From Candidatus Nomurabacteria bacterium GW2011_GWD2_36_14 (GTDB lineage: Bacteria; Patescibacteriota; Minisyncoccia; Phycocordibacterales; UBA9973), in contig LBRL01000001.1 in NCBI GenBank assembly GCA_000991405.1, forward strand, positions 222,172-286,171: a stretch of DNA of 64,000 nucleotides. Direction: 5' to 3'. This document shows, one piece after another, positions 1-64,000 of the stretch. How positions within the stretch are numbered: position 1 is the stretch's first letter; each line of letters opens with the position of its first letter. A program made the translations under genes and the position numbers. The notes beneath the pieces are model-generated. The model had not been told where the DNA came from, did no database searches, and saw nothing but the letters and a program-made list of their open reading frames with translations.

Positions 1-429
1 AAGCTCCAAGACTTCTTCGTGAACACGATCGGGATTGGCAGCTGGCTTGTCTATCTTGTTGATAACAACTATAGGTTTCAGACCTAATTCAAGTGACTTC
101 TTAAGTACAAATCGTGTCTGAGGCATAGGACCTTCTTGAGCATCAACAAGTAAAAGGACTGAGTCAATAGCACGCAAAACTCGCTCTACTTCGGATCCGA
201 AGTCAGCGTGGCCTGGGGTATCTACGATGTTTATCTTGGTACCTTTATAGTTTACGGAAGTATTCTTGGAATAAATAGTAATACCACGTTCAAGCTCAAG
301 AGCGTTGGAGTCCATAGTAACACCTTCTTCTACCATCCCGCACTGCTTCATAAGCTGGTCTGTAAGAGTTGTCTTGCCGTGGTCGACGTGAGCTATTATG
401 GCTATATTTCTGATTTCTGTTGTTTTCAT
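1..429 (-). CDS. typA: GTP-binding protein TypA/BipA, N-terminal part; the gene runs off the window start
   Basis: Manual minus-strand translation from ATG (complement of 427-429): [22 protein letters not shown]...VDTPGHADF...NKIDKP. This matches BipA G1/G3/G4 GTPase motifs. Confidence 0.85.
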
Positions 430-520
430 ACTAATTGTTCGTTTTTTTTGAAAAATAAAATCGCCTCTTGGCGAATGTATTTATATAGTATCATACTTTT
501 TTAAATTTGTAAAATAAAAA

Positions 521-551
521 GCTCTGTAAGAAGATTACAGAGCTTTTGACT
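521..551 (-). terminator. Intrinsic terminator hairpin after rseP
   Basis: Palindrome aaaagctctgtaa-gaagat-tacagagctttt with flanking A/T runs. Confidence 0.5.
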
Positions 552-557
552 AAAAAT

Positions 558-1649
558 TTATATTAATTTCACTATATCATGATAGGTTATGAAGACCATT
601 AGAAGCATCAGAATTCCAAAACCAACCATATTCACCACATTTGCAATTTCGGGTTTGATACGAGAACCCTTAATCTTCTCAATCAGCAAGAAGAGTAGAC
701 GCCCTCCATCTAAAGCTGGAAATGGTAGGAAGTTTATAACTGCCAAGTTTATAGATATAAGGGCTGTAAATGAAAGTAAATATACAAATCCAAACTTTGC
801 GGCATCGCCTACCACTCCGACTATACCTATAGGACCAGTCACAGCAGACATATCACCAGTACCAGCTAATGCACCTACTATAAGCTTATAGAAGCCAACC
901 GCTGTACCAATAGTCCAGTCAATTGTGAGCTTCAGACCTTCCCATACTGCTTTATGAATAGGAAGCTTGAGTGTGCCGATTATGTCCATGGCAATTCCTA
1001 TAGACGGAATACCTTCTTTATTATTTATTGGTGTAACAACAAGACTCTTACTTTCAGAACCTCTCATGTATTCAACTGTTACAGACTCATTGCCGTGTTT
1101 TTTTATAAAATATTTTACACTTTCTGCAGATGGAGTTTCTGTTCTATCTGTTTCAGTTTTTAGAACAAGTAACTTATCTCTAGTTTCAAGTCCTGCAATT
1201 TCTGCTGGGCTACCTTTTACTACACTTGTAACAGTAAGATACTGATTGTTTACAGTTACTCCCTGTGGCGCCATAGCTACAGACGAAGGCAGACCGGACA
1301 TATAGCCGATAGAAAGTAGAAACCATGCCACAAGGAAGTTCATAACAACTCCCGCTATTAAAACTCCTGCTTGGATATATCGAGGTTTACTTGTAAAGCT
1401 TCTTTTCTTATCTTCTTCGCTCACACTTTCGTCTACGCCATTTTCTCCGAAAATTTTCACATATCCTCCAAATGGTAATGCATTGAAATTGTAAGTTGTC
1501 TCCCCTACTTTCTTACCAAAAATTTTAGGAGGGAAGCCAAAAGAGAATTCATCTACCCTTATCCCCGATTTCTTGGCCACAATAAAATGCCCAAATTCAT
1601 GAGAGACAACCAGCACTAATAAAATAACAACAAAAATTATAATTGACAT
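558..1649 (-). CDS. rseP: RIP zinc metalloprotease RseP (site-2 protease, PDZ-containing)
   Basis: ORF with HEFGH (HExxH) in the first TM helix, a PDZ-like central region and a C-terminal LDGG motif. Start chosen at the internal Met (MSIIIFVV...). Confidence 0.85.
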   Translation of the reverse strand: MSIIIFVVILLVLVVSHEFGHFIVAKKSGIRVDEFSFGFPPKIFGKKVGETTYNFNALPFGGYVKIFGENGVDESVSEEDKKRSFTSKPRYIQAGVLIAGVVMNFLVAWFLLSIGYMSGLPSSVAMAPQGVTVNNQYLTVTSVVKGSPAEIAGLETRDKLLVLKTETDRTETPSAESVKYFIKKHGNESVTVEYMRGSESKSLVVTPINNKEGIPSIGIAMDIIGTLKLPIHKAVWEGLKLTIDWTIGTAVGFYKLIVGALAGTGDMSAVTGPIGIVGVVGDAAKFGFVYLLSFTALISINLAVINFLPFPALDGGRLLFLLIEKIKGSRIKPEIANVVNMVGFGILMLLMVFITYHDIVKLI

Positions 1650-1692
1650 GTGTGTATCATAGCATAAATTGATATTTAGATAAAACAAAACC

Positions 1693-1719
1693 AGCCCTAA
1701 GCATTGCTTAGGGCTGGAA
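1693..1719 (-). terminator. Terminator hairpin after the 1721-2512 gene
   Basis: ccagccctaagcattgcttagggctgg is a perfect stem. Confidence 0.5.
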
Positions 1720-1720
1720 A

Positions 1721-2512
1721 TTAAATTCTATTTTGTAAATTTTGTTCAGTATTTTTTATTATATAACCTTGCTTGGTTAAATTCTGATTATTATAATCAA
1801 CAATTTTCTTAATATAGTCAGCTGGATATCTTTCATACATTCCAATTACAAGTTCTTTTATCCATTCATGGTGTTTATTGTCATGACTATCAAAATTAAG
1901 GTTTTTTGATTTGTCACCAAATAATGTCTCGTTGAGTAGCATTGGGGGACAAAAAGTTTTTTCACTACCTTCATTTTTACCTAGTGGATGATTCTTTAAT
2001 TCATTATTATTAATAAAATCAAGATTATGGTCCCAATTAAATGTACTTTCTAAAATATCTTGAATTTTCTTTAAAACAGGGTTATCATAACAGGTTTTAT
2101 AATTATCTTCTCCACCATCTTTTATGAGCCATTTTTTACCAACTCCCCAAAAGGGATACCATATTCCTGCTTCCTTTTTCCCACCAGTCCCCTCACTACT
2201 TCTATAAAATGGAATATTTGATCCACCTACTTTGGTAAAAACAATTGGTCTATCATTGTTTACATACGACCAAGATTTATCTTTTATTGTTGAGATTAGA
2301 CCAATATCTCTCGCTTTTTGTAATTTTTCTTCAAATGGAACTTGATTTAATTCATCTATAATTATTTCAGATGGAACTCCTAAAAATCTAAAGAAATCCC
2401 CATCGTCTAGCCCCACAAAAGGCTCTTCGTGATTATTGTATAAATTATGAAGAAATTCTAATCTTTTTTCTGGAGAAAACTTAGGTGATTCTGGTTTACT
2501 TATTTTTTCCAT
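1721..2512 (-). CDS. Hypothetical cytoplasmic protein (263 aa)
   Basis: Long ORF with coding-like composition and no recognisable motif. Confidence 0.5.
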   Translation of the reverse strand: MEKISKPESPKFSPEKRLEFLHNLYNNHEEPFVGLDDGDFFRFLGVPSEIIIDELNQVPFEEKLQKARDIGLISTIKDKSWSYVNNDRPIVFTKVGGSNIPFYRSSEGTGGKKEAGIWYPFWGVGKKWLIKDGGEDNYKTCYDNPVLKKIQDILESTFNWDHNLDFINNNELKNHPLGKNEGSEKTFCPPMLLNETLFGDKSKNLNFDSHDNKHHEWIKELVIGMYERYPADYIKKIVDYNNQNLTKQGYIIKNTEQNLQNRI

Positions 2513-2565
2513 ATTTTTATTATATAAATATATGATTATTAAAACAACCTCCTATAATAACAACA

Positions 2566-2590
2566 ATCCAGTCATAAGCGTGGCTTATGA
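2566..2590 (-). terminator. Terminator hairpin after frr
   Basis: agtcataagcgtggcttatgact. Confidence 0.45.
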
Positions 2591-2608
2591 CTGTGTTGTA
2601 AGATATTT

Positions 2609-3142
2609 TTAATTCATAACTTCCACTTCTTTCTTGGCAAAGATGGATTCGAGATTTTGGTTGGATTCGTCGACACATTTTTGGATGTCGTCTTTGGCAC
2701 GTTTTTGATCGTCCTCTGGGAGGTCTCCTGTCTTCTCTATCTCGGCTTGTCTTTCCTGACGGACACTTATGCGAGCTTCTTCAAGCTTTTCTTTCAAGAT
2801 TTTTACAAGCTTGGTACGGTTCTCAGTTGTAAGCATTGGGAATATTGCTCGCACTCCATCACTATCGGATACTACAGAGAGGCCAAGATTAGCGGCACTG
2901 ATAGCACTCTCAATACCCTTTATCTGACTCTTGTCCCAAGGAGCAATACGTAAAGTCTTCGGATCTTCGATGGAGATACTGGCCACATTCTTGATAGGCA
3001 TGAACGAACCATAACTTTCTACGTTGATATTATCGAGAATCATAGGAGTTGCTCTTCCTGAGTGCACTCCCCCGTATTCTTTCGAAAGCCATTCTTCTAT
3101 CTTCTTTAACTCTATTTTAAAATTTGTTGTATTGTATGCCAT
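2609..3142 (-). CDS. frr: Ribosome recycling factor
   Basis: 177 aa. The conserved RRF core GVHSGRATP...NLGL... is present. Confidence 0.9.
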   Translation of the reverse strand: MAYNTTNFKIELKKIEEWLSKEYGGVHSGRATPMILDNINVESYGSFMPIKNVASISIEDPKTLRIAPWDKSQIKGIESAISAANLGLSVVSDSDGVRAIFPMLTTENRTKLVKILKEKLEEARISVRQERQAEIEKTGDLPEDDQKRAKDDIQKCVDESNQNLESIFAKKEVEVMN

Positions 3143-3258
3143 CCCGTTAGAAGCAGGTCGCGGTCGTTATTTTTATTAAAACAACATACCTGCTATTTAT
3201 TTAATTATAATTAATCAAAATCCCATTTTTACAGAAACCGTGACCGCGGCTTCTAACG
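3143..3258. repeat. GC-rich long-range inverted repeat (about 19 bp arms with a bulge, about 74 nt loop) between frr and holB
   Basis: cccgttagaagcaggtcgcggtc ... gaccgcggcttctaacggg. Confidence 0.5.
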
Positions 3259-3261
3259 GGA

Positions 3262-3960
3262 TTATACCACAAGTGCTATATGTTCTAAAATCATTTTCAC
3301 ACTTGCTCCCGGAACAGAAAGAAAATCTCGACAATTTTTTAATTCATTTAAGATAAATTTAAGATTTTCATTATCTACATCACCTTTCCATTTCTTATAA
3401 ATAATTCTTTCAAGTCCATTGATGAGTGATGTGGCCTCATGTCGCAAGCCTCCACTGTTTTCATTGTCTTTAAACTCTTTAATTATTTCTGCTACTTTTT
3501 CTATGCGTGTACTCTGTGTAGAATTTATAAACAGAAAGGCAATCTTATCATCTTCACTATTATTATCACCTCCATTAATCCTAACTAAGTGCGTCCTTGA
3601 TAATATGGTATCTAGAAGTAGAGAGGCATCAGGTACAATGATGAAAAAATGTGAACTAGGAGTCGGCTCCTCGATTATTTTAAGTAAACTTTGCTCCGCT
3701 TCACGATTGATAAACTTGGCTCCAATTATGCAAATCTTTTTCCTTCCATCGGTGGGCTTGTTCTGATACCATTCCTTTATATCGTGACTATCTTGTATGG
3801 CAAACGAGTCAAAGATAGAAAGCATGACATCCGGACTGTTTCTATTCACTTCTCCTCTTTCTTCTAGAAAGACACGCAACAAATACGCTATGTCATCTAT
3901 GTTACTTTCTATCACATAGCTATGATATAAATCCTTCGGAAATAAATTATTGAAATCCAT
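3262..3960 (-). CDS. holB: DNA polymerase III delta-prime-like clamp-loader subunit
   Basis: KICIIGAKFINREAEQSLLKIIEEPTPSSHFFII...LLDTILSRTH (sensor/SRC-like). Start moved to MDFNN so it does not overlap the upstream gene. Confidence 0.6.
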   Translation of the reverse strand: MDFNNLFPKDLYHSYVIESNIDDIAYLLRVFLEERGEVNRNSPDVMLSIFDSFAIQDSHDIKEWYQNKPTDGRKKICIIGAKFINREAEQSLLKIIEEPTPSSHFFIIVPDASLLLDTILSRTHLVRINGGDNNSEDDKIAFLFINSTQSTRIEKVAEIIKEFKDNENSGGLRHEATSLINGLERIIYKKWKGDVDNENLKFILNELKNCRDFLSVPGASVKMILEHIALVV

Positions 3961-3964
3961 ACAC

Positions 3965-4831
3965 TTATTGTACCTCAAATGGGAAGAATTCCGAAAGCTC
4001 TCCTGAATAATAGAATTCGTATGAAAGCCCACCAAAGGTATAGTCGCGGTTATTGATGGTAATAGTGGAGCCTCCAACTTCGGGATTTTCCTTTGGTATA
4101 GATCTTTTAAAACCTATATTAAATAGTGTAGCCAGCACTTCAGGTCTATCATTTATAGAAAACTCAGAATTTTCCCATTGTTGCATTATTTCTTTTAAGT
4201 ATATTGCTGTGTATAAATACGAATAGTAGTGATTGTGGCTATCTGTAAACCTTGCGAGCCTTTGTGAATCTATATTATTTGTATCACTATAATCTAGTAA
4301 ATTTACATAATCTTTACCGAGATAAAAAGGGCTATTTACATCTTTTAAGTTTGTCTCTATTTCTTTTGCTGTTTCTATTTTTATACCAGAAATACCATAA
4401 GAGAATTGACTATATGTTCCTAATATCTTTAATGGTTCAAAGAATTTCTTGAAAGACTCTCTATTGGAAGTGAAGAACCTAAGTTGTTCAGGCATTATAC
4501 TTGATACAATAAGCCGACTAGGTACATCTGTTATATCACTTACCTTGAGGATAATTTCTTTATCTTTCAAAACACCTTCTTTGAATGTCGCGAATTCATT
4601 TCCTTTCATCCATTCACTATTTATACTACTATAATAATCAGCAACACGTGACTCTTGATTTTTTATTTTATTAAAATAATTATTTCTAGAATCTATACTT
4701 CCCTTCACATCTGTCAGGTGTAAACGCATGGCAACGAAAACACCAGAGAAAATAATTCCCAGCCCTGCAAAGCAACACAGAAGAAAAATCAATATTATTC
4801 GTAATATCTTATTATTCCTTAAAATTTTCAT
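3965..4831 (-). CDS. Membrane-anchored protein (N-terminal TM, large extracytoplasmic domain), immediately downstream of mreB; possible MreC analog by position only
   Basis: 288 aa with an N-terminal hydrophobic helix. No sequence motif recognised. Confidence 0.4.
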   Translation of the reverse strand: MKILRNNKILRIILIFLLCCFAGLGIIFSGVFVAMRLHLTDVKGSIDSRNNYFNKIKNQESRVADYYSSINSEWMKGNEFATFKEGVLKDKEIILKVSDITDVPSRLIVSSIMPEQLRFFTSNRESFKKFFEPLKILGTYSQFSYGISGIKIETAKEIETNLKDVNSPFYLGKDYVNLLDYSDTNNIDSQRLARFTDSHNHYYSYLYTAIYLKEIMQQWENSEFSINDRPEVLATLFNIGFKRSIPKENPEVGGSTITINNRDYTFGGLSYEFYYSGELSEFFPFEVQ

Positions 4832-4832
4832 A

Positions 4833-5846
4833 TTATCTTTTACTTAAAATGGTTTTCTTATAGGTTTCTAAATGGTTCAATGCTTCACCTGTACCTTTAA
4901 CTACACACAGAAGTGGTTCGTCGGCAACGCGAGCCTTCACTCCAGTTCTCCTATATATAAGGTCTGCTAGATTTCGAAGCTGAGAGGATCCTCCTGTCAT
5001 AATGATACCATCATCTATGATATCTGCTGAAAGTTCTGGTGGTGTTAAGGAGAGAACTTCTTTGATAGAGGAGATCATCATTCTGAGTTCTTTGTCTATG
5101 GCTCGTACTATCTCGTTGGTAGATATCTGTGCGGTACGAGGAAGTCCTTGGATGAAGTCTCTACCTTTTATAGTAATAGTAAGTTCTTCTTCGAGTGGTA
5201 TAGCAGCACCTATCTTTATCTTGATCGCTTCAGCTGTTCGATCTCCAATAGCTAGATTGAAGGTCTTCTTGATATAATCGGCGATTGCTAGGTCTATCTT
5301 GTCGCCTGCACACTTTACAGAAGTCGAAGCGACGATACCTCCTAGGGCAATCACTGCTACGTCGGTCGTACCTCCTCCGATGTCCATGATCATATGACCC
5401 TTTGACTCATGTATAGGAATACCTGCACCAATAGCTGCCAAGATAGGTTCCTTCACTACATAGGCATTGGAAGCTCCAGCCTTCACAGCGGCTTCTACGA
5501 CAGCACGACGCTCAGTAGAGGTAATCCCAGCCGGAACCGAGACCATGACATCGGGCTTAAATAAATTGTATTTACCAAGAGTCTTCGTAATAAAGTAGCG
5601 AAGCATTGCTTCGGTCACTCTATAGTCTGCAATAACTCCATCCTTCATAGGTCTATAGACTATGATACTTTCAGGGGTCTTGCCTATCATTTCCTTGGCT
5701 TCAATACCAATAGCTAGGATTGTATTGTCCTGCTCAGAAACAGCCACAACAGAAGGCTCATTTAAGACAACGCCCTTCCCTGGTAGATACACTAAAGTGT
5801 TTGCTGTGCCTAGATCGATACCTAATTTTTTAGAAAATATAGCCAT
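4833..5846 (-). CDS. mreB: Rod shape-determining protein MreB
   Basis: LGIDLGTANT... is an actin-like ATPase motif. The full-length protein is 337 aa. Confidence 0.92.
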   Translation of the reverse strand: MAIFSKKLGIDLGTANTLVYLPGKGVVLNEPSVVAVSEQDNTILAIGIEAKEMIGKTPESIIVYRPMKDGVIADYRVTEAMLRYFITKTLGKYNLFKPDVMVSVPAGITSTERRAVVEAAVKAGASNAYVVKEPILAAIGAGIPIHESKGHMIMDIGGGTTDVAVIALGGIVASTSVKCAGDKIDLAIADYIKKTFNLAIGDRTAEAIKIKIGAAIPLEEELTITIKGRDFIQGLPRTAQISTNEIVRAIDKELRMMISSIKEVLSLTPPELSADIIDDGIIMTGGSSQLRNLADLIYRRTGVKARVADEPLLCVVKGTGEALNHLETYKKTILSKR

Positions 5847-5942
5847 ATAATGTTTATAACTACTTTACTATATCACAAAATATAGGAAAAAATAAATGGG
5901 GGAGGAAGTATTAAAATTGAGATTTTGTGCTACCATATAAGT

Positions 5943-7937
5943 ATGTATATAGTAACTGTTATTCCAATACAAAAAGGTTTTCAAGGAGAAAATCTAACTT
6001 ACTTCTCTCCTGTCGAAATTCTTCTAGGAAGTATAGTCTCCATCCCTCTCCGATCTAAAACGAGAGACGCTATCGTCATAAATGTAGAGAATGTACGTGA
6101 TTTGAAATTTGATTTGAAAAAAGCAGACTTTCAACTTAAGAAAATAATAAATATCAAAGGTCCTTCCCCTTTTTCTCCAGCCTTCTTCACAGCTTGCGAG
6201 AAAATGAAAGACTACACTGTCAGTAATACAGGCACAATCATCAAATCACTTCTACCCGCTTTATTTCTAGAAAATTTGAAAGATTTGAAACGAGCAAAAA
6301 AAATAGATGAAGAAGCTAAATCCAACAAAGTTGGATCGCCCGACACTAGAGTAGAAGTGTTTAGGGAAAATATCAAACAAGAGAAATTAATTTTCCAAGC
6401 TCTTATTCCTGACCGTATGAGCTGGTATCGAACTCTGATACGAGAAGCTTTCGCAAAGAAGGAGTCAGTGTTCATATGTGTACCAACCCTTTTTGACATA
6501 GAACAATTCACAATCGAACTTACAAAGGGTATTAGCCAGTACGTCTTCTCCTTCCATGGAGACTTGAGCAAGAAGACACTTATAAATACATATAACTCTT
6601 GCATGGAAGAAACTCATCCAATACTTATCATCGGTACTGGCATGTTCCTATCTATTCCTCGAGAAGATATCCGGACAATTATAATCGAACATGAAAATTC
6701 AGATTCATATAAACAATTTTCTCGTCCGTTTCTCGACATCCGCACTTTCGCAGAGATCCTTTCATCTGTAAATAAAGTTAAGTTAATCTTTGGCGATACA
6801 CTTCTTCGTCCTGATACACTCTATAGACACGATGAAGGAATCCTAGGAGAAGTCGCTTCACCTCTCTTCCGTCTTCCACAAGCTGAGAGGCAAATGGTAG
6901 TAGATATGCGAGAGCAAGTCGACGACAAAGGAGTAAAATCTTTCACTGTATTATCCGATACAACAAAGAAAATGATTGCTTATGCTCTAGAGCACCATGA
7001 ATCCGTCCTTCTCTTCACTGTCCGTAAGGGATTGGCGGGAGTTACTGTATGTCATGATTGTGGATATACTCTTCTCTGTCCTACATGTTCTACTCCTGTC
7101 GTACTTTATGGTTCCAAGCAGAGAAATGCTACAAAGATTGTAAACTCCCGTATCTTCATGTGCAATAAATGTGGGTACAAAGATACAACCGAAGTCAGAT
7201 GTGTAAATTGTCAAAGCTGGAATCTTACCCCTCTGGGTATAGGAACAGATAGAGTATATGAAGAAGTGAAAAGTTTGTACCCCAATGCTAAAATAATCCA
7301 AATAGATAAAGAGACTATCACTTCCAACAAGGAAGCTAGAGGGAAAATGGCTGAATTCTATAAAAATCCCGGAAGCATACTCATAGGTACTGAAATGGTC
7401 TTCTCTTATATCAATACCGAAGTCACCCACAGCGCTATAGTCTCACTTGATGGGCTTCTATCTATACCAAGCTTCAATATCACACAAAAGATTCTTCATA
7501 TAATGGAGAAGCTCCACGAGACGACGAAACGCAATCTCATAATTCAAACTCGCATTCCGGAGAATCCAATACTAGAACATATACTAAACGGCAACGTCTT
7601 ACCTCTTTATCGTGAAGACTTAAAAGAAAGGAAACAATTTGGATACCCACCATTCAAAAGACTTATCAAGATAACCTTTGGAGGTTCTGCCAGTGAGACA
7701 GAGAAGGCACGTGCACACATCGATTCATTACTTGGTGGATATGAGCCACAGATATTTAGCGCCTTCATAGGCAAAGTAAAAGGTCAGTACACTACAAACA
7801 CCGTCATTAAAATAGACCCAAATCTCTGGCCACTACCTATAGACGACAAAAGCATATCAAATACTCACCTTAGAGAAAGTCTACGTAGCCTTCCTCCTGC
7901 ATTTTCTATAAATGTAGACCCCGAAGATTTACTGTAG
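5943..7937 (+). CDS. priA: Primosomal protein N' (PriA) homolog with degenerate ATPase motifs
   Basis: The N-terminus is a 3'-DNA-binding-domain-like VTVIPIQKGF...YFSPV. A Cys-rich zinc-binding region follows (CHDCGY..CPTC....CNKCGY...CVNC). Walker A (GSGKT) is absent and DEEH is replaced by IEHEN. Confidence 0.6.
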   Translation: MYIVTVIPIQKGFQGENLTYFSPVEILLGSIVSIPLRSKTRDAIVINVENVRDLKFDLKKADFQLKKIINIKGPSPFSPAFFTACEKMKDYTVSNTGTIIKSLLPALFLENLKDLKRAKKIDEEAKSNKVGSPDTRVEVFRENIKQEKLIFQALIPDRMSWYRTLIREAFAKKESVFICVPTLFDIEQFTIELTKGISQYVFSFHGDLSKKTLINTYNSCMEETHPILIIGTGMFLSIPREDIRTIIIEHENSDSYKQFSRPFLDIRTFAEILSSVNKVKLIFGDTLLRPDTLYRHDEGILGEVASPLFRLPQAERQMVVDMREQVDDKGVKSFTVLSDTTKKMIAYALEHHESVLLFTVRKGLAGVTVCHDCGYTLLCPTCSTPVVLYGSKQRNATKIVNSRIFMCNKCGYKDTTEVRCVNCQSWNLTPLGIGTDRVYEEVKSLYPNAKIIQIDKETITSNKEARGKMAEFYKNPGSILIGTEMVFSYINTEVTHSAIVSLDGLLSIPSFNITQKILHIMEKLHETTKRNLIIQTRIPENPILEHILNGNVLPLYREDLKERKQFGYPPFKRLIKITFGGSASETEKARAHIDSLLGGYEPQIFSAFIGKVKGQYTTNTVIKIDPNLWPLPIDDKSISNTHLRESLRSLPPAFSINVDPEDLL

Positions 7938-7994
7938 ATAACTGAGTGTATGATGTTGCGTAGATGATAAATGTGTGATATATTTACGGCATAT

Positions 7995-8243
7995 ATGATT
8001 ACAGTAATTGAAGTAAAAAAGAATACCAACGAGAGCAATATGAATCTCATTCGCAGATTTAGCCGTAAGGTTTCAGAATCTGGAATTATTCAGAAAGTTA
8101 AAAGCAAGCGTTACAATGAACGTGCTCCATCTAAAGTAAAAGTAAAGATTGCTACCCTTAAGAAAATTAATCGTAGGAAGAATCTTCTAAAGTTACAAAA
8201 GCTTGGAAAGGCTCCATTACCTACAAAGCGGGGACATCGTTAG
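7995..8243 (+). CDS. rpsU: 30S ribosomal protein S21
   Basis: Small basic protein containing IEVKKNE...LIRRFSRKVSESGII...KRYNERAPSKV. Confidence 0.7.
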   Translation: MITVIEVKKNTNESNMNLIRRFSRKVSESGIIQKVKSKRYNERAPSKVKVKIATLKKINRRKNLLKLQKLGKAPLPTKRGHR

Positions 8244-8246
8244 TTT

Positions 8247-8663
8247 ATGCCTAAGGTAGAATCAACAACAATTATAAATTCCACAAAAGGCAAGCTTCCA
8301 CGCTTGCCTTTTGTTTATATCAAGAACGCCATCCTAGGTGAAAGATACGAGCTAGGAGTAAACTTTCTATCTTCACAAAAACAAAAGAAACTAAACCAAA
8401 CATATCGAGGTATTGATAAAACCACAAACATATTATCATTCCCTTTAACTCAAACATCTGGCGACATTACCTTTGATCTAGTAAAAGTTAGGAAGGATGC
8501 TCCTCTCTTTAACATGACATATGGAAAATTCCTTCAATATTTATTCATTCATGGGCTATTGCATTTGAAAGGATTGGATCATGGTGGTATAATGGAGAAG
8601 CAAGAAAAGAAATTTCTAAAGATGTTTTCGGCTAAACATACGGTCGCCCGAAAAATTAAATAA
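8247..8663 (+). CDS. ybeY: rRNA maturation endoribonuclease YbeY
   Basis: HGLLHLKGLDH metal-binding motif. Confidence 0.85.
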   Translation: MPKVESTTIINSTKGKLPRLPFVYIKNAILGERYELGVNFLSSQKQKKLNQTYRGIDKTTNILSFPLTQTSGDITFDLVKVRKDAPLFNMTYGKFLQYLFIHGLLHLKGLDHGGIMEKQEKKFLKMFSAKHTVARKIK

Positions 8664-8686
8664 TTTTTTTAGGGAATAATTTAATA

Positions 8687-9856
8687 ATGATTAAAAATAA
8701 CTTTAACGTTGGTATAGATATAGGTACACATACTATCAAGGTAGTAGTGACCGGCTTCAACAAGGAGACCAACTCCCCTTGTTTACTTGCGACAGGAACT
8801 TCTGATACAGCAGGCATGAGACTAGGATACATTACCAATACCGACCTAGTTGCAGAAAGTCTAAAGAAAGCGGTAAAGCAAGCAGAAGCTACCTTGGGAT
8901 CTAAGATCAAGAAGGCGACGGTATCTATTGGAGGAATAAGTCTAGGTGGAGTCTTCTCTACTGGTTCTGTCATTATATCTCGTGCTGATCAAGAAATAAC
9001 AGAGTTCGACGTATCTAAGGTTCTAGCAACCAGTGAAGAAAATCTAGAAATAATCAATAAGAAAATTATTCACATTATTCCTGTGGCTTACAAACTAGAC
9101 GGCAAAGACATACACGGCAGACCTCTAGGAATGCACGGCATAAAGCTCGAAGTAAAGACTTTGTTCATTACATGCTTAAAGCAAAACATCGATGACCTCA
9201 TAACCGTGCTTGGTCTTGCCAATATAGAAGTGGTAGACGTGATAGCGACACCTGTAGCACTTTCTACAATACTTCTAAACACCAGACAAAAGACAGCAGG
9301 ATGTGCTCTGGTAGATATAGGTGCTGAAAGTGTATCTATATCTGTCTTTGAGAACAACCTACTGGTTTCTCTGCAAGTGTTCTCTATAGGAAGTATGGAT
9401 ATTACAAAGGATATTGCCCTTGGTTTCAAGATAGGACTCGAAGAAGCCGAAAGTGTAAAACTCGGAAGTGTAATCGGAGGAGACTTCCCTAAGAAAAAAG
9501 TAGATGAGATTATAGAAGCAAGACTAGGAGACATATTTGAACTTGTGGAGAATCATTTGAAACGTATCAAGAGAAGCGAACTTCTTCCTGCTGGAGTTGT
9601 AATTACTGGTGGAGGTGCAAATATAGTCCGCATAGAAGAAATTGCCAAGAAGCAACTAAACTTGCCAGCCAAAGTAGGGCCAACTGATACAACTATCAAT
9701 AATAAATTCAAAATTAAAGATTCAACTTGGTATGGAGCATTTGGACTTGCATTAAATTCACCACAAGGGAATAATTCCGCTTCCAATTCTATTGGAGACA
9801 ATGTAAAACAAGTAAAAGGATTTTTCAAATCTATTTTATCTCAGCTTTTGCCATAA
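8687..9856 (+). CDS. ftsA: Cell division protein FtsA
   Basis: Actin-fold N-terminus VGIDIGTHTIKVVV. It is located immediately upstream of ftsZ. Confidence 0.85.
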   Translation: MIKNNFNVGIDIGTHTIKVVVTGFNKETNSPCLLATGTSDTAGMRLGYITNTDLVAESLKKAVKQAEATLGSKIKKATVSIGGISLGGVFSTGSVIISRADQEITEFDVSKVLATSEENLEIINKKIIHIIPVAYKLDGKDIHGRPLGMHGIKLEVKTLFITCLKQNIDDLITVLGLANIEVVDVIATPVALSTILLNTRQKTAGCALVDIGAESVSISVFENNLLVSLQVFSIGSMDITKDIALGFKIGLEEAESVKLGSVIGGDFPKKKVDEIIEARLGDIFELVENHLKRIKRSELLPAGVVITGGGANIVRIEEIAKKQLNLPAKVGPTDTTINNKFKIKDSTWYGAFGLALNSPQGNNSASNSIGDNVKQVKGFFKSILSQLLP

Positions 9857-10004
9857 TATAATCTATAATTATGAAACGAAATGGATATTGTGTCAAATAT
9901 TCCCTTTTTATATATTTCTGGTATCATGTATGAAGTAATTTATTATTAACGATACGACAACCTTGATCGTCACTTGTGACGCGACTTGGTTGCTACTATA
10001 TATT

Positions 10005-11192
10005 ATGCCTAAAATAAACCCAGACATAGAATCATTTGCGAGAATTAAAGTTATCGGTATTGGCGGATCAGGCAAGAATGCCTTAAACCATATGATAGCT
10101 TCCAAAGTTAAAGGTGTGGAATTCATAGTAATGAACACCGACGTGCAGGATCTACACAACTCTTTAGCCGAAAAGAAGGTTCATCTTGGTAAAAACTTAA
10201 CAAAAGGCCTAGGAGCTGGAATGAATCCAGATGTAGGTAAAAGAGCTGCTGAAGAAACAAAAGCAGAAATTCAAGATGTTATAAAGGGTGCTGACATGGT
10301 CTTCATAGCTTGTGGTATGGGAGGAGGTACCGGTACAGGTGCTGCCCCTATCGTTGCTCAAGCAGCCAAAGAACAAGGAATACTGACTGTCGCTGTGGTT
10401 ACCAAGCCATTCTCTTTCGAAGGAAATCAACGTATGAAGTTGGCTGAAGTAGGTCTATCTGAACTTGAAGGTGAAGTAGATGCTATTCTTGTGATTCCAA
10501 ATGATAGACTTATCGTTATCTCTGGAAAAGATGTGGGATTCAGACAAGCTTTCGCACTTTGTGATGAAGTACTCAAGCAAGCAGTTGAAGGTATCTCAGA
10601 ACTTATTACTACTCCGGGTATGATCAACGTGGACTTCGCCGACATCAAGGCTGTCATGTCTGATGCAGGATCAGCTCTCATGGGAGTTGGTATCGCCGCT
10701 GGAGAAGGACGTGCTGAGAAAGCTGCCCTTCAAGCTATCAACTCTCCTCTTCTTGATCTTTCAATTTCTGGGGCTAAGGGAGTTCTCTTTGCTATTTCAG
10801 GTGGAGATGATCTAACTATCCATGAAATCCAAGAAGCAGCCAAGGTTATAACAGAATCTATCGACAAGGAAGCAAAAGTTATCTTTGGAACTATCAGCGA
10901 TGAAAAGCTTAAGAAGGGCGAAATGAAAGTTACTGTTATCGCTACTGGATTCCCTACTGATATGCCAAAGCGTTCACTATTCCAAATCCACCAAAAGGCT
11001 ACTGAAGCTACATTGAACTCTTCCAGTAAAGAAGAAGTTATCCAAGCTGTGAATAAAGAAGTGGCCAAAGATTCTTCATCAGATTATTTTAAAAAGTCAG
11101 ACAAAACTGAAAAAGTAGAAGACGATCTATTTATCGATGATACAGAAGATTGGAGTACAGTACCTGCATTTTTGAGAAGAAATAAGAAATAA
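10005..11192 (+). CDS. ftsZ: Cell division GTPase FtsZ
   Basis: GIGGSGKNA...GGGTGTGAAP tubulin signature. Start set at MPKINP. Confidence 0.95.
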   Translation: MPKINPDIESFARIKVIGIGGSGKNALNHMIASKVKGVEFIVMNTDVQDLHNSLAEKKVHLGKNLTKGLGAGMNPDVGKRAAEETKAEIQDVIKGADMVFIACGMGGGTGTGAAPIVAQAAKEQGILTVAVVTKPFSFEGNQRMKLAEVGLSELEGEVDAILVIPNDRLIVISGKDVGFRQAFALCDEVLKQAVEGISELITTPGMINVDFADIKAVMSDAGSALMGVGIAAGEGRAEKAALQAINSPLLDLSISGAKGVLFAISGGDDLTIHEIQEAAKVITESIDKEAKVIFGTISDEKLKKGEMKVTVIATGFPTDMPKRSLFQIHQKATEATLNSSSKEEVIQAVNKEVAKDSSSDYFKKSDKTEKVEDDLFIDDTEDWSTVPAFLRRNKK

Positions 11193-11195
11193 TTT

Positions 11196-11222
11196 AAAAA
11201 ATCCCCATTTGGGGATTTTTTA
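11196..11222 (+). terminator. Intrinsic terminator after ftsZ
   Basis: aaaaaatccccatttggggatttttt. Confidence 0.7.
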
Positions 11223-11242
11223 AATTATGTTAAACTAGCAAC

Positions 11243-12169
11243 ATGTACGATTTAATTATATTAGGTGGAGGACCAGCAGGCGGAGGAGCCTCAGTGTACT
11301 CTGCTCGCAAACAACTTAAAACTGCCATTATTACAAACGAATGGGGTGGCCAGTCAATAGTATCTGAACTTATATACAACTGGATAGGAACACCAGAGAT
11401 CTCAGGAGCCGACCTGGCCTCAAATCTAAAGAAGCATACTCTTTACTATAAGGGACCTTATTTAGATATTATAGAAGGCGAGAAAATAGTGTCAGTTACT
11501 AAAGATAATAATATATTTACTATCAAATCTGAATCAGGTAAAGAATACACAACTAAAGCTGTCCTTGTAACAACAGGAAGCGGAAGACGTAAATTGGAGG
11601 CAGAAAATGCCGACAAGTACGAACACAAAGGTATAACCTACTGTGCTTCTTGTGATGGACCTATGTTTGATGGACAAGATGTGTTAGTAATAGGTGGAGG
11701 TAATGCAGCATTTGAATCAGCCGCTCAACTTCTGGCGTATTGCAAGAGTGTAACTCTAATTCACAGACGGGATGTTTTCAGAGCAGATGAAATAACGGTT
11801 AAAAAGCTTTTAGAAAATCCTAAATTTAAAGCTATAACAAATGCAGAAATAATTAGAGTCGATGGAGGACAGTTTGTGGAATCTCTAACATATAAGGATA
11901 AATTGTCAGGAGAAGAGCATACACTACAATCCAATGGTATCTTTGTAGAGATAGGCCAGACTCCAAATGTAGATTTTGTGAAAGATATAGTTAAGACAGA
12001 CGAAAGTGGGAAGATCATAGTTGACCCTATGTCCCAAGCCTCATCCCTAGAAGGTATCTGGGCTGCTGGCGACTGTACCAACGGACGCTATCACCAGAAC
12101 AACATCGCTGTCGGTGACGCAGTTAAAGCCCTCGAAGATATCTATATTTGGATACAGAAGAATAAGTAA
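11243..12169 (+). CDS. trxB: Thioredoxin-disulfide reductase
   Basis: GGGPAG FAD motif, CASCDG redox-active disulfide and an AAGDC C-terminal motif. Confidence 0.85.
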   Translation: MYDLIILGGGPAGGGASVYSARKQLKTAIITNEWGGQSIVSELIYNWIGTPEISGADLASNLKKHTLYYKGPYLDIIEGEKIVSVTKDNNIFTIKSESGKEYTTKAVLVTTGSGRRKLEAENADKYEHKGITYCASCDGPMFDGQDVLVIGGGNAAFESAAQLLAYCKSVTLIHRRDVFRADEITVKKLLENPKFKAITNAEIIRVDGGQFVESLTYKDKLSGEEHTLQSNGIFVEIGQTPNVDFVKDIVKTDESGKIIVDPMSQASSLEGIWAAGDCTNGRYHQNNIAVGDAVKALEDIYIWIQKNK

Positions 12170-12210
12170 ATGAATTTAAAAAGCTCCATAAAAAAATTCT
12201 CGGACTCACC

Positions 12211-12285
12211 ACACAATAAAATTCTGCTGAATTTTTTGCTCGCACTCGGCTCGACAGCCTGCGTGAGGGTTCGCTCGAGAACATT
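12211..12285 (+). repeat. GC-rich intergenic repeat family, copy 1 (orientation A)
   Basis: ...aattctgctgaattttttgctcgcactcggctcgacagcctgcgtgagg... Similar sequence occurs at 13146, 29132 (reverse complement) and 60933 (reverse complement). Confidence 0.7.
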
Positions 12286-12334
12286 TTTATTCCGCTTTTT
12301 AAATTACCCCATAGGCCTTGCCTGTGGGGTAATT

Positions 12335-13096
12335 TTATATATTTTCTTTTACGAGAATTTCTTCAAGAATTTCTAATTCTTGTTTAGAATTTGGTTGGAA
12401 ACCTTCCATTATGTTTGGCATCACAATAGCCTCTACCCTCTTCCCATCTTTTTGAGCTAATTCAACTAAATCGGTAAGGTAATATTCAGTTTGAGTATTT
12501 TCATTTTTTAATTTATTTATATTTTCCCAAAGCCAGCTAGCATCAAATGCATAGAAGGAGGGATTGACTTCTTTTATTTGCCTCTCCTCATTTGTAGCAT
12601 CTTTGTATTCAACAATTTTAAGAACTTGGCCATTTTTATCTCGAATTATTCTACCGAAATTATTAAGCCCAGCTCGCCAATCTTTAAAATCTGGTAAAAT
12701 TATAGTTCCAATAGCTACGACGGCCTTCTTCTCTTTTACAGTCTGAACTAAACTTTCTATTGTTTCTTTAGAAACTAAAGGCTGGTCAGAATATAAAACT
12801 ACAACTATTTTATGATCTGAATGAACCTTCTCTTTAGCCGACAAGACGGCATGACCAGTTCCAAGTTGCTCAGTTTGGTGTGCATAAATACGTTTATCGC
12901 CAAAAACTTCAAATATTCTTTCCTTCTTATACCCAACTACAATAACCGGATCAATAGGAAGATCAATTAATGATAATGTATCGAGTATCCTTTCTAAGAA
13001 TGATTTACCTTGGAGCATTGAGAGGGCTTTGGGATCATCGGACTCCATTCTCTTGCCCATCCCTGCTGCTAAAATAATGATTTGTGTATTTTGCAT
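12335..13096 (-). CDS. Sugar-phosphate nucleotidyltransferase (GlmU N-terminal-domain-like, no acetyltransferase domain)
   Basis: IILAAGMGKRM ... LGTGHAV are nucleotidyltransferase motifs. Confidence 0.65.
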   Translation of the reverse strand: MQNTQIIILAAGMGKRMESDDPKALSMLQGKSFLERILDTLSLIDLPIDPVIVVGYKKERIFEVFGDKRIYAHQTEQLGTGHAVLSAKEKVHSDHKIVVVLYSDQPLVSKETIESLVQTVKEKKAVVAIGTIILPDFKDWRAGLNNFGRIIRDKNGQVLKIVEYKDATNEERQIKEVNPSFYAFDASWLWENINKLKNENTQTEYYLTDLVELAQKDGKRVEAIVMPNIMEGFQPNSKQELEILEEILVKENI

Positions 13097-13145
13097 ATTT
13101 AAATGTGGTCACTTATAATTTTCTGGTGAAAATTTATGCGACCCC

Positions 13146-13173
13146 GCCTCGGCTCGACAGCCTCCGGCTCGCA
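13146..13173 (+). repeat. GC-rich intergenic repeat family, partial/rearranged copy 2, abutting a hairpin and tRNA-Val
   Basis: cctcggctcgacagcctccggctcgcac, followed by the hairpin cgcacaaagtat-tccc-atactttgtgcg. Confidence 0.55.
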
Positions 13174-13193
13174 CAAAGTATTCCCATACTTTG

Positions 13194-13266
13194 TGCGCGA
13201 TAGAGGATTCGAACCTCTGACATCGTCAACGTCAATGACGCGCTCTACCAACTGAGCTAACCGCGC
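13194..13266 (-). tRNA. tRNA-Val (anticodon GAC)
   Basis: Manual cloverleaf fold of the reverse complement: acceptor GCGCGGT/ATCGCGC, anticodon loop TTGACGT, T-arm AGAGGTTCGAATCCTCT. Confidence 0.85.
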
Positions 13267-13282
13267 AAAATTAAAACCTGAA

Positions 13283-13369
13283 GGATTGCTTGCGGAGGGT
13301 ACAGGATTTGAACCTGTGATCCAATTTCTCGGATTCCGCTTTTCGAAAGCGGTGCTTTCAACCTCTCAG
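13283..13369 (-). tRNA. tRNA-Ser (anticodon CGA) with long variable arm
   Basis: Acceptor GGAGGGT/ACCCTCC, anticodon loop TTCGAAA, long variable stem-loop, T-arm ACAGGTTCAAATCCTGT. Confidence 0.8.
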
Positions 13370-13432
13370 CCAACCCTCCAAATGAACTTTTCTGATTATA
13401 CAGAAAAACCCTCTTATTATCAAGATAATAAA

Positions 13433-14941
13433 TTAATCTATTAAACTCTCCCCTGTCATCTCTTTTGGTTTTTCTATTCCGTACAATTCTAGGATTGTTG
13501 GGGTTATATTGGCAAGTGTTCCTTCACCTTTTAACTTTTTAGCTTCATCCGTCAAGATAAACGGCACAAGATCACTAGTATGCGAAGTATGTCGCAAACC
13601 AGTGATAGGATCAATGTTCACTTCAGCATTTCCATGATCTGCAGTCACTAAAGCAATACCACCTTTCAACTTTAAAGCTTCTAAAATTCTTCCCAATTCT
13701 TTATCAACTTCTTCAACAGCAATTATAATGGCCTCTACCTCGGAGGTATGACCTACCATGTCCGCATTGGCAAAATTCACAAATATGAAATCTGTACCCT
13801 TTTCTATTTGTTCTATTGCCTTATCTGCAACTCCTTCTGCTGACATTTTCGGAGCTAGATCATAAGTCAGAACACCTTGAGGACTCGGTACTAGAATTTG
13901 CTCTTCTCCTTTATAAGGAACTTCTTCTCCACAGTTTAAGAAATAAGTTGCATGAGCAAATTTCTCAGTCTCGGCAATGTGGGCTTGGGTCATACCATTT
14001 TCACTAATTGTTTTACCCAAGGTTTCATTTATCTTTGTTGCTGGAAATGCAACCAAACATTTATACTCCTTTTTGTATTCTGTCATTGTTACAAGGCACA
14101 CATTTTCACTTTTATATTTTTCCATTATTCTCTCAGTAATCATTCTCATACGATCAGCCCTAAAGTTAAATAGGAAGAAGCCATCGTTCTTGTTTACAGA
14201 GTAACTTCCCCCTTCTTTATTCACACAAACGAAAGGCTCTAAATGCTCATCCATTTTACCTTCTTTGTATAAATTCTCCACATACAAATGTGGCTCAATA
14301 TTACATTCTGTTCCCTTGCCATCAAATATAACTTCCTCGGCCTTAGCCATTCTTTCCCATCTTTGATCCCGATCCATAGCATAAAGACGTCCAGATACAG
14401 AAGCTATCTCTCCTACTCCAAGCTTCTCAATAAATTCTTCTAGCTCTTTTATATAGCTAGATCCAGATTGAGGTGGAGTATCTCGTCCATCTGTTATGAC
14501 ATGAATGGCAATCTTTTTTATTCCAGCATTTTTAGCAATTTCTAGGAATCCAAATAAATGCGACATGTGGCTATGTACACCACCTGTAGATAATAGTCCC
14601 GCAATATGGAGAGTAGAGTCATGCTTCTTCACATGAGCAAAGAGTTCAACAAAAGCAGAATTATCCTTAAATTCACCAGATGAAATCAATTTGTTAATTC
14701 TAACTATATCCTGATATAGAATCCTACCAGCTCCAATCGTCATATGCCCCAGCTCACTATTACCCATTTGTCCGTCAGGTAGCCCAAACTTAAGGCCTGA
14801 GGCCTCTAAAAGAGTATGCGGATACTGAGCCCAAATACTGTCAAAATTCGGCTTGTGAGCTGTTGCAATGGCATTATCTTTCGTCTCCTTTCTGTATCCC
14901 CAGCCATCTAGTACAATTAAAGCAATTTGTTTTTTTATCAT
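13433..14941 (-). CDS. gpmI: 2,3-bisphosphoglycerate-independent phosphoglycerate mutase
   Basis: 502 aa. N-terminus LIVLDGWG and the metalloenzyme core. The start codon abuts tRNA-Glu. Confidence 0.9.
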   Translation of the reverse strand: MIKKQIALIVLDGWGYRKETKDNAIATAHKPNFDSIWAQYPHTLLEASGLKFGLPDGQMGNSELGHMTIGAGRILYQDIVRINKLISSGEFKDNSAFVELFAHVKKHDSTLHIAGLLSTGGVHSHMSHLFGFLEIAKNAGIKKIAIHVITDGRDTPPQSGSSYIKELEEFIEKLGVGEIASVSGRLYAMDRDQRWERMAKAEEVIFDGKGTECNIEPHLYVENLYKEGKMDEHLEPFVCVNKEGGSYSVNKNDGFFLFNFRADRMRMITERIMEKYKSENVCLVTMTEYKKEYKCLVAFPATKINETLGKTISENGMTQAHIAETEKFAHATYFLNCGEEVPYKGEEQILVPSPQGVLTYDLAPKMSAEGVADKAIEQIEKGTDFIFVNFANADMVGHTSEVEAIIIAVEEVDKELGRILEALKLKGGIALVTADHGNAEVNIDPITGLRHTSHTSDLVPFILTDEAKKLKGEGTLANITPTILELYGIEKPKEMTGESLID

Positions 14942-15015
14942 GGTGACCCTACCGGGAATCGAACCCGGATTACCGGCTTGAAAAGCCGATGTCCTAACCG
15001 TTAGACGATAAGGCC
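14941..15015 (-). tRNA. tRNA-Glu (anticodon UUC), CCA encoded
   Basis: Acceptor GGCCTTA/TAGGGTC with G-U pairs, D-arm GTCTAACGGTTAGGAC, anticodon loop TTTTCAA, T-arm CCGGGTTCGATTCCCGG. Confidence 0.8.
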
Positions 15016-15114
15016 AAAATAACGAAAATAGTATAGCATTTTATTAAAAATAAAACAAAAAGGAGGCTCTGCTAATTAAAGTAGACCTCCTTAGTTCATG
15101 ATTTCTTTATAAAA

Positions 15115-15501
15115 TTATTCTTTTGGTTTATAAAAGAAATCTTTTTTGATTTGAGTAACAACACACTTAGATGGGCCGAGTAGCTCTTCACCATGATAAT
15201 AATTCCCTATCCAAATACCCTCCTCTTCATTCTTAGTAAAAATATAATCAAGTTTTTCACCATAATGTTCTTTTGAAAAACTTAATTCATTATCACCAAT
15301 TTTGAAATTTGTAAGTGGAACGAATTTGTTGGTAACACAACCCCCTTGTTGTTCTTCATCAATAATTACCAAACCACTAAACATAGAGCAACTGACAATC
15401 TCTTTTGAAATGCCCGCAAGATCAACATGGAGTGATTTCCCCAAACTCCACAGATTGCTTCCACTAAGGTTAACACCTTGAATAAGATAAATTCTTTCCA
15501 T
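15115..15501 (-). CDS. Hypothetical protein (128 aa)
   Basis: ORF only. Confidence 0.4.
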   Translation of the reverse strand: MERIYLIQGVNLSGSNLWSLGKSLHVDLAGISKEIVSCSMFSGLVIIDEEQQGGCVTNKFVPLTNFKIGDNELSFSKEHYGEKLDYIFTKNEEEGIWIGNYYHGEELLGPSKCVVTQIKKDFFYKPKE

Positions 15502-15721
15502 CGCTTTAATATTAATTAATTATTAGAAAATAGTTATTAAGTTCTCTTAATTCCCATAAAGAAACTAAGAGAACCTAATAACGAGGTAGATATTAACAAT
15601 AATCAACAATTAAGAAATAAAAGAATTTTAATCTAGTATTTCTAATATATAATCACATTTTTGACAATATGTCAATATTATCAAGGGTACATTCAACATT
15701 GAAATATAACAATCTCTTGAA

Positions 15722-15745
15722 ATCCCCTTATATACCCCATCTTAT
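15722..15745. repeat. Intergenic punctuation repeat R3 (partial)
   Basis: aaatccccttatataccccatc. Confidence 0.5.
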
Positions 15746-16851
15746 TTATTTTCATCTTTTTTTGCTCCAAAAGATGGGAATCTATGTACATCGTAATCCT
15801 TTCTTATTTTTCGTAAATGCAATTTAATTGCCTTATTATAAGTGAAACTTTTATCAAGAAGCAATTTTGCACCTTTAACAATTTCTGGAATTTTCTTTTC
15901 TATAAGATCATCTGCAACACAAGCCACTCTTTTACCCTCTCTCAAGAGCCTGTCACATTCTTTGGTTCTATCATCAAGAGAGGGATATGAATTACATTTA
16001 GGAAGAACAGAATAAAATGGCACATCATTTAGGAAATACAATGGCCAACGACATGTAGCAATTTCTAACCATGGCGCATCAACAAGAAAAGCAAGAAATG
16101 CAAAACCAGTATGCGGTGAAAGAAAGATATCGCATTTTTTTATCAATGCTATCTGATTCCATAGACCAATATTGTATGCAGACTCTGCATTTTTAAGATG
16201 CTTGATTAAATAGTTTACATCATCCAAAGTAAAATCTTTTGTAAAAGTTCTATGATGATCACTTTTGGTAATACCCATAAAGTAAATTTTAAGATTTGGT
16301 ATTGCTTGTTCTAATGCCAAACAGATTTTAAGCCACATTTCAATAGAAGGACTTTGTCTTAATCCTTTAGCGCCACCAAGCATGATCGCAATTGTAGGAC
16401 CACGATGTTTAAATTTCTTTGCAAATGTTTTTGCTTTTGTCGGAATAGAAAGAGTAATTTTTGGATTGTGTACAACAGGTAGAATACTGCTATTCCTAGC
16501 AACAAATATTTTTTGTAACACTTCTTGAGTTTTTACTAATTCTACTCGGTCGTTTCCTTTTATTAGTCGACCCGCTCGATTATCACTACTAATATAATCC
16601 CAATTTTTCGGAATCTTTTGGAGACATTTTGCCTTTTCGCCGTCCTTGAAAACTTCCTCAGTTGAAATGGAATATGTTTTCTTAATCCATGAGCATGCGT
16701 CGGCAAGTTCTGTCGGAGTATTAGCATTGAGCAATAAATACACATCAAGATTTTTGTTTGCAAGCGAATAACCCTTGGCAAGTTTTAATGCTTCAACTGC
16801 GTGCCCGACTGGAGGATAATATACCCAGTTAAGTAGTAGTTTTTTCTTCAT
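15742..16851 (-). CDS. Glycosyltransferase family 9-like (heptosyltransferase fold)
   Basis: An N-terminal GT-B Rossmann region (LLNWVYYPPVGHAVEAL) and C-terminal SPHTGFAFLAFLVDAPWLEI resemble GT9 signature regions. Confidence 0.5.
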   Translation of the reverse strand: MKKKLLLNWVYYPPVGHAVEALKLAKGYSLANKNLDVYLLLNANTPTELADACSWIKKTYSISTEEVFKDGEKAKCLQKIPKNWDYISSDNRAGRLIKGNDRVELVKTQEVLQKIFVARNSSILPVVHNPKITLSIPTKAKTFAKKFKHRGPTIAIMLGGAKGLRQSPSIEMWLKICLALEQAIPNLKIYFMGITKSDHHRTFTKDFTLDDVNYLIKHLKNAESAYNIGLWNQIALIKKCDIFLSPHTGFAFLAFLVDAPWLEIATCRWPLYFLNDVPFYSVLPKCNSYPSLDDRTKECDRLLREGKRVACVADDLIEKKIPEIVKGAKLLLDKSFTYNKAIKLHLRKIRKDYDVHRFPSFGAKKDENK

Positions 16852-16886
16852 AAGATAATTATACCAAAACCTGAGTTAAATGTCTT

Positions 16887-16930
16887 AAATCCCCTTATCC
16901 TCCCCACAATCCGATTCCAATTTTATGACC
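16887..16930. repeat. Intergenic punctuation repeat R1 (44 bp)
   Basis: aaatccccttatcctccccacaatccgattccaattttatgacc. Confidence 0.7.
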
Positions 16931-16973
16931 TAAAGATATATTTAAATTTTGGAACATTTGCTATAATAAACTT

Positions 16974-17438
16974 ATGAATAAAAAATTTATTGTAGCAATG
17001 ATTAAAGTTGTTACTCTTTGTATTATTATATTTGCAGTCAGTGCTTTCTTTATATCTGATGCAAAGATTATTGGATGGGCAGTATTAGCATTAGGATTAT
17101 TCTGTCTAGTTTCTCTAGAATTTTTCAAAATTCCGATAAAAAATGTATGGCCTGATATAGTCTTTGGTTTAATTGATAATGGTATCTTAGCTATTTTAGC
17201 TGTTATTGGTGGTTCTATTGCAGGTGTAGCTGGAGCGATTATTGGAGGAGTTGTTGGTAACGCTATTACAGATGGAATTGCTGGAGTATTTGAAGGAGAT
17301 ATGGCAGAACGATTAAGAGAGAGTAATATATCTGAGTCAAGAACAATGCTTGGCTCGTCTGTAGGTAAAATGGCTGGATGTCTTTTGGGGGCTGGGGTAG
17401 TGCTAATAATAGCAAATTTAATTAACCCAACTTTGTAG
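16974..17438 (+). CDS. Membrane protein with glycine-zipper segment
   Basis: TM helices plus GGSIAGVAGAIIGGVVGNAITDGIAG. Confidence 0.5.
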   Translation: MNKKFIVAMIKVVTLCIIIFAVSAFFISDAKIIGWAVLALGLFCLVSLEFFKIPIKNVWPDIVFGLIDNGILAILAVIGGSIAGVAGAIIGGVVGNAITDGIAGVFEGDMAERLRESNISESRTMLGSSVGKMAGCLLGAGVVLIIANLINPTL

Positions 17439-17456
17439 TATTTATATTAAATTTCC

Positions 17457-17500
17457 AAAATCCCCTTATATTCCCCACAATTCGATTCCAATTTTAAGCC
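17457..17500. repeat. Intergenic punctuation repeat R2 (44 bp, about 90% identical to R1)
   Basis: aaaatccccttatattccccacaattcgattccaattttaagcc. Confidence 0.7.
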
Positions 17501-17566
17501 TTATCCCCAACACAAAAGCACCCTCGAATTTAAAGGCGCTTTTGTTATGTATAATTTCAATATAAA

Positions 17567-17899
17567 CTATTGGGGCTTGTTTGGATTGATCTTATCTATT
17601 GTATACTGGCCATTGTTTATATGTATTCTACTTTCTCCTAAAGTATTTAGGATTAAATTTAGAATTCCAAACACTGCAACCATTATAAACATTCCAAAAA
17701 TTCCCCAGAACATGTGCTTCTTGCTCGTCTTCTTGATCTCCTCATTGTCAGGAGATATCAAATACTGAAAGAGTCCGTACATGAAGTAAATTACAGCTAA
17801 AGCAAATAGGAACATTATAAGCGGACCTATAATAACCCTATTGATGCTATTCATAAGCGTAGTGACACTTGCCTCTGCAATTGGAAAGATTGAAATCAT
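17567..17899 (-). CDS. VirB2/TrbC-like pilin-type small membrane protein, paralog 1
   Basis: Two hydrophobic helices separated by a short charged loop (LISPDNEEIKKTSKK). Paralogous to the four downstream genes. Confidence 0.55.
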   Translation of the reverse strand: MISIFPIAEASVTTLMNSINRVIIGPLIMFLFALAVIYFMYGLFQYLISPDNEEIKKTSKKHMFWGIFGMFIMVAVFGILNLILNTLGESRIHINNGQYTIDKINPNKPQ

Positions 17900-17908
17900 A
17901 ATAATGTA

Positions 17909-18277
17909 TTAACAGTTTCTTCCCATGTTGTTTGCTGTTGTAGGGACACATGGAGCAACTCCAGTCATAGTCTGACTATCAACACCAAATGTTCTCTGTA
18001 CCAAACCTATAATTCCCCAGAAAGCTACGATAACGAAAAGACCGATAAGACCATTGATAATCTTTGCACGGCCATTCTTCTTAGCTTCTTCGTCTGAAGA
18101 ACTTATGAAAGTAATAACTCCCCAGATAAAGTACACAACAGCAAGAGTAACCAATGCTGGTACTATATAGTTCAACCATCCTATAACTTGCATAAGAATA
18201 GTATCAACTGTTGAAACTTGAGCGGAAGCTAATAATGGAGCAAAACCTGCGAAACCTAATGCGATGAATTTTTTCAT
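17909..18277 (-). CDS. VirB2/TrbC-like pilin-type protein, paralog 2 (Sec signal peptide)
   Basis: Signal peptide MKKFIALGFAGFAPLLASAQ followed by a helix - SSSDEEAKKNGRAK loop - helix. Confidence 0.55.
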   Translation of the reverse strand: MKKFIALGFAGFAPLLASAQVSTVDTILMQVIGWLNYIVPALVTLAVVYFIWGVITFISSSDEEAKKNGRAKIINGLIGLFVIVAFWGIIGLVQRTFGVDSQTMTGVAPCVPTTANNMGRNC

Positions 18278-18427
18278 ATGATTTAACGAAATCATGTCGC
18301 GCAACCGTCCTTTTAGCGCGACGCTTATTATTCTAATAATTTTACTAAATCCTACCGACTGTAGGAACTTAAAACGTACTTACAATACTATGTATATTAT
18401 ACCAAATAAGGCACAAAATATACAATA

Positions 18428-18748
18428 TTAATTACCAGGACCTGCCTTAATATCTGAAAAATTAGTCTTACTTCCTGCTGGCAAAAATGTATTTGAGAAA
18501 ATACTAACTAACGGCCAAATACTAACCATGACAAATAATGCTATGATCCCCCAAAGCATGAAGGTCTTCCCTTCCTTCTTCTTCTCTTCATTGTCTGGAT
18601 TCAAAAAGAATTTAAGAATTCCATAAATGAAAGCAACAATCGATAGGGCTATCAGTAAGGGAATAACAAAATCAAGCAAAGTACAAGTAAAAAAGTTTAT
18701 AAGACTTGTTAAACTAGTTATTCCTTGATCACATACAACTTTATCCAT
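18428..18748 (-). CDS. VirB2/TrbC-like pilin-type protein, paralog 3
   Basis: Helix - NPDNEEKKKEGK loop - helix. Confidence 0.55.
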   Translation of the reverse strand: MDKVVCDQGITSLTSLINFFTCTLLDFVIPLLIALSIVAFIYGILKFFLNPDNEEKKKEGKTFMLWGIIALFVMVSIWPLVSIFSNTFLPAGSKTNFSDIKAGPGN

Positions 18749-18757
18749 ATTTATATA

Positions 18758-19192
18758 TTATGTTGTGCTTTTAATATCTTCGACCGTTTTACCAATGGCA
18801 TTTGCTATGACAAACGCCCCCAATAATAATGCTCCACCAATCACTGTATACAACAAAGTTTTATGAGCAACTGTCAGTTCTTCAGAGTTACCTTGGGCTT
18901 TGACGTATAGGAATCCTGCATAAATGATAGCCAAGACAAGAAGTGGCACACCGACTATAAGGACAAGGTTTATAAACCATTCTATGAATTGGGGGAGATT
19001 ATCGATGCCTTGGATGGGGTTAGTAATACCGTCAATCTGCACTCCACAAGGCTTCTGATCCTTTCCTCCACAGTTTGGATCTGCGCTAACAAACATGAAC
19101 GGCATCACTAAAGCAAAGGCAATAATAAATACAAAACTATACTTTGATATTACTGAAATGATGCTATACTTTTTTCCTATTATTTTTTTCAT
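18758..19192 (-). CDS. VirB2/TrbC-like pilin-type protein, paralog 4 (signal peptide, Cys pair)
   Basis: Signal peptide, CGGKDQKPC, then a helix - AQGNSEELT loop - helix. Confidence 0.55.
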   Translation of the reverse strand: MKKIIGKKYSIISVISKYSFVFIIAFALVMPFMFVSADPNCGGKDQKPCGVQIDGITNPIQGIDNLPQFIEWFINLVLIVGVPLLVLAIIYAGFLYVKAQGNSEELTVAHKTLLYTVIGGALLLGAFVIANAIGKTVEDIKSTT

Positions 19193-19231
19193 TTAATTTA
19201 TTTAAAAAATTTATTTCGACAATATTAATAA

Positions 19232-20236
19232 TTACTTTTGATTCATAGGGGTCAGGAAGGTGTTGATAGTGGAATCGAGCTTGACGTTACTTACTATCGT
19301 ACTAATTATAAGCCATGCTGACAATGCTATAACATACCCAACAACAGCATTGAGGAGAATATGCTTCACCTTCTCTACTTGTCCAGACTTACCTCCTGCA
19401 GTTAAATACAAGTACCCAGTGTACATAAGTATGAGAGCCATGAGTGGAGTTGCTATAACAAACAAGAGAAACTTGATAGCGTTGTTTATAAGCTTCATAA
19501 AGAAGGTAAAGTCACAAGGAACTTTGTATTGACCTGTCACTTTATCTATATCTCCCGTGTTACACTTCGGAACTATGCCATTACTCTTCATATCTGTAAT
19601 GACAGGGTCTTCGGGAGTATTTGAAGGAGTGGGGGGGACTATTTTACTTAATTCAAAAACATTGAGAGCATTTTTCAAACTTCTCGTTGCATTATCTATA
19701 TCTGACTGTATATAATTTATATCAGCAGGTGCTCCAGCAACGTGTTTGGCATCTTTAATAGCATCACTTAATCTGGCTTTTGATCCTTGAGCATATTCCC
19801 CAGCAGAATACCCTTCGACAGCCTTATCATAAGCATTGTTGGCTTCTGATATCATGCCATTTAGTGCACTGAAATTTAGTGGTACCTTAGGTGTACTAAA
19901 TCCAATTTCGTATGATAGGTTATCGATCTTAACTTTGGCCTTATAGTTAACCCCAGCATCAAGCCCTGAGAAGGAAGCTTCTCCTCCACCCTTCTCATCG
20001 GTAATCAAATCAGCAGTAAGTTGCTTGTGATCTGTGGTATATCCTTTATCTGGAATTATATTAACTTTTGTAACTGTACTTGGAGGAATACCAGAAACTT
20101 TTATAGTAACAGAATTGGAGGTTAGATCTGAATAAGTCATTACTACTCCAGCACTATCCACTATATGAGAAAATGAAATAGCAGACAAAAGTACAAATAT
20201 AAATGCAAATATAAATCCTAGGAATTTTTTATTCAT
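19232..20236 (-). CDS. Secreted protein with a C-terminal VirB2/TrbC-like pilin domain fused to an N-terminal extracellular domain
   Basis: Signal peptide, a roughly 220-aa extracellular region, a Cys pair (KCNTGD...VPCDF), then a helix - AGGKSGQVEK loop - helix. Confidence 0.5.
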   Translation of the reverse strand: MNKKFLGFIFAFIFVLLSAISFSHIVDSAGVVMTYSDLTSNSVTIKVSGIPPSTVTKVNIIPDKGYTTDHKQLTADLITDEKGGGEASFSGLDAGVNYKAKVKIDNLSYEIGFSTPKVPLNFSALNGMISEANNAYDKAVEGYSAGEYAQGSKARLSDAIKDAKHVAGAPADINYIQSDIDNATRSLKNALNVFELSKIVPPTPSNTPEDPVITDMKSNGIVPKCNTGDIDKVTGQYKVPCDFTFFMKLINNAIKFLLFVIATPLMALILMYTGYLYLTAGGKSGQVEKVKHILLNAVVGYVIALSAWLIISTIVSNVKLDSTINTFLTPMNQK

Positions 20237-21539
20237 AAATATTCTTTAAAATAAGATCAAGCTGATTGTAAGCCTTACTTATAGAAGACGAGACCGAAAG
20301 CTTATTTGATAATGAATTCTCTATTAATTCTTTGAATATAGAATCCGTCTGATCCTTATTTGGATCTAGCCATGAGCGAGAAATGATTGCTGAGTCGAAA
20401 AACGTAGACAAATATGGATCTGCTGGCTTGTCTTTCAGTAGAGATCTCGAAGCTGTAGGTAGAGAGGTTCTAATACTTAATTCTTTCAGAAAGGCTGGGT
20501 CGGTCATCATAGCAGATACACTTTGTGCTGTGGCAACATTGGCAGACTTCTTACTTACAAATACAGAGTGAATATTGCCATAAGTACGCCTGATATTCAT
20601 ACCTTTTGTCTGAGGTACCTCTGCCACATTGAAGCTTAAGTTGGGATTTACTGATTCTATATTGAACAATTCACTTCCATAACCAATATAGAAGGCAAGT
20701 TTACCAGAAGTAAACATATCGAGAGAATTTGGCATTGAACGGTTCCATGAATAAGAAACATTTGATGGGTTTGAAAATTCTAAAAAGAAGTTCACTATTT
20801 GCTCCATAGGGTTCGAGCCATCACTTGCAGTGTCCTTGATAGTTGAGCGATAACCTTTATCTACAGGAACGGCAATAGGGTTGTTGCTCTGCAAGAGCAA
20901 CATAGACAGAATGTCTTTGGTATGGTTTACATTATCATACTGACCAAGGGCAATCATACTTTGAGAGATAGTGCCGTCTTTATTCTTCTTGATAAGCTTG
21001 GAGCTTAGATCAAATAATTCATCCCAAGTGGCAGGCGGGTAGACGATGTTTTCATTGGAAAGCATGTCTTTGTTGTAATATAAAACTAGTGGATCCACTA
21101 GTAGAGGGTACCCTAGGACCCCATTCTGTGTTAGATAAATACTGGCACCATCTATAAATGTATTATCGAAAGCTTTCTTGGGATAACTAGTGAAAGGAAT
21201 AGTGGAAGTGAAATTCACATTTCGAAGAACCATGTCTGAAGGAAGTATGAATAAATCTGGACCCTGATCCTTCGCAAAGGCTTCTATAAGGTTCTGCTCA
21301 TAATTTTCACTTTTCTGTTCAACATATGAGACCGAGAGTTCTGGATTGGATCCATTTATGCTTTTGAATAATTCTCCAACTTCTCTATCTGGAAGTATTC
21401 CCCAAATAATTACTTTTCCTGAAATGCCATTGACGCCGCTTGAGCCACCACCGATCTTGAGAATGCCAGAAAATATAAGAACTCCAAAAACAAAGAAGGC
21501 TAGAAATATGGCAACTAAAATTGTTTGAAAATTATTCAT
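20229..21539 (-). CDS. Membrane-anchored extracellular solute-binding protein (SBP_bac_1-like), orphan
   Basis: N-terminal TM helix. VIIWGILPDREVGELFKSINGSNPELSVSYVEQ...PDLFIL matches an ABC sugar-SBP N-lobe. Confidence 0.55.
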   Translation of the reverse strand: MNNFQTILVAIFLAFFVFGVLIFSGILKIGGGSSGVNGISGKVIIWGILPDREVGELFKSINGSNPELSVSYVEQKSENYEQNLIEAFAKDQGPDLFILPSDMVLRNVNFTSTIPFTSYPKKAFDNTFIDGASIYLTQNGVLGYPLLVDPLVLYYNKDMLSNENIVYPPATWDELFDLSSKLIKKNKDGTISQSMIALGQYDNVNHTKDILSMLLLQSNNPIAVPVDKGYRSTIKDTASDGSNPMEQIVNFFLEFSNPSNVSYSWNRSMPNSLDMFTSGKLAFYIGYGSELFNIESVNPNLSFNVAEVPQTKGMNIRRTYGNIHSVFVSKKSANVATAQSVSAMMTDPAFLKELSIRTSLPTASRSLLKDKPADPYLSTFFDSAIISRSWLDPNKDQTDSIFKELIENSLSNKLSVSSSISKAYNQLDLILKNIYE

Positions 21540-21540
21540 A

Positions 21541-22083
21541 TTATTCTCGTATGAAAATTATACCATAATGATGTTCATTTGTAGTAATTTTCTCGACAAA
21601 TTTGAAACCTCTTTTGGTAAATAAGTCAGTCGCTACATTTGGAAGTACTACATGCTCTTCGCTTGGACCCATACCACTAAATGAAGAGGCCCAATCTATA
21701 AATAAAACCTTGCCACCATTTTTCAGTATTCTACTTGCTTCATCTATCAGGCCTATTTTGTCCTCCGCTTGAAATAAAACATTGGCAACAATAACCGCAT
21801 CCATAGAGTGATCGGCAATCTTGGTACCATGAAGCTTCTCAATGTTACCCCAAATACATTCTACATTAGAAACTTTCCATTCTTTAATCTCGCTTTCAAG
21901 CTTCTTCACTAAACCTTTCTGGACTTCTACTGCGTAGACGTGCCCTGTATGACCAACGTGCCGACTTGAAGCCAAAGAATACGCTCCCGTACCTGCTCCA
22001 AAGTCTGCAACACGCATACCTTCCATTAATCCTAATTGAGCGACATTTTTTTCTGGATTTGAAAACATATATTTATTATACAC
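21541..22083 (-). CDS. Class I SAM-dependent methyltransferase
   Basis: VADFGAGTGAYS motif I and NGGKVLFIDW. Confidence 0.7.
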   Translation of the reverse strand: MYNKYMFSNPEKNVAQLGLMEGMRVADFGAGTGAYSLASSRHVGHTGHVYAVEVQKGLVKKLESEIKEWKVSNVECIWGNIEKLHGTKIADHSMDAVIVANVLFQAEDKIGLIDEASRILKNGGKVLFIDWASSFSGMGPSEEHVVLPNVATDLFTKRGFKFVEKITTNEHHYGIIFIRE

Positions 22084-22204
22084 CAGATAGATAATTTTTA
22101 AAACAAATATTTATCCGCCTAAATTTTTTATTTAATAATATTTATATACTAATTTATGTGTTTGTAAAAATTTGGGCGGATTTATTAAATTATTTTATAT
22201 ATTC

Positions 22205-24664
22205 TTACAAACAAGCAATAGATGCGATGGAGTCCCCTGCGTGAAGCTTCATGATGGTCACTCCTTGAGTCTGACGTCCAGAAGTAGGAATAGACTTCAA
22301 GTCGACACGTATAACTTGACCCTTCTGTGAGACTGCTATAATTTCATTCTCTTCTCCTACTATCTTAGCGACGATAAGCTTGCCCGTCTTGGGAGTAACT
22401 TTCGCAGTTTTAATTCCTGATCCTCCACGATTCTGAGTTTTGTATTCTTTGATGTTTGTCTTCTTACCTAAACCATTGGCAGACAAAGTAAGTAGAGCCA
22501 AGGCTGTCTCTCCCTTTGGAATTCTGTCTACTCCTATTACGAAGTCCCCTTTACCAAGCTTCATGGCACGAACACCACCGGCACTTCTGCCCATCTCACG
22601 TACATCACTTTCTTTAAATCGGATGGATTGACCCAAGGTCGTTGCAAGCATAACGTCGTCCCCTTTAGTAATAGCCAAGACCGCCTCAAGTTCGTCTTCC
22701 TTGTCTAGCTTGATAGCTATCAAGCCACTTCGGCGTACATCCTTGAAGCTCTCAGCTCCTACTTTCTTAGTAACACCCATCTTGGTAACCATCATCAAGT
22801 GTTCTACTGTCTTCTTGGTTTCTTTGTCTATCGGCAGTATGGAAGTCACCTTCTCGTCACCTTCAAGGGCCATGAAGTTCATAATAGACTTGCCTTTGGT
22901 AGCACGCTTGCCTTCTGGTATGTCGTACATCTTTATCTGGTAAGCCTTACCTCTATTTGTAAAGAATAGTAAGTCCGAGTGGGTATTGGCAGATACGAAC
23001 ATTGTCACGAAGTCTTCTTCCTTCGTTTCAATATCGACGACTCCTACTCCACCACGTTTCTGAATCTTGTACTCTCCTGGGTCGGTGCGCTTCACATAGC
23101 CACCTTTCGTATAAACCAAGACAGACTCTTTCTCAGGAATCAGGTCTTCTTCGTTGATAGCCTTGACTCCACCCTTTATAATGCGAGTACGTCTATCATC
23201 TGCATACTTTTCCTTTATGTCCGCTAGTTCTTCTCCAATGACTTTCAACATTTTCTTTGGACTTGCTAGTAATGCTTCAAGCTCTTTGATAAGCTCTTGC
23301 TTCTCTTTCAATTCTAATTCAATATTCTTCCTTTCAAGTCCAGCAAGCTTCTGAAGTTTCATTTCGAGAATGGCTGTTGCCTGCAAGTCAGAGAATTTGA
23401 ATTCTTTCATTAGGTTGATCTTGGCTGTCGCTGTATCTTTCGATCCACGGATTACAGTAATAACTCGATCAATATGATCAAGAGCCTTCTTGAGTCCTAG
23501 AAGTATATGTTCGCGGTCTTTAGCTTTCTTCAGATCAAATTCTGTACGACGACGAACTATCACAACTCTGTGATCTATGAATTCAGAAAGCAAACTCTTG
23601 AGTGAGAGAGTCTGTGGAGTGCCGTCGACAAGTGCCACAATGTTAAAGTTGAATGATTGCTCTAGTTGTGTATGCTTGTAAATGTAATTTAAAACTTTCT
23701 CTGGTATCACTCCAGACTTCAGATCAATAGCGATACGGATATCCTTTGTCGATTCATCACGAAGACCCTTGATACCTTCAAGCTTCTTCTCTTGTATCAG
23801 TGCTGCGATTGATTCAATCAGATTTGATTTATTTACACGGTAAGGAATAGAAGTAATAATAATCTGAAATGTTCCAGACTTTTGCTCTACTATCTCAGCT
23901 TCACCACGAGTAACTACTCCGCCACGTCCAGTAGAATAAGCATGTAGCAAGTCAGCCTGTCCATAAGCAATACCTCCCATAGGGAAGTCAGGACCTTTGA
24001 TGAATTGCATGAGGTCTTCTGTTGTGGCGTCTTTGTTGTCTATCAAGTGAAGAGTCGCATCCACCACTTCTCCTAAGTTGTGTGGAGGTATGTTGGTAGC
24101 CATACCAACTGCAATACCAAGTGTGCCATTTAGAAGTAAGCTAGGAACAGCTGTAGGGAGGACAGCTGGCTCCTTGCGAGTCTGGTCGTAGTTCGGATGA
24201 AAGTCTACTGTTTCTTTTTCTAAATCTAAAAGAAGAAGAGATGAGAGCTTGGACATCTTGGCTTCTGTATAACGCATAGCAGCTGCTCCGTCACCATCAA
24301 TAGAGCCAAAGTTACCTTGTCCATGAATTAGAGGATATCTATAAGAAAAGTCTTGAGCCATACCTACCATCGAATCATAGACAGCTACATCGCCATGAGG
24401 ATGATACTTTCCGAGCACATCTCCGACTACCGCCGCAGACTTACGAAAGCGTGCCGACGAAGTGAGCCCCATTTCATTCATAGCATAGAGGATTCTTCGG
24501 TGAACTGGCTTAAGCCCATCACGGACATCAGGTAAAGCACGATCAGTAATAACTGACATGGCATAGTCAATGAAAGACTCTTTCATTTCTTTACTTATGT
24601 CTACAGAGATTACATTCACGTGTTCTTTTTTTATTTCTTCTTTTTCTACTTTTTCTTTGGGCAT
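22205..24664 (-). CDS. gyrA: DNA gyrase subunit A
   Basis: [21 protein letters not shown]; 819 aa with C-terminal beta-pinwheel repeats. Confidence 0.95.
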
Positions 24665-24665
24665 A

Positions 24666-24995
24666 TTAGTTAGTATATTCTACTGGTATTAAATCTATTT
24701 GCTTTTGATTCTCTTCTACTACTGGCTCTTCCTTCTTAACTTCAGTAGCTTTCGGAGTGTTACCTACACTTGCTCCTATATTCTGGAAAGTGCTGGAAAG
24801 TGTATTAGAGAAAAGTTTAAATGGCTTAATGTCTTCATTGGCTTGAACTGCAACTTCTGGATTACCGAATCTAACACCTAAGCCATAAACCCAGATAAGA
24901 CCCACAATGGACATAGATACAATCATAGCCCCTGCAAATATTTGCTTGCGTTTACCTTCATCTTTTGCTTGTAATTTTTTTATATATTGTCGCAT
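24666..24995 (-). CDS. Hypothetical membrane protein
   Basis: ORF with one TM helix. Confidence 0.4.
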
Positions 24996-25007
24996 GTAAA
25001 TTTAAAA

Positions 25008-25634
25008 TTATGATGATAATACTACAATCTCACCTTCGCGACCGACGACGTCTTTCGCTTTAAGAGTGAGTTTATCTATGGCCTCTACTTTATCTTGACC
25101 TCCTTCTTTGAGGAATGCTTTCAGTGTCTTATCGTCGTAATCCATAGGTATGATAATCTTGGGCTCTAAAGAAACAGCAAGCTTGTAAGCTTCACTTGGA
25201 TCAAGTAAATCATGGTTGCCGATAGGAACAAACAATATATCAGGGCTACCTATATCTCCGCGAATTTCTGCGGAAATTTTGTTGTGAGACATACAGCCAA
25301 GGAAGCAAATTGATATATTGTCTATAGTAAAAGAATAAATAGTATTGATATATTTTTTCTCTTCTAGTGTTGATTCTGTCATTATTCCTTTTATAAAAAT
25401 GTCCTTGATCTCATAGTCTCCGGGACCCTTAACTGCAAATGGTACCGTCTCTCCATGTGAGACCATATCAAAGCCATTGTAGTCTGGATGGTTGGTAGTA
25501 GAAAGTGCAATATCTGAGCCAAAGCGTGAGCCCTTGGCATCTCCCTTAGAATCTTTGCTGATAGGATTAACCGCCACAACCAAGTCCCCTTGCTGAATTT
25601 TGAAAAACTGTTTACCGAAGTATGTGATAATCAT
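25008..25634 (-). CDS. MBL-fold metal-dependent hydrolase (UPF0173-like)
   Basis: The N-terminal ITYFGKQFF pattern and overall size resemble the beta-lactamase-fold hydrolase family. Confidence 0.5.
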   Translation of the reverse strand: MIITYFGKQFFKIQQGDLVVAVNPISKDSKGDAKGSRFGSDIALSTTNHPDYNGFDMVSHGETVPFAVKGPGDYEIKDIFIKGIMTESTLEEKKYINTIYSFTIDNISICFLGCMSHNKISAEIRGDIGSPDILFVPIGNHDLLDPSEAYKLAVSLEPKIIIPMDYDDKTLKAFLKEGGQDKVEAIDKLTLKAKDVVGREGEIVVLSS

Positions 25635-25720
25635 ATGTGTATTATATCAAATATAAATAAAAAAGAAAGACAAAAAACAGTCCAAAACGTAATATAAACA
25701 CCATATCCCCTCAAAATCCT

Positions 25721-25746
25721 CAGATAGGGGCTCAACCCCTATCTGG
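25721..25746. repeat. REP-like GC hairpin, copy A; the transposase stop codon lies in its loop
   Basis: cagataggggctcaacccctatctgg. Confidence 0.8.
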
Positions 25747-26436
25747 CAAACTCTCTATAACAACATTCAAATTTTCATCTTCAAGAAGAGATTTCTTTCC
25801 TCTTTCTTCTCTCACTATAGAAACTATTTCATCACAATGTTTTTTAAACTTATTTATTCCTCTAAAGATTTCTAAAATTCTTTTCCCTTCTTTTTTAGAT
25901 ATTATATTGAACTTATTATTTTCATACTCAAAATCTCCCGAGAAAACTAAATCACTTTTGTTTTCTGGAATATTATGAATTAAATAATTTTTATTTACAT
26001 AGCCTATCAATTTATTAAAATAATTATCATTAGCTATCAATTGAGATTTAAATCTACCTTGAAATAAAACTCCAGATCTAGTGTTTTTAATATTAAAATA
26101 TGAAGTATAACCACCAGATAACTTATGCATAAATTTAGAAATACCATTATCTGAAACTTGTTTTAAAATCAAATGAAAATGGTTGGGATTTAAACAATAC
26201 CCTACTACTTCCACTAGTGATTCCCCAGATAGGGGCTCAACCCCTATCTGGGGATTTGATTTTAATTTTCGCAAATTTGCTAGACTATTTATTTTATCTT
26301 CTCGATTAAATTCTTTTATGCTTTCGATAAAGCGATAAATATCATTTTTATCAGTAAAAATATCTCGTTTATCTACCCCGCGATTATAAATATGATACAT
26401 CTCTCCTGTTATTAGAGGTTGTCTTCTTATACTCAT
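25732..26436 (-). CDS. IS200/IS605-type HUH Y1 transposase (RAYT-like)
   Basis: MYHIYNRGVDKRDIF, HFHLIL (HUH), GVLFQGRFKS. Contains an in-frame REP hairpin insertion. Confidence 0.75.
   Translation of the reverse strand: MSIRRQPLITGEMYHIYNRGVDKRDIFTDKNDIYRFIESIKEFNREDKINSLANLRKLKSNPQIGVEPLSGESLVEVVGYCLNPNHFHLILKQVSDNGISKFMHKLSGGYTSYFNIKNTRSGVLFQGRFKSQLIANDNYFNKLIGYVNKNYLIHNIPENKSDLVFSGDFEYENNKFNIISKKEGKRILEIFRGINKFKKHCDEIVSIVREERGKKSLLEDENLNVVIESLPDRG
26223..26253. repeat. REP-like GC hairpin, copy B, inside the transposase ORF in frame (encodes PQIGVEPLSGE)
   Basis: ccccagataggggctcaacccctatctgggg. Confidence 0.8.
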
Positions 26437-26463
26437 ATTTTTACTATACTATATTTATAATCT

Positions 26464-26491
26464 TCCAGATAGGGGTTGAGCCCCTATCTAG
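26464..26491. repeat. REP-like GC hairpin, copy C (inverted orientation)
   Basis: ccagataggggttgagcccctatctagg. Confidence 0.8.
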
Positions 26492-26508
26492 GAGAATTAG
26501 ATAACTAT

Positions 26509-27138
26509 TTATTCAACTTTTGAGTATCTGTTTTCTATATAATTATTAAAATCAGGATTATATTTTTTTATCATTTCCATAATTTTTTCTTTATCTTCCT
26601 TGCTTTTATTTTTCAATAATAAAATTAATGTATTCTTCATAACATAATCTAGACTTCTGTCTGTATATCCCAATATTAAATCGAGTGCTTTTTCTTCGTT
26701 TTCTTCGTTACCTTCGAGTATATACAAGCTTGCCACTAAGTCTGGACGACTATCAGGAAGATTCAAGGCAAATACCAGCGCTTGTTCTATCTCCTTTTTG
26801 TTTTGATTTTTTTTATTATCTTCAATAACATCTTCTATAAAATTAGTATGGCTAAAATAAGTTTCTCCTTTTAATCCTTTTCTGGCCATCCACATCATAA
26901 ATGGATCATCCTTTATATTTTTCTTTTTTTCAGGCGTTATTGCATTTTCAGGTATCGGCTCACCAGATGATATTTTGTTTATATCATTAATTAATTCTGG
27001 TGGAGTAGTTTGTGGAGGAATTTCAGGCTTATTAATTTTAAATTCAGGGCCTTTCATACACATATTATATCTTTTATATATAAGTAAAGCAAAATATAAA
27101 CAGTGTATTCTGTCAAATTCCTTGATTAATATGCACAT
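26509..27138 (-). CDS. Hypothetical protein (start uncertain; internal Met candidates)
   Basis: ORF only. Confidence 0.4.
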   Translation of the reverse strand: MCILIKEFDRIHCLYFALLIYKRYNMCMKGPEFKINKPEIPPQTTPPELINDINKISSGEPIPENAITPEKKKNIKDDPFMMWMARKGLKGETYFSHTNFIEDVIEDNKKNQNKKEIEQALVFALNLPDSRPDLVASLYILEGNEENEEKALDLILGYTDRSLDYVMKNTLILLLKNKSKEDKEKIMEMIKKYNPDFNNYIENRYSKVE

Positions 27139-27256
27139 ATATAGTATAGTAGTTAAATTATCAGCCAGATTGGAATATAACCCTTATTACTAAAGGATAT
27201 TTAGTAAAAGAAATCCAAGCTGTGCCGCAATAGTGCGGTTTTTTTAGTACAAAAAT

Positions 27257-28390
27257 ATGAAAAAAGACGAAAATGATGTAGTTTCAAACATCGCAGAACA
27301 TGCAAAAATTGAACTCTCAAGTATTGGTAAAATGCTTGATAAAGCAGAAATTCCACCACAAGTGGATGCTCTAGTAGAAGGCCCTGTAATATCTATACAG
27401 AAGTCTTCAGTCTATATCGACCTAGCCCCTTTTGGGACAGGTATAATATATGGACGTGAATTTATAAATGCAAAAGATATTATCAAAAAGATAAATATTG
27501 GAGATGTTGTGAAGGCTAAAGTTGTCGATACGGACAATGAAGATGGTTACATCGAACTTTCTTTGAAGGAGGCCAAGCAAGCTCTTATATGGAGTGAAGC
27601 CGACAAAGCTATCAAGTCCAAAGTTGCTCTTGAACTTACAGTCAAGGAAGCAAACAAGGGAGGACTTATACTCGACTGGCAAGGTATCGCAGGATTCCTT
27701 CCAGCTTCTCAGCTTAAGAGTGAGCACTACCCTCGCGTAGAAGATTCCGATAAAGATAAAATTTTGAAAGCTTTGAAAATGCTCGTGGGTAAGCGTATCA
27801 GTGTAGTCATGATCTCAGCTCTTCCAAAAGAAGGCAAGCTTATCTTCTCTGAGAAAGACAACAATCCAGAAGAAAGAAAAGAAATTATTGGTAAGTATGG
27901 AGTAAACGACGAGATAGAGTGTACCGTCGCTGGAATTGTAGACTTCGGAGTCTTCCTAAAGGTAGAAGAAGGTCTAGAAGGTCTAGTGCACATATCTGAG
28001 ATTGACTGGGGCCTAGTAGAAGATCCACGTTCAATGTTCAAAGTTGGAGACAAGATAAGAGCTAAAATCATAGATATCAAAGATGGTAAAATATCTCTAT
28101 CTATCAAGGCTCTTAAGGAAAATCCATGGAATGAATTTGAAGGAACACTTAAGAAGGGAGACATCGTTTCTGGAGTCGTTATCAAGTTCAACAAGCATGG
28201 CGCTCTAGTATCTATCAAGCAAGGAGTGGCTGGACTTGTCCACAATTCAAGCTTTGGCTCTGAAGAGAAGCTCAAGAAGACTCTTGAACTAGGCAAGACT
28301 TACAACTTCCAAGTAACACTATTCGAACCAAAAGATCAGAGAATGACTTTAGTGCACCTAGATAGCGAAAAGAAAGTGGAAGAAAAGTAA
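27257..28390 (+). CDS. rpsA: 30S ribosomal protein S1 (short, four S1 domains)
   Basis: Repeated S1 OB-fold modules (GDVVKAKV..., GDKIRAKI..., GDIVSGVV...). Confidence 0.85.
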   Translation: MKKDENDVVSNIAEHAKIELSSIGKMLDKAEIPPQVDALVEGPVISIQKSSVYIDLAPFGTGIIYGREFINAKDIIKKINIGDVVKAKVVDTDNEDGYIELSLKEAKQALIWSEADKAIKSKVALELTVKEANKGGLILDWQGIAGFLPASQLKSEHYPRVEDSDKDKILKALKMLVGKRISVVMISALPKEGKLIFSEKDNNPEERKEIIGKYGVNDEIECTVAGIVDFGVFLKVEEGLEGLVHISEIDWGLVEDPRSMFKVGDKIRAKIIDIKDGKISLSIKALKENPWNEFEGTLKKGDIVSGVVIKFNKHGALVSIKQGVAGLVHNSSFGSEEKLKKTLELGKTYNFQVTLFEPKDQRMTLVHLDSEKKVEEK

Positions 28391-28406
28391 TTAAAAATTA
28401 TGAATT

Positions 28407-28437
28407 AAAAATGCGTTGGCTTTGCCAACGCATTTTT
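28407..28437. terminator. Bidirectional terminator between rpsA and pth
   Basis: aaaaatgcgttggctttgccaacgcattttt. Confidence 0.75.
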
Positions 28438-28470
28438 AATTTCTGTATTTAAATTATTAATTATTAATTC

Positions 28471-29058
28471 CTAATTATATAATGTCATCGCTTTATCTTT
28501 CCCTTCGGCAGAAATCATTACGATGATTTCTGCGACTTTTTTGGATAAATTTTTTATAGTTTTCAATTCGTCTTCTTTGAAAGATCCGAGAAGGAATTTA
28601 ATAACGGCTTCCTCTCCTTTTGGTTTTCGTAATTTACCCGCAGAAGTCACCACAGAAACACCAATACGAATGCGAACGAATTCTTTTGACTTTACTCTCT
28701 TGATCACAGATTCAAGCCCATTGTGCCCACCAGAGCTTCTATCGTAAGATATTTTCAAGCTCCCTAGAGGTAAGTCTATATCGTCATAAACAACTACTAA
28801 ATTCTTTAGCTTCTTTTTATCATCAATGATTCCACAAACTGCATTACCCGAATTGTTCATGAAGGTATTGGGCAAAAGAAATTCTACCTTCTCCTCATCA
28901 AGTTCCCCTTTGGAGCGAAGTGATTTTAATTTCATGTCATCCTTCCAATCTGGAAAGTTATTTGCTTTTGCAATTTTCTCTAGAATAATTCTCCCCGTAT
29001 TGTGACGAGTATTCTCATATTCTTTCCCTGGATTTCCGAGCCCTACTATTAGTACCAT
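28471..29058 (-). CDS. pth: Peptidyl-tRNA hydrolase
   Basis: LIVGLGNPG...YENTRHN. Confidence 0.9.
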   Translation of the reverse strand: MVLIVGLGNPGKEYENTRHNTGRIILEKIAKANNFPDWKDDMKLKSLRSKGELDEEKVEFLLPNTFMNNSGNAVCGIIDDKKKLKNLVVVYDDIDLPLGSLKISYDRSSGGHNGLESVIKRVKSKEFVRIRIGVSVVTSAGKLRKPKGEEAVIKFLLGSFKEDELKTIKNLSKKVAEIIVMISAEGKDKAMTLYN

Positions 29059-29131
29059 GTTTTTATATTACCATAATATAAGTTGTTCGTGAAATAAATT
29101 ACTTTTAAGATAAAATTACGAAAACAAAATA

Positions 29132-29205
29132 GTTCTTGAAAAATGCCTCACGCAGGTCGACGGACCGAGTGCGAGCAAAAAATTCAGCAGAATTTTATTG
29201 CGTGG
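29132..29205 (-). repeat. GC-rich intergenic repeat family, copy 3 (orientation B)
   Basis: agttcttgaaaaatgcctcacgcaggtcgacggaccgagtgcgagcaaaaaattcagcagaattttattgcgtgg. Confidence 0.7.
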
Positions 29206-29310
29206 ATTTTGAAAGAAGCTATTTTGTTGAAGTAATTTTATTCGTAATACTACCACACCACACAAAAACATATTCCGTCAAGATAGTTTGTGTGGTAAAA
29301 TGACAGACAT

Positions 29311-29901
29311 ATGGATAATAAAACAAACGATGGTGTTCCCGTTAATTCAAAATTTAAGAAATTTATAGCTGATGGTTGGGATCTTATCAAGTTCGCAGTT
29401 ATGGCGTTAGTCATAGTTATCCCTATCCGTCTTTGGATAGCTCAACCTTTCGTAGTCTCAGGCGAGTCTATGCACCCTACTTTCGAAGACGGCCAATACT
29501 TGATAGTCGATGAACTATCATATATCACTGGAAATGCAGAAAGAGGAGACGTTGTAATATTTCGTTACCCAAATGACACCAAAAGATTTTTCATAAAAAG
29601 AGTAATAGGACTCCCTAATGAAAAGATAATTGTTAAGGATGATAGTGTCACAATTATAAACAAAGAGCATCCCGATGGATTGAAACTTACAGAACCTTAC
29701 CTCAACGAAAAGATATTCGGACCAACAGGTGAATACACCACGAAAGACAATGAGTACTTCGTCATGGGCGACAATAGAAACAGAAGCTCAGATTCTAGAT
29801 TCTGGGGAGTACTACCACAGAAGCTAATGATAGGACGTGCTTACCTCCGACTTCTACCACTCAAAGAGATGTCATACTTACCAGGAGAATATAAACAATA
29901 A
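29311..29901 (+). CDS. lepB: Signal peptidase I
   Basis: GESMHPT (catalytic Ser box) and GDNRNRSSDSRFWG. Confidence 0.9.
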   Translation: MDNKTNDGVPVNSKFKKFIADGWDLIKFAVMALVIVIPIRLWIAQPFVVSGESMHPTFEDGQYLIVDELSYITGNAERGDVVIFRYPNDTKRFFIKRVIGLPNEKIIVKDDSVTIINKEHPDGLKLTEPYLNEKIFGPTGEYTTKDNEYFVMGDNRNRSSDSRFWGVLPQKLMIGRAYLRLLPLKEMSYLPGEYKQ

Positions 29902-29906
29902 TACAT

Positions 29907-31205
29907 ATGAGCCAAAATACAAATAAAAAGAACAAAGATCCCTTCCAGTCAATAAAAGGAATGCGAGATATTGCCGATGAGCAGTACTATCACTTTCAAG
30001 GCTTCTTTGAGAAAGCTCAAGAAATAGCTGTCTACTACGGATTCAAGCCTATAGAAACTCCTATAGTAGAGCAGGAAGGTGTCTTCACTTCCTCTATCGG
30101 AGAAGGCACGGATATTATCGACAAAGAAATGTATACTCTCAAGACTAAGGGTGGGGATCACCTAGCTCTACGTCCTGAACACACTGCAGGTCTTATGCGT
30201 AGCTATATAGAGCACGGAATGCAATCTCTTCCTCAACCTCTCCTTTTCTATACATATGGACCAAGCTTCAGACATGATAATCCTCAGAAGGGTCGCTATC
30301 GTCAATTCTACCAATTTGACATGGATGCACTTGGAAGCGAAAAGAGTATTCTCGACGCCCTAGTAATAAAGACTACATGGACAATCCTCGAAGAAGCCGG
30401 AGCCAAGAACTTGTCTGTCGATATCAATTCCATTGGCGACAAAGAATGCCGAGCAGGCTATATCAAGGAACTTGTATCTTATTACAAGAAGAATCTCAGT
30501 TCCCTTCCAGCTATTGATCGTGAGAGACTGAAAACCAACCCACTTCGCATCCTTGATTCTAAAGAAGAGAAGACTATCGAGCTCAACCAGAATGCTCCCG
30601 ACACTCTCTCTCATCTTTGCCCTGCATGTAAAAAGCACTTCAAAGAAGTTCTAGAATACTTGGAGAAAATGGAAATCCCATACAATATCAACAAGTGTCT
30701 AGTTCGTGGGCTTTCGTACTACACAAGGACAGTTGTGGAAATAATGATAGAAGATGAAGAAACTGGTAAGATGATTACTATTGCAGGTGGAGGACGCTAC
30801 GACTACCTAGGCAAACAGCTAGGCTCCAAGAAAGATGTCCCTGCTGTTGGCATAGCCATAGGAGTTGACCGAGTAGTAGAAGCTCCTTGGTTTTCAAAAC
30901 TTTGCCCACGTATTATAAAAAAGCCAAAGATATACTTCATTCAACTTGGATTTGATGCAAAACTTAAATCTTTAAATGTTATTGAAATACTACGCAAAGG
31001 GAAAGTGCCCATAGCTCAGTCAATTTCTAAAGACAACTTAGGTGCACAGCTAGCAGTAGCCGAGAAGCTTGGTATGCATTATGCTATTATCTTCGGACAG
31101 AAAGAAGCTATGGAGAATTCTGTAATCTTCCGAGATATGAGCAACAGATCTCAAGACACTGTGAAGCTTCCAAATCTACTTGAATATATAAAAAATCTTA
31201 AATAA
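29907..31205 (+). CDS. hisS: Histidine--tRNA ligase
   Basis: Class II aaRS motifs; GMRDI, FRHDNPQKGRYRQFYQ, GGGRYD. Confidence 0.9.
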   Translation: MSQNTNKKNKDPFQSIKGMRDIADEQYYHFQGFFEKAQEIAVYYGFKPIETPIVEQEGVFTSSIGEGTDIIDKEMYTLKTKGGDHLALRPEHTAGLMRSYIEHGMQSLPQPLLFYTYGPSFRHDNPQKGRYRQFYQFDMDALGSEKSILDALVIKTTWTILEEAGAKNLSVDINSIGDKECRAGYIKELVSYYKKNLSSLPAIDRERLKTNPLRILDSKEEKTIELNQNAPDTLSHLCPACKKHFKEVLEYLEKMEIPYNINKCLVRGLSYYTRTVVEIMIEDEETGKMITIAGGGRYDYLGKQLGSKKDVPAVGIAIGVDRVVEAPWFSKLCPRIIKKPKIYFIQLGFDAKLKSLNVIEILRKGKVPIAQSISKDNLGAQLAVAEKLGMHYAIIFGQKEAMENSVIFRDMSNRSQDTVKLPNLLEYIKNLK

Positions 31206-31211
31206 AATTAT

Positions 31212-31769
31212 ATGGTTGAAATCATTCAAAGTGAAAATCCGGTTTTGCGTAAAATTGCAAAGGAGGTGCCTGTTGCAAATATAACAAAGCCCAAAATACA
31301 AAAGATTCTAAATGATATGAAAGTAGCTCTGAATTCTCAGAATGATGGCGTGGCTATTGCTGCTCCACAGATCGGAGTCTCACTTCGAATCTTTGTCGTT
31401 TCAGGAAGAATCTTTGACGAAGATTTCATTCGAGGTAAGGGCTCAACAGAAAAGAATTTATATAAAAAGCCTCGCGAGAAAGATCTCGTCTTCATTAATC
31501 CAGTATTATCAAAAATCTCCAAGGATAGGAAGCTAATGTCTGAAGGATGTCTGTCTGTACGACCTATCTATGGCAAGGTTCGCCGTGCTACCCGCGCTAC
31601 AGTCGAAGCTTATGATGAGAATGGTAAGAAGTTCACTAAGAGTGGCAGTGGCCTCCTAGCACATATATTCCAGCATGAGACAGACCACTTGGATGGAATC
31701 TTGTTTACCGACAAAGCCAAAGACATGTATGAATCTTTCGACTTAGAAGAACCTAAGGAGAAACAATAA
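31212..31769 (+). CDS. def: Peptide deformylase
   Basis: EGCLS and QHETDHLDG motifs. Confidence 0.9.
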   Translation: MVEIIQSENPVLRKIAKEVPVANITKPKIQKILNDMKVALNSQNDGVAIAAPQIGVSLRIFVVSGRIFDEDFIRGKGSTEKNLYKKPREKDLVFINPVLSKISKDRKLMSEGCLSVRPIYGKVRRATRATVEAYDENGKKFTKSGSGLLAHIFQHETDHLDGILFTDKAKDMYESFDLEEPKEKQ

Positions 31770-31774
31770 TCTAA

Positions 31775-32629
31775 ATGACAACTAAAAATCTAAAATTTGT
31801 ATTCTTTGGTACGCCGATGGTTGCAAGTAAAACGCTTGAGATTATGAAAGAGAAAGGATACTTGCCGTCGCTTATCGTCACCTCTCCTCCTGCCCCATCT
31901 GGACGCGGGCTTCTAATGCACGAAACTCCTGTCGCTCTGTGGGCAAAGGAGAATGGCATAGAGTGTCTTACTCCAGAAAAAATTGATGATGAATTTACTT
32001 TGAAACTTTCAACTTTGAACTTTCAACTTTTTGTGGTTGTTGCTTATGGGAAGATACTACCAGAGACTCTGATAAAAGCCCCTCGTCTTGGTACTATCAA
32101 TATTCACTATTCCCTACTTCCAAAGTACAGAGGCGCTTCCCCTCTAGAAGCAACACTTCTAAATGGAGATGAAGTGACTGGTATTAGTATCCAGCAAATG
32201 GAATACAAGCTAGATAGTGGCAAGATAATAATACAAGAAGAATTAGAAATTGGAATAAACGACACCAAGGAAGAACTCCGCGAAGAGCTCATAAACCTTG
32301 GAGCAAATTGCTTATGCGATATTCTACCAGAGATAGAGTCAGAAAATATTGTCCCCAAACTACAAGATGAATCACAAGTAACCTTCTGTAAGAAAATTAA
32401 GAAAGAAGACGGCGAAATAGATATAAATGGTAACCCAAGAGAGAATTGGAACAAGTATAGGGCTTTCTACGGATGGCCGGGGGTATTCTTCTTTGCTGAA
32501 AGGCATGGAAAGAAGTTGAGAATTAAAATAAAATGGGCATCTTATCAGAACAACTCGTTTGTCATCAAACGAGTTGTTCCTGAAGGAAAGAAGGAAATGA
32601 GCTACGAAGAATTCCTAAAGTGGAATTAA
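31775..32629 (+). CDS. fmt: Methionyl-tRNA formyltransferase
   Basis: FFGTP N-terminus, NIHYSLLPKYRGASP. Confidence 0.9.
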   Translation: MTTKNLKFVFFGTPMVASKTLEIMKEKGYLPSLIVTSPPAPSGRGLLMHETPVALWAKENGIECLTPEKIDDEFTLKLSTLNFQLFVVVAYGKILPETLIKAPRLGTINIHYSLLPKYRGASPLEATLLNGDEVTGISIQQMEYKLDSGKIIIQEELEIGINDTKEELREELINLGANCLCDILPEIESENIVPKLQDESQVTFCKKIKKEDGEIDINGNPRENWNKYRAFYGWPGVFFFAERHGKKLRIKIKWASYQNNSFVIKRVVPEGKKEMSYEEFLKWN

Positions 32630-33012
32630 TATTTTGAAGTGAAAGGATTTCTTCTTGAAACTCCTTTGATCATTTTCTTGACACTGATAGCACCTCTTTT
32701 GTACAGAGTCTCCTTTTTGTTCTTATTACTTTTAATCTTTCTTACGAGTTCATCTTTCGCATCATCAATAGACTTATACAAGTCACTCTTCTCGGAAGTA
32801 GTGAAGAACTTCTCCCCATCTATCGTCACATCAAATTCTGCCTTAAAATAATTCCCCTGCTTGTGATGATTCGTGGTTTTACCAACTTCTACATAAACAA
32901 TCATTTCCTCTCCACTTGGAGCAAACTTACTGATTGAGTCTATCTTCTTATTCACGTAGTCAGTAACAGTAGTAGTTAGCTCTATATTCGTTCCCTTTAT
33001 ATTTGTAGTCAT
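32626..33012 (-). CDS. hpf: Ribosome hibernation promoting factor (RaiA/HPF family)
   Basis: NIELTTTVTDYVNKKI...YVEV...KAEFDV pattern. Confidence 0.8.
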   Translation of the reverse strand: MTTNIKGTNIELTTTVTDYVNKKIDSISKFAPSGEEMIVYVEVGKTTNHHKQGNYFKAEFDVTIDGEKFFTTSEKSDLYKSIDDAKDELVRKIKSNKNKKETLYKRGAISVKKMIKGVSRRNPFTSKY

Positions 33013-33063
33013 ATGATATAAATTAGATTATTGATAATACTTATATTATACACTATAAAGGTA

Positions 33064-33291
33064 TTAATCAGGAATATTGATACTAAGTATTTTACTAGGG
33101 CTTTGGTGCCCACTTATAATACGTACAGACTTCACATTTATCGCATAGATAGAAGCTATTATCTCGCGTACACGGGTATTGGCCAAGTTCCTTTCGGCTG
33201 GAACTTTCACAGATATGCTATAAGCATTATCGGACTTCTGGGTTACAATTTCCTTTTTTGCACTAGCTACAACTTTTACTTTGATATACAT
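33064..33291 (-). CDS. DUF167/YggU-family protein
   Basis: KVKVVASAKKE...SISVKVPAERNLAN...INVKSVRIISGHQSPSKIL. Confidence 0.65.
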   Translation of the reverse strand: MYIKVKVVASAKKEIVTQKSDNAYSISVKVPAERNLANTRVREIIASIYAINVKSVRIISGHQSPSKILSINIPD

Positions 33292-33294
33292 ATT

Positions 33295-34791
33295 TTATCC
33301 AAAAACTAGAATCCCAATTAATCCTATAATTGAGAGATAGATGAGGCAAGGAACGATGACTCCCTTTAGCACCTTTGTCTCAGAATTCTTCAGACCTGTG
33401 ACAGCTTCTGCCGTTAGGATATCTGCCAAGGCTATCATGTTGCCAGCTGCTGCTCCGACAACTCCCAGAGACAGAATAGCACTAGAATATAAATTCAACT
33501 TGAGAGATGCGACGTGGAATAGATTGCCAAACATAATGTTCGACACTGTTACACTTCCTGTCATGAAAGCTCCAAAAGCTCCGACAAACGGAGTAAAGAA
33601 TGGAAGCCAAGTTGTCGAAAAGGAATTGGTAATAAGAGTAATAGCCGAATATATTCCCGAGCTATTGTTCCCTCCATTTATCATAAGCTGAACCATGGCC
33701 AGCATAGAGAATACAACCAAGAATGGGTTGAGTGCCCCACTAAAACCTTTCTTCACTGAACTATAAATTATATTCCACTTTTCTTTCCATATTAGAATCA
33801 CCAATAATCCCGAAATGATAAAAATAAATCCCGGATTAAACACATTGAAAGTATGATTAAAGCCCAGAGATAAAGGTACGCCTATCTTGCCCAACGTAAT
33901 CTTCCCCAGTATCAACAAGACGATGAAAATAATATATGGCAAGAATGCTTTAAATGCTGACACGGATGACTCACTGACTCGGTCTTCTATTAAGGACAAC
34001 TTTTCTTTGGGGACAAGAAAACCTACCTTGATAGAAATTATTATTATGGATAAGCCAACGATCGAACCTATAATAGATGGGAATTCTTGACCCAAGGAAA
34101 CAGCCAAGAGAGAAGGTATGACGAAGGCTAGTCCTGACCAGACAGCAAATGGTAATGCATCCCAAAATTCTTTCTTTCTATTTACTCTTCCAGATGTTAT
34201 AACCCAGAGCATAAAGACTGGGACTATGAATCCGACAGTGTTGAGTAATGCGGAGATGAGGGGTACACCTGCTACATTTAAACCCACGAAGCCCATCTTG
34301 ATAGGAGTGCCCGCTGCTCCGAAAACTCCCGGTATACTATTGCCCAATAGACCTACAACCAAAGCTCTAACAGGTGACAATCCTAACCCTATCAGTATCG
34401 GCACAGCGATAGCAGCCGGAGTTCCAAACCCTGCCGTCCCCTCTATAAAGCACTCCAAGAACCAAGCAATGATTATGATCTGAATTCTATAATCTTCTGA
34501 TATGACTCCTAGGTAGTGTGATATATTCTTGATAATCTTTAAATCTTTTAAAGTTTCCAGAAAGAAAATCGCTCCAAATATTATAATGAAGATATCAATA
34601 GCCACGAAGAATCCCTTCCCATAAGATATATAAAGGAATGATGGAAATATCTTCCAATACACGACAGAGAGGATGGTATATATAGCCAATGTTGATACTG
34701 ATGCAACGAGAACAGACGTCTTCTTCACAAGTAGCAGAAATATGAAAACAATGAATGGAAAGATGGCAAAGATTAGTGGTAAGTGGCTCAT
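33295..34791 (-). CDS. Multi-pass transporter, L-lactate permease (LctP) family-like
   Basis: About 13 predicted TM helices; the N-terminal region resembles LctP. Confidence 0.5.
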   Translation of the reverse strand: MSHLPLIFAIFPFIVFIFLLLVKKTSVLVASVSTLAIYTILSVVYWKIFPSFLYISYGKGFFVAIDIFIIIFGAIFFLETLKDLKIIKNISHYLGVISEDYRIQIIIIAWFLECFIEGTAGFGTPAAIAVPILIGLGLSPVRALVVGLLGNSIPGVFGAAGTPIKMGFVGLNVAGVPLISALLNTVGFIVPVFMLWVITSGRVNRKKEFWDALPFAVWSGLAFVIPSLLAVSLGQEFPSIIGSIVGLSIIIISIKVGFLVPKEKLSLIEDRVSESSVSAFKAFLPYIIFIVLLILGKITLGKIGVPLSLGFNHTFNVFNPGFIFIISGLLVILIWKEKWNIIYSSVKKGFSGALNPFLVVFSMLAMVQLMINGGNNSSGIYSAITLITNSFSTTWLPFFTPFVGAFGAFMTGSVTVSNIMFGNLFHVASLKLNLYSSAILSLGVVGAAAGNMIALADILTAEAVTGLKNSETKVLKGVIVPCLIYLSIIGLIGILVFG

Positions 34792-34793
34792 AA

Positions 34794-35168
34794 TTATATC
34801 TCTTCTATGTCTTCTTTTATTTCTTTTAAATCTCTCTTTATTTCACCTAATGAGACTTCTTCTTTCTTAATTTCTGATTCGGTCTTCTCGTCAATCCTCT
34901 TCTCTCTCTTAATTCCTGAAATGATAATACTGTCTCCTACGAAAAAGGAAACGAAAAGTCCAGCGGACATAGAAATGAAAACTCCCAAGAATAGCGAGAC
35001 GAATCCAGACATTTGCATACTGTCTGCGATCATCCAAACTCCCCTCCAGATAAGTACCACTCCTATACTTCCGATAAATGCGTACAAGACTGGCCAATGA
35101 CTAAGTCTGTGTCGTATCATTGTCTTAATATGGTGCATGTAAGCAATCAACTTTTTTATTATTTTCAT
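34794..35168 (-). CDS. Hypothetical membrane protein with C-terminal coiled-coil/charged tail
   Basis: ORF with 2 TM helices. Confidence 0.4.
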   Translation of the reverse strand: MKIIKKLIAYMHHIKTMIRHRLSHWPVLYAFIGSIGVVLIWRGVWMIADSMQMSGFVSLFLGVFISMSAGLFVSFFVGDSIIISGIKREKRIDEKTESEIKKEEVSLGEIKRDLKEIKEDIEEI

Positions 35169-35205
35169 ATATTACTAATAATAACATAAATAATTTTAAA
35201 TACTA

Positions 35206-35244
35206 AAACAAAAGCGCCACCCGAAGGGTGGCGCTTTTGTTTTA
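35206..35244. terminator. Bidirectional intrinsic terminator
   Basis: aaaacaaaagcgccacccgaagggtggcgcttttgtttt. Confidence 0.8.
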
Positions 35245-35253
35245 GTAATGCTA

Positions 35254-35466
35254 TTAAACGCGTTCTACGTTTACTGCACTTGTTTTCTTCTCGCCGTTTC
35301 TTTCGTTCTCTTCTATTGTAAATGTGACAGTGTCACCTTCACGAAGATCTTCGAATGAAACACCGACAACTTTATCCTTGTGGAAAAAGACGTCACTGGA
35401 TTGACCTTCTACTGTAATGAATCCAAATGGCTTATCGGTAACGATTTTCTTGATAGTTCCTTTCAT
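35254..35466 (-). CDS. Cold-shock domain protein
   Basis: KPFGFI RNP-1-like motif and ...DVFFH. 70 aa. Confidence 0.8.
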   Translation of the reverse strand: MKGTIKKIVTDKPFGFITVEGQSSDVFFHKDKVVGVSFEDLREGDTVTFTIEENERNGEKKTSAVNVERV

Positions 35467-35589
35467 GTTATATGAGTTTGATTAAATGAATAATGTACAA
35501 AATAGAAATTACTAAATCGACTTATTTCAGATAATAGCTTTTGTGTCCTAATAGTAACACTAATCCATATATCAATCAATGGAGACTAC

Positions 35590-35726
35590 TTAGCTCTCTT
35601 GTGAACTGACTTCTTCTTGTCTTTCTTGCTTGCAAGCATTGCACTCTTGACTGCTAGACGTTTAGCTGTCTTGTGAGACCTTGGTGATTTCTTGTGTGGA
35701 CTAAGTCCTGTTTCTCTTTTTGCCAT
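35590..35726 (-). CDS. Small basic protein (45 aa) not in the ORF track; possibly ribosome-associated
   Basis: Manual translation MAKRETGLSPHKKSPRSHKTAKRLAVKSAMLASKKDKKKSVHKRAK. Very Lys/Arg-rich. Confidence 0.4.
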
Positions 35727-35830
35727 ATATATTGTTTATTACTAATAAGTACCCCTATTATACTTCAAATTACGAATTTTTGCTATACGTATTTTATTGC
35801 TATTGCTGTAACTACATTTACTGATACAAT

Positions 35831-36220
35831 ATGAGTATGAGAAAAATTTCATTTAAATCAAAAAATATAAAAATTATTGTTTTAATCTTGCTATGCTTTG
35901 CTTCCTTTGTAGTCTTTGTGTCTACCTTCAATCAATTATATAGAGAGGGTGACCTAAAAGTTGATTATGATTTCAAAACCAAGCAAAAGCACTTCCCTCG
36001 GACTATAGACATAAAGACGGTCAGCGCATGGATGACCTTCGACTATATAAATGTAATTTTCAAAATAGACCCAAACTACTTGAAGGAAACTCTTTCTATC
36101 AATGATCCTCGGTATCCCAATATCCGTATAGGTCATTATGTAAAACGTAATCAACTAAACGAAGCAACATTCTTTAGTGGATTAGAACAAGCCATTAGTA
36201 ATTATAATAACAATAAGTAA
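35831..36220 (+). CDS. Hypothetical N-terminally anchored membrane protein
   Basis: ORF with an N-terminal TM helix. Confidence 0.4.
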   Translation: MSMRKISFKSKNIKIIVLILLCFASFVVFVSTFNQLYREGDLKVDYDFKTKQKHFPRTIDIKTVSAWMTFDYINVIFKIDPNYLKETLSINDPRYPNIRIGHYVKRNQLNEATFFSGLEQAISNYNNNK

Positions 36221-36221
36221 T

Positions 36222-36827
36222 ATGGACTTCTTAGTTCAGGCTATAATACCCTACGTATTGCTCTATAAATATAGTGCTTTGTTTGTTATTACATTCCTAG
36301 CTTCTCTGATCGTACCTATACCCGCAGGGACACTATTGGTCGCTTCTTCTGCCTTCGCCAGCCAAGGATACTTCAACATGACAACCCTTATAATCACAGT
36401 TATCATTGCAAACATTATAGGCGACAATTTGTCGTACTGGCTAGCCAGACTTTATGGCAGAGTAATACTTTCGAAAGTAGCATTCTTCCGAAAGATACTA
36501 GCTTCCAAGAATTTCATTCTAGTAGAGAGAAGTATCGACCGGCACACTGGCCCATTTATCATAATTAGTCGCTTTGAAGTTATTTCAAATCTCACTGCCA
36601 ATATTATTTGTGGTATGAGTAAAGTTTCTTATAAAAAGTTCGTAACCTATGAGATTATAGGAACCTTTGCCAATGTGTCCTTCTATGCCACGCTTGGATA
36701 CTTCTTTGGTGATAGTTGGCAGGCGGTGAACAAGCTAATCGGCGACTTCAGTATTATCTTCTTCCTTCTAATTATTCTAGGAGTATCACTTTTCTGGAAA
36801 AAGATAACGGTAAGATTGAGTCGTTAA
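36222..36827 (+). CDS. DedA/VTT-family membrane protein
   Basis: LLVASSAFASQG...IIGDNLSYWLARLYGR. Confidence 0.7.
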   Translation: MDFLVQAIIPYVLLYKYSALFVITFLASLIVPIPAGTLLVASSAFASQGYFNMTTLIITVIIANIIGDNLSYWLARLYGRVILSKVAFFRKILASKNFILVERSIDRHTGPFIIISRFEVISNLTANIICGMSKVSYKKFVTYEIIGTFANVSFYATLGYFFGDSWQAVNKLIGDFSIIFFLLIILGVSLFWKKITVRLSR

Positions 36828-36842
36828 ATAAATCAAACACAA

Positions 36843-37802
36843 TTACTCCCACTCAAATCCCCTTCCAAAGTGTCCCCAAGTGCAAGTATCGCGAAATTTG
36901 ACTTGGTCTAATTTCAAGTACTCATGTATACCTCTTGGAGTGAGATCGTAGCCAGATATTTCCGACTCTTGCCCATCTATGACAGCTACCGCCATGACGG
37001 GCTCTTCTTGCCCTATAGCATAAGCGAGCTTTGTATAGACTTCTTTAGCATTATTCTTCTTCAGTAGTTCTACTGCTATCTTGCGAGCCATATAAGCTCC
37101 AGAGCGGTCAACCTTCGTATCATCCTTCCCCGAGAAGGAGCCTCCGCCTATCGTTATTTCTGGACCATAATTATCTACTATTAGCTTTCTTCCCGAGAGG
37201 CCTGTGTCTGCGTCAAATCCTCCCAAGGTCCATTCGCCTGCTGGATTTATAAGATATTTATCAGACTCAATAATACTTTTTACAAGTTCTAGTAATTTAT
37301 CGTTTTTTGTATTTTGAAAGCTAGCGACAACTGTAGTGACCACTCCATCCTTCACTGTTACTTGCGTCTTGCCATCATACGGATAAACTTCAAATATCTT
37401 TTGGCACAAATTCCGAGCAAGGTGGTACTCAAGTGGTAGGTATGAGTCCGTCTCACCTGTAGCATATCCTTTCATAATTCCCTGATCGCCAGCTCCACCA
37501 GTGTCTACACCTTGGGCTATTTGCGGACTTTGTAAAACAATATTTGAAATAATTTTAAAATCTTTACCAACTATATCTTTCACAACTTGCTCTATGTCTG
37601 GGTTTGCTTTTGAAGTTACCTCACCATTTATAGTTACAAGTCCATGCCCACCCATTACTTCTATTGCACAACGACTACTCTTGTCGCCATCTAGATATGC
37701 GTCTAATATACTGTCTGCAATAAAATCACATATTTTATCTGGATGCATTGGACTCACAAACTCTGCTGTCTTTATACTCATGCTTGATTCTTGGCCGAAC
37801 AT
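36843..37802 (-). CDS. metK: S-adenosylmethionine synthetase
   Basis: HPDKICDFIADSILDA..., GGGSFSGKDDTKVDRSGAYMAR. Confidence 0.85.
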   Translation of the reverse strand: MFGQESSMSIKTAEFVSPMHPDKICDFIADSILDAYLDGDKSSRCAIEVMGGHGLVTINGEVTSKANPDIEQVVKDIVGKDFKIISNIVLQSPQIAQGVDTGGAGDQGIMKGYATGETDSYLPLEYHLARNLCQKIFEVYPYDGKTQVTVKDGVVTTVVASFQNTKNDKLLELVKSIIESDKYLINPAGEWTLGGFDADTGLSGRKLIVDNYGPEITIGGGSFSGKDDTKVDRSGAYMARKIAVELLKKNNAKEVYTKLAYAIGQEEPVMAVAVIDGQESEISGYDLTPRGIHEYLKLDQVKFRDTCTWGHFGRGFEWE

Positions 37803-37869
37803 TTTTAATAAAATGTTTTAGGCTTAAATTAAAAAATTCTCTATTAAGAGAAAAGATATAGATGACTAG

Positions 37870-37992
37870 TCTTATCTTTCCACCGCGCCTTGCCGTAGCT
37901 TTATGCGTAGGCAGGTTTGTTGGCTGGATTTAGCACCTTGCTTTAGTAGGTTGCTGATGGGTCATTGAGCCAGTTGCTCTCGCCATACTCCT
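37870..37992 (-). promoter_or_regulatory. SAM-I (S-box) riboswitch in the metK leader
   Basis: Reverse complement reads UUAUCAGGAG..GGCGAGAGCAACUGGCUCAAUGACCCAUCAGCAACC...AAGGUGCUAAAUCCAGCC...GGAAAGAUAAGA. P1 pairs UUAUC/GAUAAG. Downstream there is a UUCUCU-UAAU-AGAGAA-U6 terminator-like hairpin. Confidence 0.8.
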
Positions 37993-38108
37993 GATAATTA
38001 ACTATTTAGTTGTAGATAGATTATAGCATAATATTAAAAATTATCTATTTCAGGGTCATTTTACTTTTCTCCCCTTTTTTGTTAATATACGGAAGTGAGT
38101 TTAAACAT

Positions 38109-38183
38109 TCCGTGGTAGCTCAGCGGTAGAGCGATCGCCTGTTAAGCGATTGGTCGTAGGTTCGATCCCTACCCACGGAGCCA
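38109..38183 (+). tRNA. tRNA-Asn (anticodon GUU), CCA encoded
   Basis: Acceptor TCCGTGG/CCACGGA, D-arm GCTCAGCGGTAGAGC, anticodon loop CTGTTAA, T-arm GTAGGTTCGATCCCTAC. Confidence 0.9.
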
Positions 38184-39737
38184 GACAGGACAAAGGGACT
38201 CAAAAGAGTCCTTTTGTCGTTTATTAGTAACTGTTTTATTTAGTTCGAAAATCTTTTGAGCATCTATTTTTTCTTGAACTCTCTTAGATAGGACCTCAAC
38301 AGGTTTCTTTAGTAACGGTATGACTTTTTCGTCTTTTAACATCAAGTTCGAAAAAATATGAGATAAAAGTAATCTTCGTTCTTCAGGACTTCTTTTTTCA
38401 TATATTTCTCTTGCTCTAAAAGCAAGATCTAATATATTTAACCAAATTTCAAAATATTTTGTTTCTACATTTTTTATTCTTGATATTTGTTCTTGTATCT
38501 CTGATTGTTCTTGATTTATTTCTTTTTGTTTTTTCTCCCAACCTTCAGTACTAATTTTTTGATCAAGTCTATCATTGTAGAGTATATCTAGTCGACTCTG
38601 TAGTTGAATATAACGAGCATTAAGAGTGTTTAGAGTGTTCTCTTTGTATTCTATCTCTTGAGCATGATTTGTTTTAATTTTGGCTTTTATAGCCTCAGCT
38701 TCTTTTTCTGTAATATTCTCAAAAAACTTGAAAACTCCGAAAAGCTGTTCCTCAATTTTCTTCTCTGGAGTATATGGTTTTTGAGTGCAGTCTTTATAAT
38801 GGTTACAATGATAATACACAATTCCTTTCTTTATCTCCGCTGTAATAGTACAGTTACATTCTCCACATTTCATCATCTTTCTAAATTGGAAACTATGTTT
38901 GCTGTAGGTAGGAGCTAGATGACCCCTTCTCACACTCTGGGCTTTATCAAATAGTTCTTTTGTGATTATAGGCTCATGCTTTCCTCCTGAGTGAAGTATA
39001 CTATTCCATCTCATAGCTCCGTAATAGAATGGTTCATTTAGAAGGTCTTCTATTCTATTTTTGGCTGGTTTATTACCTGCACGAGTTCTAAATCCTTCAG
39101 TATAAAGTTTTTGCCTCAATGCTTCCATCGAATAGTTACCACTGGCATACATTTCGAAAGCCTTTTTAATAAATGGAGCTACTTCTTCATCAATTACATG
39201 AATTTTGTGCCCTTTATCTCCAATTGTTTTGTACCCAATAGGAGGCTTAGTTGGAAGCCACCCCTGAGCTAATTTTTCCACTTGACCTTTCTTAACTTCC
39301 TCAGAAAGATTAGATATAAACTTTTTAGCTAACACAATTTCAATATCCCAACGAAACTTTTCATCAGATTTGGCATTCTTATGAAGAATAAGATTTTGTT
39401 TTACGAAGTGTATCTTTCTTTCTAAATCTTCATCTATCCAGTCATTAGCAAATACAGCTTCTTTTAAGTTACGAGTTAAACGATCCACCTTTTCAACTAT
39501 TAGATTCTTAATGTCATTTTTCTCTATAAATGACATCATTTCTGCGAATACTTTTCTCTGTTTTGCTCCACTAGCACTCTCGGCCACAGCAAATACTTTT
39601 ACATTTGTAATTCCTTTTCTATTGGCATATTCAGAGAGTAATTTCTCCTGTGAAGGAAGAGAATAACCTGTTTCTTCTTGTTCTTTTGAAGAAACTCGGC
39701 AATATAGCACAGAATTATTTATATTAGAGGTTTTCAT
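38169..39737 (-). CDS. Large serine recombinase (integrase); the last 5 codons overlap the tRNA-Asn 3' end
   Basis: N-terminal catalytic YCRVSSKEQ; C-terminal Cys-rich zinc-ribbon and coiled-coil typical of large serine recombinases. Confidence 0.8.
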   Translation of the reverse strand: MKTSNINNSVLYCRVSSKEQEETGYSLPSQEKLLSEYANRKGITNVKVFAVAESASGAKQRKVFAEMMSFIEKNDIKNLIVEKVDRLTRNLKEAVFANDWIDEDLERKIHFVKQNLILHKNAKSDEKFRWDIEIVLAKKFISNLSEEVKKGQVEKLAQGWLPTKPPIGYKTIGDKGHKIHVIDEEVAPFIKKAFEMYASGNYSMEALRQKLYTEGFRTRAGNKPAKNRIEDLLNEPFYYGAMRWNSILHSGGKHEPIITKELFDKAQSVRRGHLAPTYSKHSFQFRKMMKCGECNCTITAEIKKGIVYYHCNHYKDCTQKPYTPEKKIEEQLFGVFKFFENITEKEAEAIKAKIKTNHAQEIEYKENTLNTLNARYIQLQSRLDILYNDRLDQKISTEGWEKKQKEINQEQSEIQEQISRIKNVETKYFEIWLNILDLAFRAREIYEKRSPEERRLLLSHIFSNLMLKDEKVIPLLKKPVEVLSKRVQEKIDAQKIFELNKTVTNKRQKDSFESLCPVWLRG

Positions 39738-39825
39738 AATTGTATTTTAACTTATTTTTATAATTTATTATAATCTTTTTATTTAGTCTTATTAGTATGA
39801 CCTTAAGTCATGTATAAATTTACTG

Positions 39826-40188
39826 TTAGTCATATGGACCCTGTGACTTTAAGTCACTTGGTTTAGTAGCCCAATCCTTTGAATGCGTAAGATAGTACTG
39901 ATTACTGACCCATTGTCCTCTACTTTTTGTTTTGGTTATTTTTATAAATCCATATTTTTCTAAGATAGGGAGATGTCTAATAACTGTTCTTGGGTTTATG
40001 TGCAATTCTTCTGATATTAGTACCTCTGATGGGAATGCAATTCTAGTCTTGCTGTTTGAGTGTCTTTTTAGGCAAAGATAGATAGAAGTCCCTATGGGTC
40101 CTATAAGTTTTGCATATTGGTCTATAAATACATTACCCATCTTAAACCAACCTCCATTTTTTGTTTTTATATATTTCAGCTCATTCAT
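39826..40188 (-). CDS. Winged-HTH protein resembling the RepA_N / replisome-organizer N-terminal domain
   Basis: FIDQYAKLIGPIGTSIYLCLKRHSN...ISEELHINPRTVIRHLPILEKYGFIKI. Confidence 0.5.
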   Translation of the reverse strand: MNELKYIKTKNGGWFKMGNVFIDQYAKLIGPIGTSIYLCLKRHSNSKTRIAFPSEVLISEELHINPRTVIRHLPILEKYGFIKITKTKSRGQWVSNQYYLTHSKDWATKPSDLKSQGPYD

Positions 40189-40195
40189 AAATTTA

Positions 40196-40468
40196 TTAAA
40201 TATTAGAATCTAGAGTTGATTCCCTAGGAGCTGACACTAGGGAATCAACTTTAAGTTCCAATTTTTCTTTTTGTTTATCTTCATAATCAAACTTTGCAAG
40301 CAAGTCAAAAAAAGATGAAAGTTCATTCAACTCTTGAATATTTAATTCTTCTTCTGTTGAGCTATCTAATCTCATTGTTAAAATACTGACGACATATTTT
40401 TTCAATCGTCTTAGATAAGGTAAAATTCTTTTTCTGAGATAACTCAGAAAGTTTCTCGTGTAGATCAA
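40196..40468 (-). CDS. Hypothetical protein (90 aa)
   Basis: ORF only. Confidence 0.35.
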   Translation of the reverse strand: MIYTRNFLSYLRKRILPYLRRLKKYVVSILTMRLDSSTEEELNIQELNELSSFFDLLAKFDYEDKQKEKLELKVDSLVSAPRESTLDSNI

Positions 40469-40647
40469 CCACTATACGAATTTGCTTCGTAATTCTTCTT
40501 CTTTTTGCGTGACAAATTATCTTTACCATTTAATAATTATCTCATCACTTATTACTGGTGGTAACTTTCTTTTACCTTCACTCTATATTCACGCAATGTA
40601 AAAAAATAACCCTATTTAATAAGGTTATTTTTACTTGTGGATAAGTA

Positions 40648-41313
40648 CTACTTAATAATTGAGATGGAAAAAATGTATTTATTAAAACAATAGCCAGAAC
40701 CAGCAGGAATAATTAAATTATTTTCTTGCTCAAATTTATCTTCAAAAGATTTGTTTATATTTTTAATAGCAGTAGAAACACTTCGTTCTTCTGAATATCC
40801 AGCTTCTTCTGTTAGTTTAGACATCGTTTTTGGTGATCCTTTTGACAACAATTTTAATATTTCTAGTTTTTTATCACTAACTTTTATTGAATTTTTTGAG
40901 TCTTCCTTAAGAAAAATCAGACCTCGTAAGTCTATACAAACTTTTTGTTTATTATCTTTTTTTGTATACTTTTGTAAAGTAATTGGATTATCTTCTATTT
41001 GATTTTTAAGTAATTCAATTTTTTCTTTTGCTATGCTGGGGGCAATTCTTCTAATTAGTAAATCATCACCTATATTCTCTTCAGAAAAATATTGCTGTTT
41101 ATCTATTAGGATCAGTTTTTCAAGTACTTTCGATAAATTATTTAAGTCTTGCATAGTAACACCATAAGCATTCAATGAATAAAGGGGTATTCTAGTATTA
41201 GAAGAAAAACCAGGAAAACCTTTTTGGTAATTTTCAATAAGGTTTACAACTTGTAACATTTTATCACAGTCTTCTTTTGTTAGTTTAGGTGTATTGATAA
41301 TATATTCTTCCAT
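40648..41313 (-). CDS. DNA-binding protein with C-terminal OmpR/PhoB-type winged helix, no receiver domain
   Basis: VSDKKLEILKLLSKGSPKTMSKLTEEAGYSEERSVSTAIKNINKSF. Confidence 0.45.
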   Translation of the reverse strand: MEEYIINTPKLTKEDCDKMLQVVNLIENYQKGFPGFSSNTRIPLYSLNAYGVTMQDLNNLSKVLEKLILIDKQQYFSEENIGDDLLIRRIAPSIAKEKIELLKNQIEDNPITLQKYTKKDNKQKVCIDLRGLIFLKEDSKNSIKVSDKKLEILKLLSKGSPKTMSKLTEEAGYSEERSVSTAIKNINKSFEDKFEQENNLIIPAGSGYCFNKYIFSISIIK

Positions 41314-41861
41314 ATTAAAGATAATCTCATTTTTTTAGGTTTTTGTCGACAATTTTTTATTTAATTGAGTCAAAGAAATGCGACCTTTTGCGACCCATTA
41401 TATTTATCGATATTTTATAAGACTCTTTAATCTAATAATTTCTTATTGGAATTAAATATACTTCCACAAAATATCTTGTAAATAAATGACATTCTGATCA
41501 TACCCATACTAAAATACCGAGTTTTGCCTAGTCCTAAAATGCCACCTTTTGCCACCCACTCTTCCCGCCTTTTCCCACCCCTTTTCACCTCTAATACATC
41601 AGACTTTTTCAGACTTTTTATAAAAGAATCTATTTATTGTATTTGTCGACAAAAAGAGCTATTATAAAAATACAACGCCTAAACCAGAAATGGCATGGCT
41701 ACATAGGAAACCCACGCAAATAGTAATGGCCTCACAGTCATCACCATTTGCGTGGGTCCATATTCGAAAGAGTATGGGGTGTTCTCGAAAGAGGATATCA
41801 GATGGTCTGTGGGGCCTTTACTGTCTTCATAACCATATTATAAATTAAAAACCCACGCAAA
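41314..41861. promoter_or_regulatory. AT-rich noncoding region with palindromes and direct repeats (candidate operator/iteron-origin region of the element)
   Basis: TTGTCGACAA palindrome twice (about 41341 and 41643). AAACCCACGCAAA twice, forming a 12-bp inverted repeat at 41710-41762. A CCACC(T)TTT pyrimidine-repeat tract. Confidence 0.5.
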
Positions 41862-42848
41862 ATGAAAAAAATACAAATAATTTGTTTAATTGTTTTTTGT
41901 TTTCTTTCTTTTAGTATCGCCCGTGCAGAAACTTTGATTATAAAATCAGTGGATAAAAGAATAGAAGATATTGAAAAATCTCGAGAGAAACTTCAAAAAG
42001 ATATTGAAAATAATTATAAACAAGTTCAAGCTGAATTAAAAAGTTTAAGTGCAAGAATAGACACTAATATAAAAAGTGAATTTTATTGTGTATTACCAAC
42101 TCAAACTTGCACGGAATCTATCTATCAAGGTATTAGAGGAACTGCCATATCGAGTGGTCTTATTCCAGATGCTGGTCAACTTGCTCAATGCAGAGCTAAG
42201 ATTGATGAATATAATACAAAATTACAGGAATATAATAAATGTTTTCAAGATTGGCAAAATAAAAAGATTGGAGATTCGGCTCAAAAAGAATACGATTATC
42301 AATTGCAAGTATATGAATTAAAATCACAATTAGCCTGTATGGATAAAGAAGGACACTATTCGTCTTTCAATAAAATAACTAAACAATGTGAGTGTGTAGA
42401 AGGTTCAACATTCGTCAACGGAAAATGCATAAATCGTATAGATAATCTACTTATGTGCGTAAAAACTTTTGGTCCATTATCTCATTATGATTACGACAAA
42501 GCTGGTTGTGTATGTGATGAGGGTAGTAAATTAGATCTCGAAAAAGATCTATGTGTTGCTGAAACAGAAAAAGTAGTACCTCCCCCAGTAAAAGAAAAAT
42601 CTCCCTATAAGAATAAATTTCAGGAAATTTTACAACAAAAGGAAACTGAACAACCCTTAAAACCCTCTCAAGGGCTTAAAGAAAGTCCCAAGAGCATAAT
42701 TACTGTTGTAGAGGAGAAAGTACCTTCACAGGCTGAAATTACCCCAAATACTTCGCATGATATACAACCTCCAGCTATTACAGGTCCATCAAATGTAACA
42801 TTCTGGCAAAAAATTAAAAAAAACTTCTTGAAAATTAAGTTTTGGTAA
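41862..42848 (+). CDS. Secreted Cys-rich protein with N-terminal coiled-coil (signal peptide)
   Basis: Signal peptide MKKIQIICLIVFCFLSFSIARA and multiple C..C pairs. Confidence 0.5.
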   Translation: MKKIQIICLIVFCFLSFSIARAETLIIKSVDKRIEDIEKSREKLQKDIENNYKQVQAELKSLSARIDTNIKSEFYCVLPTQTCTESIYQGIRGTAISSGLIPDAGQLAQCRAKIDEYNTKLQEYNKCFQDWQNKKIGDSAQKEYDYQLQVYELKSQLACMDKEGHYSSFNKITKQCECVEGSTFVNGKCINRIDNLLMCVKTFGPLSHYDYDKAGCVCDEGSKLDLEKDLCVAETEKVVPPPVKEKSPYKNKFQEILQQKETEQPLKPSQGLKESPKSIITVVEEKVPSQAEITPNTSHDIQPPAITGPSNVTFWQKIKKNFLKIKFW

Positions 42849-42858
42849 AAATACTTTT

Positions 42859-43122
42859 ATGAAAATTAACCTATTATTTTGGATATTTATACTAATAGCT
42901 TTCATTGGAACATTTTTATATTATCTAGGAGAAACAAGGAAGAATAATATCGGTGAGGTCATTAAGTTTTCTGGAGGAATTATTACATTTGGTATTCTAA
43001 TATCCTCATTCTTTTTATTAGAATGGAAGGCGTCATTCTTGCTTATTATTGGCGAATTCACAATAATCAGTTTTTTATCAACTTTACTTGTTGAATCTAT
43101 GACAAAGAGACGTATAAATTAA
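42859..43122 (+). CDS. Small membrane protein (3 TM)
   Basis: ORF with hydrophobic helices. Confidence 0.4.
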   Translation: MKINLLFWIFILIAFIGTFLYYLGETRKNNIGEVIKFSGGIITFGILISSFFLLEWKASFLLIIGEFTIISFLSTLLVESMTKRRIN

Positions 43123-43127
43123 ATATT

Positions 43128-43541
43128 ATGGAAAAATTAAAGGGGCTGATAATTAGTGTATTACAAGAAGAACAAACTAATCATATGAATAAACAAAAAA
43201 GAATCAAGGAGTTGGTATTGGCTATCGTTTTAACAATTTTACCAATTTTTATATTTATAATAATGCCTGCATTAGAAGATAAATACTTTGACTTGTTTTC
43301 TGGGCGTTTGATGTACCTAAGTCAAGATTATTATTTTTCTTTTTCCCCACTTTTTATCTTTGATTTGCCTTACTTTTTTACCCCAATAATATCAGCTTTG
43401 GCAGTATGGTTTTGTCTTAAAATTAGAAAAAGTATAGAAAATAGAAGTTCATTTTTTAACTACCTTAATCTCGTCTTAATTGTTTTGAATAGTGTTTTTT
43501 CCTTATATTCCTTATGGTTTTTATTGTTATTTTATAAATAA
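43128..43541 (+). CDS. Membrane protein (4 TM)
   Basis: ORF with hydrophobic helices. Confidence 0.4.
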   Translation: MEKLKGLIISVLQEEQTNHMNKQKRIKELVLAIVLTILPIFIFIIMPALEDKYFDLFSGRLMYLSQDYYFSFSPLFIFDLPYFFTPIISALAVWFCLKIRKSIENRSSFFNYLNLVLIVLNSVFSLYSLWFLLLFYK

Positions 43542-43597
43542 AAATCTAAAATCGTAGTATTATTTGATAATTTATTATTTTCGTATACAATATACAT

Positions 43598-44572
43598 ATG
43601 GCAAAAGAAGAAAAGCAGATTATCGAGAATAATTCAAAAAATGGTGTAAATGAAAAGATACCAAATAATGAAGATTCTGCTCAAAATAAGAAAGTCGAAG
43701 AAGAAATATCTCCTCTTAAAAAATTATTAAAGAAGAGTGATGTTTTGCTTATGTTATACCCAAAAGACATAAATGGAAATTTTTCAGCCAGCATTGATCC
43801 TGAAGATGAAATTTCTATTTATAAACTTTTGAAGGAAAAGAAGGAGAAGAAAAAAGAACTTTTAATTTTATTAGATACAAGTGGTGGTAATGTATATTCG
43901 GCGGTTAAAATAATGGATACATTAAGAACCCAATATAATCAAATAAATATTGCAATACCGCAGGAAGCTAAAAGTTCTGGAACTATGATGTGTTGTGGTG
44001 CTAATAATTTAATAATGAGTTCTATCTCTGAACTTGGACCATTAGATAAGCCAATGATTCATCCTAATGATGAGACAGCAAGAATCTCTGCTTTAGATAT
44101 TATTAAATCTATCGATGGCATGTTGGATACTGCACAACAAAGAGAAAAAGATTTTGCCAAAGAGGTAAATAATGATTTTGGAATACCTATTAAACAAAGT
44201 TTGCAATTAGCAAGTGAATCAATCTCTAAACTAATATCACCTATGTTGTGTAGAGAAGATGTAAAAATCTATAATCAAGCCCAAAGATTACTTGTTATAG
44301 CCCAGAAATACGCCACTGAACTATTAGACGCACATATGTTAAAATATATTGATCGTAAAAAACTTAAAGAGAGAATTATTGATATGACTACTAGGCAGTT
44401 GATATGGGCATATCCTGACCATAGTTTTGCTATTAGACGAGATGAATTGAGAGAATGGTTTTTTATTGTAAAAAATTCTGAAGATGTTGATTATTGGGAC
44501 GAACTTTGGGATAAATTTTATCAAAATATAGGTTATAAAAATAGTAAATTGATTAAATTTTTAGATAATTAA
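43598..44572 (+). CDS. ClpP/crotonase-fold serine peptidase, SDH (serine dehydrogenase proteinase)/S49-like
   Basis: ILLDTSGGNVYSAVKIMDTLR...IPQEAKSSGTMMCCGANNLIMSSISELGPLDKP matches the lhTpGG...A.SaGT.ia.aAdei.M....lGpiDP pattern. Confidence 0.55.
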   Translation: MAKEEKQIIENNSKNGVNEKIPNNEDSAQNKKVEEEISPLKKLLKKSDVLLMLYPKDINGNFSASIDPEDEISIYKLLKEKKEKKKELLILLDTSGGNVYSAVKIMDTLRTQYNQINIAIPQEAKSSGTMMCCGANNLIMSSISELGPLDKPMIHPNDETARISALDIIKSIDGMLDTAQQREKDFAKEVNNDFGIPIKQSLQLASESISKLISPMLCREDVKIYNQAQRLLVIAQKYATELLDAHMLKYIDRKKLKERIIDMTTRQLIWAYPDHSFAIRRDELREWFFIVKNSEDVDYWDELWDKFYQNIGYKNSKLIKFLDN

Positions 44573-44583
44573 GATATAATTTT

Positions 44584-44790
44584 ATGAACATTGCAATATT
44601 AACAAAATTTAATATGGATGAAAAAGATACACTACCCTTAGATAGCGGTAATAACGATGAATTTCCTATGAGTGTTAGCGAAAAATTAGTAAGAAATGAA
44701 GTGAGAAAATTGACTGAAAATTCTAAAGAAATAAAAAAACTAAAGGAACAAATTGAGAAAAAGAATAACAAAAATAAGAGTGATTTATAA
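44584..44790 (+). CDS. Small hypothetical protein
   Basis: ORF only. Confidence 0.3.
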   Translation: MNIAILTKFNMDEKDTLPLDSGNNDEFPMSVSEKLVRNEVRKLTENSKEIKKLKEQIEKKNNKNKSDL

Positions 44791-44847
44791 TATTCTAATT
44801 TAATAGGTCGATAAGTTTAATATATTTAAGTAATTTTAATAAAAAAT

Positions 44848-45045
44848 ATGTCAGGTAAAAATAGGATAATTATAAAAAAATCAACAAATAAACAAAAATA
44901 TGTTGTATTAAAATCAGCTAATAATAAGACTATAGCAAATACGGAAACATATAAAAGTAATCAGAGTGTAGATAAAGCAGTTAAAGCTCTAAAAAAGATT
45001 GTTAAAAATGCTATCATTGTAGATCAGACTAAAAAAGAGAAGTAG
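44848..45045 (+). CDS. YegP/DUF1508-family protein
   Basis: IIIKKSTNKQKYVVLKSANNKTIANTETYKSNQSVDKAVKALKK. Confidence 0.6.
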   Translation: MSGKNRIIIKKSTNKQKYVVLKSANNKTIANTETYKSNQSVDKAVKALKKIVKNAIIVDQTKKEK

Positions 45046-45149
45046 AATTATTAAACTAATAGTGATCTTATTTCAGCTAATGCGATATTTGGGAAAGGAT
45101 ATTCTTTGGCCCAATCAATAGTTATAAAATCGTCCGTTAGGGCGAGCCA

Positions 45150-45554
45150 ATGAAAGAGGCAGTTATAAGTTTGATAAGTGTCATAGTGGGAGCCATTATA
45201 GGTCTAATGGGTACTTTTTTATCTTCATACTTTCAGAATAAGATTTGGAAGAAAGAAAAACAGATTGAACATTTAAAAGCTAAAAAAGAAAATCTAGAAA
45301 ATAAATACGAGAAATATATCAAAGAGTTATATCTTTCTATGGAAAAGAATGGCAATTTTGATGCTGAACTGTTTCTAGAGGGTCTATACTCTTTCCCGAA
45401 AAATGTCAAAGACTCAATTTATAAACTAACTAAATTAAAAACAGGTAAAGAAAATCTGGAGGAACTTAAGCAAGCTAATTGGTGTATAATCGAAGAAATG
45501 AAAAAATCATTAGTTGAAATTGATATCGAAATAAAAAAGAAAATTGATGATTAA
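45150..45554 (+). CDS. Membrane-anchored coiled-coil protein
   Basis: N-terminal TM helix followed by a coiled-coil. Confidence 0.4.
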   Translation: MKEAVISLISVIVGAIIGLMGTFLSSYFQNKIWKKEKQIEHLKAKKENLENKYEKYIKELYLSMEKNGNFDAELFLEGLYSFPKNVKDSIYKLTKLKTGKENLEELKQANWCIIEEMKKSLVEIDIEIKKKIDD

Positions 45555-45677
45555 CTTGTGCAAATCATAATCCGAGAATCTTCGCATGTTAGGAGTAGCA
45601 AGGATGGTCCTTGCTACTCTGTTACTATTCTTCTTTATACCTAAATGATTTTTTATATTATGTTATAATATACTCAT

Positions 45678-45875
45678 ATGAAATATTTTAAAAAAGCACT
45701 GTTTATTTGTTTTATAGTCTCACTTATTTTCTCTTTGTTTTGGACAATCGGAAAGTTTTTTAATTCTGATATGCCTATGCTTGATAGACAAACTTATTCT
45801 ATAATGTCTGGATTAAAATACCTTACAGCCATTGCTTTATATATAGCTTGGAGAGTTACACCAGACCATAAGTAA
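45678..45875 (+). CDS. Small 2-TM membrane protein
   Basis: ORF with hydrophobic helices. Confidence 0.35.
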   Translation: MKYFKKALFICFIVSLIFSLFWTIGKFFNSDMPMLDRQTYSIMSGLKYLTAIALYIAWRVTPDHK

Positions 45876-45980
45876 GTATTAGTTAGTTGTTGTGAATTAT
45901 CAAGGATGGTCTTTGATAGTTTCAGCAAGCAAATGAATTTTAAAAAATAAAACTCGACAAAGTCTGAAACAATGCCGAGT

Positions 45981-46367
45981 TTATTTTGCAAAAATTTTTT
46001 TTGTAATTAGATAACTCACGATCGACAATATGACAGTGATAAATATTTGTGCAATTAAATATTTTAAGTTTATATATTCAACTAGTAAATATAAAAATAT
46101 ACTATTTGCACAAAGCAGTACTCCTGACATAATAAAATACCGGAGAATCTGTTTGGGAATTTCTTTTTTGTCTTTATTATCAAAAGTCCAATACTTCTGA
46201 AACAAAAAACTGGATGTATAAGATAAGATAGAACCAATTGCCGCAGATATCGGATACCAAATTTCAACGAACTCAGTTAAACAATAAAGCGTTAGATAAT
46301 ATAATCCTACACATATAATTCCACTTATACCAAATTTTGCAATCTTTGGGATTTTTTTAGTTTTCAA
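45981..46367 (-). CDS. GtrA-family membrane protein
   Basis: 4 TM helices. FQKYWTF resembles the GtrA FxxNRxWTF motif. Confidence 0.55.
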   Translation of the reverse strand: MKTKKIPKIAKFGISGIICVGLYYLTLYCLTEFVEIWYPISAAIGSILSYTSSFLFQKYWTFDNKDKKEIPKQILRYFIMSGVLLCANSIFLYLLVEYINLKYLIAQIFITVILSIVSYLITKKIFAK

Positions 46368-46525
46368 TATAGCCTCCTTTTTTCTTCATACTAATTGATA
46401 ATTCCCCAAAAAGCAATTTTTAATCGCGTTTCTCTTTTAAAAAGTTCCAACTTCATTCTAAATTTGAAACCTCAATTTTAACCCTATAATTCAAAACCCC
46501 TACCCTTTTATCAAATTCTAACCTA

Positions 46526-46936
46526 TTGACTTTACAAGTTGAAAAATGTAATGTGAAAGAAAAATTGTCTAACTCTAAAATAAAATATGTTATGAAAAGT
46601 ATTCTTGTAATTACCATTCTAGACAGAAATGAAGATCTAATTGAGCAATTCATGGCCGTAGGCATAGAAACACACATCTCAGTATTTTTCTATAGACCGG
46701 AGAATGAAAGAAATCTATTAGATCGTATTAAAAAAAGTCGTCCAGCTATGATAATAATGGACGGCAGGATACATCCATTAACACTGGAAAATATCTACGA
46801 CAGTATTTTCAATACTCTTGGTGTATATGACATGGATTCTAATATCTATGCCATTAAAAAAGAAGTTCATCTACCAGGAGTAATTAATACAAAAATAGAA
46901 AATTTTGTAAAAATATGGGAAGAGTCGCGAAAGTGA
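46526..46936 (+). CDS. Hypothetical protein
   Basis: ORF, followed by a hairpin that shares GAGTAGCAAGGA with the hairpin at 45590. Confidence 0.35.
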   Translation: MTLQVEKCNVKEKLSNSKIKYVMKSILVITILDRNEDLIEQFMAVGIETHISVFFYRPENERNLLDRIKKSRPAMIIMDGRIHPLTLENIYDSIFNTLGVYDMDSNIYAIKKEVHLPGVINTKIENFVKIWEESRK

Positions 46937-47087
46937 CTCTTTTTGTTTTTATCTTACCTAAAGAGTAGCAAGGACGATTCTCGTTACTCTTTCTTTCCAC
47001 CCTAGTATCTATATTTTTCAAAAGGTATACACTTAAGACAAATCTACACAAATTCTAAATTTAATTTAACCTACTAAATTTATTATT

Positions 47088-47321
47088 ATGAAAAATGTAA
47101 CAATTTGTCTCTCTTGTGCAGATGTGTGCAAGAATGGAGTTTTTGTTAAAAGCGAAAAAGAAATAGCTAAATTATGGTTGCTGACATTTCGTAAACCTAA
47201 AGCAGATATAGATATAGTTATCTATGTTTGCCCAGAATGTTACAGATCCTTTCCAAGGGAATATTTGGAAGCGATAAAAATGAAATATTATGAGAAACAG
47301 CTAGAACAAACTTCAGGATGA
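47088..47321 (+). CDS. Small zinc-ribbon protein
   Basis: CLSC...CPEC Cys pairs. Confidence 0.4.
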   Translation: MKNVTICLSCADVCKNGVFVKSEKEIAKLWLLTFRKPKADIDIVIYVCPECYRSFPREYLEAIKMKYYEKQLEQTSG

Positions 47322-47801
47322 AGTTTGTTCTTTCATTTAATTTAACCAATTTACTTGGGTAAATTTAAAGGGCAACTTTTGTTGCCCTAGGGGTTTATAC
47401 TTTTTTTAATAATTTTAATGAAATTTTTTCAATTAATTCAATTCTTGGACTAGGATCAAGTTGTGAGACATTAAAGCCTTCGGGTAAATCACCAGAATAA
47501 ATTTCCTGATAAAATTTAAGAATTTTTTGAGAAACAATAGGATACATTCTAATAATTTCATCGGAGAATTTTTCAATTCCTAAATTGGTGACAATAGGTT
47601 TTCTGTCATTTTCTGTATAAGCAAAATATGTCTTTTCCCCATTTAAACCCTTACTAAAAATAATGATTCCTTCACTAGTTTCAGTTGTTCCTATAAATTT
47701 AGTTTTTTAAAAAGTGAATATTTGGTTTAATTATAATCTTTTATTTTATAACTAGCAATACAAGAGTTTACGACTCCTCTTTTGATTGCTATACTAATAC
47801 T

Positions 47802-48011
47802 ATGCAAAAAACAGCTACAAAAATCTTCATTTATTCATCAATCGTTTTCGGAATTATCGGAATACTGGTTGTTGTGACTGGTTCTGGACCAGATGCTCCA
47901 GATTCAAATATTAGTAAAATATTGATTAGACTTCTATTTGCAACGGTATTTGTCATCTTGCCTTCATTCGCATTAAGTATTGCTAGCAAATACTTGAACG
48001 ATAAATCTTAA
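47802..48011 (+). CDS. Small 2-TM membrane protein
   Basis: ORF only. Confidence 0.35.
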   Translation: MQKTATKIFIYSSIVFGIIGILVVVTGSGPDAPDSNISKILIRLLFATVFVILPSFALSIASKYLNDKS

Positions 48012-48094
48012 GCTTCGTGTTTGTTTCCAAAAAGGTTTCTACTTAATCCAAAATCGGAATAAGTGAATTCTACTTTTTTTGCTATAATACAATA

Positions 48095-48541
48095 ATGAAA
48101 CATATTAACTTAAAAGGTTCTTGGATTATTAAGGCGCCTATTGATCAAGTTTTCAAAATAGTTACGGACTTTGAAAATATACCAAAGAATTTCCCAACTG
48201 TTGCAGAGTCATTGGTTATTACCAAGAAAGATGGCAATAAATTGGAAATTGATGCCCAAGTAAAGTCTTTCGGCACAGTGTTCCCCGTCAAAATGAAAAC
48301 AGAAATTATTCCTGAGAAAGGGTATGTTTCTGATAATGAGAATTCGAAATTGGGTATATCTGGTCATGAAGAATTTATGATGGAAGAGACAGAAGAAGGC
48401 ACGAGGATTAATTATACCTATGGAGTTGATATTCACAATAGATGGCTAAGAATAATAGCCAGACCACTTCTAAGTTGGTACTCAATGAAATTCTGGGAAA
48501 AGGCTTTTATTGATAGATTAAAAAAGATTTGTGAAAACTAG
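48095..48541 (+). CDS. SRPBCC (Bet v1/START-like, polyketide-cyclase-type) domain protein
   Basis: The IKAPIDQVFKIVTDFENIPKNFP pattern and its size. Confidence 0.5.
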   Translation: MKHINLKGSWIIKAPIDQVFKIVTDFENIPKNFPTVAESLVITKKDGNKLEIDAQVKSFGTVFPVKMKTEIIPEKGYVSDNENSKLGISGHEEFMMEETEEGTRINYTYGVDIHNRWLRIIARPLLSWYSMKFWEKAFIDRLKKICEN

Positions 48542-48581
48542 CAGGCTTAGTATAAGCTTGAACCTGTGATACAATTATATT

Positions 48582-49430
48582 ATGAAAAAAATACTAACTT
48601 ATATATCTATATTTATCGTTATTATAATCGTGATTTTCGTCTTTATTTCAAGGAATAAAAGGTTAAACATAGTTATACAAAATCCTCCAGCAAGAGAAGC
48701 TATTGCCATGTGCTATCAATATTCAAAAGAGACTTCGCGTGGTTTCTATGATCAGGCTTGGCTGAAAATGAGTATTTTGGGAGATAAGGTAACCGGTGAA
48801 TACCGAAACCTTCCAGCCGAGAAAGATAGCAAGGTTGGAAAATTTGCAGGGAATGTTGGACCAATGGATCCTAAGATTAGCGGACGTATTGCAGATGTTT
48901 GGTGGGATTCTTTGGCTGAAGGTATGAATGTAAGGGAACAATTAAATATTGAATTTGGTGAAGGATCTGCTGTCGCTTTGTTTGGTGAGATGATAGATAG
49001 AGGAGATGGAGTATATGTATATAAAGATGTAACTAAGCTTACTTCTGGATTCCAGATGTCACAAACAGATTGCAGTGCACTAGATGACAAAATTATTGTT
49101 GAAAAATATATTCGTGACAATGTTAAAACCATTGTGCCAGAAAAGCCTGTTTTAGGCGGTTCATGGTATATAACTTCTGTAAACATAAATCCTTCTACAA
49201 AAACTGGAAAGATGACATATGAAGATGGTCATATACAGGGCAATAAAAGTTTTAGTTATATTAGAAACAATAATGAAGTCAAAATTAACTTAATGGAGAG
49301 TATACCACCAGAATCTAAAGCTCCAGTAATTAAAGGACCAGTTGCCTGTACTATGGATGCCAAACAATGCCCCGATGGTTCTTATGTAGGACGCACTGGC
49401 CCCAATTGTGAATTCGTCTGCCCACGATAA
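48582..49430 (+). CDS. N-terminally anchored secreted protein with C-terminal Cys cluster
   Basis: ORF with an N-terminal TM helix; C-terminal CTMDAKQCPDGS...CEFVC. Confidence 0.4.
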   Translation: MKKILTYISIFIVIIIVIFVFISRNKRLNIVIQNPPAREAIAMCYQYSKETSRGFYDQAWLKMSILGDKVTGEYRNLPAEKDSKVGKFAGNVGPMDPKISGRIADVWWDSLAEGMNVREQLNIEFGEGSAVALFGEMIDRGDGVYVYKDVTKLTSGFQMSQTDCSALDDKIIVEKYIRDNVKTIVPEKPVLGGSWYITSVNINPSTKTGKMTYEDGHIQGNKSFSYIRNNNEVKINLMESIPPESKAPVIKGPVACTMDAKQCPDGSYVGRTGPNCEFVCPR

Positions 49431-49491
49431 TATGTATTTAAATAATAAAAAGCACCTCGCGAGAGGTGCTTTTTATATATTCAGATTAGTA

Positions 49492-50256
49492 TTAGTGTGC
49501 TACTGCCCCATGAGGATCCTTACTGAAAGTTTTACTGACCATACGAGCAATAATGATTATTGCTAAGATTAGAAGGATGAACAAGAACCACTGAAAGACT
49601 GAACTTGGCATAAAGCTTCCTGAACCTTTAACTGACAATGCTGTAACTCCGTTGGTATCATAAACTACAGGCTGTGTGTTGTATGCTCCATAAGCATTGG
49701 CTAGCATTACACCTTGACTCTTACTATTGGCATCATAGTTCACAAACTGACCTGTGTTGCCTTGTACTCCAGTATTCTTGCCATATGAGGAAGTAACCGC
49801 ACTTGCTCCAAGGACAGAAGCTCCTTGAGTATTACCGACATTGGATCCAGAATTTACATATTGAACTTGCTGTTGAGGTGAAGCAACATACTGAGTAGTA
49901 GTTGTACTAGGTGCTGTTACGTACTTTACAGTAGGAACTTCTACATACTTAACAGTTGGGACTTCTACGTACTTGATTTGAGTCTGAGGCTGTGCTTGTA
50001 CGTAAGTATAAGGTTGCTGTATGGCATAGTTATTTTGCTGTTGTGGTACTGTATATGAGTATTGCTGTTCTGTGTAATTATAATATTGATTAGAACCACC
50101 AACTCCAGTATAACCACGATTATATGTAGGATAAGAATATCCAACATTGTATCCCATAGGGATAGTCTCAAAGTCAGCAGATGCAAAATTGACTCCAAGG
50201 ACAATAAAAGCAAAAGCTCCGAGTGCTATTAAATTTTTTAATGTTTTATTTTTCAT
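49492..50256 (-). CDS. Secreted low-complexity Q/Y/T/V-rich protein with C-terminal TM anchor
   Basis: Signal peptide, repeats (YVEVPTVKYVEVPTVKYV) and a C-terminal hydrophobic anchor. Confidence 0.45.
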   Translation of the reverse strand: MKNKTLKNLIALGAFAFIVLGVNFASADFETIPMGYNVGYSYPTYNRGYTGVGGSNQYYNYTEQQYSYTVPQQQNNYAIQQPYTYVQAQPQTQIKYVEVPTVKYVEVPTVKYVTAPSTTTTQYVASPQQQVQYVNSGSNVGNTQGASVLGASAVTSSYGKNTGVQGNTGQFVNYDANSKSQGVMLANAYGAYNTQPVVYDTNGVTALSVKGSGSFMPSSVFQWFLFILLILAIIIIARMVSKTFSKDPHGAVAH

Positions 50257-50453
50257 ATGAGTATTATATCATATAAGTATGCCTTTTGTCAATACCCCTT
50301 CACCTTTAATATACGTTGATAAATATAGGTATTTTGCTATCATATATTTACTGAATATTAAAATTTAGAGAAATTTAGCTATTTTGCCCCTTACAGGGCT
50401 GCAATTTATACAAACGGTTTACCTCTTAATAAATCGGGAGTATAATCAAAAAC

Positions 50454-53045
50454 ATGACAAAAACTAGAAAAATTAGCAAGAAATCAGTACGTTTAGAGCC
50501 ACATATATACCCTACTCATTACCATCTACATCTTCATCCAGATCTTTTATCATTTACATTTTCTGGAAATGAAATAATAAAAATAAATACCGATAAAGAC
50601 ATAAAAAACATAACTCTTCATAGTAAAGACTTGGACATAGAGACAGTAAGTATTAAGAGTAATAAAAAAGAACAGTTTGCTTATAAAATTACTTATGATA
50701 CTAAAAAGGAAACAGCCACATTCTACTTCAAAAATGTAATACCAAAAGGCAAAGGAGAACTATCTATTGTTTTCTCTGGAATCATTAGCGACTCTCTGCG
50801 AGGATTTTATAAAAGTAGATACGTAGTCGATGGAGTAGAGAAGCACATAGCAACGACACAATTTGAAACTACAGACGCACGTCGAGCCTTCCCCTGCTTT
50901 GACGAACCTGCGCACAAGGCGGTGTTCGAAGTATCACTTGTAATACCTGAAAGTCATACTGCCATATCGAACACATTACCTATAAATATTGCTCCACATA
51001 GTACAGGCTACAAAATAGTATCATTTGCTCCCTCGCCTATTATGTCCACATACTTGCTTGCATTTATTATTGGCGAATTTGAATTTATAGAAAGTAAAAC
51101 AAAAGAAGGTGTCCAAGTCCGTGTATTCACTACTAAAGGCAAGATACACCAAGCTCGTTTCGCACTAGAAGTAGCTATAAAGTCTCTGGAATTCTTCAAT
51201 AAATATTTTGACATACCGTATCCACTACCCATACTAGACCTTATCGCTATCCCCGACTTCGAATCTGCTGCAATGGAGAACTGGGGAGCAATTACTTTCC
51301 GAGAGACTGCACTTCTGGTAAGTGACGAAAACACGTCTCTTGTAAATAGACAGTGGGTTGCTACGGCTATTTCTCACGAAATCGCTCACCAATGGTTTGG
51401 GAACTTAGTCACAATGCACTGGTGGACAGACCTTTGGCTCAATGAAGGATTCGCAGCTTATATGGAAAAGTTTTGTGTTGATCACCTTTTCCCACAGTGG
51501 AATACATGGCCAATATTCTTCTCAGGTGGTAGATATAAAAATGCAGTTGAAATAGATTCACTAGAGAACTCACACCCAATAGAAGTTGATGTAAACCATC
51601 CAGATGAAATTAATGAGACTTTCGATATGGTTTCTTATGAGAAGGGTTGCACCTTGATACGAATGCTTTCAATGTACTTGGGTGAAGATAAATTTAGAGA
51701 TGGGCTTAGATATTATCTTAAAAAGCATAGTTACAAAAATACACAAACTATAAATTTATGGGAGGCTTTTGAGAAAGTAAGCAAGAAACCTGTAAAGAAA
51801 ATGATGAGCTCTTGGACAAAGCAAGCCGGCTTCCCTCTTGTCTCTATTTCGAGCCACAAATCGGACTTATGGCTAACCCAAGAAAGATTTTTCTCTAGTA
51901 GAGTCACTAGAAGAAAATTTGAGAGAGTAGAAAAGAGTTCCAAGTGGCAGATTCCTCTTTCTTGTGAATTAATAAATAAAGATAAAGTAACAGAAGAAAA
52001 ACTTCTAATAAATAAAACAAAAACAAAAATCAAAGGCAACGCTTTCGGCCTAATAAATCTAAATGAATCTTCCTTTCTAAAAGTTAATTATGACCATAAA
52101 ACACTTGAATACTTGAAGACAAAAATTAAAGAAAAGAAAATTGCCCCTATAGATAGATTAGGAATTATCAAAAATTTATTCTCACTAGCAGAAGGAGGGT
52201 ATATAAAAGCGAGTGAAGTTCTAGAATTTTCTCAAAATTATAAAGATGAGACAGAGTACATGATATGGCTAGAAATAGCTAGTGGGGTAAGAAAAATATA
52301 TAACGTATTGATAGAAAAAGGAGAAGAAACTTTAAAATATAAAAAGTATGCATTGTCACTATTCTCACCACTTGCGGATAAATTTGGGTTTGAAAAAATG
52401 GAAAATGAAAGTCACGGGAATACATTGCTTCGAAGTTTGGCAATATCTCAAGCGGGATTTTATGGAGATAAATATATTATCAAAGAAGCAAAGAAAGTAT
52501 TCGACAATAGAAATATAAAGCCGATAGATCCAGACCTAAAGACGGCAATCTATGGTGTAGTTATATCTAATGGAGGTTTAAAAGAGTGGAAAACCTTTGA
52601 ATATTTATATACGAACACAGACAGTGCGGAGGAGCGGGACACTATAGGTAGATCACTAGGGTCTTTCAATAATTATAAAGTGGTAGAGAAAGCCCTGCGG
52701 TTCTCAATGTCAAAACATGTTCGAAGCCAAGATACCCCATTTATATTAGCGTCAATTTGGAGAAATAAAGAGGGGCAAGATTTAGCTTGGAATTTTGTCA
52801 AAGACAACTGGGAAGTTATACTTAAAAGATACGGTGGAAGTAATTTCCTAACTAAATTCTTACCATTCTTGGGTTATCATACAAAAAAAGAAGATTTGAT
52901 AGATGCTAAGAAATTCTTTAGTAAAAATGTAGCCCCTGGAGGTGAGAAAACCCTAAAGCAATCCTACGAACAATTAGAGTCCAACATTGCCTGGATTAAA
53001 GACGACAAGAAAGATATTCAAAACTGGCTAGATAAGAATTACTAA
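50454..53045 (+). CDS. pepN: Aminopeptidase N (M1 family)
   Basis: GAMEN motif; HEIAHQWFGNLVT...LWLNEGFA (HExxH+E). Confidence 0.92.
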   Translation: MTKTRKISKKSVRLEPHIYPTHYHLHLHPDLLSFTFSGNEIIKINTDKDIKNITLHSKDLDIETVSIKSNKKEQFAYKITYDTKKETATFYFKNVIPKGKGELSIVFSGIISDSLRGFYKSRYVVDGVEKHIATTQFETTDARRAFPCFDEPAHKAVFEVSLVIPESHTAISNTLPINIAPHSTGYKIVSFAPSPIMSTYLLAFIIGEFEFIESKTKEGVQVRVFTTKGKIHQARFALEVAIKSLEFFNKYFDIPYPLPILDLIAIPDFESAAMENWGAITFRETALLVSDENTSLVNRQWVATAISHEIAHQWFGNLVTMHWWTDLWLNEGFAAYMEKFCVDHLFPQWNTWPIFFSGGRYKNAVEIDSLENSHPIEVDVNHPDEINETFDMVSYEKGCTLIRMLSMYLGEDKFRDGLRYYLKKHSYKNTQTINLWEAFEKVSKKPVKKMMSSWTKQAGFPLVSISSHKSDLWLTQERFFSSRVTRRKFERVEKSSKWQIPLSCELINKDKVTEEKLLINKTKTKIKGNAFGLINLNESSFLKVNYDHKTLEYLKTKIKEKKIAPIDRLGIIKNLFSLAEGGYIKASEVLEFSQNYKDETEYMIWLEIASGVRKIYNVLIEKGEETLKYKKYALSLFSPLADKFGFEKMENESHGNTLLRSLAISQAGFYGDKYIIKEAKKVFDNRNIKPIDPDLKTAIYGVVISNGGLKEWKTFEYLYTNTDSAEERDTIGRSLGSFNNYKVVEKALRFSMSKHVRSQDTPFILASIWRNKEGQDLAWNFVKDNWEVILKRYGGSNFLTKFLPFLGYHTKKEDLIDAKKFFSKNVAPGGEKTLKQSYEQLESNIAWIKDDKKDIQNWLDKNY

Positions 53046-53114
53046 ATATTTTGTAAAAAGTTCACATAAAAACTAAATTACAATTAAGAAACGGCCGTTT
53101 CTTAATTGTAATTT

Positions 53115-53801
53115 TTAATGTATGAAAGTTTTGCGGTGGATGGGGGTAAGGCCTGACTTCTTGATAGCTTCATAGTGGGCTTTAGTACCATAACCTGCGT
53201 GATGCTCGAAGCCATACTCGGGATATTCTTTTGCATATTTGGTCATAACTTTATCACGAGTAACCTTCGCCACAATGGATGCGAGTGAAATAACAGGATG
53301 AAGTTCGTCCCCTCTTATAATTGTCTCTTGATTAACGTATTGGGCAGGAGCATGAAGCCCACCATCGAGAAAAATCTGAAACGAAGCAGAATCTTCCAAA
53401 TTTTTATCCGCGTCGGAGCCCTTTAGGGTAAAGCGGGAAAAATTTGGAAGATTCTGTGAAGCGACTTTATAAAGAGACTCATTTAATGCTTTCTGAATGC
53501 ATTTCGCAATTCCAAATTTATCAATATTTTCAGAAGAAACAAAAGATACAGAGTAGTCGCAAAAGCCTTCGGCTTTTTGCTTCTTCAAATATTCAAACCA
53601 CTCTTCCCTTTGCTTTTTACTAAGCTTTTTCGAATCTTTTAATTTCGATAATTTTTTTTCTGCATAGGTCTGACCTATGCAAGTTTCAATAAACTTTTCA
53701 TCTTTTATAAGAAATGCACAGACAGCCACCGGCCCTGCCAAGGGACCTCTACCAACCTCATCTATACCGATTATGTATTTTATGGTGTCTTTATTTGCCA
53801 T
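53115..53801 (-). CDS. rnhB: Ribonuclease HII
   Basis: IGIDEVGRGPLAGPVAV. Confidence 0.9.
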   Translation of the reverse strand: MANKDTIKYIIGIDEVGRGPLAGPVAVCAFLIKDEKFIETCIGQTYAEKKLSKLKDSKKLSKKQREEWFEYLKKQKAEGFCDYSVSFVSSENIDKFGIAKCIQKALNESLYKVASQNLPNFSRFTLKGSDADKNLEDSASFQIFLDGGLHAPAQYVNQETIIRGDELHPVISLASIVAKVTRDKVMTKYAKEYPEYGFEHHAGYGTKAHYEAIKKSGLTPIHRKTFIH

Positions 53802-53837
53802 ATAGAACAATAATACCTTATTTGCTATACTAAGGAA

Positions 53838-56800
53838 ATGGAAAAAGCGGAATTGAATTCACGATTTATACATCTTCATACCCACTCACATTACTCCCTA
53901 CTAGACGGACTTTCTAAGATTCCCGACATGATTAAAACAGCCAAGAAGAACGGTATGAACGCTCTAGCTATCACAGACCATGGCAACCTGTATGGAGCCA
54001 TAGAACTCTATAAAGAGGCTCATAAGGCTGGTATAAAGCCAATAATAGGTGTTGAGGCATATATAGCGGAGAGAGGACGAGCCGACAAGGAACCCGGAGT
54101 AGACAACAAGAGATACCACCTAACTCTCCTTGCTCGTAATCTGCAAGGATACAAAAACCTGATGCGACTTGTATCCATAGCCAATATGGAAGGCTACTAC
54201 TATAAACCTCGCATGGACAAAGAAATCTTGCGTTTGTATAGCGAAGGCATCATATGTCTTTCGGGTTGTATGGGCAGTCAGCTCTCTCAAGCAATCCTCG
54301 CTGGTAACGATGAAAAAGCTGAAAATTTAATAAAAGAACACCAAGAAATTTTCGGTAAGGAATATTATTTCTTAGAAGTACACTCTCACCCACACGTTGA
54401 AAATGACAAGAAGCTAAGAGATGGAATTGTGGCCTTAGGGAAAAAGTTTGGTATTCCTGTCGTCGCTGGACAAGACTCTCACTACCTGTGTGAAGATGAC
54501 CACGATGCTCACCATACTCTCCTAGCAGTGAACACTGGAGTGATGGACGGCAAGGAAGGCACAGGGCTCGAATTCTCTGCCGACGACTTTTCCCTTATTG
54601 ACGAGAAGACAGCTTTAAAATATTTCAAGGATATCCCCGAAGCAGTATCGAACACCAAGATAGTAGCCGACTTGTGCGAAAGCTACGACATAGGACTAGG
54701 CAAAGCTTACTTCCCTGATTTCCCTATTCCAGATGGCCTTACTGCCGATGAAGTACTTCGAGAGCTTGCATACAAAGGGTTTGAAAGTAGAAAGCTCGAG
54801 AAAACGCCCACCTATATAGATAGATTGGAATACGAACTTAAAATAATTAAACAGAAGGGCTACCCTGCCTACTTCTTGGTTGTTTCTGACTTGCTTCAAT
54901 TCTCAAGAGACAACGACATTTATACGAACATCAGAGGATCCGTCGCTGGTTCCCTCACAACTTATCTAACAGGTATTACCAAGGTTGATCCTATAGCCTA
55001 CAAGTTACCATTCGAAAGATTCCTAAACCCAGAGCGTCCATCACTCCCCGATATAGATATGGACTTTGCTGATAATCGCCGCGACGAAGTCATAGCCTAT
55101 GCAAAAAGAAAATACGGAGAAGACAAGGTCGCACAGATAGGTACATTTGGTACGATGATGGCGAAGGGTTCTGTGCGTGACGTGGCTCGCGCCCTAGGCT
55201 ATCCATACAATATTGGAGATAGAATCTCAAGTATGATTCCTCTCGGTTCACAGGGTATGCCGATGACTATAGATCATGCAATGAAGATAGTTCCTGAACT
55301 TAAGAAAGCTTACAAAGAAGAACCCGATACGAAAAAGATTATAGACTTGGCGAAGAAAATGGAAGGATGCGTGCGACACATTTCCGTTCATGCGGCAGGC
55401 GTCGTCATGGCACCTCGACCACTTTATGAATTCACCCCTATACAGTACGACCCTAAGGGTGGGCACATTATTACTCAGTACGATATGTACAGTATAGAAG
55501 ATGCAGGGCTTCCTAAATTCGACTTCCTAGGAATCCGAAATTTGGCCATCTTGGCTGAAGCTGTAAGATTAGTTAAAATAATTCATAAAATTGATATCAA
55601 GATAGATGAGATTGATATAAATGATAAGAAGACTTTTGAAATTCTTTCCCGAGGAGAAACTATGGGGCTTTTCCAATTGAACGGCTCGGGAATGACAAGG
55701 TATTTGAAGGAACTACGACCAACTACCATACACGATATCAATGCAATGGTGGCCTTATATCGTCCTGGTCCGATGGAAATGATACCTGAGTATATTAAAC
55801 GTAAACATAATCCAAAATTAATAACATTCATAGACCCCAGACTTAAGGATATCCTAAGTATGTCTTATGGAATCATTACTTATCAGGACGATGTCTTGAT
55901 GACAGCTATTGGCTTGGCTGGGTATTCTTGGCTGGAAGCTGATAAGCTTCGTAAGGCCATGGGAAAGAAGATTCCAGAAGTTATGCAAGCAGAAAAAGAA
56001 AAGTTACTAGCTGGCTTTATAAAAAATGGCTTGAATGAAAAAAAGGCCCAAGAAATTTGGACCCTCATTGAACCATTCGCTGCCTATGGATTCGGAAAGG
56101 CACACGCCGCAAGTTATGGACTCGTAGCATACCAGACTGCCTATATGAAAGCCAACTACCCCGTAGAGTACATGACAGCAATCATGACTTCTGAATCGGG
56201 AGATATCGAAAAGGTAGCAGAAATAATCCATGAATGTGAAAAGATGAATATCAAAGTTCTCCCTCCAAATATAAATGAAAGTTACGGAGGCTTCACAGTT
56301 ATAAAAGGAAGTAATCATGCTACAGATAGAACTATCCGCTTTGGATTCTATAATATTAAAAACTTAGGAGTAGATATAGCTGACTCAATCATTGAAGAAC
56401 GCAAAAAGAATGGCAAGTTCAAATCCTTGGCTGACTTCTTTGAAAGAATCAATCACAAAAACTTGAACAAAAAGTCAGTAGAGGCCTTGGCCAAGTGTGG
56501 AGCTATGGACGACCTTGTCGTACACCGCAACATGATTATGGGTAACTTAGAGAAGCTTCTAGCCTTCAACAAAGAATCCCGTGGGTCTGGCTCTCAGGAA
56601 TCTCTCTTTGGCTCGATAGGTGGCATAGAGGTGAAGCTATCTCTCGATGACCAGCTCGAAGCAACACTTATGGAGAAGCTAACATGGGAGAAAGACTTGC
56701 TGGGTCTATATATTTCAGGACATCCACTAGATAATTACAAAGATAAAATTGAGAAATTTGGAACTCTTATAAAGAAAGTCCAAGAAGAACTGAAGGTCAA

Positions 56801-57044
56801 TACACCTGTAACGATAGCCTCTATCATAGATGATATTCGAATAGTCACAACCAAGAAGAACGACCGCATGGCCTTTATAAAGATTTCAGATTACACAGGA
56901 AGTATAGATGCTGTCGTATTCTCTAAGCTCTATGAGACCAATAAGGATATCTTGATCAAAGATACTATCATTGCCCTCCAAGGGAAAGTAACCGAAAGAA
57001 ATGGTGAGAAGAGTATTATGATTGAGAACTTCAAGAAGATTTAG
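53838..57044 (+). CDS. dnaE: DNA polymerase III alpha subunit
   Basis: PHP domain HLHTHSHYSLLDG; polymerase core; OB domain at the C-terminus. 1068 aa. Confidence 0.95.
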   Translation: MEKAELNSRFIHLHTHSHYSLLDGLSKIPDMIKTAKKNGMNALAITDHGNLYGAIELYKEAHKAGIKPIIGVEAYIAERGRADKEPGVDNKRYHLTLLARNLQGYKNLMRLVSIANMEGYYYKPRMDKEILRLYSEGIICLSGCMGSQLSQAILAGNDEKAENLIKEHQEIFGKEYYFLEVHSHPHVENDKKLRDGIVALGKKFGIPVVAGQDSHYLCEDDHDAHHTLLAVNTGVMDGKEGTGLEFSADDFSLIDEKTALKYFKDIPEAVSNTKIVADLCESYDIGLGKAYFPDFPIPDGLTADEVLRELAYKGFESRKLEKTPTYIDRLEYELKIIKQKGYPAYFLVVSDLLQFSRDNDIYTNIRGSVAGSLTTYLTGITKVDPIAYKLPFERFLNPERPSLPDIDMDFADNRRDEVIAYAKRKYGEDKVAQIGTFGTMMAKGSVRDVARALGYPYNIGDRISSMIPLGSQGMPMTIDHAMKIVPELKKAYKEEPDTKKIIDLAKKMEGCVRHISVHAAGVVMAPRPLYEFTPIQYDPKGGHIITQYDMYSIEDAGLPKFDFLGIRNLAILAEAVRLVKIIHKIDIKIDEIDINDKKTFEILSRGETMGLFQLNGSGMTRYLKELRPTTIHDINAMVALYRPGPMEMIPEYIKRKHNPKLITFIDPRLKDILSMSYGIITYQDDVLMTAIGLAGYSWLEADKLRKAMGKKIPEVMQAEKEKLLAGFIKNGLNEKKAQEIWTLIEPFAAYGFGKAHAASYGLVAYQTAYMKANYPVEYMTAIMTSESGDIEKVAEIIHECEKMNIKVLPPNINESYGGFTVIKGSNHATDRTIRFGFYNIKNLGVDIADSIIEERKKNGKFKSLADFFERINHKNLNKKSVEALAKCGAMDDLVVHRNMIMGNLEKLLAFNKESRGSGSQESLFGSIGGIEVKLSLDDQLEATLMEKLTWEKDLLGLYISGHPLDNYKDKIEKFGTLIKKVQEELKVNTPVTIASIIDDIRIVTTKKNDRMAFIKISDYTGSIDAVVFSKLYETNKDILIKDTIIALQGKVTERNGEKSIMIENFKKI

Positions 57045-57108
57045 GGTTAGGTTCTAAAAAATACAAAAGGCTCCGACGTACGTCGGAGCCTTTTGTATTT
57101 TTGTTAAA

Positions 57109-57687
57109 TTATTTTATAGGGTCACTAGCATCTATCATTTTCATTATTCTTTCTACCTCTTTAGGATAGTTAGGGATAACTGAGTTGTATTTGCGCAGAA
57201 TCTGAAGAGTTGTCTTATTTGTATAATGATGAGCTGTACCTTCACTGTTACCACCTAGACTTGCTGAGACCTTTTCGATTGATTCATCGATAGACTTGAA
57301 GCCTATCTTACATGAACCCCAACCAAATGGATTATTCTGTGCTTTTGGATTCTTGCACATATTTCTCCCAAATGTAGTCTCACGTCCAGCGATAGCGATG
57401 AGTAAACGCCAGTCGATATTATTCTTGTCTGCTTCCTCCACGAATTTGGCCCCATATCCGGCTAGCACTGATCCGCGTGAAGTAAGAAATGTATCTATAG
57501 CATCAGCTTTCTTTTTGAAGTCAGCCTTTTCTTGCGTTGTTATCGCAGAATCAGTAACTTCAACCTTATTTGCGATACTTGGGGTCGTGTCTGTAATGCC
57601 CTGTATTCCTGAGAGTGGCATAGCCACGGCTAACATAGGAATGGCAACAATCGACTGCAAGTAACGTATAATTTTTTGTTTGCTCAT
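57109..57687 (-). CDS. Secreted hypothetical protein, possibly a cell-wall hydrolase-like domain
   Basis: Signal peptide. The NIDWRLLIAIAGRETTFG region has weak similarity to glucosaminidase/transglycosylase folds. Confidence 0.35.
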   Translation of the reverse strand: MSKQKIIRYLQSIVAIPMLAVAMPLSGIQGITDTTPSIANKVEVTDSAITTQEKADFKKKADAIDTFLTSRGSVLAGYGAKFVEEADKNNIDWRLLIAIAGRETTFGRNMCKNPKAQNNPFGWGSCKIGFKSIDESIEKVSASLGGNSEGTAHHYTNKTTLQILRKYNSVIPNYPKEVERIMKMIDASDPIK

Positions 57688-57878
57688 AGTTAACGACGTT
57701 CATGCCGTCAGACGCCCCTAAGGGTTCTACTTTGAATCTATCTTTTTACAAAGATTAGGTCTAAAGTAAAAAGCTCCTTATATATAATCGATAATGACGA
57801 TATACTTGGAACTACCCATATAGTAGCACAAAGGTTTATAAAAGTCAATAGTTATACCATAATTTTTACTACCGTCAA

Positions 57879-58045
57879 ATACAAAATATCCTTATTTTAT
57901 AAGGATATTTTGTATACTATGCATTGACAACCTTGTATTTACTGTGTCAAAATAAGCCCTAAATACAAGGATTTCTTGCTATTTTTGACAACAATCCCCT
58001 TCTGTATCATAAAAACCTTGATTTATAAGGATATTTGCTATTTAT
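57879..58045. promoter_or_regulatory. Cluster of palindromes and direct repeats downstream of secA, upstream of the 57687 gene
   Basis: Perfect 16-bp inverted repeat tacaaaatatccttat-ttt-ataaggatattttgta. The related half-sites acaaggatttcttgctattttt and ataaggatatttgctattt. The stem ccttgtattt/aaatacaagg. Confidence 0.5.
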
Positions 58046-60509
58046 CTTTTCCGTGACAGACTTTGTACTTCTTGCCAGAGCCACAAGGGCAGGGGTCGTT
58101 GCGACCGATTTTAGGAGAGTCTCTTCTTTCTGGAGTATTTCCTTCGTCACTAGAACTTAAGACTAAGGCTGGTCTTTCTTCTATGACTTGCTCATCAGAC
58201 CTTTCAGTATCTACATTCATAGTAGAAATAAGAGAGGAAACTTGCTCTTTGAAGACTATCTCCATCTCTTTGAAGAGTCGCAGGCCCTCCTTCTTGTATT
58301 CTATAAGTGGCTCTCTCTGACCATAAGCACGCAAATTCACCGAAGAGCGAGTATACTCCATGGTCTCTAGGTGTTCTACCCAAAGGTTGTCGGTAATGTA
58401 AAGGATTATCCTTCGAACTGTCTCCATGAATACAGCCTCCCCTACCTTCTCTTGCTTCTCTTTGATAGTCTCCAGTAGCTTCGGATAGTCCACAACTAGC
58501 TCATCTAGGAATTCCTGAATCTTTTTATAATCCCCTTCGAGCATTGCACGACGTCTGCCGTAGATAACATTTCTCTGGTGATTCATGACGTTGTCGTATT
58601 CAAGAGTATGCTTACGTGAGTCGAAGTGAAAGCCTTCTATCTTGGCTTGAGCACTTTCGATGGCATTCGATATGAATCTATTCTCCACAGGCTGATCCTC
58701 TGGTATGCCAAGCTTGCCCATCATACTCTTCAGTCTGTCTGATCCGAAGATGCGCATAAGATCATCTTCAAGTGAGACATAGAATTGTGTGACTCCCGGA
58801 TCCCCCTGACGGCCTGAACGCCCTCGTAGCTGGTTGTCGATACGGCGAGCTTCGTGACGCTCGGTACCTAAGACGAACAATCCCCCCAAGGATTTCACTT
58901 CTTCATAAGCCTCTTGGCTAAATGGTACTCCACCAAGCTTGATATCAACTCCACGCCCAGCCATATTGGTAGCTACAGTCACTGCCCCTAGCTTGCCCGC
59001 ATTGGCAATAATCTCGCCTTCTCTTTCATGATTCTTGGCATTCAAAATTGTATGTGGAACTCCGGCTTGTGTCAGATATGCAGAGAGGAGTTCGTTCTTC
59101 TCTATAGAAACTGTTCCAATTAAAACTGGCTGACCCTTCGCATGCAAATCTTTAACTTTTTGTGCTACTGCCAAGAGCTTACTCTTCTCTGTCTGATAGA
59201 TGAGATCGTTCAAGTCTTTTCTATTAATCTCTCTATGGGTAGGTACGACGATGACATTGAGACCATAAACTTTGAAAAATTCTTCTCTGGAAGTTTCGGC
59301 TGTTCCTGTCATACCTGAAAGCTTTTTATAAAAACGGAAATAATTCTGAAATGTGATAGATGCTACCGCTCTAGTCTCCTTCTCAATTTTCACACCTTCT
59401 TTAGCTTCTATGGCTTGGTGGAGTCCTTCGCTCCAGCGACGGCCTGGTTGCATACGGCCAGTAAATGCATCGACAATGATCACTTCACCATCTTTGACGA
59501 CATAGTCTTTGTTGTTCTCATATAGAGCTCGGGCTTTCACTGCGGTTTCTAAGTGGTGCACGTATTTGATACCCTTCTCGGTATATATGTCCTTCATGCC
59601 GAGCAAGTCTTCTGCCTTTGTAATACCTGCGTCAGTGAGTGAAATAGCCCGAAGCTTCTCATCGACGGTATAATCCTCTTCTAATTTAAGGTTCTTGGCT
59701 ATATCGGCAAAGGTATAATACAAGTCTTCAGAATCCTCGGCAGAAGAAGATATGATAAGTGGGGTTCTAGATTCATCGATAAGGATAGAGTCTACTTCGT
59801 CGACAATAGCAAAGTGATGTCCTCTTTGGACGATGTCTCCAATACTGTTGGCTAAGTTGTCTCGAAGGAAGTCGAAACCAAATTCATTGTTCGTACCGTA
59901 AGTAATGTCACAAGCATAAGCCTCGCGACGAGAGCAAGGACGAAGGAACTCATACTGAACCTTAAATGAACTCAACTCTCCCTCGTTCTCACTCACTTCA
60001 TCCTTATGTGTTGGATCATACATGTAAGATTTATTCTCAGAATTTACCACAGCAACACTGACGCCAAGAGTAGCGAAGACCGGTCCCATCCAAACTGCAT
60101 CACGACGAGAAAGATAATCGTTGACTGTAACAATGTGAACTCCGAGACCTGTAATTGAATTTAAATACGCAGGAAGGGTTGCCATGTTGGTCTTACCTTC
60201 ACCTGTCCTCATTTCTGCTATGTCGCCATTGTTGAGTGCAATACCTCCGATCATCTGAACATCATACGGACGAATATTGAAAGTGCGGACAGATGCCTCA
60301 CGAACAAGTGCGAAGGCTTCTGGTAATATGTCCTCTAGGGTATCACCCTTGGATAGTCTGTCTTTAAATTCCTGTGTTTTAGACACAAAAGAAGAATCTG
60401 TCAATTCTTTCATTGCAGGTTCTAATTCGTTGATTTTATTGACTATAGACTTCCACTTCTTTACTTGTCTGTCATTTTCGTTTCCTAATATTGATTCAAA
60501 TATACTCAT
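58038..60509 (-). CDS. secA: Preprotein translocase ATPase SecA
   Basis: DEAD motor motifs and a C-terminal zinc finger [15 protein letters not shown]. 823 aa. Confidence 0.95.
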
Positions 60510-60533
60510 ATATTTTGTATTTTAGCACAAAAA

Positions 60534-60560
60534 GAAAATCCCCGATAGAGAGGGGATTTT
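60534..60560 (-). terminator. Hairpin between the small K-rich ORF and secA
   Basis: aaaatccccgatagagaggggatttt. Confidence 0.5.
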
Positions 60561-60583
60561 CTTAAAACCAATTGGGGGTAGAA

Positions 60584-60679
60584 TTACTTCTTTCCCTTCT
60601 TTGCTTTTTTAGCTACTTTTTTAACTGCCTTTTTAGCTACTTTTTTAACTGCTTTCTTAGCCTTCTTTTTTGCTGCCAT
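60584..60679 (-). CDS. Lys/Ala-rich 31-aa peptide with an internal 24-bp tandem duplication
   Basis: Manual translation MAAKKKAKKAVKKVAKKAVKKVAKKAKKGKK. Confidence 0.4.
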   Translation of the reverse strand: MAAKKKAKKAVKKVAKKAVKKVAKKAKKGKK

Positions 60680-60829
60680 ATATTTAAAAAATTTATTATT
60701 TTTAAAAGATGTGTGACTTCACGACCTTACAAAATTTTATAAAATAATTTTTGTAAAAAAAATTAATCACACTCACACATATATTATCTAACATAAAAGA
60801 AATAACCGCAATACTTTTTCGATAAAATG

Positions 60830-60838
60830 TGTGGATAA
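60830..60838 (-). promoter_or_regulatory. Consensus DnaA box (TTATCCACA) within an extremely AT-rich ~200-bp tract
   Basis: tgtggataa on the plus strand. Confidence 0.35.
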
Positions 60839-60932
60839 CTTTTTTTCTTTTTTTAAAAAAATTTATTTTTAAATTTAATTAATTAAAAAAATATAATAAA
60901 AAATTAATTAGCCCGTATAGATTTTTTATAAT

Positions 60933-61004
60933 AGTTCTTAAGAAATGCCTTGCGCAGGCTGTCGAGCTGAGCAGAGCAAATTTTCAACAGAAAATTATGT
61001 GTGC
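60933..61004 (-). repeat. GC-rich intergenic repeat family, copy 4 (orientation B)
   Basis: agttcttaagaaatgccttgcgcaggctgtcgagctgagcagagcaaattttcaacagaaaattatgtgtgc. Confidence 0.65.
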
Positions 61005-61098
61005 ATTTCGAGAGAAGCTATTAAAAAAATCTAGAACTCTAATATATAGATAGATATGAAAAACACCATGCTTTGGACAAGGTGTTTTTCATATATTT

Positions 61099-61412
61099 GG
61101 TTTGTATCTATAAGCCGGGTTCTGTTCCCTATTGCTAGAGTAATAGATATTTATCTAGGATGTAAATTACTCCACACCTCAAGCGATTCAAATTCTGGCA
61201 TAAAGCCAGAAAGTACGATCTTGCACACGCGTAAGTATTTTGCCGTTTCACCCGAACACTAATTTTCATTAATGTTCGATTCGTCTCTGTTCGCAACTCT
61301 ACCCTTACGGGCGACGGGCGTTACCCGCTACGTTTAATCAAGCAAAAGCTTGAATATGTGCCCGGACTTTCCTCACCCTAATAAATTAAGGCGCATCTAT
61401 CCAATACAAACC
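61099..61412 (-). ncRNA. rnpB: RNase P RNA (compact, about 314 nt)
   Basis: P4 strands GAGGAAAGUCCGGGCAC (reverse complement of 61358-61378) and ACAGAACCCGGCUUA (reverse complement of 61111-61125). P1 pairs GGUUUGUAU/AUACAAACC. A TTGTCA-17-TACAAT promoter lies upstream on the minus strand. Confidence 0.8.
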
Positions 61413-61477
61413 TGATTATATTGTATCAGATGTTATAGGGCTTGACAATACCAATTTATTTTGCTATACTGTCCTTA

Positions 61478-61572
61478 GTGAGATTAAGTTCCAACGTTCA
61501 GTACAAATTTATTTTACTGTAACAATTGCATAGCAAAACCCCATCGAGCAATCGGTGGGGTTTTGTATTTTG
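61478..61572 (+). ncRNA. Candidate small RNA, divergent from rnpB
   Basis: Near-consensus promoter TTGACA-17bp-TATACT (61442-61470). A strong terminator ACCCCAUCGAGCAAUCGGUGGGGU plus a U-run follows (61535-61572). No ORF. Confidence 0.35.
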
Positions 61573-61679
61573 TACCAAAATGTTATGATATAGAGGTGGC
61601 AGTCGTTGTGTGTTTAAGTCAGCGGCTGCACTCACATATGCAATTGTGTTGGAGGTTAGCACCCGCTGACTTTAGCACA

Positions 61680-61727
61680 TAACAGAAAATCATCTCAAGA
61701 CTTGAGATGATTTTCTGTTATGTATTA
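61680..61727 (-). terminator. Long perfect hairpin, the terminator of the 61728-62975 gene
   Basis: acataacagaaaatcatctcaag-ac-ttgagatgattttctgttatgt. Confidence 0.65.
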
Positions 61728-62975
61728 TTACTTCTTCGTAGATTTCTTTTCAGTAATTTCTGGCTTTGGATCTATGCTTAAGTCACTTTCAGGTTTTGAA
61801 TTTCCAAAAAGTGCCGACATTAATTCTTTTCCTTCAATGCTTCCTTCCGGAACTTCTACAACAGCAGGCTGGTCTAAACTAGAGTAGAGCATTGTCATTG
61901 ATATCTTGAGAGCTTCAATATCTTTACTTTCTTTATCTACGATATCTCCACTCACTACTAGCTTGTGAGGAATATGGTCGAATATTCCAATCCAGATTTC
62001 TCCGTGAAAATTATTTAAAGATTCTATAATTTTGGCATAGTCGGAATCTGTTACCAAGGATAATTCTTTGCCATTTTCTGTATTCCTTAGATAGATAAGC
62101 ACCTCTTTCAAGTATGAAGCCACTCCTTCTTTGTCTAAGTCAAAGTTAAAATGATAAGACAAAGATCCATCCACTATTGCTGGTAAATGTTTTTTTGTCA
62201 TCTTGATAAGGCTAGCTCTACTCGTAATATCGTAGATCTTTTGCTTCTGTTCTGGGGTTAAATTATTCACTATTTTTGAGCCAAATCCAGAGGAAGATAT
62301 TAGTGGATTGTTGCTTATGTCACCTAGGCTAGACTTTCGAGGGAAAACGATCCACTGATTCTCAAGTGGCTTTAATGAGATACTTCCTAGATTGGGAGCT
62401 TTGAGTAACTTCACGTAGAGTGAGCCATTAACAATGCGAGAATCCATGGAAGCTTCCTCGCCATCCAATTTCAAAACGAAAGAAGTATCTGACTTTAAAT
62501 TATTCTTATCTATAAGATCAAATGAACCTTTCATGGCCAAATCAATAACTTTAAACCCTTGGTCTGTATTAGTCTCCACTCCTACATGTGATGATTCAGC
62601 AACAATATGCATATCAATAGTAGAAGCTTTAGAATTCCTTGAGGTGTCTAATGATTCTCCAAGTAATTTCGAAGGGAATATAAAATAGCCAGATCCATAC
62701 GCAAGAGCTACGCCACTTATGATAAATATTAAGATAATGATTGGCAATAGAAGGCTAGAAACCTTCTTCTTGGACTGAAGAAATATAACCTTGGGTGTTT
62801 TGTTTATTACTGGTGCAACTGTAGCTACATTTGGCTTGTTCTCAATAATATTGAAAACATCTATTATATCTCCCGCACTCCAACCTTCTGCTTCTAGCTT
62901 AGTAGCAATAGTCTTCCTATCTAGCCCAGAGGCAAGCTCATTTTTCACAAATTGTATAAGTTCTGGTGTTGTCAT
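61728..62975 (-). CDS. Hypothetical single-pass membrane protein with large extracytoplasmic domain (415 aa)
   Basis: ORF with a TM helix at about aa 75-95. Confidence 0.45.
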   Translation of the reverse strand: MTTPELIQFVKNELASGLDRKTIATKLEAEGWSAGDIIDVFNIIENKPNVATVAPVINKTPKVIFLQSKKKVSSLLLPIIILIFIISGVALAYGSGYFIFPSKLLGESLDTSRNSKASTIDMHIVAESSHVGVETNTDQGFKVIDLAMKGSFDLIDKNNLKSDTSFVLKLDGEEASMDSRIVNGSLYVKLLKAPNLGSISLKPLENQWIVFPRKSSLGDISNNPLISSSGFGSKIVNNLTPEQKQKIYDITSRASLIKMTKKHLPAIVDGSLSYHFNFDLDKEGVASYLKEVLIYLRNTENGKELSLVTDSDYAKIIESLNNFHGEIWIGIFDHIPHKLVVSGDIVDKESKDIEALKISMTMLYSSLDQPAVVEVPEGSIEGKELMSALFGNSKPESDLSIDPKPEITEKKSTKK

Positions 62976-63024
62976 AAAATTAATTTAATATAATAAATAT
63001 ACTATCTATTATAACATTAAAACA

Positions 63025-63060
63025 AAAAACATCTCAATAGCTTGAGATGTTTTTTGTTTT
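63025..63060. terminator. Bidirectional terminator-like hairpin in the 16S trailer, upstream of the 62975 gene
   Basis: aaaacatctcaatagcttgagatgtttttt. It shares CATCTCAAnnnTTGAGATG with the hairpin at 61700. Confidence 0.55.
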
Positions 63061-63299
63061 GTATTTATATAGTTTGTACCCCCACACCCATATTTTTATA
63101 ACTGTTTACAGCGAAGATTTTAATCTTCAATAAAAATATAAGTGTGGGGGTGTATCAATAATCCATTTAAGTAAAGCACTCTTTCTTTTGTTCCGTCCTA
63201 CAGGTCTTTCCCTTGTTGTCAGATTTCTTTTAGGACTTAAAATCAATGTCCATTGTGTAGTCAATTGAGCTACACAATATCGACTCAATAAGATCGTCT

Positions 63300-64000
63300 C
63301 ACTTCATAAATGAAGGTAAGAGATCGATTTCAAATTGAATTATTCCACGAACAGCTTCCGCTACCCGTGCCTTGTTACGACTTATTCCCTGTCACCGAGC
63401 TTACTGTAGGCCCTCCTTCTGGAGAGATTTCGAGTATTCCCGGCTCCCTTGAATTGACGGGCGGTGAGTACAAGACTTGAGAACGTATTCACCGCGGTAT
63501 GTCTGACCCGCGATTACTAGTAATTCCAACTTCATGGGGTCGAGTTGCAGCCCCCAATCCGAACTGGCGCAATTTTTATAGGATTCGCTCAGGGTTACCC
63601 CGTCGCTGCCCGTTGTAATTGCGATTGTATTATGTGTGTAGCCCAAGGTATCAAGGGACATGCTGACCTGGCGTCATCCTCCCCTTCCTCCCCGACCGAA
63701 ACGTACAAATAGTTATAAAGTTTTATAAAGTGTAAAGTTATAAAGTGAATGCAAAATGCATTTTACTTTATGAACTTTATGAACTTTTAACTTTCAACTT
63801 TTATCCGCTTGGGTCGGGGCAGTCTCGTGTGACACTTATAACACACGACGAGGGTTGCGTTCGTTACCCCACTTAAGGGAACAATTCAAACCACGAACTG
63901 ACGACGGCCATGCATCACCTGTCAACTAGTCTTGCGAGGGCCCTGGTTTCTCAGGGCTTTCACGTTGATTTCTAACCTTGGTAAGGTTCTTCGTTTATCG
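63300..64000 (-). rRNA. rrs: 16S rRNA gene, 3' two-fifths (continues past window end); 3' end approximate
   Basis: Reverse complement contains AAGUCGUAACAAGG, UGUACACACCGCCCGUCA and GGAGGAAGG...GAUGACGUCA (universal 1390-1500 and 1175-1200 regions). An AT-rich insertion of about 110 nt lies at 63715-63830. Confidence 0.9.

Follow-up and report, generated by a model that had tools for sequence, protein, structure and literature searches.

A probable mosaic of backbone genes, a portable peptidase gene pair and lineage-specific small genes on a putative integrative island of a Candidatus Nomurabacteria bacterium

Seven co-directional plus-strand genes (g1 to g7) in a 64,000-nt stretch of DNA from Candidatus Nomurabacteria bacterium GW2011_GWD2_36_14, referred to here as the window, probably form the plus-strand arm of an island. 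This arm would be a mosaic made up of a backbone trio (g1-g3), a portable cassette of a peptidase gene and a small partner gene (g4-g5), and lineage-specific small genes. A sequence-only reading had treated the seven as one system. The genes are distributed independently, and thus the one-system reading fails; independent distribution had been named beforehand as the outcome contrary to it, and this is what is found for the set as a whole. Judged from sequence comparisons, the likeliest role of the g4-g5 pair is in defence or genetic conflict, and it is probably a phage-defence cassette.

The island and its backbone genes

A region of ~9.9 kb (about 38.18-48.05 kb) is a putative integrative island with a large serine recombinase, situated at the 3′ end of a tRNA-Asn gene (Table 1). 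The assignment is based on the Resolvase, Recombinase and zinc-ribbon domains of the recombinase, on the overlap of its stop with the 3′ end of the tRNA gene by 15 nt, and on the low G+C content, which is 26-33% over 38-48 kb vs. mostly 33-46% in the rest of the window and climbs again beyond 48 kb. An overlap of the same kind is found in related loci L140 and L154, and the recombinase is 66% identical to that of sister island L146. No recognisable phage or satellite genes were found in the island. The low G+C content and the recombinase at tRNA-Asn bear out the earlier description of the genes as co-directional island cargo.

Table 1. Features of the island and of the gene row (positions in the window)
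Feature	Position	Strand	Description
tRNA-Asn (GTT)	38109-38183	+	left island junction; ARAGORN; Rfam 71.5 bits
Large serine recombinase	38169-39737	-	522 aa; putative island integrase; Resolvase, Recombinase, Zn_ribbon_recom matches
HTH_36 / DnaD_N-like DNA-binding protein	39826-40188	-	120 aa; Pfam HTH_36 29.9 bits
p90	40196-40468	-	small backbone protein; homologues in L146, L155
p221	40648-41313	-	backbone protein, weak winged-helix signals; weak HTH_5, Trans_reg_C matches
LOOT RNA (RF03000)	41676-41799	+	60.8 bits vs. gathering score 46.4, E 1e-9
Hairpin with T-rich tail	41804-41830	+	after LOOT RNA, terminator-like; scan match at 41804-41816
ACCCACGCAAA	41851-41861	+	directly 5′ of g1 ATG
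g1	41862-42848	+	328 aa; predicted secreted coiled-coil protein, Cys-rich domain; island backbone
g2	42859-43122	+	87 aa; predicted small membrane protein; island backbone
g3	43128-43541	+	137 aa; predicted small membrane protein; last backbone gene before cargo slot
g4	43598-44572	+	324 aa; predicted cytoplasmic SDH-type ClpP-fold serine peptidase with C-terminal helical domain
g5	44584-44790	+	68 aa; charged helical putative partner of g4
g6	44848-45045	+	65 aa; single-domain YegP/DUF1508, basic
g7	45150-45554	+	134 aa; N-terminally anchored coiled-coil orphan
Palindromic terminator-like hairpin	45592-45620	+	closes gene row; 13-bp stem; terminator scan
Remaining low-GC cargo	45678-48011	mixed	g8, GtrA, p136, p77, p69; ORFs and Pfam
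g8	within 45678-48011		65 aa, membrane
GtrA	45981-46367	-	Pfam
p69	47802-48011		59% identical homologue in L154

The seven open reading frames of the row are separated by 5-104 nt (10, 5, 56, 11, 57 and 104 nt in order from g1 to g7), so that the earlier description of tightly spaced genes closed by a hairpin holds, and the protein features predicted for g1 to g7 were all reproduced by hydropathy, Pfam and coiled-coil analyses. The closing hairpin has a second copy with 5 mismatches at 46963-46990; no others occur elsewhere in the window or in any other locus compared. A scan of the plus strand between g1 and g7 revealed no terminator-like sites. A promoter-like site between g3 and g4, at 43564-43591, scores no better than chance. 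With no terminator separating g3 from g4, and with the promoter-like site at chance level, g1-g7 may still be co-transcribed.

Sister islands share the left part of this arrangement. L146 displays the same order as the window, i.e., recombinase, p90 (58% identity, position conserved), p221, LOOT RNA, g1 (56%), g2 (70%) and g3 (57%). L155 also has p90, at 36% identity, and the p221 homologues of L146 and L155 are 32-35% identical to that of the window. The minus-strand protein encoded next to the recombinase matches PHROG replication-initiator and DnaD-like families. All of g1, g2 and g3 are found in L148 and L155 as well, g1 and g3 in L154, and g1 alone in L149 and L156. Identities are 68-74% for g2 (L146, L148, L155) and 54-60% for g3 (L146, L148, L154, L155). 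The shared synteny stops directly after g3, and in sister islands g1-g3 travel with the island backbone and without g4-g7. The slot after g3 holds an AriAB/PtuA-like (PARIS/Septu-like) ATPase with a 342-aa protein in L146 and an AriA/AbiL-like ATPase in L148; the cargo slots of the others hold Old (214 bits, L149), a DUF87 ATPase (L154), a Peptidase_C14 caspase-like protease (L155) and PIN_12 (L156). At the far end, the L154 homologue of p69 is the final island gene, before the host uvrC.

The trio looks like a surface or membrane module from its predicted features. The g1 protein begins with a hydrophobic, signal-like segment and contains 14 Cys as well as a coiled coil, and its ten homologues (37-57% identity) have 8 invariant Cys and a conserved C-terminal tail, TFWQK..LKIKFW. 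The AF2 model of g1 has a pLDDT of 68.6 and gave no significant fold matches. The hydropathy scan shows about 3 hydrophobic spans each in g2 and g3. No relatives of g1 or g2 were found in IMG/VR.

The regulatory region marked earlier at 41.3-41.8 kb includes a LOOT RNA. This copy spans model positions 1-121, which is the full model, and has a fold z-score of -6.3. LOOT RNA lies 39-62 nt 5′ of the g1 homologue in all seven loci examined, and a hairpin followed by a T-run comes after it in 8/8 aligned copies. The motif ACCCACGCAAA is a copy of the 5′ arm of the LOOT long helix (41710-41720), and is exactly complementary to the 3′ arm of the same helix (41747-41757). Perfect duplexes of 9-11 bp between LOOT and the pre-ATG sequence can form in five of eight loci, with compensatory changes between loci, and in 4 of those 5 the observed duplex length was reached by none of 1000 shuffles. 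The fixed position of LOOT upstream of g1 together with its covarying pairing with the g1 start region thus points to an action in cis. LOOT and the following g1-g2-g3 might be a cell-surface module of the element, its translation being under the control of an alternative pairing of LOOT with the start region of g1.

The g4-g5 pair

A ClpP/crotonase fold for g4 is supported by family and fold matches. The score on PF01972 is below the cut-off (27.6 vs. 31.3 bits), as is that on NF047768 (44.3 vs. 250 bits); since E. coli proteins named “SDH family Clp fold serine proteinase” in RefSeq reach only 36.7 bits on NF047768, g4 is as close to this model as they are. The g4 family profile (A1) aligns along its full length with the E. 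coli prophage protein annotated as SDH family, at an hhalign probability of 99.96% (E 8.6e-39); the 247 aligned columns take in the C-terminal YPxH motif. At E<=1e-30 this profile matches 1643 clusters, and g4 is only 24-28% identical to the enterobacterial peptidases.

The putative catalytic residues S126, D150 and H275 are invariant (for S126 in a 21-sequence alignment) and occur in Ser-Asp-His order, the order that the Pfam description of the PF01972 family gives. In alignments, S126 coincides with the catalytic Ser of ClpP and with that of NfeD 1510-N (the SAGT serine). An SDH/S49-like peptidase with a Ser/Lys dyad had been proposed; the ClpP fold and the invariant serine stand, but the residue order is Ser-Asp-His, and distant homologues have I, T or M in place of the lysine next to D150 (K151). 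The lysine beside S126, K125, is nearly invariant only. The hydropathy scan detected no hydrophobic span, signal peptide or membrane span in g4, which together with the unconserved K151 speaks against an S49 membrane protease of the SppA/NfeD type.

Adjacent g4 and g5 genes are present in 14 other CPR loci, at 40-72% identity. The hosts belong to several CPR classes, with additional bins labelled WOR-1 and Eubacteriales. A g5 homologue lies directly 3′ of the peptidase gene in 14/14 close loci, and every match of the g5 HMM is at that position; the two genes overlap by up to 11 nt or are separated by up to 15 nt, with the start codon uncertain in one locus. The g5 family displays the motif P[VI]S.SEKLVR.E[IV].KL.ENS.EI[KR]KLKEQ. 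No other gene, including g1-g3, g6 and g7, is common to the 14 loci, and no conserved non-coding ends that could explain movement of the pair were found. Restriction-modification genes are located directly 5′ of the pair and on the same strand in 4/13 loci, and the pair adjoins a Fic gene in L150. In L140 it is part of a further island, which has a Rep protein and LOOT RNA as well as a serine recombinase. Searches with PADLOC-DB 2.0.0 HMMs gave no matches for g2-g6 and weak coiled-coil noise only for g1 and g7.

A compact, translationally coupled pair with a patchy horizontal spread and no other conserved neighbour is also what might be expected of a toxin-antitoxin-like module, in which g4 would be a toxin and g5 a labile antitoxin, and which would stabilise the carrier DNA rather than exclude phages. 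The copies of the window and of L140 are carried by integrative islands, which would suit such a role. Many copies, however, are surrounded by housekeeping genes and have no mobile element close by, and the peptidase gene is solitary in E. coli prophages, which would not be tolerable for a strongly toxic protease. Addiction is therefore considered unlikely as the main role. Many defence modules are themselves toxin-antitoxin-like, and thus the boundary between addiction and defence is blurred.

Distant relatives of g4 are found in a variety of settings. A homologue directly follows cI in two lambdoid E. coli prophages, which is the position of rexAB in phage lambda. Lambdoid phages have a classic slot directly after cI for exclusion genes expressed by lysogens. 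Other homologues are beside XRE/ImmA genes in a Klebsiella phage, beside the integrase in a P2-like Burkholderia phage, and between zot and the integrase in an inovirus replicon. About 34 of 80 IMG/VR matches, by hand count, are within ~2.7 kb of a contig end. Among 150 neighbouring genes of distant homologues, mobile-element or defence genes are only a minority and the rest are housekeeping. Another small open reading frame family lies directly 3′ of the peptidase in at least 16 distant loci, and many enterobacterial homologues lack a partner gene on the 3′ side. Comparison of g5 with the small open reading frames beside distant peptidases gave an hhalign probability of 0.4%, i.e., no detectable homology.

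The proximity of homologues to repressor genes, whether XRE/ImmA or cI, together with the DNA-binding proteins encoded by the island itself, could also be understood if g4 cleaved a repressor (compare ImmA and the self-cleaving LexA-type proteins), with g5 as a small regulator and the pair controlling excision or induction instead of defence. We regard this as improbable: CPR copies are found after secA, tRNA genes or restriction-modification genes, with no repressor or element nearby, and the post-cI position favours exclusion.

For the defence reading, a possible mechanism is as follows. The g4-g5 pair, in the variable slot after g3, would act as a phage or mobile-element exclusion module with the cytoplasmic ClpP-fold Ser-Asp-His peptidase as the effector. 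The tightly coupled helical protein of 60-77 aa (the g5 family) might regulate g4 as an inhibitor, an adaptor or a trigger sensor, so that proteolysis would be unleashed on infection or when the partner is lost.

The row as a whole

The sequence-only reading had offered a surface or host-interaction module, or one of abortive infection or defence with the peptidase as effector. In a single system of all seven genes, the peptidase would process the secreted and membrane proteins or work with them. The co-directional genes with their short gaps, the single terminator-like hairpin with none inside the row, and the membrane-associated NfeD 1510-N and SppA among the closest solved structures are in its favour. 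However the combination occurs in no other locus, g1-g3 are seen with six other kinds of cargo, g4-g5 occur without any membrane partner in 14 loci, and the peptidase itself is not a membrane or exported protein by prediction. Co-occurrence of the peptidase with YegP and the Cys-rich protein, which had been put forward as a neighbourhood check, is found in none of the 14 other g4-g5 loci. Thus the independent distribution of the genes largely refutes this reading, and we hold it to be very improbable. Its two halves fare better when taken apart, as g1-g3 look like surface or membrane proteins and g4 is a plausible effector of the defence type, but not within one combined module.

The last two genes of the row fit the mosaic. 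The g6 product was correctly recognised as YegP/DUF1508 (PF07411, 33.8 bits vs. a cut-off of 22; also phrog_1422), and has no relatives in any related locus. g7, with a single hydrophobic span at its N-terminus in the hydropathy scan and a coiled coil after it, has no homologues at E<=1e-3 and none in related loci. Both genes, as well as the cargo further downstream, were probably gained separately, and may be passengers transcribed up to the hairpin at 45592.

Weak matches of g4 to NF045542 (32.8 bits) and phrog_2976 (E 9e-5), which are models of ClpP-related head-maturation proteases, might suggest a remnant of such a phage protease, with g5 as a scaffold fragment and the island as a decayed prophage, but we give this hardly any credence. 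Both matches fall far short of their cut-offs (120 bits in the case of NF045542), and g4 matches PHROG families of unknown function best (E 5.5e-29). In the CPR loci with gene tables and Pfam matches examined, the gene has no portal, capsid or terminase gene beside it, and in the phages inspected it lies in early or accessory regions and not in the head module.

Comparison with known systems

With NfeD 1510-N, SppA and ClpP, g4 shares the ClpP/crotonase fold and a nucleophile Ser at the equivalent position. It differs from NfeD 1510-N and SppA in the absence of a membrane anchor, of a stomatin partner and of a conserved Lys for a Ser/Lys dyad, and from ClpP in having no His 25 residues after the Ser. 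An additional C-terminal helical domain with an invariant YP[DS]H motif sets it apart from all three.

The LOOT family is an orphan structured RNA from metagenomes, for which the accessible literature gives no function or context. It is typed in Rfam as an sRNA gene. In the loci compared here, LOOT RNA keeps a constant position within a mobile element, on the 5′ side of g1.

FS_HP_SDH_sah is reportedly an anti-phage system of two genes that originates from phage-inducible chromosomal islands (PICIs), said to come from work by Fillol-Salom et al. in Cell in 2022, and SDH_sah in its name refers to Pfam family PF01972. A system of this name is listed by DefenseFinder (PMC13532340). The earlier statement that the genes correspond to no described system is thus only partly true. 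The g4-g5 pair resembles FS_HP_SDH_sah by analogy, in that both consist of a small hypothetical protein and an SDH_sah (PF01972) ClpP-fold protein carried as mobile-element cargo. The likeness is drawn from name and gene architecture, and g5 has no detectable homologue outside of the CPR clade. The host of the pair is a CPR bacterium, and its carrier is a serine-recombinase island and not a PICI. The small gene g5 is downstream of the peptidase gene, whereas the relative in the Klebsiella phage is preceded by a gene for 71 aa.

The slot after g3 is comparable to the hotspots of defence cargo known from other elements, i.e., the rexAB slot after cI, the P2/P4 hotspots and the accessory regions of PICIs, where unrelated defence genes are likewise interchanged at one position of a backbone. 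Unlike in those hotspots, the carrier here is a CPR island of ~10 kb that encodes a large serine recombinase and a trio of putative surface proteins besides a LOOT RNA.

The gene row and its island

The seven genes between 41862 and 45554 (g1 to g7) had been read from sequence as a single operon, possibly one surface or defence module. The row itself stands, with seven plus-strand ORFs separated by gaps of 10, 5, 56, 11, 57 and 104 nt and a terminator-like 13-bp hairpin at its end; a terminator scan revealed no other plus-strand terminator-like site between g1 and g7. The protein descriptions were reproduced as well: g1 begins with a hydrophobic segment, contains 14 cysteines and is predicted to form a long helix, g2 and g3 have about three hydrophobic spans apiece, g6 passes the gathering score for DUF1508 in a Pfam search, and g7 shows a single N-terminal span and a coiled coil. 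The idea that the seven genes form one system had to be given up, because they spread independently: g1-g3 recur without g4-g5, and g4-g5, a peptidase gene and that of a small helical partner, recur without g1-g3, g6 and g7. That genes on an island are tightly spaced and co-directional is no evidence for a single system. The row forms the cargo arm in a new family of integrative islands of CPR bacteria, and consists of a surface trio led by the structured RNA LOOT, a defence-cargo slot with a protease and micro-protein cassette, and orphan passengers. Confidence in this mosaic structure is high.

The window is part of an 800-kb scaffold of Candidatus Nomurabacteria, a CPR bacterium. Its G+C content is 26-33% at 38-48 kb, versus mostly 33-46% in the rest of the window. 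A large serine recombinase gene overlaps a tRNA-Asn gene (see table). Next to it on the minus strand are genes for an HTH_36/DnaD_N-like protein, a 90-aa protein (p90) and a 221-aa protein with weak winged-helix signals (p221), and a 548-nt intergenic region precedes the plus-strand arm. The right end of the island is placed near 48.05 kb because a homologue (59% identity) of the 69-aa membrane protein encoded there is the last gene of a sister island, L154, before the host uvrC. A displaced copy of the tRNA-Asn 3′ end, sought as the right island border, was not found, which is not unexpected for a serine recombinase. Overlap of recombinase and tRNA 3′ ends, by 12-67 nt, was seen in three islands (with tRNA-Asn, tRNA-Gln and one other tRNA); thus the recombinase ORF reads across the junction into the tRNA. 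The sister island L146 has a group I intron (85.9 bits) at a distance of 34 nt from its recombinase end; the intron may be inside that island's target gene.

A 28-nt palindromic hairpin, GAGTAGCAAGGATGGTCCTTGCTACTCT, is found after g7 and again after a 136-aa ORF, and there is one weaker copy. The rest of the window and about 2.4 Mb of related loci lack it. A role as a cassette boundary site was rejected, as there are only two copies, both in this island and none in sister islands; the hairpin is treated as a local terminator repeat. The low-GC cargo region also has a GtrA-family membrane protein gene, and a GtrA gene is present near the island at L140 as well. The SAM riboswitch that precedes the S-adenosylmethionine synthetase gene on the left flank of the island, and the RNase P RNA and 16S rRNA genes toward the right end of the window are ordinary host features.

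Coordinates of features in the window (W) and in related loci (L numbers)
Locus	Feature	Position	Strand	Remark
W	S-adenosylmethionine synthetase gene	36843-37802		
W	SAM riboswitch	37869-38000	-	
W	tRNA-Asn	38109-38183		overlapped by recombinase 3′ end
W	large serine recombinase, 522 aa	38169-39737	-	3′ end 15 nt inside tRNA-Asn
W	LOOT RNA (RF03000)	41676-41799	+	in the "regulatory region"; 60.8 bits vs gathering score 46.4
W	11 nt before ATG of g1	41851-41861		complements 41747-41757 (LOOT 3′ arm); cf. 41710-41720
W	72-aa antisense ORF	44553-44771	-	overlaps g5
W	row-ending hairpin	45592-45620		terminator-like
W	28-nt hairpin	45593-45620; 46963-46990		after g7; after 136-aa ORF
W	28-nt hairpin, weaker copy	45895-45922		
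W	GtrA-family gene	45981-46367	-	
W	69-aa membrane protein	47802-48011		
W	RNase P RNA	61095-61412	-	
W	16S rRNA gene, 3′ part	63333-64000	-	at window's right end
L140	tRNA-Gln / recombinase	12654-12726 / 11197-12720		overlap
L140	LOOT RNA	9283-9401		
L154	tRNA / recombinase	5980-6051 / 6040-7710		3′ ends overlap
L154	LOOT RNA	8819-8945		
L146	group I intron	3948-4257		
L146	LOOT RNA	7815-7938		
L148	LOOT RNA	7813-7939		
L149	LOOT RNA	7842-7961		
L155	LOOT RNA	8036-8160		
L156	LOOT RNA	1581-1706		
L006	N6_N4 methylase + MvaI/BcnI endonuclease			directly before g4-g5
L010	N6_N4 methylase			directly before g4-g5
L002	C5 methylase			directly before g4-g5
L013	HsdS			directly before g4-g5
L005	tRNA	7619-7801		upstream of g4-g5
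L009	tRNA	4138-4210		upstream of g4-g5
L142	tRNA	7878-7949		upstream of g4-g5
L157	E. coli lambdoid prophage, peptidase after cI	8163-9993		no annotated partner
L159	E. coli lambdoid prophage, peptidase after cI	7127-9002		no annotated partner
L037	second small ORF family	8773-8967		downstream of distant SDH-type peptidase
L041	second small ORF family	8755-8952		downstream of distant SDH-type peptidase
L018, L019, L021, L023, L026, L029, L036, L040, L044, L048, L050, L052, L093	second small ORF family			further loci

The surface trio, the cargo slot and LOOT RNA

Ten proteins were matched by a search with g1, and their loci were compared with the window. L146, from Ca. Pacebacteria, has the window's order (recombinase 66%, p90 58%, p221 32%, g1 56%, g2 70%, g3 57%), with an AriAB/PtuA-like ATPase and a 342-aa protein after g3 in place of g4-g5. 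At L148 g1, g2 and g3 are followed by an AriA/AbiL-like ATPase, and at L155 by a Peptidase_C14 protein; g1 and g3 precede a DUF87 ATPase at L154, and g1 precedes an Old-family protein (214 bits) at L149 and a PIN_12 protein at L156. Therefore g1-g3 are backbone genes of the island, and behind g3 comes a slot in which unrelated genes of the types usual in defence or conflict systems take each other's place.

Eight cysteines, spread over two small beta-hairpin modules, are invariant in the g1 family, and a variable Pro/Thr/Glu-rich linker leads to a C-terminal tail of striking conservation, TFWQK.KN..LKIKFW, which may serve CPR bacteria as a signal for surface anchoring. A fold search with g1 gave no significant match (the best was the EGF-like Pfs25, E 0.06), and a g1 scan of viral contigs gave none. 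A search for further sister islands through g2 yielded only one already-known locus in metagenomes and nothing in viral sequences. Relatives of g6 and g7 are absent from the loci with g4-g5 or g1 homologues, and g7 has no detectable homologues.

Each of the seven g1 homologues examined has LOOT 39-62 nt ahead of it, and in the L140 island the RNA lies upstream of a 106-aa gene. LOOT belongs to the fixed parts of these CPR islands, and a hairpin with a T-run comes after every copy. The 9-11 nt right before the ATG exactly complement the 3′ arm of the long LOOT helix in five of eight loci, and this pairing is kept by compensatory changes between loci (ACCCACGCAAA, ACCTACGCGAA, CCCGCTAAA, ACCCACGCGA). 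In four of the five pairing loci, the observed length was reached by none of 1000 shuffled sequences. The minimum-energy fold contains the LOOT structure and leaves the start region free. The fixed place, the covarying pairing and the predicted fold thus suggest that LOOT acts in cis on translation of g1-g3, and the pairing suggests an alternative-pairing switch on g1 translation. The literature found gives no function for LOOT. The locus supplies genomic context for this structured RNA without assigned function, and the covarying pairing with the g1 start region offers a testable mechanism.

The g4-g5 cassette

A search with g4 detected about 100 proteins in CPR metagenomes, mostly at 50-74% identity, and 58 loci in genomes. 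In the close loci (40-72% identity) the only other gene in common with the window is g5, always directly downstream, at spacings from an 11-nt overlap to a 15-nt gap (the start codon is uncertain in one locus); no likenesses of g1, g2, g3, g6 or g7 were found there. A g5 HMM, run against six-frame translations of about 2 Mb, matches only directly downstream of the peptidase, and the conserved core reads P[VI]S.SEKLVR.E[IV].KL.ENS.EI[KR]KLKEQ. A longer antisense ORF of 72 aa overlapping g5 is spurious, the conservation being in the g5 frame; it should be noted that a gene caller could choose the wrong strand here, as it did for g2 in L155. In 13 loci, the flanks of the cassette show no conserved non-coding ends, repeats or att-like sites.

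The earlier description of g4 as a ClpP-fold SDH/S49-like peptidase holds for the SDH type and the ClpP fold, but not for an S49-type dyad, as there is no conserved lysine. S126 is invariant and aligned with the catalytic serine of NfeD 1510-N and ClpP, and D150 and H275 are invariant too. The three follow the Ser-Asp-His order of the Pfam description of PF01972. A hydropathy scan detected neither signal peptide nor membrane span in g4, and its C-terminal helical domain is missing from the matched ClpP, NfeD and SppA chains. Judged by its residues, the peptidase looks catalytically competent. A prohead protease was rejected on scores and gene context. The cassette belongs to a large uncharacterised family; the g4 profile collects 1643 clusters (50% identity) at E<=1e-30, and 5383 at 1e-10.

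In four of the 13 close loci the cassette comes directly after restriction-modification genes, on the same strand and with tight spacing. A Fic gene follows it at L150, and at L140 it is carried by another island, with a Rep protein, a serine recombinase overlapping tRNA-Gln, and LOOT RNA. In three CPR genomes tRNA genes lie 40-180 nt upstream on the same strand, which could reflect an insertion hotspot or co-transcription. Distant relatives of g4 (23-33% identity) are accessory genes of temperate phages: one adjoins XRE/ImmA genes in a Klebsiella phage, with a 71-aa ORF upstream, one adjoins the integrase of a P2-like Burkholderia phage, and one lies between zot and the integrase of an inovirus replicon. 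A g4 homologue is present in 49 of 5426 E. coli genomes, and in two lambdoid E. coli prophages an SDH-family peptidase gene is placed directly after cI and before the N/pL genes, the position occupied by rexAB in phage lambda. The genes near distant homologues are weakly informative, being a mixture of housekeeping, IS, integrase and restriction-modification genes. Overall, these surroundings of g4-g5 suggest a role in defence or conflict.

Small ORFs of a second family, 45-85 aa long and with a motif like DFYKREILETR..VS, stand directly downstream of the peptidase in at least 16 distant loci (Nitrospira, Bacteroidota, Ignavibacteria, Acidobacteriota and other CPR genomes), and the profile of this family found new members only in that position. 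Homology of g5 with small ORFs by distant peptidases, proposed on a VR.EI-like motif, was rejected as unsupported (hhalign probability 0.4%).

Interpretation and relation to known defence systems

Sequence comparison establishes a conserved, tightly coupled pair, an apparently intact cytoplasmic ClpP-fold peptidase, and placement in defence slots. A defence function of g4-g5 is held with moderate confidence: g4 would act as effector in an exclusion or abortive response, under regulation by the small helical g5 as inhibitor, adaptor or sensor. The main rival is an addiction role for the pair, similar to that of a toxin-antitoxin. The overall picture of a mosaic row with a defence cassette is probably correct.

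Two linked readings go further, and taken jointly they are tentative and rather doubtful. In the first, g4-g5 could represent the CPR bacteria within a very large and hardly studied family of immune modules, which counts about 1,600 clusters at 50% identity in many phyla and in temperate phages. Its cytoplasmic Ser-Asp-His ClpP-fold protease would be under the control of a fast-evolving micro-protein, which would be swapped in sequence and even in gene order. In the second, LOOT could be a cis-acting leader, riboswitch-like or protein-binding, that would switch translation of the surface trio in a previously undescribed CPR island family with a defence-cargo slot.

To our knowledge, very little is known about mobile elements and immunity in CPR/Patescibacteria. 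This locus marks out a small family of islands characterised by a serine recombinase, LOOT RNA, a surface trio and one exchangeable defence-gene slot, and the protease and micro-protein cassette is a link between CPR genomes and the accessory genes that lambdoid, P2-like and filamentous phages carry. Should the protease family indeed defend by regulated proteolysis, bacterial immunity would have in it an abundant branch whose mechanism is unexplored.

No PADLOC model matched g4 or g5 when all island proteins were searched, and the literature on PF01972, the SDH proteinase and S49/SppA in defence gave nothing useful. The nearest described system is FS_HP_SDH_sah, whose source is reportedly the PICI study of Fillol-Salom et al. 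2022 (Cell). It is a two-gene system in DefenseFinder, and the gene name appears in PMC13532340. The E. coli prophage proteins named "SDH family Clp fold serine proteinase" in RefSeq align with g4 over the full length (hhalign 99.96%), and NF047768 scores are alike, 44 bits for g4 versus 37 for the prophage proteins, both far below the cut-off of 250. Because of this alignment and these scores, g4-g5 are filed as a putative distant variant of the FS_HP_SDH_sah kind, and at most as a candidate member of the DefenseFinder system itself. The host phylum and the carrier differ, and g5 has no detectable homology to other small ORFs beside peptidases, whereas the protease family, the two-gene logic and the location on a mobile element are the same.

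Follow-up and report, generated by a model that had tools for sequence, protein, structure and literature searches.

A reduced type A RNase P RNA in Candidatus Nomurabacteria with an additional hairpin between P5 and P7

The locus described here lies near the end of a 64,000-nucleotide (64-kb) stretch of Candidatus Nomurabacteria DNA, the whole of which we call the window. After the 16S rRNA gene come a protein gene, rnpB and secA, and not a 23S gene. The features at and around rnpB are collected in Table 1. An RNase P RNA on the minus strand had been predicted from the two strands of the P4 helix, and these are present as GAGGAAAGTCCGGGC (61374..61360) and ACAGAACCCGGCTTA (61125..61111). The ends of the RNA pair, again as predicted, to form a P1 of 9 bp between GGUUUGUAU (61412..61404) and AUACAAACC (61107..61099). 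The covariance-model search that the original prediction had proposed was run with Rfam 15 on the whole window. It returned a match to RF00010 on the minus strand at 61095–61412 (138.5 bits, E 1.9e-42), which covers model positions 1–367 and passes the curated gathering score of 100 bits. The match runs 4 nt past P1 at the 3′ end, to 61095. Within the clan, the best match of the RNA is to type A, not type B. The same scan gave a single RNase P match, and thus no second RNase P RNA is found in the 64-kb window. The minimum free energy of the rnpB sequence has a z-score of -5.2 against shuffles; this value and the E-value of the match together exclude chance as the source of the RNase P RNA assignment. 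By sequence comparison, the segment 61099–61412 is confirmed as a bona fide, complete, reduced bacterial type A RNase P RNA.

Table 1. Coordinates of features at the rnpB locus, numbered from the first nucleotide of the window.
Feature	Position	Strand	Basis
415-aa protein between 16S and rnpB, no Pfam match	61728-62975	-	only window, L127, L128, L187, partly L130
Predicted promoter: TTGTCA, 17-nt spacer, TG-extended TACAAT; ends 7 nt before first RNA nt	61420..61448	-	sequence and conservation
rnpB, P1 5′ strand to P1 3′ strand, 314 nt	61099..61412	-	RF00010 and covariation
P4 5′ strand with J3/4, GAGGAAAGUCCGGGC	61360..61374	-	P4 99.4% paired; covariation
Extra hairpin UCAAGC-UUUU-GCUUGA, RNA nt 60-75, between P5 and P7 5′ strands	61338..61353	-	15-nt insertion relative to RF00010
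P12, 11 bp, GAAA loop, RNA nt 135-160	61253..61278	-	cmscan and helix assignment
Junction GGUGAAACG, P13/P14 deletion site, P12 straight into P11 3′ strand	61244..61252	-	5 nt for 42 model positions
P15 (4 bp, bulged A), internal loop without GGU, single 7-bp hairpin for P16/P17/P6	61185..61220	-	hairpin 92% paired
P18, 8 bp, GUAA tetraloop	61159..61178	-	95.6% paired; 7/8 pairs compensatory
P19-like hairpin CUCUA-GCAA-UAGGG between P2 and P4 3′ strands	61127..61140	-	5/5 pairs compensatory, 90% paired
P4 3′ strand, ACAGAACCCGGCUUA	61111..61125	-	paired with 5′ strand; covariation
Predicted intrinsic terminator hairpin AUGAAAAACACCUUG-UCCAAAG-CAUGGUGUUUUUCAU, just past RNA 3′ end	61056..61092	-	98-100% identity
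Spurious 68-aa ORF, ATG start, antisense to rnpB	61056..61262	+	frames in relatives, annotation survey

The length of the RNA, which had been noted as shorter than typical, is below the published mean of 374 nt for type A RNase P RNAs (PMC7191817). Short length alone is common, not rare. A P4–P4 pattern scan, with each species represented by one genome, gave at least 120 species with P4-to-P4 spans of 212–242 nt, compared with 234 nt in the window RNA; these matches are unrelated compact type A RNAs, not relatives, and serve as a size baseline only. The locus itself recurs in identical form in assemblies from several samples and sources, including a scaffold of 800,830 bp. SecA is encoded 0.6 kb downstream of rnpB, and an identical protein is found on contigs of several Rifle groundwater assemblies, including GCA_003457295.1; NCBI lists the source of this protein as Candidatus Nomurabacteria. 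A SecA-based scan of metagenome contigs identified 80 related loci with SecA identities of 41–90%, and an nhmmer search placed rnpB at the equivalent site upstream of secA in about 45 of them. Among these are 25 distinct full-length RNAs of 301–482 nt. All 12 relatives that were scanned match RF00010 above threshold, with 102–143 bits. Individual relatives are designated below by locus number (for example, L127).

The RNA is bracketed by a predicted promoter and a predicted terminator, which points to an independently expressed gene. Across all 25 relatives, the most distant included, the promoter sequence TTGTCAAG, containing the -35 element, does not vary and the -10 element is conserved. 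The terminator hairpin is 98–100% identical in most relatives and carries compensatory changes in L142, L144 and L136. Transcription of the minus strand would begin from this sigma-70-type promoter at or next to the first nucleotide of P1, and would stop at the terminator about 7 nt past P1.

On the opposite strand, the 68-aa ORF overlaps both the terminator and the 3′ part of rnpB. It begins with an ATG and is called in one public annotation, raising the question whether it is a genuine protein gene overlapping rnpB. This ATG is complementary to the 3′ arm of the terminator, so that the start lies inside the palindrome and is a by-product of it. In 22 relatives, the frame read from the same ATG is 8–68 aa long, and in nine of these it shrinks to 8–18 aa. 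Residue conservation within the frame mirrors that of the RNA. No Pfam match was found for the 68-aa product, and five of six public gene calls omit it. The position of the start and the shrinking of the frame indicate that the ORF is spurious, as had been supposed, and we consider a real gene here extremely improbable. We have high confidence in the overall explanation that the locus is the single-copy rnpB of a Candidatus Nomurabacteria member of the CPR, a reduced type A RNA with its own promoter and terminator, and that the plus-strand ORF is not a gene.

We placed the helices by combining the cmscan alignment with our own assignment. The RNA contains P1 (9 bp), P2 (7 bp), P3 (7 bp), the P4 pseudoknot with its bulged U, P5, P7–P12, P15 and P18, and P9 is capped by a GUAA loop. 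In an alignment of 20 sequences, 88.8% of cells across the whole structure are paired, compared with 33–42% when the partners are slid by one to three columns. Both sides have changed in a compensatory manner at 57 of the 95 pairs. In P4, which is 99.4% paired in this alignment, GG/CC is replaced by AA/UU at two pairs in 8–9 relatives. The MAFFT alignment is out of register at P12 (46% paired) and at the hairpin between P5 and P7 (58% paired). The core junctions J5/15 (GCAAG) and J18/2 (CCUAGAUAAAU) are kept. So is the module of the specificity domain that recognizes the T loop, consisting of P7–P12 and J11/12 with ACAGAGACGAAU and GGUGAAACGG. L18 and L9 are GNRA loops in every aligned member of the Nomurabacteria rnpB family.

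Two changes account for the short RNA: the clean deletion of P13 and P14, and the reduction of P6/P16/P17 to one hairpin on P15. The original prediction had described a reduced CPR-type RNA lacking peripheral helices, and had asked which of P13, P14 and P18 are missing. The host is indeed a CPR bacterium and peripheral helices are absent: P13 and P14 are gone, but P18 is retained. At the deletion site, GGUGAAACGG links P12 to the 3′ strand of P11. In the relatives L146, L134 and L142, P13 and P14 occupy this site and have canonical loops. Beyond P15 there is one hairpin only, in place of P16/P17 and the P6 pseudoknot. All seven pairs of this hairpin show compensatory changes in the 20-sequence alignment, in which it is 92% paired. 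No hairpins are seen in the helix assignment between P15 and P18 (P15.1, P15.2) or between P10 and P11 (P10.1).

The internal loop L15 is altered as well. GGU does not occur in L15 within RNA nt 193–228, where the two sides of the loop read GUACU and UUUGA. In type A and type B RNAs, the GGU of L15 pairs with the tRNA 3′ RCCA (PMC4919922). Lacking this motif, the enzyme is unlikely to pair with the 3′ CCA of tRNA. Of four tRNA genes in the window, CCA is encoded in two and missing from the other two, so CCA-less tRNA genes do not simply explain the loss.

Between the 5′ strands of P5 and P7, the RNA carries a hairpin that is additional to the Rfam model. It folds in 24 of 25 relatives, in which the stem sequences are quite different. 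We aligned 37 distinct sequences to a small, purpose-built covariance model of the P5/P7 region. In this alignment, which leans towards the hairpin structure because it was fitted to the covariance model, 88.9% of cells are paired compared with 42–53% in slid controls. Compensatory changes occur at seven of seven pairs, with four to six pair types at each position. The loop is not conserved, being UUUU, AUU, GUAA, GAUAA or others. An explicit hairpin scan found the insertion in none of 115 further compact type A RNAs, which come from many phyla. The distances agree: P8 starts 25–32 nt after GGGC in the Nomurabacteria rnpB family, versus approximately 15–16 nt in the 115 compact RNAs.

The location of this hairpin corresponds to the P5.1 site of type B RNAs, an equivalence of position only. 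P6 is regarded as the hallmark of type A and the L5.1–L15.1 contact as that of type B (PMC5066622). In the window RNA P17 is missing. A P6-like pairing between the tail of the P5/P7 hairpin in J5/7 and the 3′ side of L15 shows no covariation across the aligned relatives; L136 and other single sequences do have complementarity between J5/7 and L15, but in differing registers. The strong covariation in 37 distinct sequences and the restriction of the hairpin relative to the 115 RNAs would fit a distinct subtype, in which a type A core and specificity domain are combined with a P5.1-like hairpin, without P15.1, that replaces P6/P16/P17. Against this, the type A model matches the RNA end to end and above threshold, P10.1, P15.1 and P15.2 are missing, and the variable loop gives no evident sign of a loop–loop contact of the type B kind. 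Extra helices limited to one lineage are also common among RNase P RNAs. We therefore hold the idea of a distinct subtype tentatively, as a possibility rather than an expectation. As P15.1, P15.2 and P10.1 are absent and the P5/P7 loop is not conserved, we make no claim to an L5.1–L15.1 contact.

Comparison with known RNase P RNAs places the window RNA closest to type A. With the RF00010 family, including E. coli M1 RNA and the Thermotoga maritima P RNA, it shares P1–P5, the P4 pseudoknot, P7–P12, P15, P18, the conserved junction sequences, the GNRA loops L9 and L18, and a full-length covariance-model match. It differs in the absence of P13/P14, the single hairpin in place of P6/P16/P17, the L15 without GGU, the extra P5/P7 hairpin, the P19-like hairpin, and its length. 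The class B RNA of Bacillus subtilis similarly has a hairpin at the P5.1 position and lacks P6/P16/P17 and P13/P14. There too, P12 presumably leads directly into the 3′ strand of P11, by way of a GUG(G/A)AAC-like junction, as in the window RNA. In contrast to class B, the window RNA is without P10.1, P15.1 and P15.2, and the defining L5.1–L15.1 contact therefore cannot form. Type C RNAs, found in Chloroflexi, have P6, P16 and P17 together with P10.1 and P15.2 (PMC7191817), none of which is present in the window RNA.

Reduced RNAs of this general kind are already documented in the CPR, and in this sense the window RNA is ordinary. Lui, Nielsen and Arkin (2021, PMC8172020) described CPR RNase P RNAs that often lack P13, P14, P16 and P17, a state they termed ‘not unusual’, and the CCA-binding motif is missing in 23 of their 35 RNAs. 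Like these RNAs, the window RNA is derived from type A, lacks P13/P14/P16/P17 and the CCA motif, and comes from a genome with unlinked rRNA genes. Unlike them, it scores above the Rfam threshold and has retained P12, P15 and P18, so it is milder than the extreme cases without P12 or P15 in that study (PMC8172020). A hairpin between P5 and P7 is not mentioned there (PMC8172020). Two further short type A RNAs, like the window RNA from uncultivated lineages, show other combinations of losses. L013 (‘Candidatus Nomurabacteria’, 304 nt) keeps P13/P14, has lost nearly all of the P15–P17 arm and has no P5/P7 hairpin. L070, from Margulisbacteria, lacks P13/P14 and has the junction GGUUGAAACGG, keeps P16/P17 and GGU, and also has no P5/P7 hairpin.

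The conserved core and T-loop module that are kept suggest that the RNA cleaves the 5′ leaders of pre-tRNA together with RnpA. By analogy with the family, the core (P4, J3/4, J5/15 GCAAG, J18/2 and J2/4) would bind the acceptor stem and position the scissile bond, the specificity module (J11/12 ACAGAGACGAAU and GGUGAAACGG) would read the T stem-loop, and RnpA, encoded elsewhere in the genome, would bind the 5′ leader. In type A RNAs, the fold is braced by the contacts L13–P12 and L14–P8 (PMC8457005). With P13/P14 gone, both braces are presumably lost. The contacts L18–P8, L9–P1 and L8–P4 could still form, L18 and L9 being GNRA loops throughout the family, and the fold would rest on them. We speculate that the P5/P7 hairpin may stiffen the junction normally closed by P6. 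Activity of the RNA alone may be weak, as the type A hallmarks P6/P16/P17 and P13/P14 are both missing.

These losses could also be read as decay. In that case rnpB would be a relic and tRNA 5′ processing would be carried out by a protein-only HARP-type enzyme, as in Aquificaceae. The loss of peripheral helices and of the CCA-binding motif would be in line with this. So would the result that rnpA was not found in the 64-kb window by phmmer with three approximate RnpA queries, a weak test, or by Pfam scans of 20 small ORFs, none of which matched PF00825. A search for rpmH in the 64-kb window was also negative. However, the universally conserved core sequences are all intact, and across relatives compensatory substitutions preserve the helices and both promoter and terminator stay conserved. 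Together, these features indicate purifying selection on a functional RNA, and we judge the relic explanation very improbable. A working, reduced RNase P RNA is the explanation that we prefer.

Most relatives have P13/P14, with loops of the canonical GUAAG.G and GGUAAC-like forms. They are absent from the window RNA and from L127, L151, L152, L136, L138, L139 and L154. The distribution does not follow the protein trees. Neighbor joining of SecA gives {window, L127, L130, L134, L187} and {L136, L137, L168}, each with 100% bootstrap support, and the absence of P13/P14 needs at least three changes on the secA trees in 100 of 100 bootstrap replicates. On the dnaE tree, the window groups with L130 and L187 with 96% support. 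These two loci, with which both secA and dnaE place the window, have P13/P14 and a different sequence type of the specificity domain. The 415-aa gene is confined to the few loci listed for it in Table 1, and other relatives have a different segment of 700–850 nt in its place.

The RNA tells a different story. On a tree of the RNA core, all RNAs without P13/P14 fall together, along with L146. The window RNA is closest to L151, L146 and L138, and the conflict with secA and dnaE sits mainly in the specificity domain: over 87 columns of this domain, it has 4–7 mismatches to L151/L146/L138 versus 21–25 to L187/L130/L134. The relatives without P13/P14 all have one junction, G(G/A)U-GAAACGG, and one sequence type of the specificity domain. 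It is the disagreement of rnpB similarity with secA (100%), dnaE (96%) and the presence of the 415-aa gene that suggests transfer. The sequences are consistent with either of two histories: rnpB or its specificity domain passed between related species, or one set of mostly paired substitutions arose more than once.

A related possibility is that the form without P13/P14 arose several times by independent deletion across Nomurabacteria lineages. The RNAs concerned do occupy at least three separate places in the secA tree in all 100 bootstraps, and P13/P14 have been lost with a similar junction in the unrelated Margulisbacteria RNA L070. On the other hand, the P13/P14-less relatives have a common junction and specificity-domain type and cluster on the RNA-core tree, features that fit a single origin followed by exchange of rnpB between lineages. 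We consider repeated deletion rather unlikely, while giving it some weight. Near-identical flanks could have aided the exchange of rnpB. Chimeric metagenome assembly at conserved flanks is a caveat for the relatives but does not apply to the window locus, since that is found in many assemblies. Combining these points with the structural comparison, one might propose an undescribed Nomurabacteria subtype, with a hairpin at the P5.1 position in place of P6/P16/P17, whose P13/P14-deleted rnpB or specificity domain has moved between species by recombination across the promoter and terminator flanks. This combined proposal is doubtful enough that we put it forward only as a conjecture.

The result is of use chiefly for annotation, as it locates rnpB with its promoter and terminator in a CPR genome and discards a false protein call. 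It further provides a clean comparative example of the natural trimming of a type A RNA, in which P13/P14, P6/P16/P17 and GGU are gone and purifying selection persists. Minimal ribozymes could be designed with the help of the 37 related sequences, among which some have and others lack P13/P14 and which share a covarying P5/P7 helix; the same set allows rnpB exchange between related bacteria to be tested. Current understanding is not overturned, and the general interest is low.

Within the family, several RNAs are enlarged instead of reduced, and RNase P RNAs of up to 482 nt occur alongside forms of 301 nt. L130 (719–1200), L137, L187 and L134 have insertions of 100–170 nt in the P15 hairpin, and L177 has an insertion of the same size range in the P5/P7 hairpin. 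GC-rich hairpins of the form CUCCGAC...GUCGGAG are found in differing helices (P3, P19, the P5/P7 hairpin and, as insertions, P8) in L152 (136–562), L146, L151 and L161. In L152, P13/P14 are missing at the usual site and two hairpins of this type are inserted after GAAACGG. These elements might be small mobile hairpins or convergent stabilizing ones.

The DNA flanking rnpB is itself conserved. Upstream, the block 61417–61575 is 80–90% identical in more than 20 relatives, compared with 70–77% for secA DNA. The -35 sequence of rnpB, TTGTCAAG, also serves as a plus-strand -35 element, giving a putative near-consensus promoter at 61442–61470 with TTGACA, a 17-nt spacer and TGcTATACT. About 60 nt downstream of it, at 61533–61566 on the plus strand, is a covarying hairpin with a U-run. 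The promoter and hairpin could define a divergently transcribed small RNA of approximately 100 nt; no Rfam family matches this candidate. On the other side, between rnpB and secA, a 31-aa lysine-rich ORF (MAAKKKAKKAVKKVAKKAVKKVAKKAKKGKK) with its own terminator lies at 60584–60679 on the minus strand. The surrounding block, 60519–60899, is 78–91% identical across relatives, and the ORF is called in several public annotations. Rfam matches in the conserved flanking blocks are all sub-threshold and at chance level. We also considered a replication origin in the AT-rich rnpB–secA spacer and rejected it. The spacer has one perfect DnaA box (TTATCCACA, 60830), such boxes are not clustered anywhere in the window, and the minimum of the cumulative GC skew is at approximately 41–42 kb, inside a probable integrated element.

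The 16S rRNA gene (63333–64000, minus strand) carries a 119-nt insertion. Its 3′ end reads GGAAUAAUUCAAUU instead of GGAUCACCUCCUUU, as does that of the relative L164, and accordingly has no CCUCC anti-Shine-Dalgarno sequence. No CACCUCC-like sequence occurs near the 16S 3′ end, and no obvious Shine-Dalgarno sequence is seen at the starts of secA, the 415-aa gene or the 31-aa ORF.

Elsewhere in the window, a tRNA-Asn gene (38109–38183) abuts a gene for a 522-aa large serine recombinase (38169–39737, minus strand). From approximately 40 to 48 kb, the GC content is 0.28–0.31, with a change in the sign of the GC skew at about 41–42 kb and a LOOT RNA at 41676–41799. The composition and gene content of 38109–48000 suggest an integrated mobile element or prophage. 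A SAM riboswitch (RF00162, 48.9 bits) at 37869–38000 on the minus strand adjoins the junction between tRNA-Asn and the recombinase. At 17567–19192, also on the minus strand, four consecutive small ORFs of 106–144 aa match PF18895, a type IV secretion system pilin family.

Follow-up and report, generated by a model that had tools for sequence, protein, structure and literature searches.

Genes and features of the locus

The 64-kb window (the whole stretch of DNA that was analysed) contains, from high to low coordinates, the 16S rRNA gene, a gene for a 415-aa protein, core2, s1, rnpB, a Lys-rich ORF and secA. The SecA protein (58038-60509, minus strand) was 88% identical to that of Candidatus Nomurabacteria MAGs, and its other close relatives belonged to Paceibacteria/Parcubacteria. 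A non-coding small RNA of about 95 nt, divergent from rnpB, had been proposed at this place; we refer to it as s1, and we use the name core2 for a second RNA, which adjoins s1 downstream and was absent from the original prediction. The features discussed below are as follows.

60584-60679, minus strand: Lys-rich ORF of 31 aa (MAAKKKAKKAVKKVAKKAVKKVAKKAKKGKK), between rnpB and secA
61095-61412, minus strand: rnpB, RNase P RNA of class A (RF00010, 138.5 bits)
61420-61448, minus strand: predicted rnpB promoter, TTGTCA-17-TACAAT with TG upstream
61442-61447, plus strand: predicted s1 -35 hexamer TTGACA, carried by 70 of 77 distinct homologous promoters
61462-61470, plus strand: predicted s1 extended -10, TGcTATACT, with TATACT in 71 of the 77 promoters
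61477-61572, plus strand: predicted s1 small RNA, about 95 nt, present in metagenomes and in no fewer than 42 species genomes
61478-61482, plus strand: s1 block C, GUGAG, at the extreme 5' end; predicted partner core2 CUCAC, 61631-61635
61489-61495, plus strand: s1 block B, UUCCAAC; predicted partner core2 GUUGGAG, 61648-61654
61496-61521, plus strand: s1 variable hairpin H1, between blocks B and A
61522-61531, plus strand: s1 block A, ACAAUUGCAU; predicted partner core2 AUGCAAUUGU, 61638-61647
61535-61572, plus strand: predicted s1 terminator T1, a 13-bp stem with a GCAA loop and a U-tract
61581-61589, plus strand: putative core2 extended -10, TGtTATGAT, a TATAAT-like box conserved in about 45 genomes
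61597-61726, plus strand: predicted core2 RNA, about 130 nt including the terminator; covariance-model match at 61600-61687
61605-61625, plus strand: core2 long stem, 5' strand, 21 bp, pairing with 61663-61683
61626-61662, plus strand: core2 apical domain, CUGCA-CUCAC-AU-AUGCAAUUGU-GUUGGAG-GUUAGCA, where s1 blocks C, A and B are predicted to dock
61663-61683, plus strand: core2 long stem, 3' strand, pairing with 61605-61625
61677-61723, plus strand: predicted core2 terminator T2, a 20-bp hairpin with a T-run
62975-61728, minus strand: gene for the 415-aa protein, convergent with core2
63333-64000, minus strand: 16S rRNA, with its 3' end at 63333

The near-consensus promoter claimed for s1, TTGACA-17-TATACT at 61442-61470, was found as described. 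The TATACT element is located at 61465-61470, with TG at 61462-61463 and a 17-nt spacer to the -35 hexamer, and the promoter agrees with the sigma-70 consensus at 11 of 12 positions as well as in the TG of the extended -10. The combination TTGACA-N14-TGNTATACT occurred a single time in the window, where 0.73 matches would be expected by chance even if two mismatches were allowed. In the alignments the spacer was variable in sequence, with the -35 and the extended -10 almost invariant, and the (G/A)UGAG block began 6-7 nt past the -10, at the predicted +1, in all 77 s1 promoters, which had been collected with a pattern that itself fixed the 17-nt spacing and the TG. Since it is conserved in homologues, the element is more than a chance match, and it has the make-up of a sigma-70 promoter with an extended -10. 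On the minus strand, the rnpB promoter has its -35 TTGTCA at 61448-61443 and its -10 TACAAT at 61425-61420, the latter 7 nt upstream of the Rfam 5' end of rnpB at 61412. The -35 hexamers of the two promoters overlap within CTTGACAA, as had been noticed earlier together with the suggestion that the transcripts may be co-regulated or mutually exclusive, and this back-to-back arrangement was kept in 63 of the 77 homologous promoters; on the rnpB side, the promoter of the homologues is followed by GGUUUGUA, the rnpB 5' end.

The s1 transcript is predicted to begin at A61477 or G61478 and to end within the U-tract. The GC-rich stem with a U-tract indicated previously at 61535-61572 is formed by AAAACCCCAUCGA and UCGGUGGGGUUUU (61535-61564), followed by GUAUUUUG, and compensatory changes were seen in 11 of the 13 stem pairs in the alignment of 42 genomes, in which the U-tract was nearly invariant. 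With a GC-rich hairpin placed directly before a U-tract, T1 looks like an intrinsic (Rho-independent) terminator. The fold of 61477-61574 had an energy of -32.6 kcal/mol (z = -5.7), and none of 200 shuffled sequences was as stable. According to RNAalifold, T1 was the sole conserved intramolecular structure of s1; the hairpin H1 varied from 0 to about 25 nt in relatives, was self-complementary though its sequence was unconserved, and was missing or relocated in some lineages. In the alignment of s1 only (A3), the 5' GUGAG was misaligned in some rows. The only ORF, a 26-codon TTG frame, starts inside the -35 hexamer, and the pattern of conservation was non-coding (indels were not multiples of three and the changes in stems were compensatory), which agrees with the earlier claim that the transcript contains no ORF. 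We also noticed a 23-nt direct repeat (61446-61468 and 61499-61521, 83% identity) shared by the promoter spacer and the s1 variable hairpin, which is probably a chance match in AT-rich sequence.

A BLAST search with s1 against 80 secA-anchored loci of different species placed it beside rnpB in about 35 of them, with 72-88% identity, and conservation of s1 extended to more than 40 species genomes and to about 98 metagenome contigs. The conserved promoter and 5' end, the covarying terminator and the strand signal described below strongly support the proposal of a non-coding sRNA divergent from rnpB, and it is very likely that s1 is a true small RNA gene, shared by the whole class of ultra-small CPR/Paceibacteria. 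The transcription of s1, the exact ends of s1 and core2, termination at T1 and the abundance of the RNAs are inferred from the sequence.

The second RNA, core2 (61600-61687), had an identity of 85-95% across genomes, compared with 66-90% for rnpB, and was thus the better conserved of the two. The distance between its TATAAT-like box and the core2 5' end is constant. In the long stem, 13 of 20 pairs showed compensatory changes and 89.5% of the cells were paired, and the apical domain was invariant in the alignment. A covariance model of core2 (R1) was built from 47 sequences and matched 51 of the sequences searched, i.e. the window plus 50 of the 80 secA loci, and in each case one strand scored much higher than the other (70-108 bits, versus about 30 bits); for the window the scores were 99.6 bits on the plus strand and 31 bits on the minus strand. 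The model also recovered the more distant core2 members in lineages L057 and L059-L061. Thermodynamic folding of single sequences failed to reproduce the comparative structure of core2. The T2 hairpin was always kept in relatives, with an entirely different sequence in each lineage, and it is probably bidirectional, terminating also the convergent gene for the 415-aa protein that ends at 61728. Pairing of the core2 5' leader CAGUCG with CGGCUG was considered and rejected; it was wobble-consistent in the main group and lost in distant lineages. A core2 subgroup (L049-L051 and L054), located just upstream of secA, has the apical sequence AGGCACAUAUGUUGGAG and the stem GCGGGUGAU/AUCACCCGC. No s1 partner for it was found within the 10-12 kb examined; its s1 could have been lost or be encoded at another place in the genome.

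Covariation between s1 and core2

Three blocks of s1 are complementary to the apical domain of core2. In helix A, s1 ACAAUUGCAU (61522-61531) is the reverse complement of core2 AUGCAAUUGU (61638-61647); helix B joins s1 UUCCAAC with core2 GUUGGAG, which adjoins the helix A site; and helix C joins the 5'-terminal GUGAG of s1 with core2 CUCAC. In a joint alignment running from s1 to core2 (42 genomes, MAFFT, structure not used), 93% of the cells were paired, in comparison to 35-48% when the partner columns were slid by 1-3 positions, and 27 pairs had double changes, a number that was reached by none of 500 shuffles. Three pairs of helix A were compensatory (UA in 29, AU in 8 and GC in 1; CG in 23, AU in 14 and UA in 1; CG in 37 and AU in 1). 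In helix B, 97.3% of the cells of this alignment were paired and all one-sided changes gave G.U, and further compensatory classes were CCUA:UAGG in L057 and CCAAU:AUUGG in L061. Helix C was invariant in the 42-genome alignment (A1), and in L059, L060 and L061 it took the form AUGAG:CUCAU; few independent changes stand behind this helix, and it crosses the other helices topologically. The distant lineages contributed additional compensatory classes (ACAAAUGCC:GGCAUUUGU, ACAAGUGC:GCACUUGU, ACAAAUGACU:AGUCAUUUGU and CGAAUGUCU:AGACAUUUG), and the cognate variants of helix A matched in 77 of 77 genomes, with at least seven variant classes.

The cells that were not of Watson-Crick type were G.U far more often than A.C: 87 versus 6 in helices A and B, 23 versus 3 in T1, and 71 versus 26 in the core2 stem. 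Such an excess indicates that the constraint acts on a plus-strand RNA and not on a DNA repeat. It bears on the reading in which there is no plus-strand RNA at all, so that a chance promoter, bidirectional terminators of the neighbouring genes and inverted repeats at the DNA level would account for the observations. That the region is AT-rich, with 18 promoter-like sites found by scanning versus 12.6 expected, that the minus strand folds well too (z = -8.5), and that T1 and T2 are nearly symmetric would all fit this reading. However, in the 77 distinct sequences the promoter hardly varies and keeps both its spacing and its distance to the conserved 5' block, the plus strand obtains about 100 bits from the covariance model and the minus strand about 31, and the three blocks stay paired through wobble changes, which would be mismatches in DNA; together with the G.U excess in the inter-RNA helices, this makes the reading hardly credible. 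The alignments show covariation of the three predicted s1:core2 helices, conservation of both genes, and the plus strand as the RNA strand.

Energy calculations reproduced the interaction in part. Duplex prediction recovered helices A and B in 11 lineages, and the mean predicted duplex energy was -22.9 kcal/mol for cognate and -18.0 kcal/mol for non-cognate combinations. The cognate core2 was the best-scoring partner for only 5 of 11 s1 RNAs, because most of the interface is conserved. The gain upon co-folding was modest (ddG of -12.4 kcal/mol, compared with -4.9 +/- 2.2 for shuffled sequences, the best shuffle reaching -11.4), and the cofold predictions, too, failed to reproduce the comparative structure.

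An 11-nt antisense match of the s1 seed was found in the 64-kb window only in core2. As expected of a trans-acting base-pairing sRNA, s1 carries a conserved seed whose complementarity to its partner is kept by covariation. An alternative is that s1 mainly regulates distant mRNAs and that core2 serves as its sponge or decoy, or the reverse, so that the pairing reflects titration. The architecture of s1, with a 5' seed region and a terminator, is the classic one of trans-acting sRNAs, the loop sequences of core2 are conserved beyond the needs of pairing, and core2 lies in an mRNA leader in contigs of the L083 type (secA) and the L099 type (murB). On the other hand, the window, which is part of the genome, holds no other antisense match of at least 11 nt to the s1 seeds, and both promoters are near-consensus and look constitutive, whereas a titration circuit would be expected to have regulated expression. 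We therefore regard titration as unlikely. Complementarity of s1 or core2 to 16S rRNA or rnpB did not exceed 7-mers, and a role as a snoRNA-like guide or as an external guide for RNase P was rejected on this ground.

Two separable genes and their link to secA

A metagenome scan with a pattern for core2 only, in which neither secA nor s1 played a part, yielded 105 contigs, about 98 of them true hits. In at least 12 metagenome contigs, s1 and core2 were separated by 0.36-3.2 kb of DNA that included ORFs. In these contigs s1 remained beside rnpB, core2 retained its own -10, and the helix-A variants were matched. Since the variants are matched despite such inserts, s1 and core2 would pair in trans. 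In L059 and L060 core2 likewise has its own -10, TGCTATACT, about 200 nt after T1.

These contigs also bear on whether s1 and core2 are a single RNA of about 250 nt, with T1 as an internal hairpin, the TATAAT box as a coincidence and the helices as long-range stems. Only about 25 nt lie between the two in the window, 61477-61732 folds at -104.9 kcal/mol (z = -9.3) with helix A as a long-range stem, and some read-through of T1 is plausible. Nevertheless, T1 is canonical, with a U-tract conserved everywhere, and the spacer between s1 and core2 varies in sequence and length while the -10 travels with core2. The inserts across which the pairing variants still match, and the separate -10 of core2, as in L059/L060, disfavour a single folded transcript, though some T1 read-through may occur, and we consider this reading quite improbable. 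Rather, s1 appears to be an independent transcription unit that is separable from the gene of its partner. Between s1 and core2, L059 (2874-2975) and L060 (2988-3110) have a GC-rich segment resembling the rnpB 3' end on the opposite strand, flanked in L060 by the direct repeat GTTTCTGCTCGTTTACCAATGCG; it may be the remnant of a rearrangement.

Among the contigs selected independently of secA, the dominant order was 16S convergent with core2, s1 upstream, and rnpB followed by secA divergent from s1. In distant lineages the s1-core2 unit was reversed, yet it was located 0.5-0.7 kb upstream of secA, and the upstream neighbours differed. In L083, L086, L144 and L172, core2 had no terminator and ran straight into the secA start codon; in L099, L118, L178, L181 and L168 it again lacked a terminator and preceded murB, and secA followed about 1.6 kb further on in those contigs that were long enough. 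Judging from gene order, core2 is persistently tied to secA; whatever the orientation, it lies just upstream of that gene, and it is the predicted 5' leader of secA or murB-secA in some lineages. In the lineage of the window, core2 is on the strand opposite to secA; it therefore cannot be the secA leader there and would be a free-standing RNA. The link to secA could also have been inherited as gene order, close to a group of stable-RNA genes.

Several other features of this neighbourhood were recorded. In 20 of the 21 lineages that were checked, the Lys-rich ORF immediately preceded secA, with a length of 20-42 aa and nearly always a MAAKKK start; in the window it has its own terminator-like hairpin at 60563-60532. 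It had no Pfam match, and its product might be a ribosomal, nucleoid or RNA-binding peptide that has escaped recognition. A DnaA box of perfect consensus is present at 60829-60837 (TGTGGATAA on the plus strand and TTATCCACA on the minus strand), and 20 of 21 lineages had TTATCCACA inside a very AT-rich spacer, some 150-200 nt before the Lys-rich ORF; it could be a promoter or regulatory element, or belong to an origin. The 415-aa protein had no Pfam domain, and a genome scan with it as a query found no relatives. The 3' end of the 16S rRNA reads ...GGAAUAAUUCAAUUUGAAAUCG, and about 119 nt are inserted in this rRNA when it is compared with the bacterial model; the CCUCC anti-Shine-Dalgarno sequence was absent from the 16S tail and from the downstream sequence read, and no SD-like sequence was seen upstream of the starts of secA, the Lys-rich ORF and the gene for the 415-aa protein.

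Known RNA families and a model of the s1:core2 pair

A search of 61380-61780 of the window and of 100-520 of L061 with the 4227 models of Rfam 15 (E <= 10, lax filters) gave no family for s1 or core2. The matches obtained at E <= 10 were spurious, as they came from miRNA and sRNA models, were driven by hairpins and scored far below the gathering threshold. Elsewhere in the window, Rfam models identified a LOOT RNA (RF03000, 41676-41799, plus strand, 60.8 bits) and a SAM-I riboswitch (RF00162, 37869-38000, minus strand, 48.9 bits). In the literature, of which the coverage was incomplete, we found no paper describing s1 or core2.

The size and location of core2 raise the question of whether the pair is a divergent or split version of a universal RNA: SRP 4.5S RNA, 6S RNA or a two-piece tmRNA. 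core2 is a hairpin of about 90 nt with a very conserved apex, it is better kept than rnpB and it lies next to secA; moreover, neither the 64-kb window nor 150 kb of related loci showed a gene for SRP RNA, 6S RNA or tmRNA. Because the sequences searched all came from one neighbourhood, the absence of canonical SRP, 6S or tmRNA genes from them says little, and the same holds for a regular expression for SRP domain IV, which had no convincing match in 1.45 Mb from that neighbourhood. Against such an identity, the models for SRP RNA, 6S RNA (RF00013 clan) and tmRNA had no match at E <= 10, with lax filters, in the window region or in the distant homologue L061, and ARAGORN reported four tRNAs in the window and no tmRNA, standard or permuted, as did the Rfam model for tmRNA in finding none. 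The apex of core2 is a loop of 21-27 nt without a GNRA tetraloop and without the symmetric and asymmetric loops of SRP RNA; the pair has no tRNA-like domain and no ORF for a tag peptide, as a tmRNA, whether standard or two-piece, would have. 6S RNA is about 180 nt long, with a long helix and a large central bubble, and its sequences are poorly conserved, so that sequence models alone are weak in recognising it; core2 has instead a closed 21-bp stem, supported by covariation, with a small internal loop. Taken together, we consider a split universal RNA very improbable. Comparison by eye with SRP domain IV, the k-turn, the hammerhead and group II D5 gave no fit for core2. A tracrRNA:crRNA pair was rejected, as 58000-64000 contains no repeat-spacer array, the only repeat there being a 12-nt periodicity inside the Lys-rich ORF, and a cis-antisense pair was rejected, as s1 and core2 are both on the plus strand and do not overlap.

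The comparison with described systems is nevertheless informative. Like trans-encoded sRNAs of the RybB/MicA type, s1 would have its own promoter, an unstructured conserved 5' region from +1, a strong terminator with a U-tail, and an imperfect multi-block pairing with a partner encoded elsewhere; it differs in that the partner is a structured non-coding hairpin, or an mRNA leader containing core2, and not a ribosome-binding site, that three s1 blocks would dock on one apical loop, and that the pair is conserved across the CPR class. With tracrRNA:crRNA it shares two separately transcribed small RNAs from adjacent genes and a conserved, co-evolving duplex, but not the repeat array, the nearby cas gene or the variable guide segment. 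In CopA/CopT, RNA I/RNA II and FinP/traJ, too, an unstructured segment opens the apical loop of a long hairpin and a multi-helix junction results; those pairs are cis-antisense, overlapping, perfectly complementary and plasmid-borne, whereas s1 and core2 are on the same strand, non-overlapping and chromosomal, with a complementarity kept by covariation. Two-piece tmRNA resembles the pair in that base-paired pieces make one RNA, and s1/core2 has a housekeeping location (16S, rnpB, secA); the pieces of tmRNA are, however, cut from a single precursor, while s1 and core2 each have a predicted promoter and terminator of their own. Finally, core2 resembles SRP 4.5S RNA in being an extended hairpin (about 90-110 nt) whose apical domain is highly conserved and which is encoded near a protein-export gene, and differs from it by the lack of the GNRA tetraloop, of the Ffh-binding loops and of an Rfam match at E <= 10.

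On balance, we think it likely that s1 is a genuine sRNA gene whose product pairs in trans with the core2 hairpin, and that the two make up a constitutive two-RNA module with an output linked to secA. In this model, the 5' part of s1, of about 55 nt and without a conserved structure of its own, would present the blocks GUGAG, UUCCAAC and ACAAUUGCAU, and core2, a covarying long hairpin that has a predicted promoter and terminator of its own, would receive them in its apical loop. Blocks B and A would pair with 17 contiguous bases of core2 (AUGCAAUUGUGUUGGAG), so that the variable s1 hairpin lying between them would produce a three-way junction, and block C would pair with CUCAC just 5' of the 17-base stretch. 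Docking of s1 would open a small self-paired hairpin at the tip of core2 (CUC/GAG-ACA/UGU), leading to a defined s1:core2 heterodimer. Where core2 is the leader of secA or murB-secA, s1 could act as a classical leader-binding sRNA. That the module is constitutively expressed is our best guess, which we favour because of the near-consensus promoters and the class-wide conservation, and its output is probably connected to the secA locus or to export, because core2 is just upstream of secA in every orientation. It is possible, if doubtful, that s1 and core2 together are an obligate two-piece housekeeping RNA, the scaffold of a Paceibacteria-specific RNP tied to SecA-dependent export and possibly including the Lys-rich protein. 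If so, the pair would be a new class of essential bipartite RNA and not a conditional regulator.

CPR/Patescibacteria account for a large share of bacterial diversity and have tiny genomes, and to our knowledge almost none of their RNA biology has been studied experimentally. As far as the sequence evidence goes, s1 and core2 are an undescribed and unannotated pair of co-evolving small RNAs in these bacteria, and a richer system than was originally proposed: two strongly promoted, class-wide conserved sRNAs located among 16S, rnpB and secA, neither of which is in Rfam. The covarying interface provides precise predictions for compensatory mutation, and the covariance model can serve for annotation of the family. 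Should the pair prove to be a constitutive two-piece RNA, the few housekeeping RNAs known would gain a new member; should it regulate secA, CPR bacteria would have their first defined sRNA circuit.

Follow-up and report, generated by a model that had tools for sequence, protein, structure and literature searches.

A tandem-repeat hairpin in 16S rRNA helix 40 of a Nomurabacteria-like CPR bacterium as a candidate intervening sequence from a dispersed palindromic repeat family

Bacterial rRNA genes can carry intervening sequences (IVS) that RNase III cuts from the precursor without religation, as in helices 25 and 45 of the 23S rRNA of Salmonella, Yersinia, Campylobacter, Leptospira and Coxiella, and more rarely in the 16S rRNA, as in Helicobacter canis, Campylobacter and Caedibacter. 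We know of no IVS site described in 16S helix 40, and some bacterial 16S insertions are reported to stay in the rRNA (Clostridium paradoxum, Desulfotomaculum). Bacterial genomes also contain dispersed palindromic or MITE-like repeats, among them REP/BIME, ERIC, RUP, Correia and the Rickettsia palindromic elements. For the eukaryotic rRNA expansion segments, compensatory slippage was reportedly described by Hancock and Dover in 1990, and Brown et al. in 2015 are said to have noted short ORF-less insertions in the 16S genes of CPR bacteria. The evolution of expansion segments by compensatory slippage is documented (PMC1888808), and insertions are common in CPR 16S genes (PMC11270868, in its available part; PMC9297842), in line with an earlier note on the DNA studied here, which had called such insertions typical of these genes.

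The closest described material is the CPR insertion survey of Tsurumaki et al. 2024 (PMC11270868). In the part of that survey available to us, insertions are sorted by site, intron type and ORF, and CPR rRNA insertions are described as removed from the transcripts. According to the same part, 139 of 378 CPR 16S insertions are short, without intron and without ORF, and some of them are proposed to be RNase III-type IVS; these short ORF-less insertions make up over one third of those catalogued and are left uncharacterised. Finding an A/T-rich insertion without an ORF in a CPR 16S gene is thus a case of a phenomenon already documented, and the insert described below is a member of the short class as the available part of the survey gives it (Rifle CPR, <200 bp, no intron match, no ORF).

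The window, by which we mean the whole 64-kb stretch of DNA analysed, ends inside a 16S rRNA gene, whose 5' end is lost because the gene runs past position 64000:

63333..64000, minus strand: 3' part of the 16S rRNA gene (Rfam RF00177, 419.9 bits, model positions 955-1533)

The full gene, as present in locus L002, measures 1618 nt (8026-9643; Rfam RF00177, 1329 bits). Its nearest 16S matches come from MAGs that carry the labels Candidatus Nomurabacteria, Paceibacteria or Parcubacteria, and a neighbouring 415-aa protein is found in the same context in GCA_000991485.1 (LBRP01000001.1, Rifle groundwater CPR series) and in four other independent assemblies. The earlier note had placed an insert in the 16S helix at about 1160-1175 of this Nomurabacteria-like CPR gene, with a short loop replaced, and had proposed alignment to a 16S structure model as the check. 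The alignment to the Rfam bacterial SSU model bears this out, leaving 119 nt unmatched against a 4-nt loop at ~1157-1162, that is, in helix 40. Bounded by the conserved GAGACUGCC and GGAGGAAGG, helix 40 is 126 nt long (window 63692-63817), as compared with 10-11 nt in ordinary bacteria and normal relatives. The flanks that had been quoted, CCCGACC-CAAGCGG ... CGUUUCGGUCGGGG, are found in the 16S sequence, whereas the conserved 3' block that had been given as GAUGACGUCA actually reads GAUGACGCCA. The insert is A/T-rich as claimed, but the figure of about 85% was too high: we measured 80% A+T in the central 101 nt, 75% in the 114 nt enclosed by the CCGACC/GGUCGG stem and 70% across all 126 nt of helix 40, with a G+C content of ~50% in the rRNA around the insert versus ~36% in the genome. 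ORFs at the insert are of 22-55 aa only and lie mostly within conserved rRNA, no intron family reaches the Rfam gathering score in the window, and no Rfam family matches the insert (best E = 0.35 for any family), all of which agrees with its earlier description as free of ORFs and too short for a group I intron.

Read as RNA, the insert is a single unbranched A/U-rich hairpin of ~50 bp (MFE -50 kcal/mol, z = -7.18), as stable as which none of 200 dinucleotide shuffles was found to be, with 49 base pairs in the 126-nt segment and 52 predicted in the 151-nt fold that includes flanks. Its parts, given in the order of the RNA after the element as a whole, are as follows:

63702..63807, minus strand: 106-nt hairpin element, standing for the 22-32-nt distal helix 40 of the relatives L041, L064, L030 and L045
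63808..63817, minus strand: basal stem of the extended helix 40, 5' strand (RNA CCGACCCAAG), paired with 63692-63701 in the MFE fold and covarying
63764..63807, minus strand: RNA 5' arm, five AAAGU units at 7-9-nt spacing (GAUAAAAGUUGAAAGUUAAAAGUUCAUAAAGUUCAUAAAGU), detected by TRF, the repeat finder and an array scan (63764-63801)
63748..63763, minus strand: apex, a small palindrome AAAUGCAUUUUGCAUU forming a terminal mini-hairpin, from the fold and the inverted repeat
63702..63747, minus strand: RNA 3' arm, four ACUUU units (CACUUUAUAACUUUACACUUUAUAAAACUUUAUAACUAUUUGUACG) complementary to the 5' arm, from the fold, TRF, the repeat finder and the array scan (63716-63746)
63692..63701, minus strand: basal stem of the extended helix 40, 3' strand (RNA UUUCGGUCGG), from the MFE fold and covariation

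TRF reports ACTTTATGA at 2.6 copies and TTATAAAGT-type units, the repeat finder gives 3 copies of TTATAAAGTN and 2 copies of ACTTTATGA, and a shuffled window would contain on average 0.08 arrays of at least three AAAGT or ACTTT spaced 6-11 nt apart. The tandem units that had been noticed in the insert are real, but their nature as the two complementary arms of one hairpin had been missed. The letters quoted for them also mixed orientations, the units being given on the plus strand, where the 5' arm reads as an ACTTT array, and the flanks in the rRNA sense; the rRNA itself has an AAAGU-type 5' arm and an ACUUU-type 3' arm.

For the base of the hairpin, we compared the terminal 12 nt at either end of 99 distinct extended helix 40 sequences. 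Across the basal 10-12 bp, 89% of cells are paired and 12 of 12 pairs have changed on both sides, with a covariation score of 0.76 versus 0.22 in shuffles and 0.07-0.22 with the partner slid, which is the compensatory change by which an expansion segment would be expected to keep its helix. Pair 10 is a conserved G.U (72 G.U, 21 G-C), beyond which lies an internal loop, and helix 40 of the window has the basal stem of the clade (CCGACCCAAG / UUUCGGUCGG). Since the basal stem covaries, the ~10 bp that extend helix 40 at its base are a true RNA helix under selection in the clade. The two strands differ in their folding as well. Among short helix 40 forms the sense RNA is the more stable in 61 of 67 cases (162 G.U in sense versus 24 in antisense; p = 1.7e-11), among long forms in 45 of 53 (272 versus 124; p = 4.6e-8), and among long forms trimmed by 24 nt at each end in 35 of 53 (140 versus 81; p = 0.0015). 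Mere DNA palindromes would fold alike on both strands, and the advantage of the sense strand therefore points to selection acting on the RNA fold of the hairpin. Foldability in the rRNA sense would be needed for processing and for harmless protrusion alike, and a retained helix accounts for the sense-strand pairing and for the covarying base just as well as excision does.

Helix 40 varies widely across the clade. Scanning a single genome of each species for a 27-nt motif immediately 3' of helix 40 gave 120 loci, and lengths were measurable in ~119 of 125 oriented loci (120 of them from the scan; 115 distinct genomes), with the mis-delimited L125 left out of later counts. Helix 40 has 9-10 nt (CCCUCACGGG-like) in 26 loci, ~37-61 nt in ~45 loci and 76 to ~290 nt in the remainder, the longest of these lengths being unreliable. 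Segments of 33-61 nt form single hairpins in 47 of 47 cases (median z -6.9) and those of at least 76 nt in 24 of 38 (median z -9.8). We conclude that helix 40 is a hot spot in this clade. Many long forms have arms dominated by a 7-nt period, although their unit sequences are unrelated, and an apex of the AUGCA-N3-UGCAU type occurs in 8 of 45 long helix 40 hairpins with differing arm repeats. For phylogeny within the clade, the length of helix 40 has no use as a character, and it may upset amplicon-length assumptions, chimera checks and 16S alignments. As a separate observation, the anti-Shine-Dalgarno CCUCC is absent throughout the clade, a loss already reported; we considered a link between this loss and long helix 40 forms and rejected it, because CCUCC is missing at every helix 40 length.

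We next ranked the relatives by 660 nt of flanking 16S sequence. The closest, L041 and L064, are ~99% identical in the flank and each have a helix 40 of 46 nt, followed by L045 (97%; 43 nt) and L030 (96%; 42 nt), and the base CCGACCYAAG...UUUNGGUCGG is common to the window and all four. Scanning metagenomes for an organism-specific motif on the 5' side of helix 40 added 49 further loci; the scan recovered close relatives and contained no spliced or truncated version of this organism's 16S. In 16S sequences at least 98% identical, helix 40 measures 45-52 nt, 111, 115 or 116 nt, with the 111-nt form consisting of AAUUACC-type heptads around the apex GAUGCAAAUGCAUU and the 115-nt form of GGUUUUU / GCAAACA units. 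Taken over relatives of 96-99% identity, helix 40 is either 42-52 nt long or a 111-136-nt hairpin of other units (AAUUACC, GGUUUUU), whereas the AAAGU look-alike hairpins sit in 16S sequences of 86-93% identity (L085, L013, L113, L068, L061, L094, L102). Contrary to its earlier description as a lineage-specific expansion, the long hairpin is, judging from this distribution, recent and sporadic and not a vertically inherited expansion.

The hairpin type is not confined to helix 40, as the helix 40 inserts, compared by BLAST with all related loci, gave matches outside it too. Under a strict rule, requiring at least three AAAGT and then at least three ACTTT within 60 nt, we found 12 such hairpins across 1.13 Mb of related loci. 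Helix 40 accounts for five, helix 6 for three (L061, L068 and L109; 91-95 nt from the 16S 5' end) and the leader upstream of the 16S for two (L061, L161); one follows the 16S (L102, 49 nt past its 3' end), and one lies in the RNase P RNA of L055, where it takes the place of a 4-nt hairpin loop (cmscan 63.3 bits, E = 7.9e-19, 96-nt insertion). Control viral loci picked for AAAGT arrays (1.09 Mb) yielded 0 hairpin arrangements, the 120 AAAGT-array matches in viral contigs being plain tandem repeats throughout, and there is thus no sign of a phage origin. A model of the family, R1, was built from 16 copies including that of the window, which it scores at 59.3 bits, as expected by construction. 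It recovers the strict-scan copies and further ones in the L053 trailer, in L094 (two), in the RNase P RNA of L055 (a second copy) and in L039. RNAalifold returned no consensus pairs for the element as no alignment brings the repeat arms into register, and R1 is accordingly a sequence-only model.

The copies are not grouped by site: the window copy has its highest similarity, 80%, to a copy in helix 6, followed at 76% each by one in RNase P RNA and another in helix 40. Within genomes, the helix 40 and ITS copies of L102 have the apex AAAAAUUUGCUUYGCAAAUUUUU in common, the helix 6 and leader copies of L061 have AUGCRGAUGCAU in common, and the two copies of L094 are 91% identical; L061 carries 3 copies, and L102, L068, L055 and L094 at least 2 each. 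Such a pattern calls for copying from site to site, by transposition or gene conversion, and could not arise from slippage at each site on its own. As the same hairpin type is found in helix 6, leader, trailer and RNase P RNA, we describe it as a dispersed palindromic repeat family, and the insert, as classified by sequence comparison, is one copy of this hairpin-forming family. A purely local outgrowth does not agree with this spread.

Many copies start with (C)TAGTN-AAAAGT and end with ACTTTNN-ACTA(G), so that terminal inverted repeats are present and the whole element is an imperfect palindrome. No target-site duplication was found, the flanks of the copies being complementary, in continuation of the host hairpin, and not direct repeats. 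Copies look centred in a pre-existing palindrome, and the helix 40 copy resembles a swap of the distal hairpin of its relatives and not a clean insertion. Searches of the 64-kb window with 20-25-nt pieces at up to 3 mismatches, with the array scan and with model R1 gave no second full copy, the sole other trace being a weak one-arm ACTTT x5 array inside the fmt ORF; as the window has one full copy, multi-copy status is seen in the related genomes only. All loci examined were chosen around 16S genes, and the apparent preference for stable-RNA genes is biased for this reason. Like the known dispersed palindromic repeats, the element is ~80-110 bp long, wholly palindromic, non-coding and present in several copies per genome in relatives, and like the Rickettsia palindromic elements it can sit in genes for functional molecules without destroying them. 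Unlike repeats of the REP or MITE type, it has internally tandem-repetitive arms and no detected target-site duplication, the sites seen are tips of structured-RNA helices and rRNA spacers, and the 64-kb window holds one copy. As a side observation, a second, G+C-rich hairpin family behaves likewise.

A tandem-repeat hairpin family common to helix 40, helix 6, spacers and RNase P RNA appears to be new, as do the turnover of hairpins between 98-99%-identical 16S genes and the strand-asymmetry evidence for selection on the RNA. This is measured against the available part of the CPR survey (PMC11270868), in which the helix 40 site is not named and in which we found neither a tandem-repeat hairpin family across sites and RNase P RNA nor species-level hypervariability of helix 40. 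At least one class of short ORF-less insertions is a recognisable tandem-repeat hairpin family, which gives a testable model of selfish palindromes invading essential RNA genes, where excision or protrusion from a permissive surface would render them harmless, and offers a possible bacterial analogue of the birth of expansion segments.

As to the fate of the hairpin in the RNA, the reading that we favour, at a probability of roughly 0.55, is that it behaves as an IVS and is excised from the mature rRNA. The removal of CPR rRNA insertions from transcripts as given in the survey (PMC11270868) and the RNA-seq statements on small insertions of a Rifle Parcubacterium (PMC5220378) speak for it, and a ~50-bp duplex is a natural substrate of RNase III. 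An IVS is expected to put extra sequence in place of the terminal loop of a helix, and here a 119-nt insertion stands where relatives have a helix 40 of ~10 nt; an extended stem-loop of more than ~20 bp is expected, and the 126-nt segment has 49 bp; and an IVS is sporadic among close relatives, as is the hairpin among 16S genes of 96-99% identity, where helix 40 has 42-52 nt or is a different long hairpin. Like the rRNA IVS, the insert swaps the tip of a surface helix for a ~100-nt A/T-richer extended stem-loop, occurs sporadically among close relatives, has no catalytic RNA and is tolerated in the single-copy rRNA gene of a reduced genome. Unlike them, it has arms built from short tandem repeats and belongs to an element found also in helix 6, spacers and RNase P RNA, and here we infer both the excision, by analogy, and its enzyme. 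The six-frame translation of the 64-kb window contains no RNase III signature motif, and among 170 loci no full 23S gene was found near a 16S gene for comparison with the classical IVS sites, with one weak motif match in L010.

Under the excision reading, the element would have arrived from another copy, or by a recombination swap, in the distal part of an already extended helix 40, and would then turn over fast through replication slippage compensated on the opposite arm. In the RNA, the ~50-bp A/U-rich duplex would fold by itself, stacked on the conserved 10-bp basal stem, and we propose that a self-folding duplex at a surface site that probably tolerates insertions leaves the folding of the 3' major domain undisturbed. 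An RNase III-type double-strand-specific endonuclease would cut the duplex from the precursor without religation, leaving a mature 16S in two pieces (~1.14 kb and ~0.37 kb) that the basal stem and ribosomal proteins would keep together.

The strongest competitor, which we regard as appreciably less probable though a serious possibility, is that the mature 16S keeps the hairpin, which would extend helix 40 into the solvent, be shaped by compensatory slippage and have little or no function. Helix 40 lengths are near-continuous from 37 to ~290 nt and their populous 42-48-nt class is surely retained, the complementary tandem units on both arms are the signature of compensatory slippage (the concept in PMC1888808), and the sense strand folds better than the antisense, distal part included. 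The h39/h40 site also takes an insertion in E. coli without growth cost, since with a Tn5-derived insertion at 1153-1162 the E. coli 16S is functional and growth is that of the wild type (PMC2441807). The insert resembles eukaryotic expansion segments, a likeness drawn from the gene sequence, in that a helix tip is variably extended, motifs of one strand are matched by complementary ones, the base is conserved and the distal part diverse; it is unlike them in being bacterial and A/U-rich, in differing between 99%-identical 16S genes and in having copies at unrelated loci. The ~50-bp near-perfect duplex is, however, ideal for RNase III, and slippage in place cannot put the same element with a genome-specific apex at unrelated sites. 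What is reported for a Rifle Parcubacterium leans against retention too, as its small insertions are absent from the RNA in the published statements on RNA-seq (PMC5220378).

A broader version of retention, which we consider unlikely, is that a mobile hairpin colonises the apical loops of structured-RNA genes and the rRNA spacers in Nomurabacteria-like CPR and is kept in the mature RNAs, so that expansion segments in the eukaryotic style would grow as a selfish palindrome inserts and compensatory slippage follows. If this were true, the growth of expansion segments would be visible between 99%-identical 16S genes.

We find it improbable that the AAAGU/ACUUU duplex or its apex is a functional module, that is, a platform for protein or RNA kept by selection, for which 30S maturation near a YbeY/Nob1-type site at helix 40, host attachment and regulation are, jointly, equally improbable examples. 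The RNA fold is under selection, the AUGCA-N3-UGCAU apex recurs with different arm repeats, and the 7-nt period is found with different units in many lineages, all of which would suit such a module. In E. coli, YbeY cross-links to nt 1167 in the loop of helix 40, and Nob1 binds at the corresponding position in yeast (PMC5995498), which makes a role in 3'-end maturation conceivable but unsupported. Against this, relatives of 98-99% identity are without the element or have unrelated units, 26 clade loci do with a minimal helix 40 of 9-10 nt, the element is hypervariable in length and sequence, and a function common to copies in spacers and RNase P RNA is hard to imagine.

A self-splicing or enzyme-spliced intron, whether of group I, group II or the archaeal bulge-helix-bulge type, is very improbable, although CPR rRNA genes often carry introns (PMC11270868, in its available part) and group I and group II matches occur in the related loci L094 and L061. 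Its size of 106-126 nt is far under that of a catalytic intron, it has no Rfam match at the gathering or E-value thresholds, and its site is a helix tip and not the conserved core. The hairpin is unbranched and has no symmetric 3-nt bulges: a bulge-helix-bulge of two 3-nt bulges and a 4-bp helix is absent from the MFE and centroid folds, which show 1-nt bulges and small basal internal loops. Together, size, missing Rfam match, unbranched fold and helix-tip site effectively refute an intron. Finally, an assembly or chimera artefact, as low-complexity palindromes are prone to misassembly, has next to no likelihood, since the 126-nt segment is identical in five of five independent assemblies from different samples and pipelines, and homologous hairpins stand at the same site in many unrelated MAGs.

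The two strands of the extended helix 40 base of the 16S rRNA were compared over an alignment of 99 distinct sequences:

63692-63701 and 63808-63817, extended helix 40 base

We found that base pair 10 of this helix is a conserved G.U, present in 72 of the 99 sequences and replaced by G-C in 21, and that beyond it lies a poorly paired internal loop. Together, the G.U pair and the internal loop may constitute a recognition or cleavage landmark. In the same 16S gene, helix 6, which lies outside the window (8090-8150 of L002, the locus carrying the full gene), is likewise extended, at 39 nt versus 4 in the model, and this extension is an ordinary hairpin without AAAGU repeats.

Among the related 16S loci, we observe a second family of hairpins, rich in G+C (CCUCACCCC...CUCUCC-loop-GGAGAG...GGGGUGAGG), which is found in helix 40 and also at other places in the same genome or in related ones, at the following sites:

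L038, 3324-3349 and helix 40
L155, helix 40
L105, 4337-4377

Furthermore, several related 16S genes are broken by large insertions (L094 1476-6326, L061 2755-2868 and L109 5094-8000), among them a group I intron match in L094 and a group II D1-D4 match in L061, and these co-occur with small hairpin elements. Upon examining the RNase P RNA, we find two AAAGT/ACTTT hairpins within the copy of a related MAG (L055, 6482-6565 and 6712-6802), due to which it scores 63 bits, under the Rfam gathering score. The RNase P RNA is also oversized in L021 (460 nt, 4444-4903), and that of the window (61095-61412) contains no AAAGT/ACTTT hairpin.

A one-armed array, ACTTT repeated five times with a 7-nt period (31996-32030, + strand), lies within a protein-coding gene:

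31775-32629, methionyl-tRNA formyltransferase ORF (Formyl_trans_N/C)

The complementary array is absent nearby, and the match to the element model, a sequence-only model built from 16 copies of the hairpin family, is weak (E ~5e-4); the array could be a chance occurrence or a remnant.

The gene order around the 16S (window 61095-63332, - strand; L002 7357-7429) is tRNA, 16S, a 415-aa ORF with no Pfam match, RNase P RNA and SecA, the 23S gene not being next after the 16S. The surroundings (~8 kb) of 170 related 16S genes contain no full 23S gene, the sole trace being a single weak match to a 23S motif, in L010, and the rRNA genes therefore appear unlinked throughout the clade.

At its 3' end (63333-63350, - strand) the 16S reads GGAAUAAUUCAAUUUGAA, without the CCUCC anti-Shine-Dalgarno. 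CCUCC is likewise missing in all clade loci (L007-L126) with the single exception of one Peribacteria MAG, independently of helix 40 length; its loss has been reported before for about half of Parcubacteria (PMC9297842). Two hairpins lie in the 16S trailer (63020-63150): one of ~70 nt with the clamp CCCCCACAC/GUGUGGGGG at 63080-63150, and a terminator-like one, perfect and bidirectional, at 63020-63062.

Elsewhere, the window contains two further structured RNAs:

41676-41799, + strand, LOOT RNA (60.8 bits)
37869-38000, - strand, SAM riboswitch (48.9 bits)

Finally, G+C content is markedly reduced at 40000-48000 (0.29 versus ~0.36).
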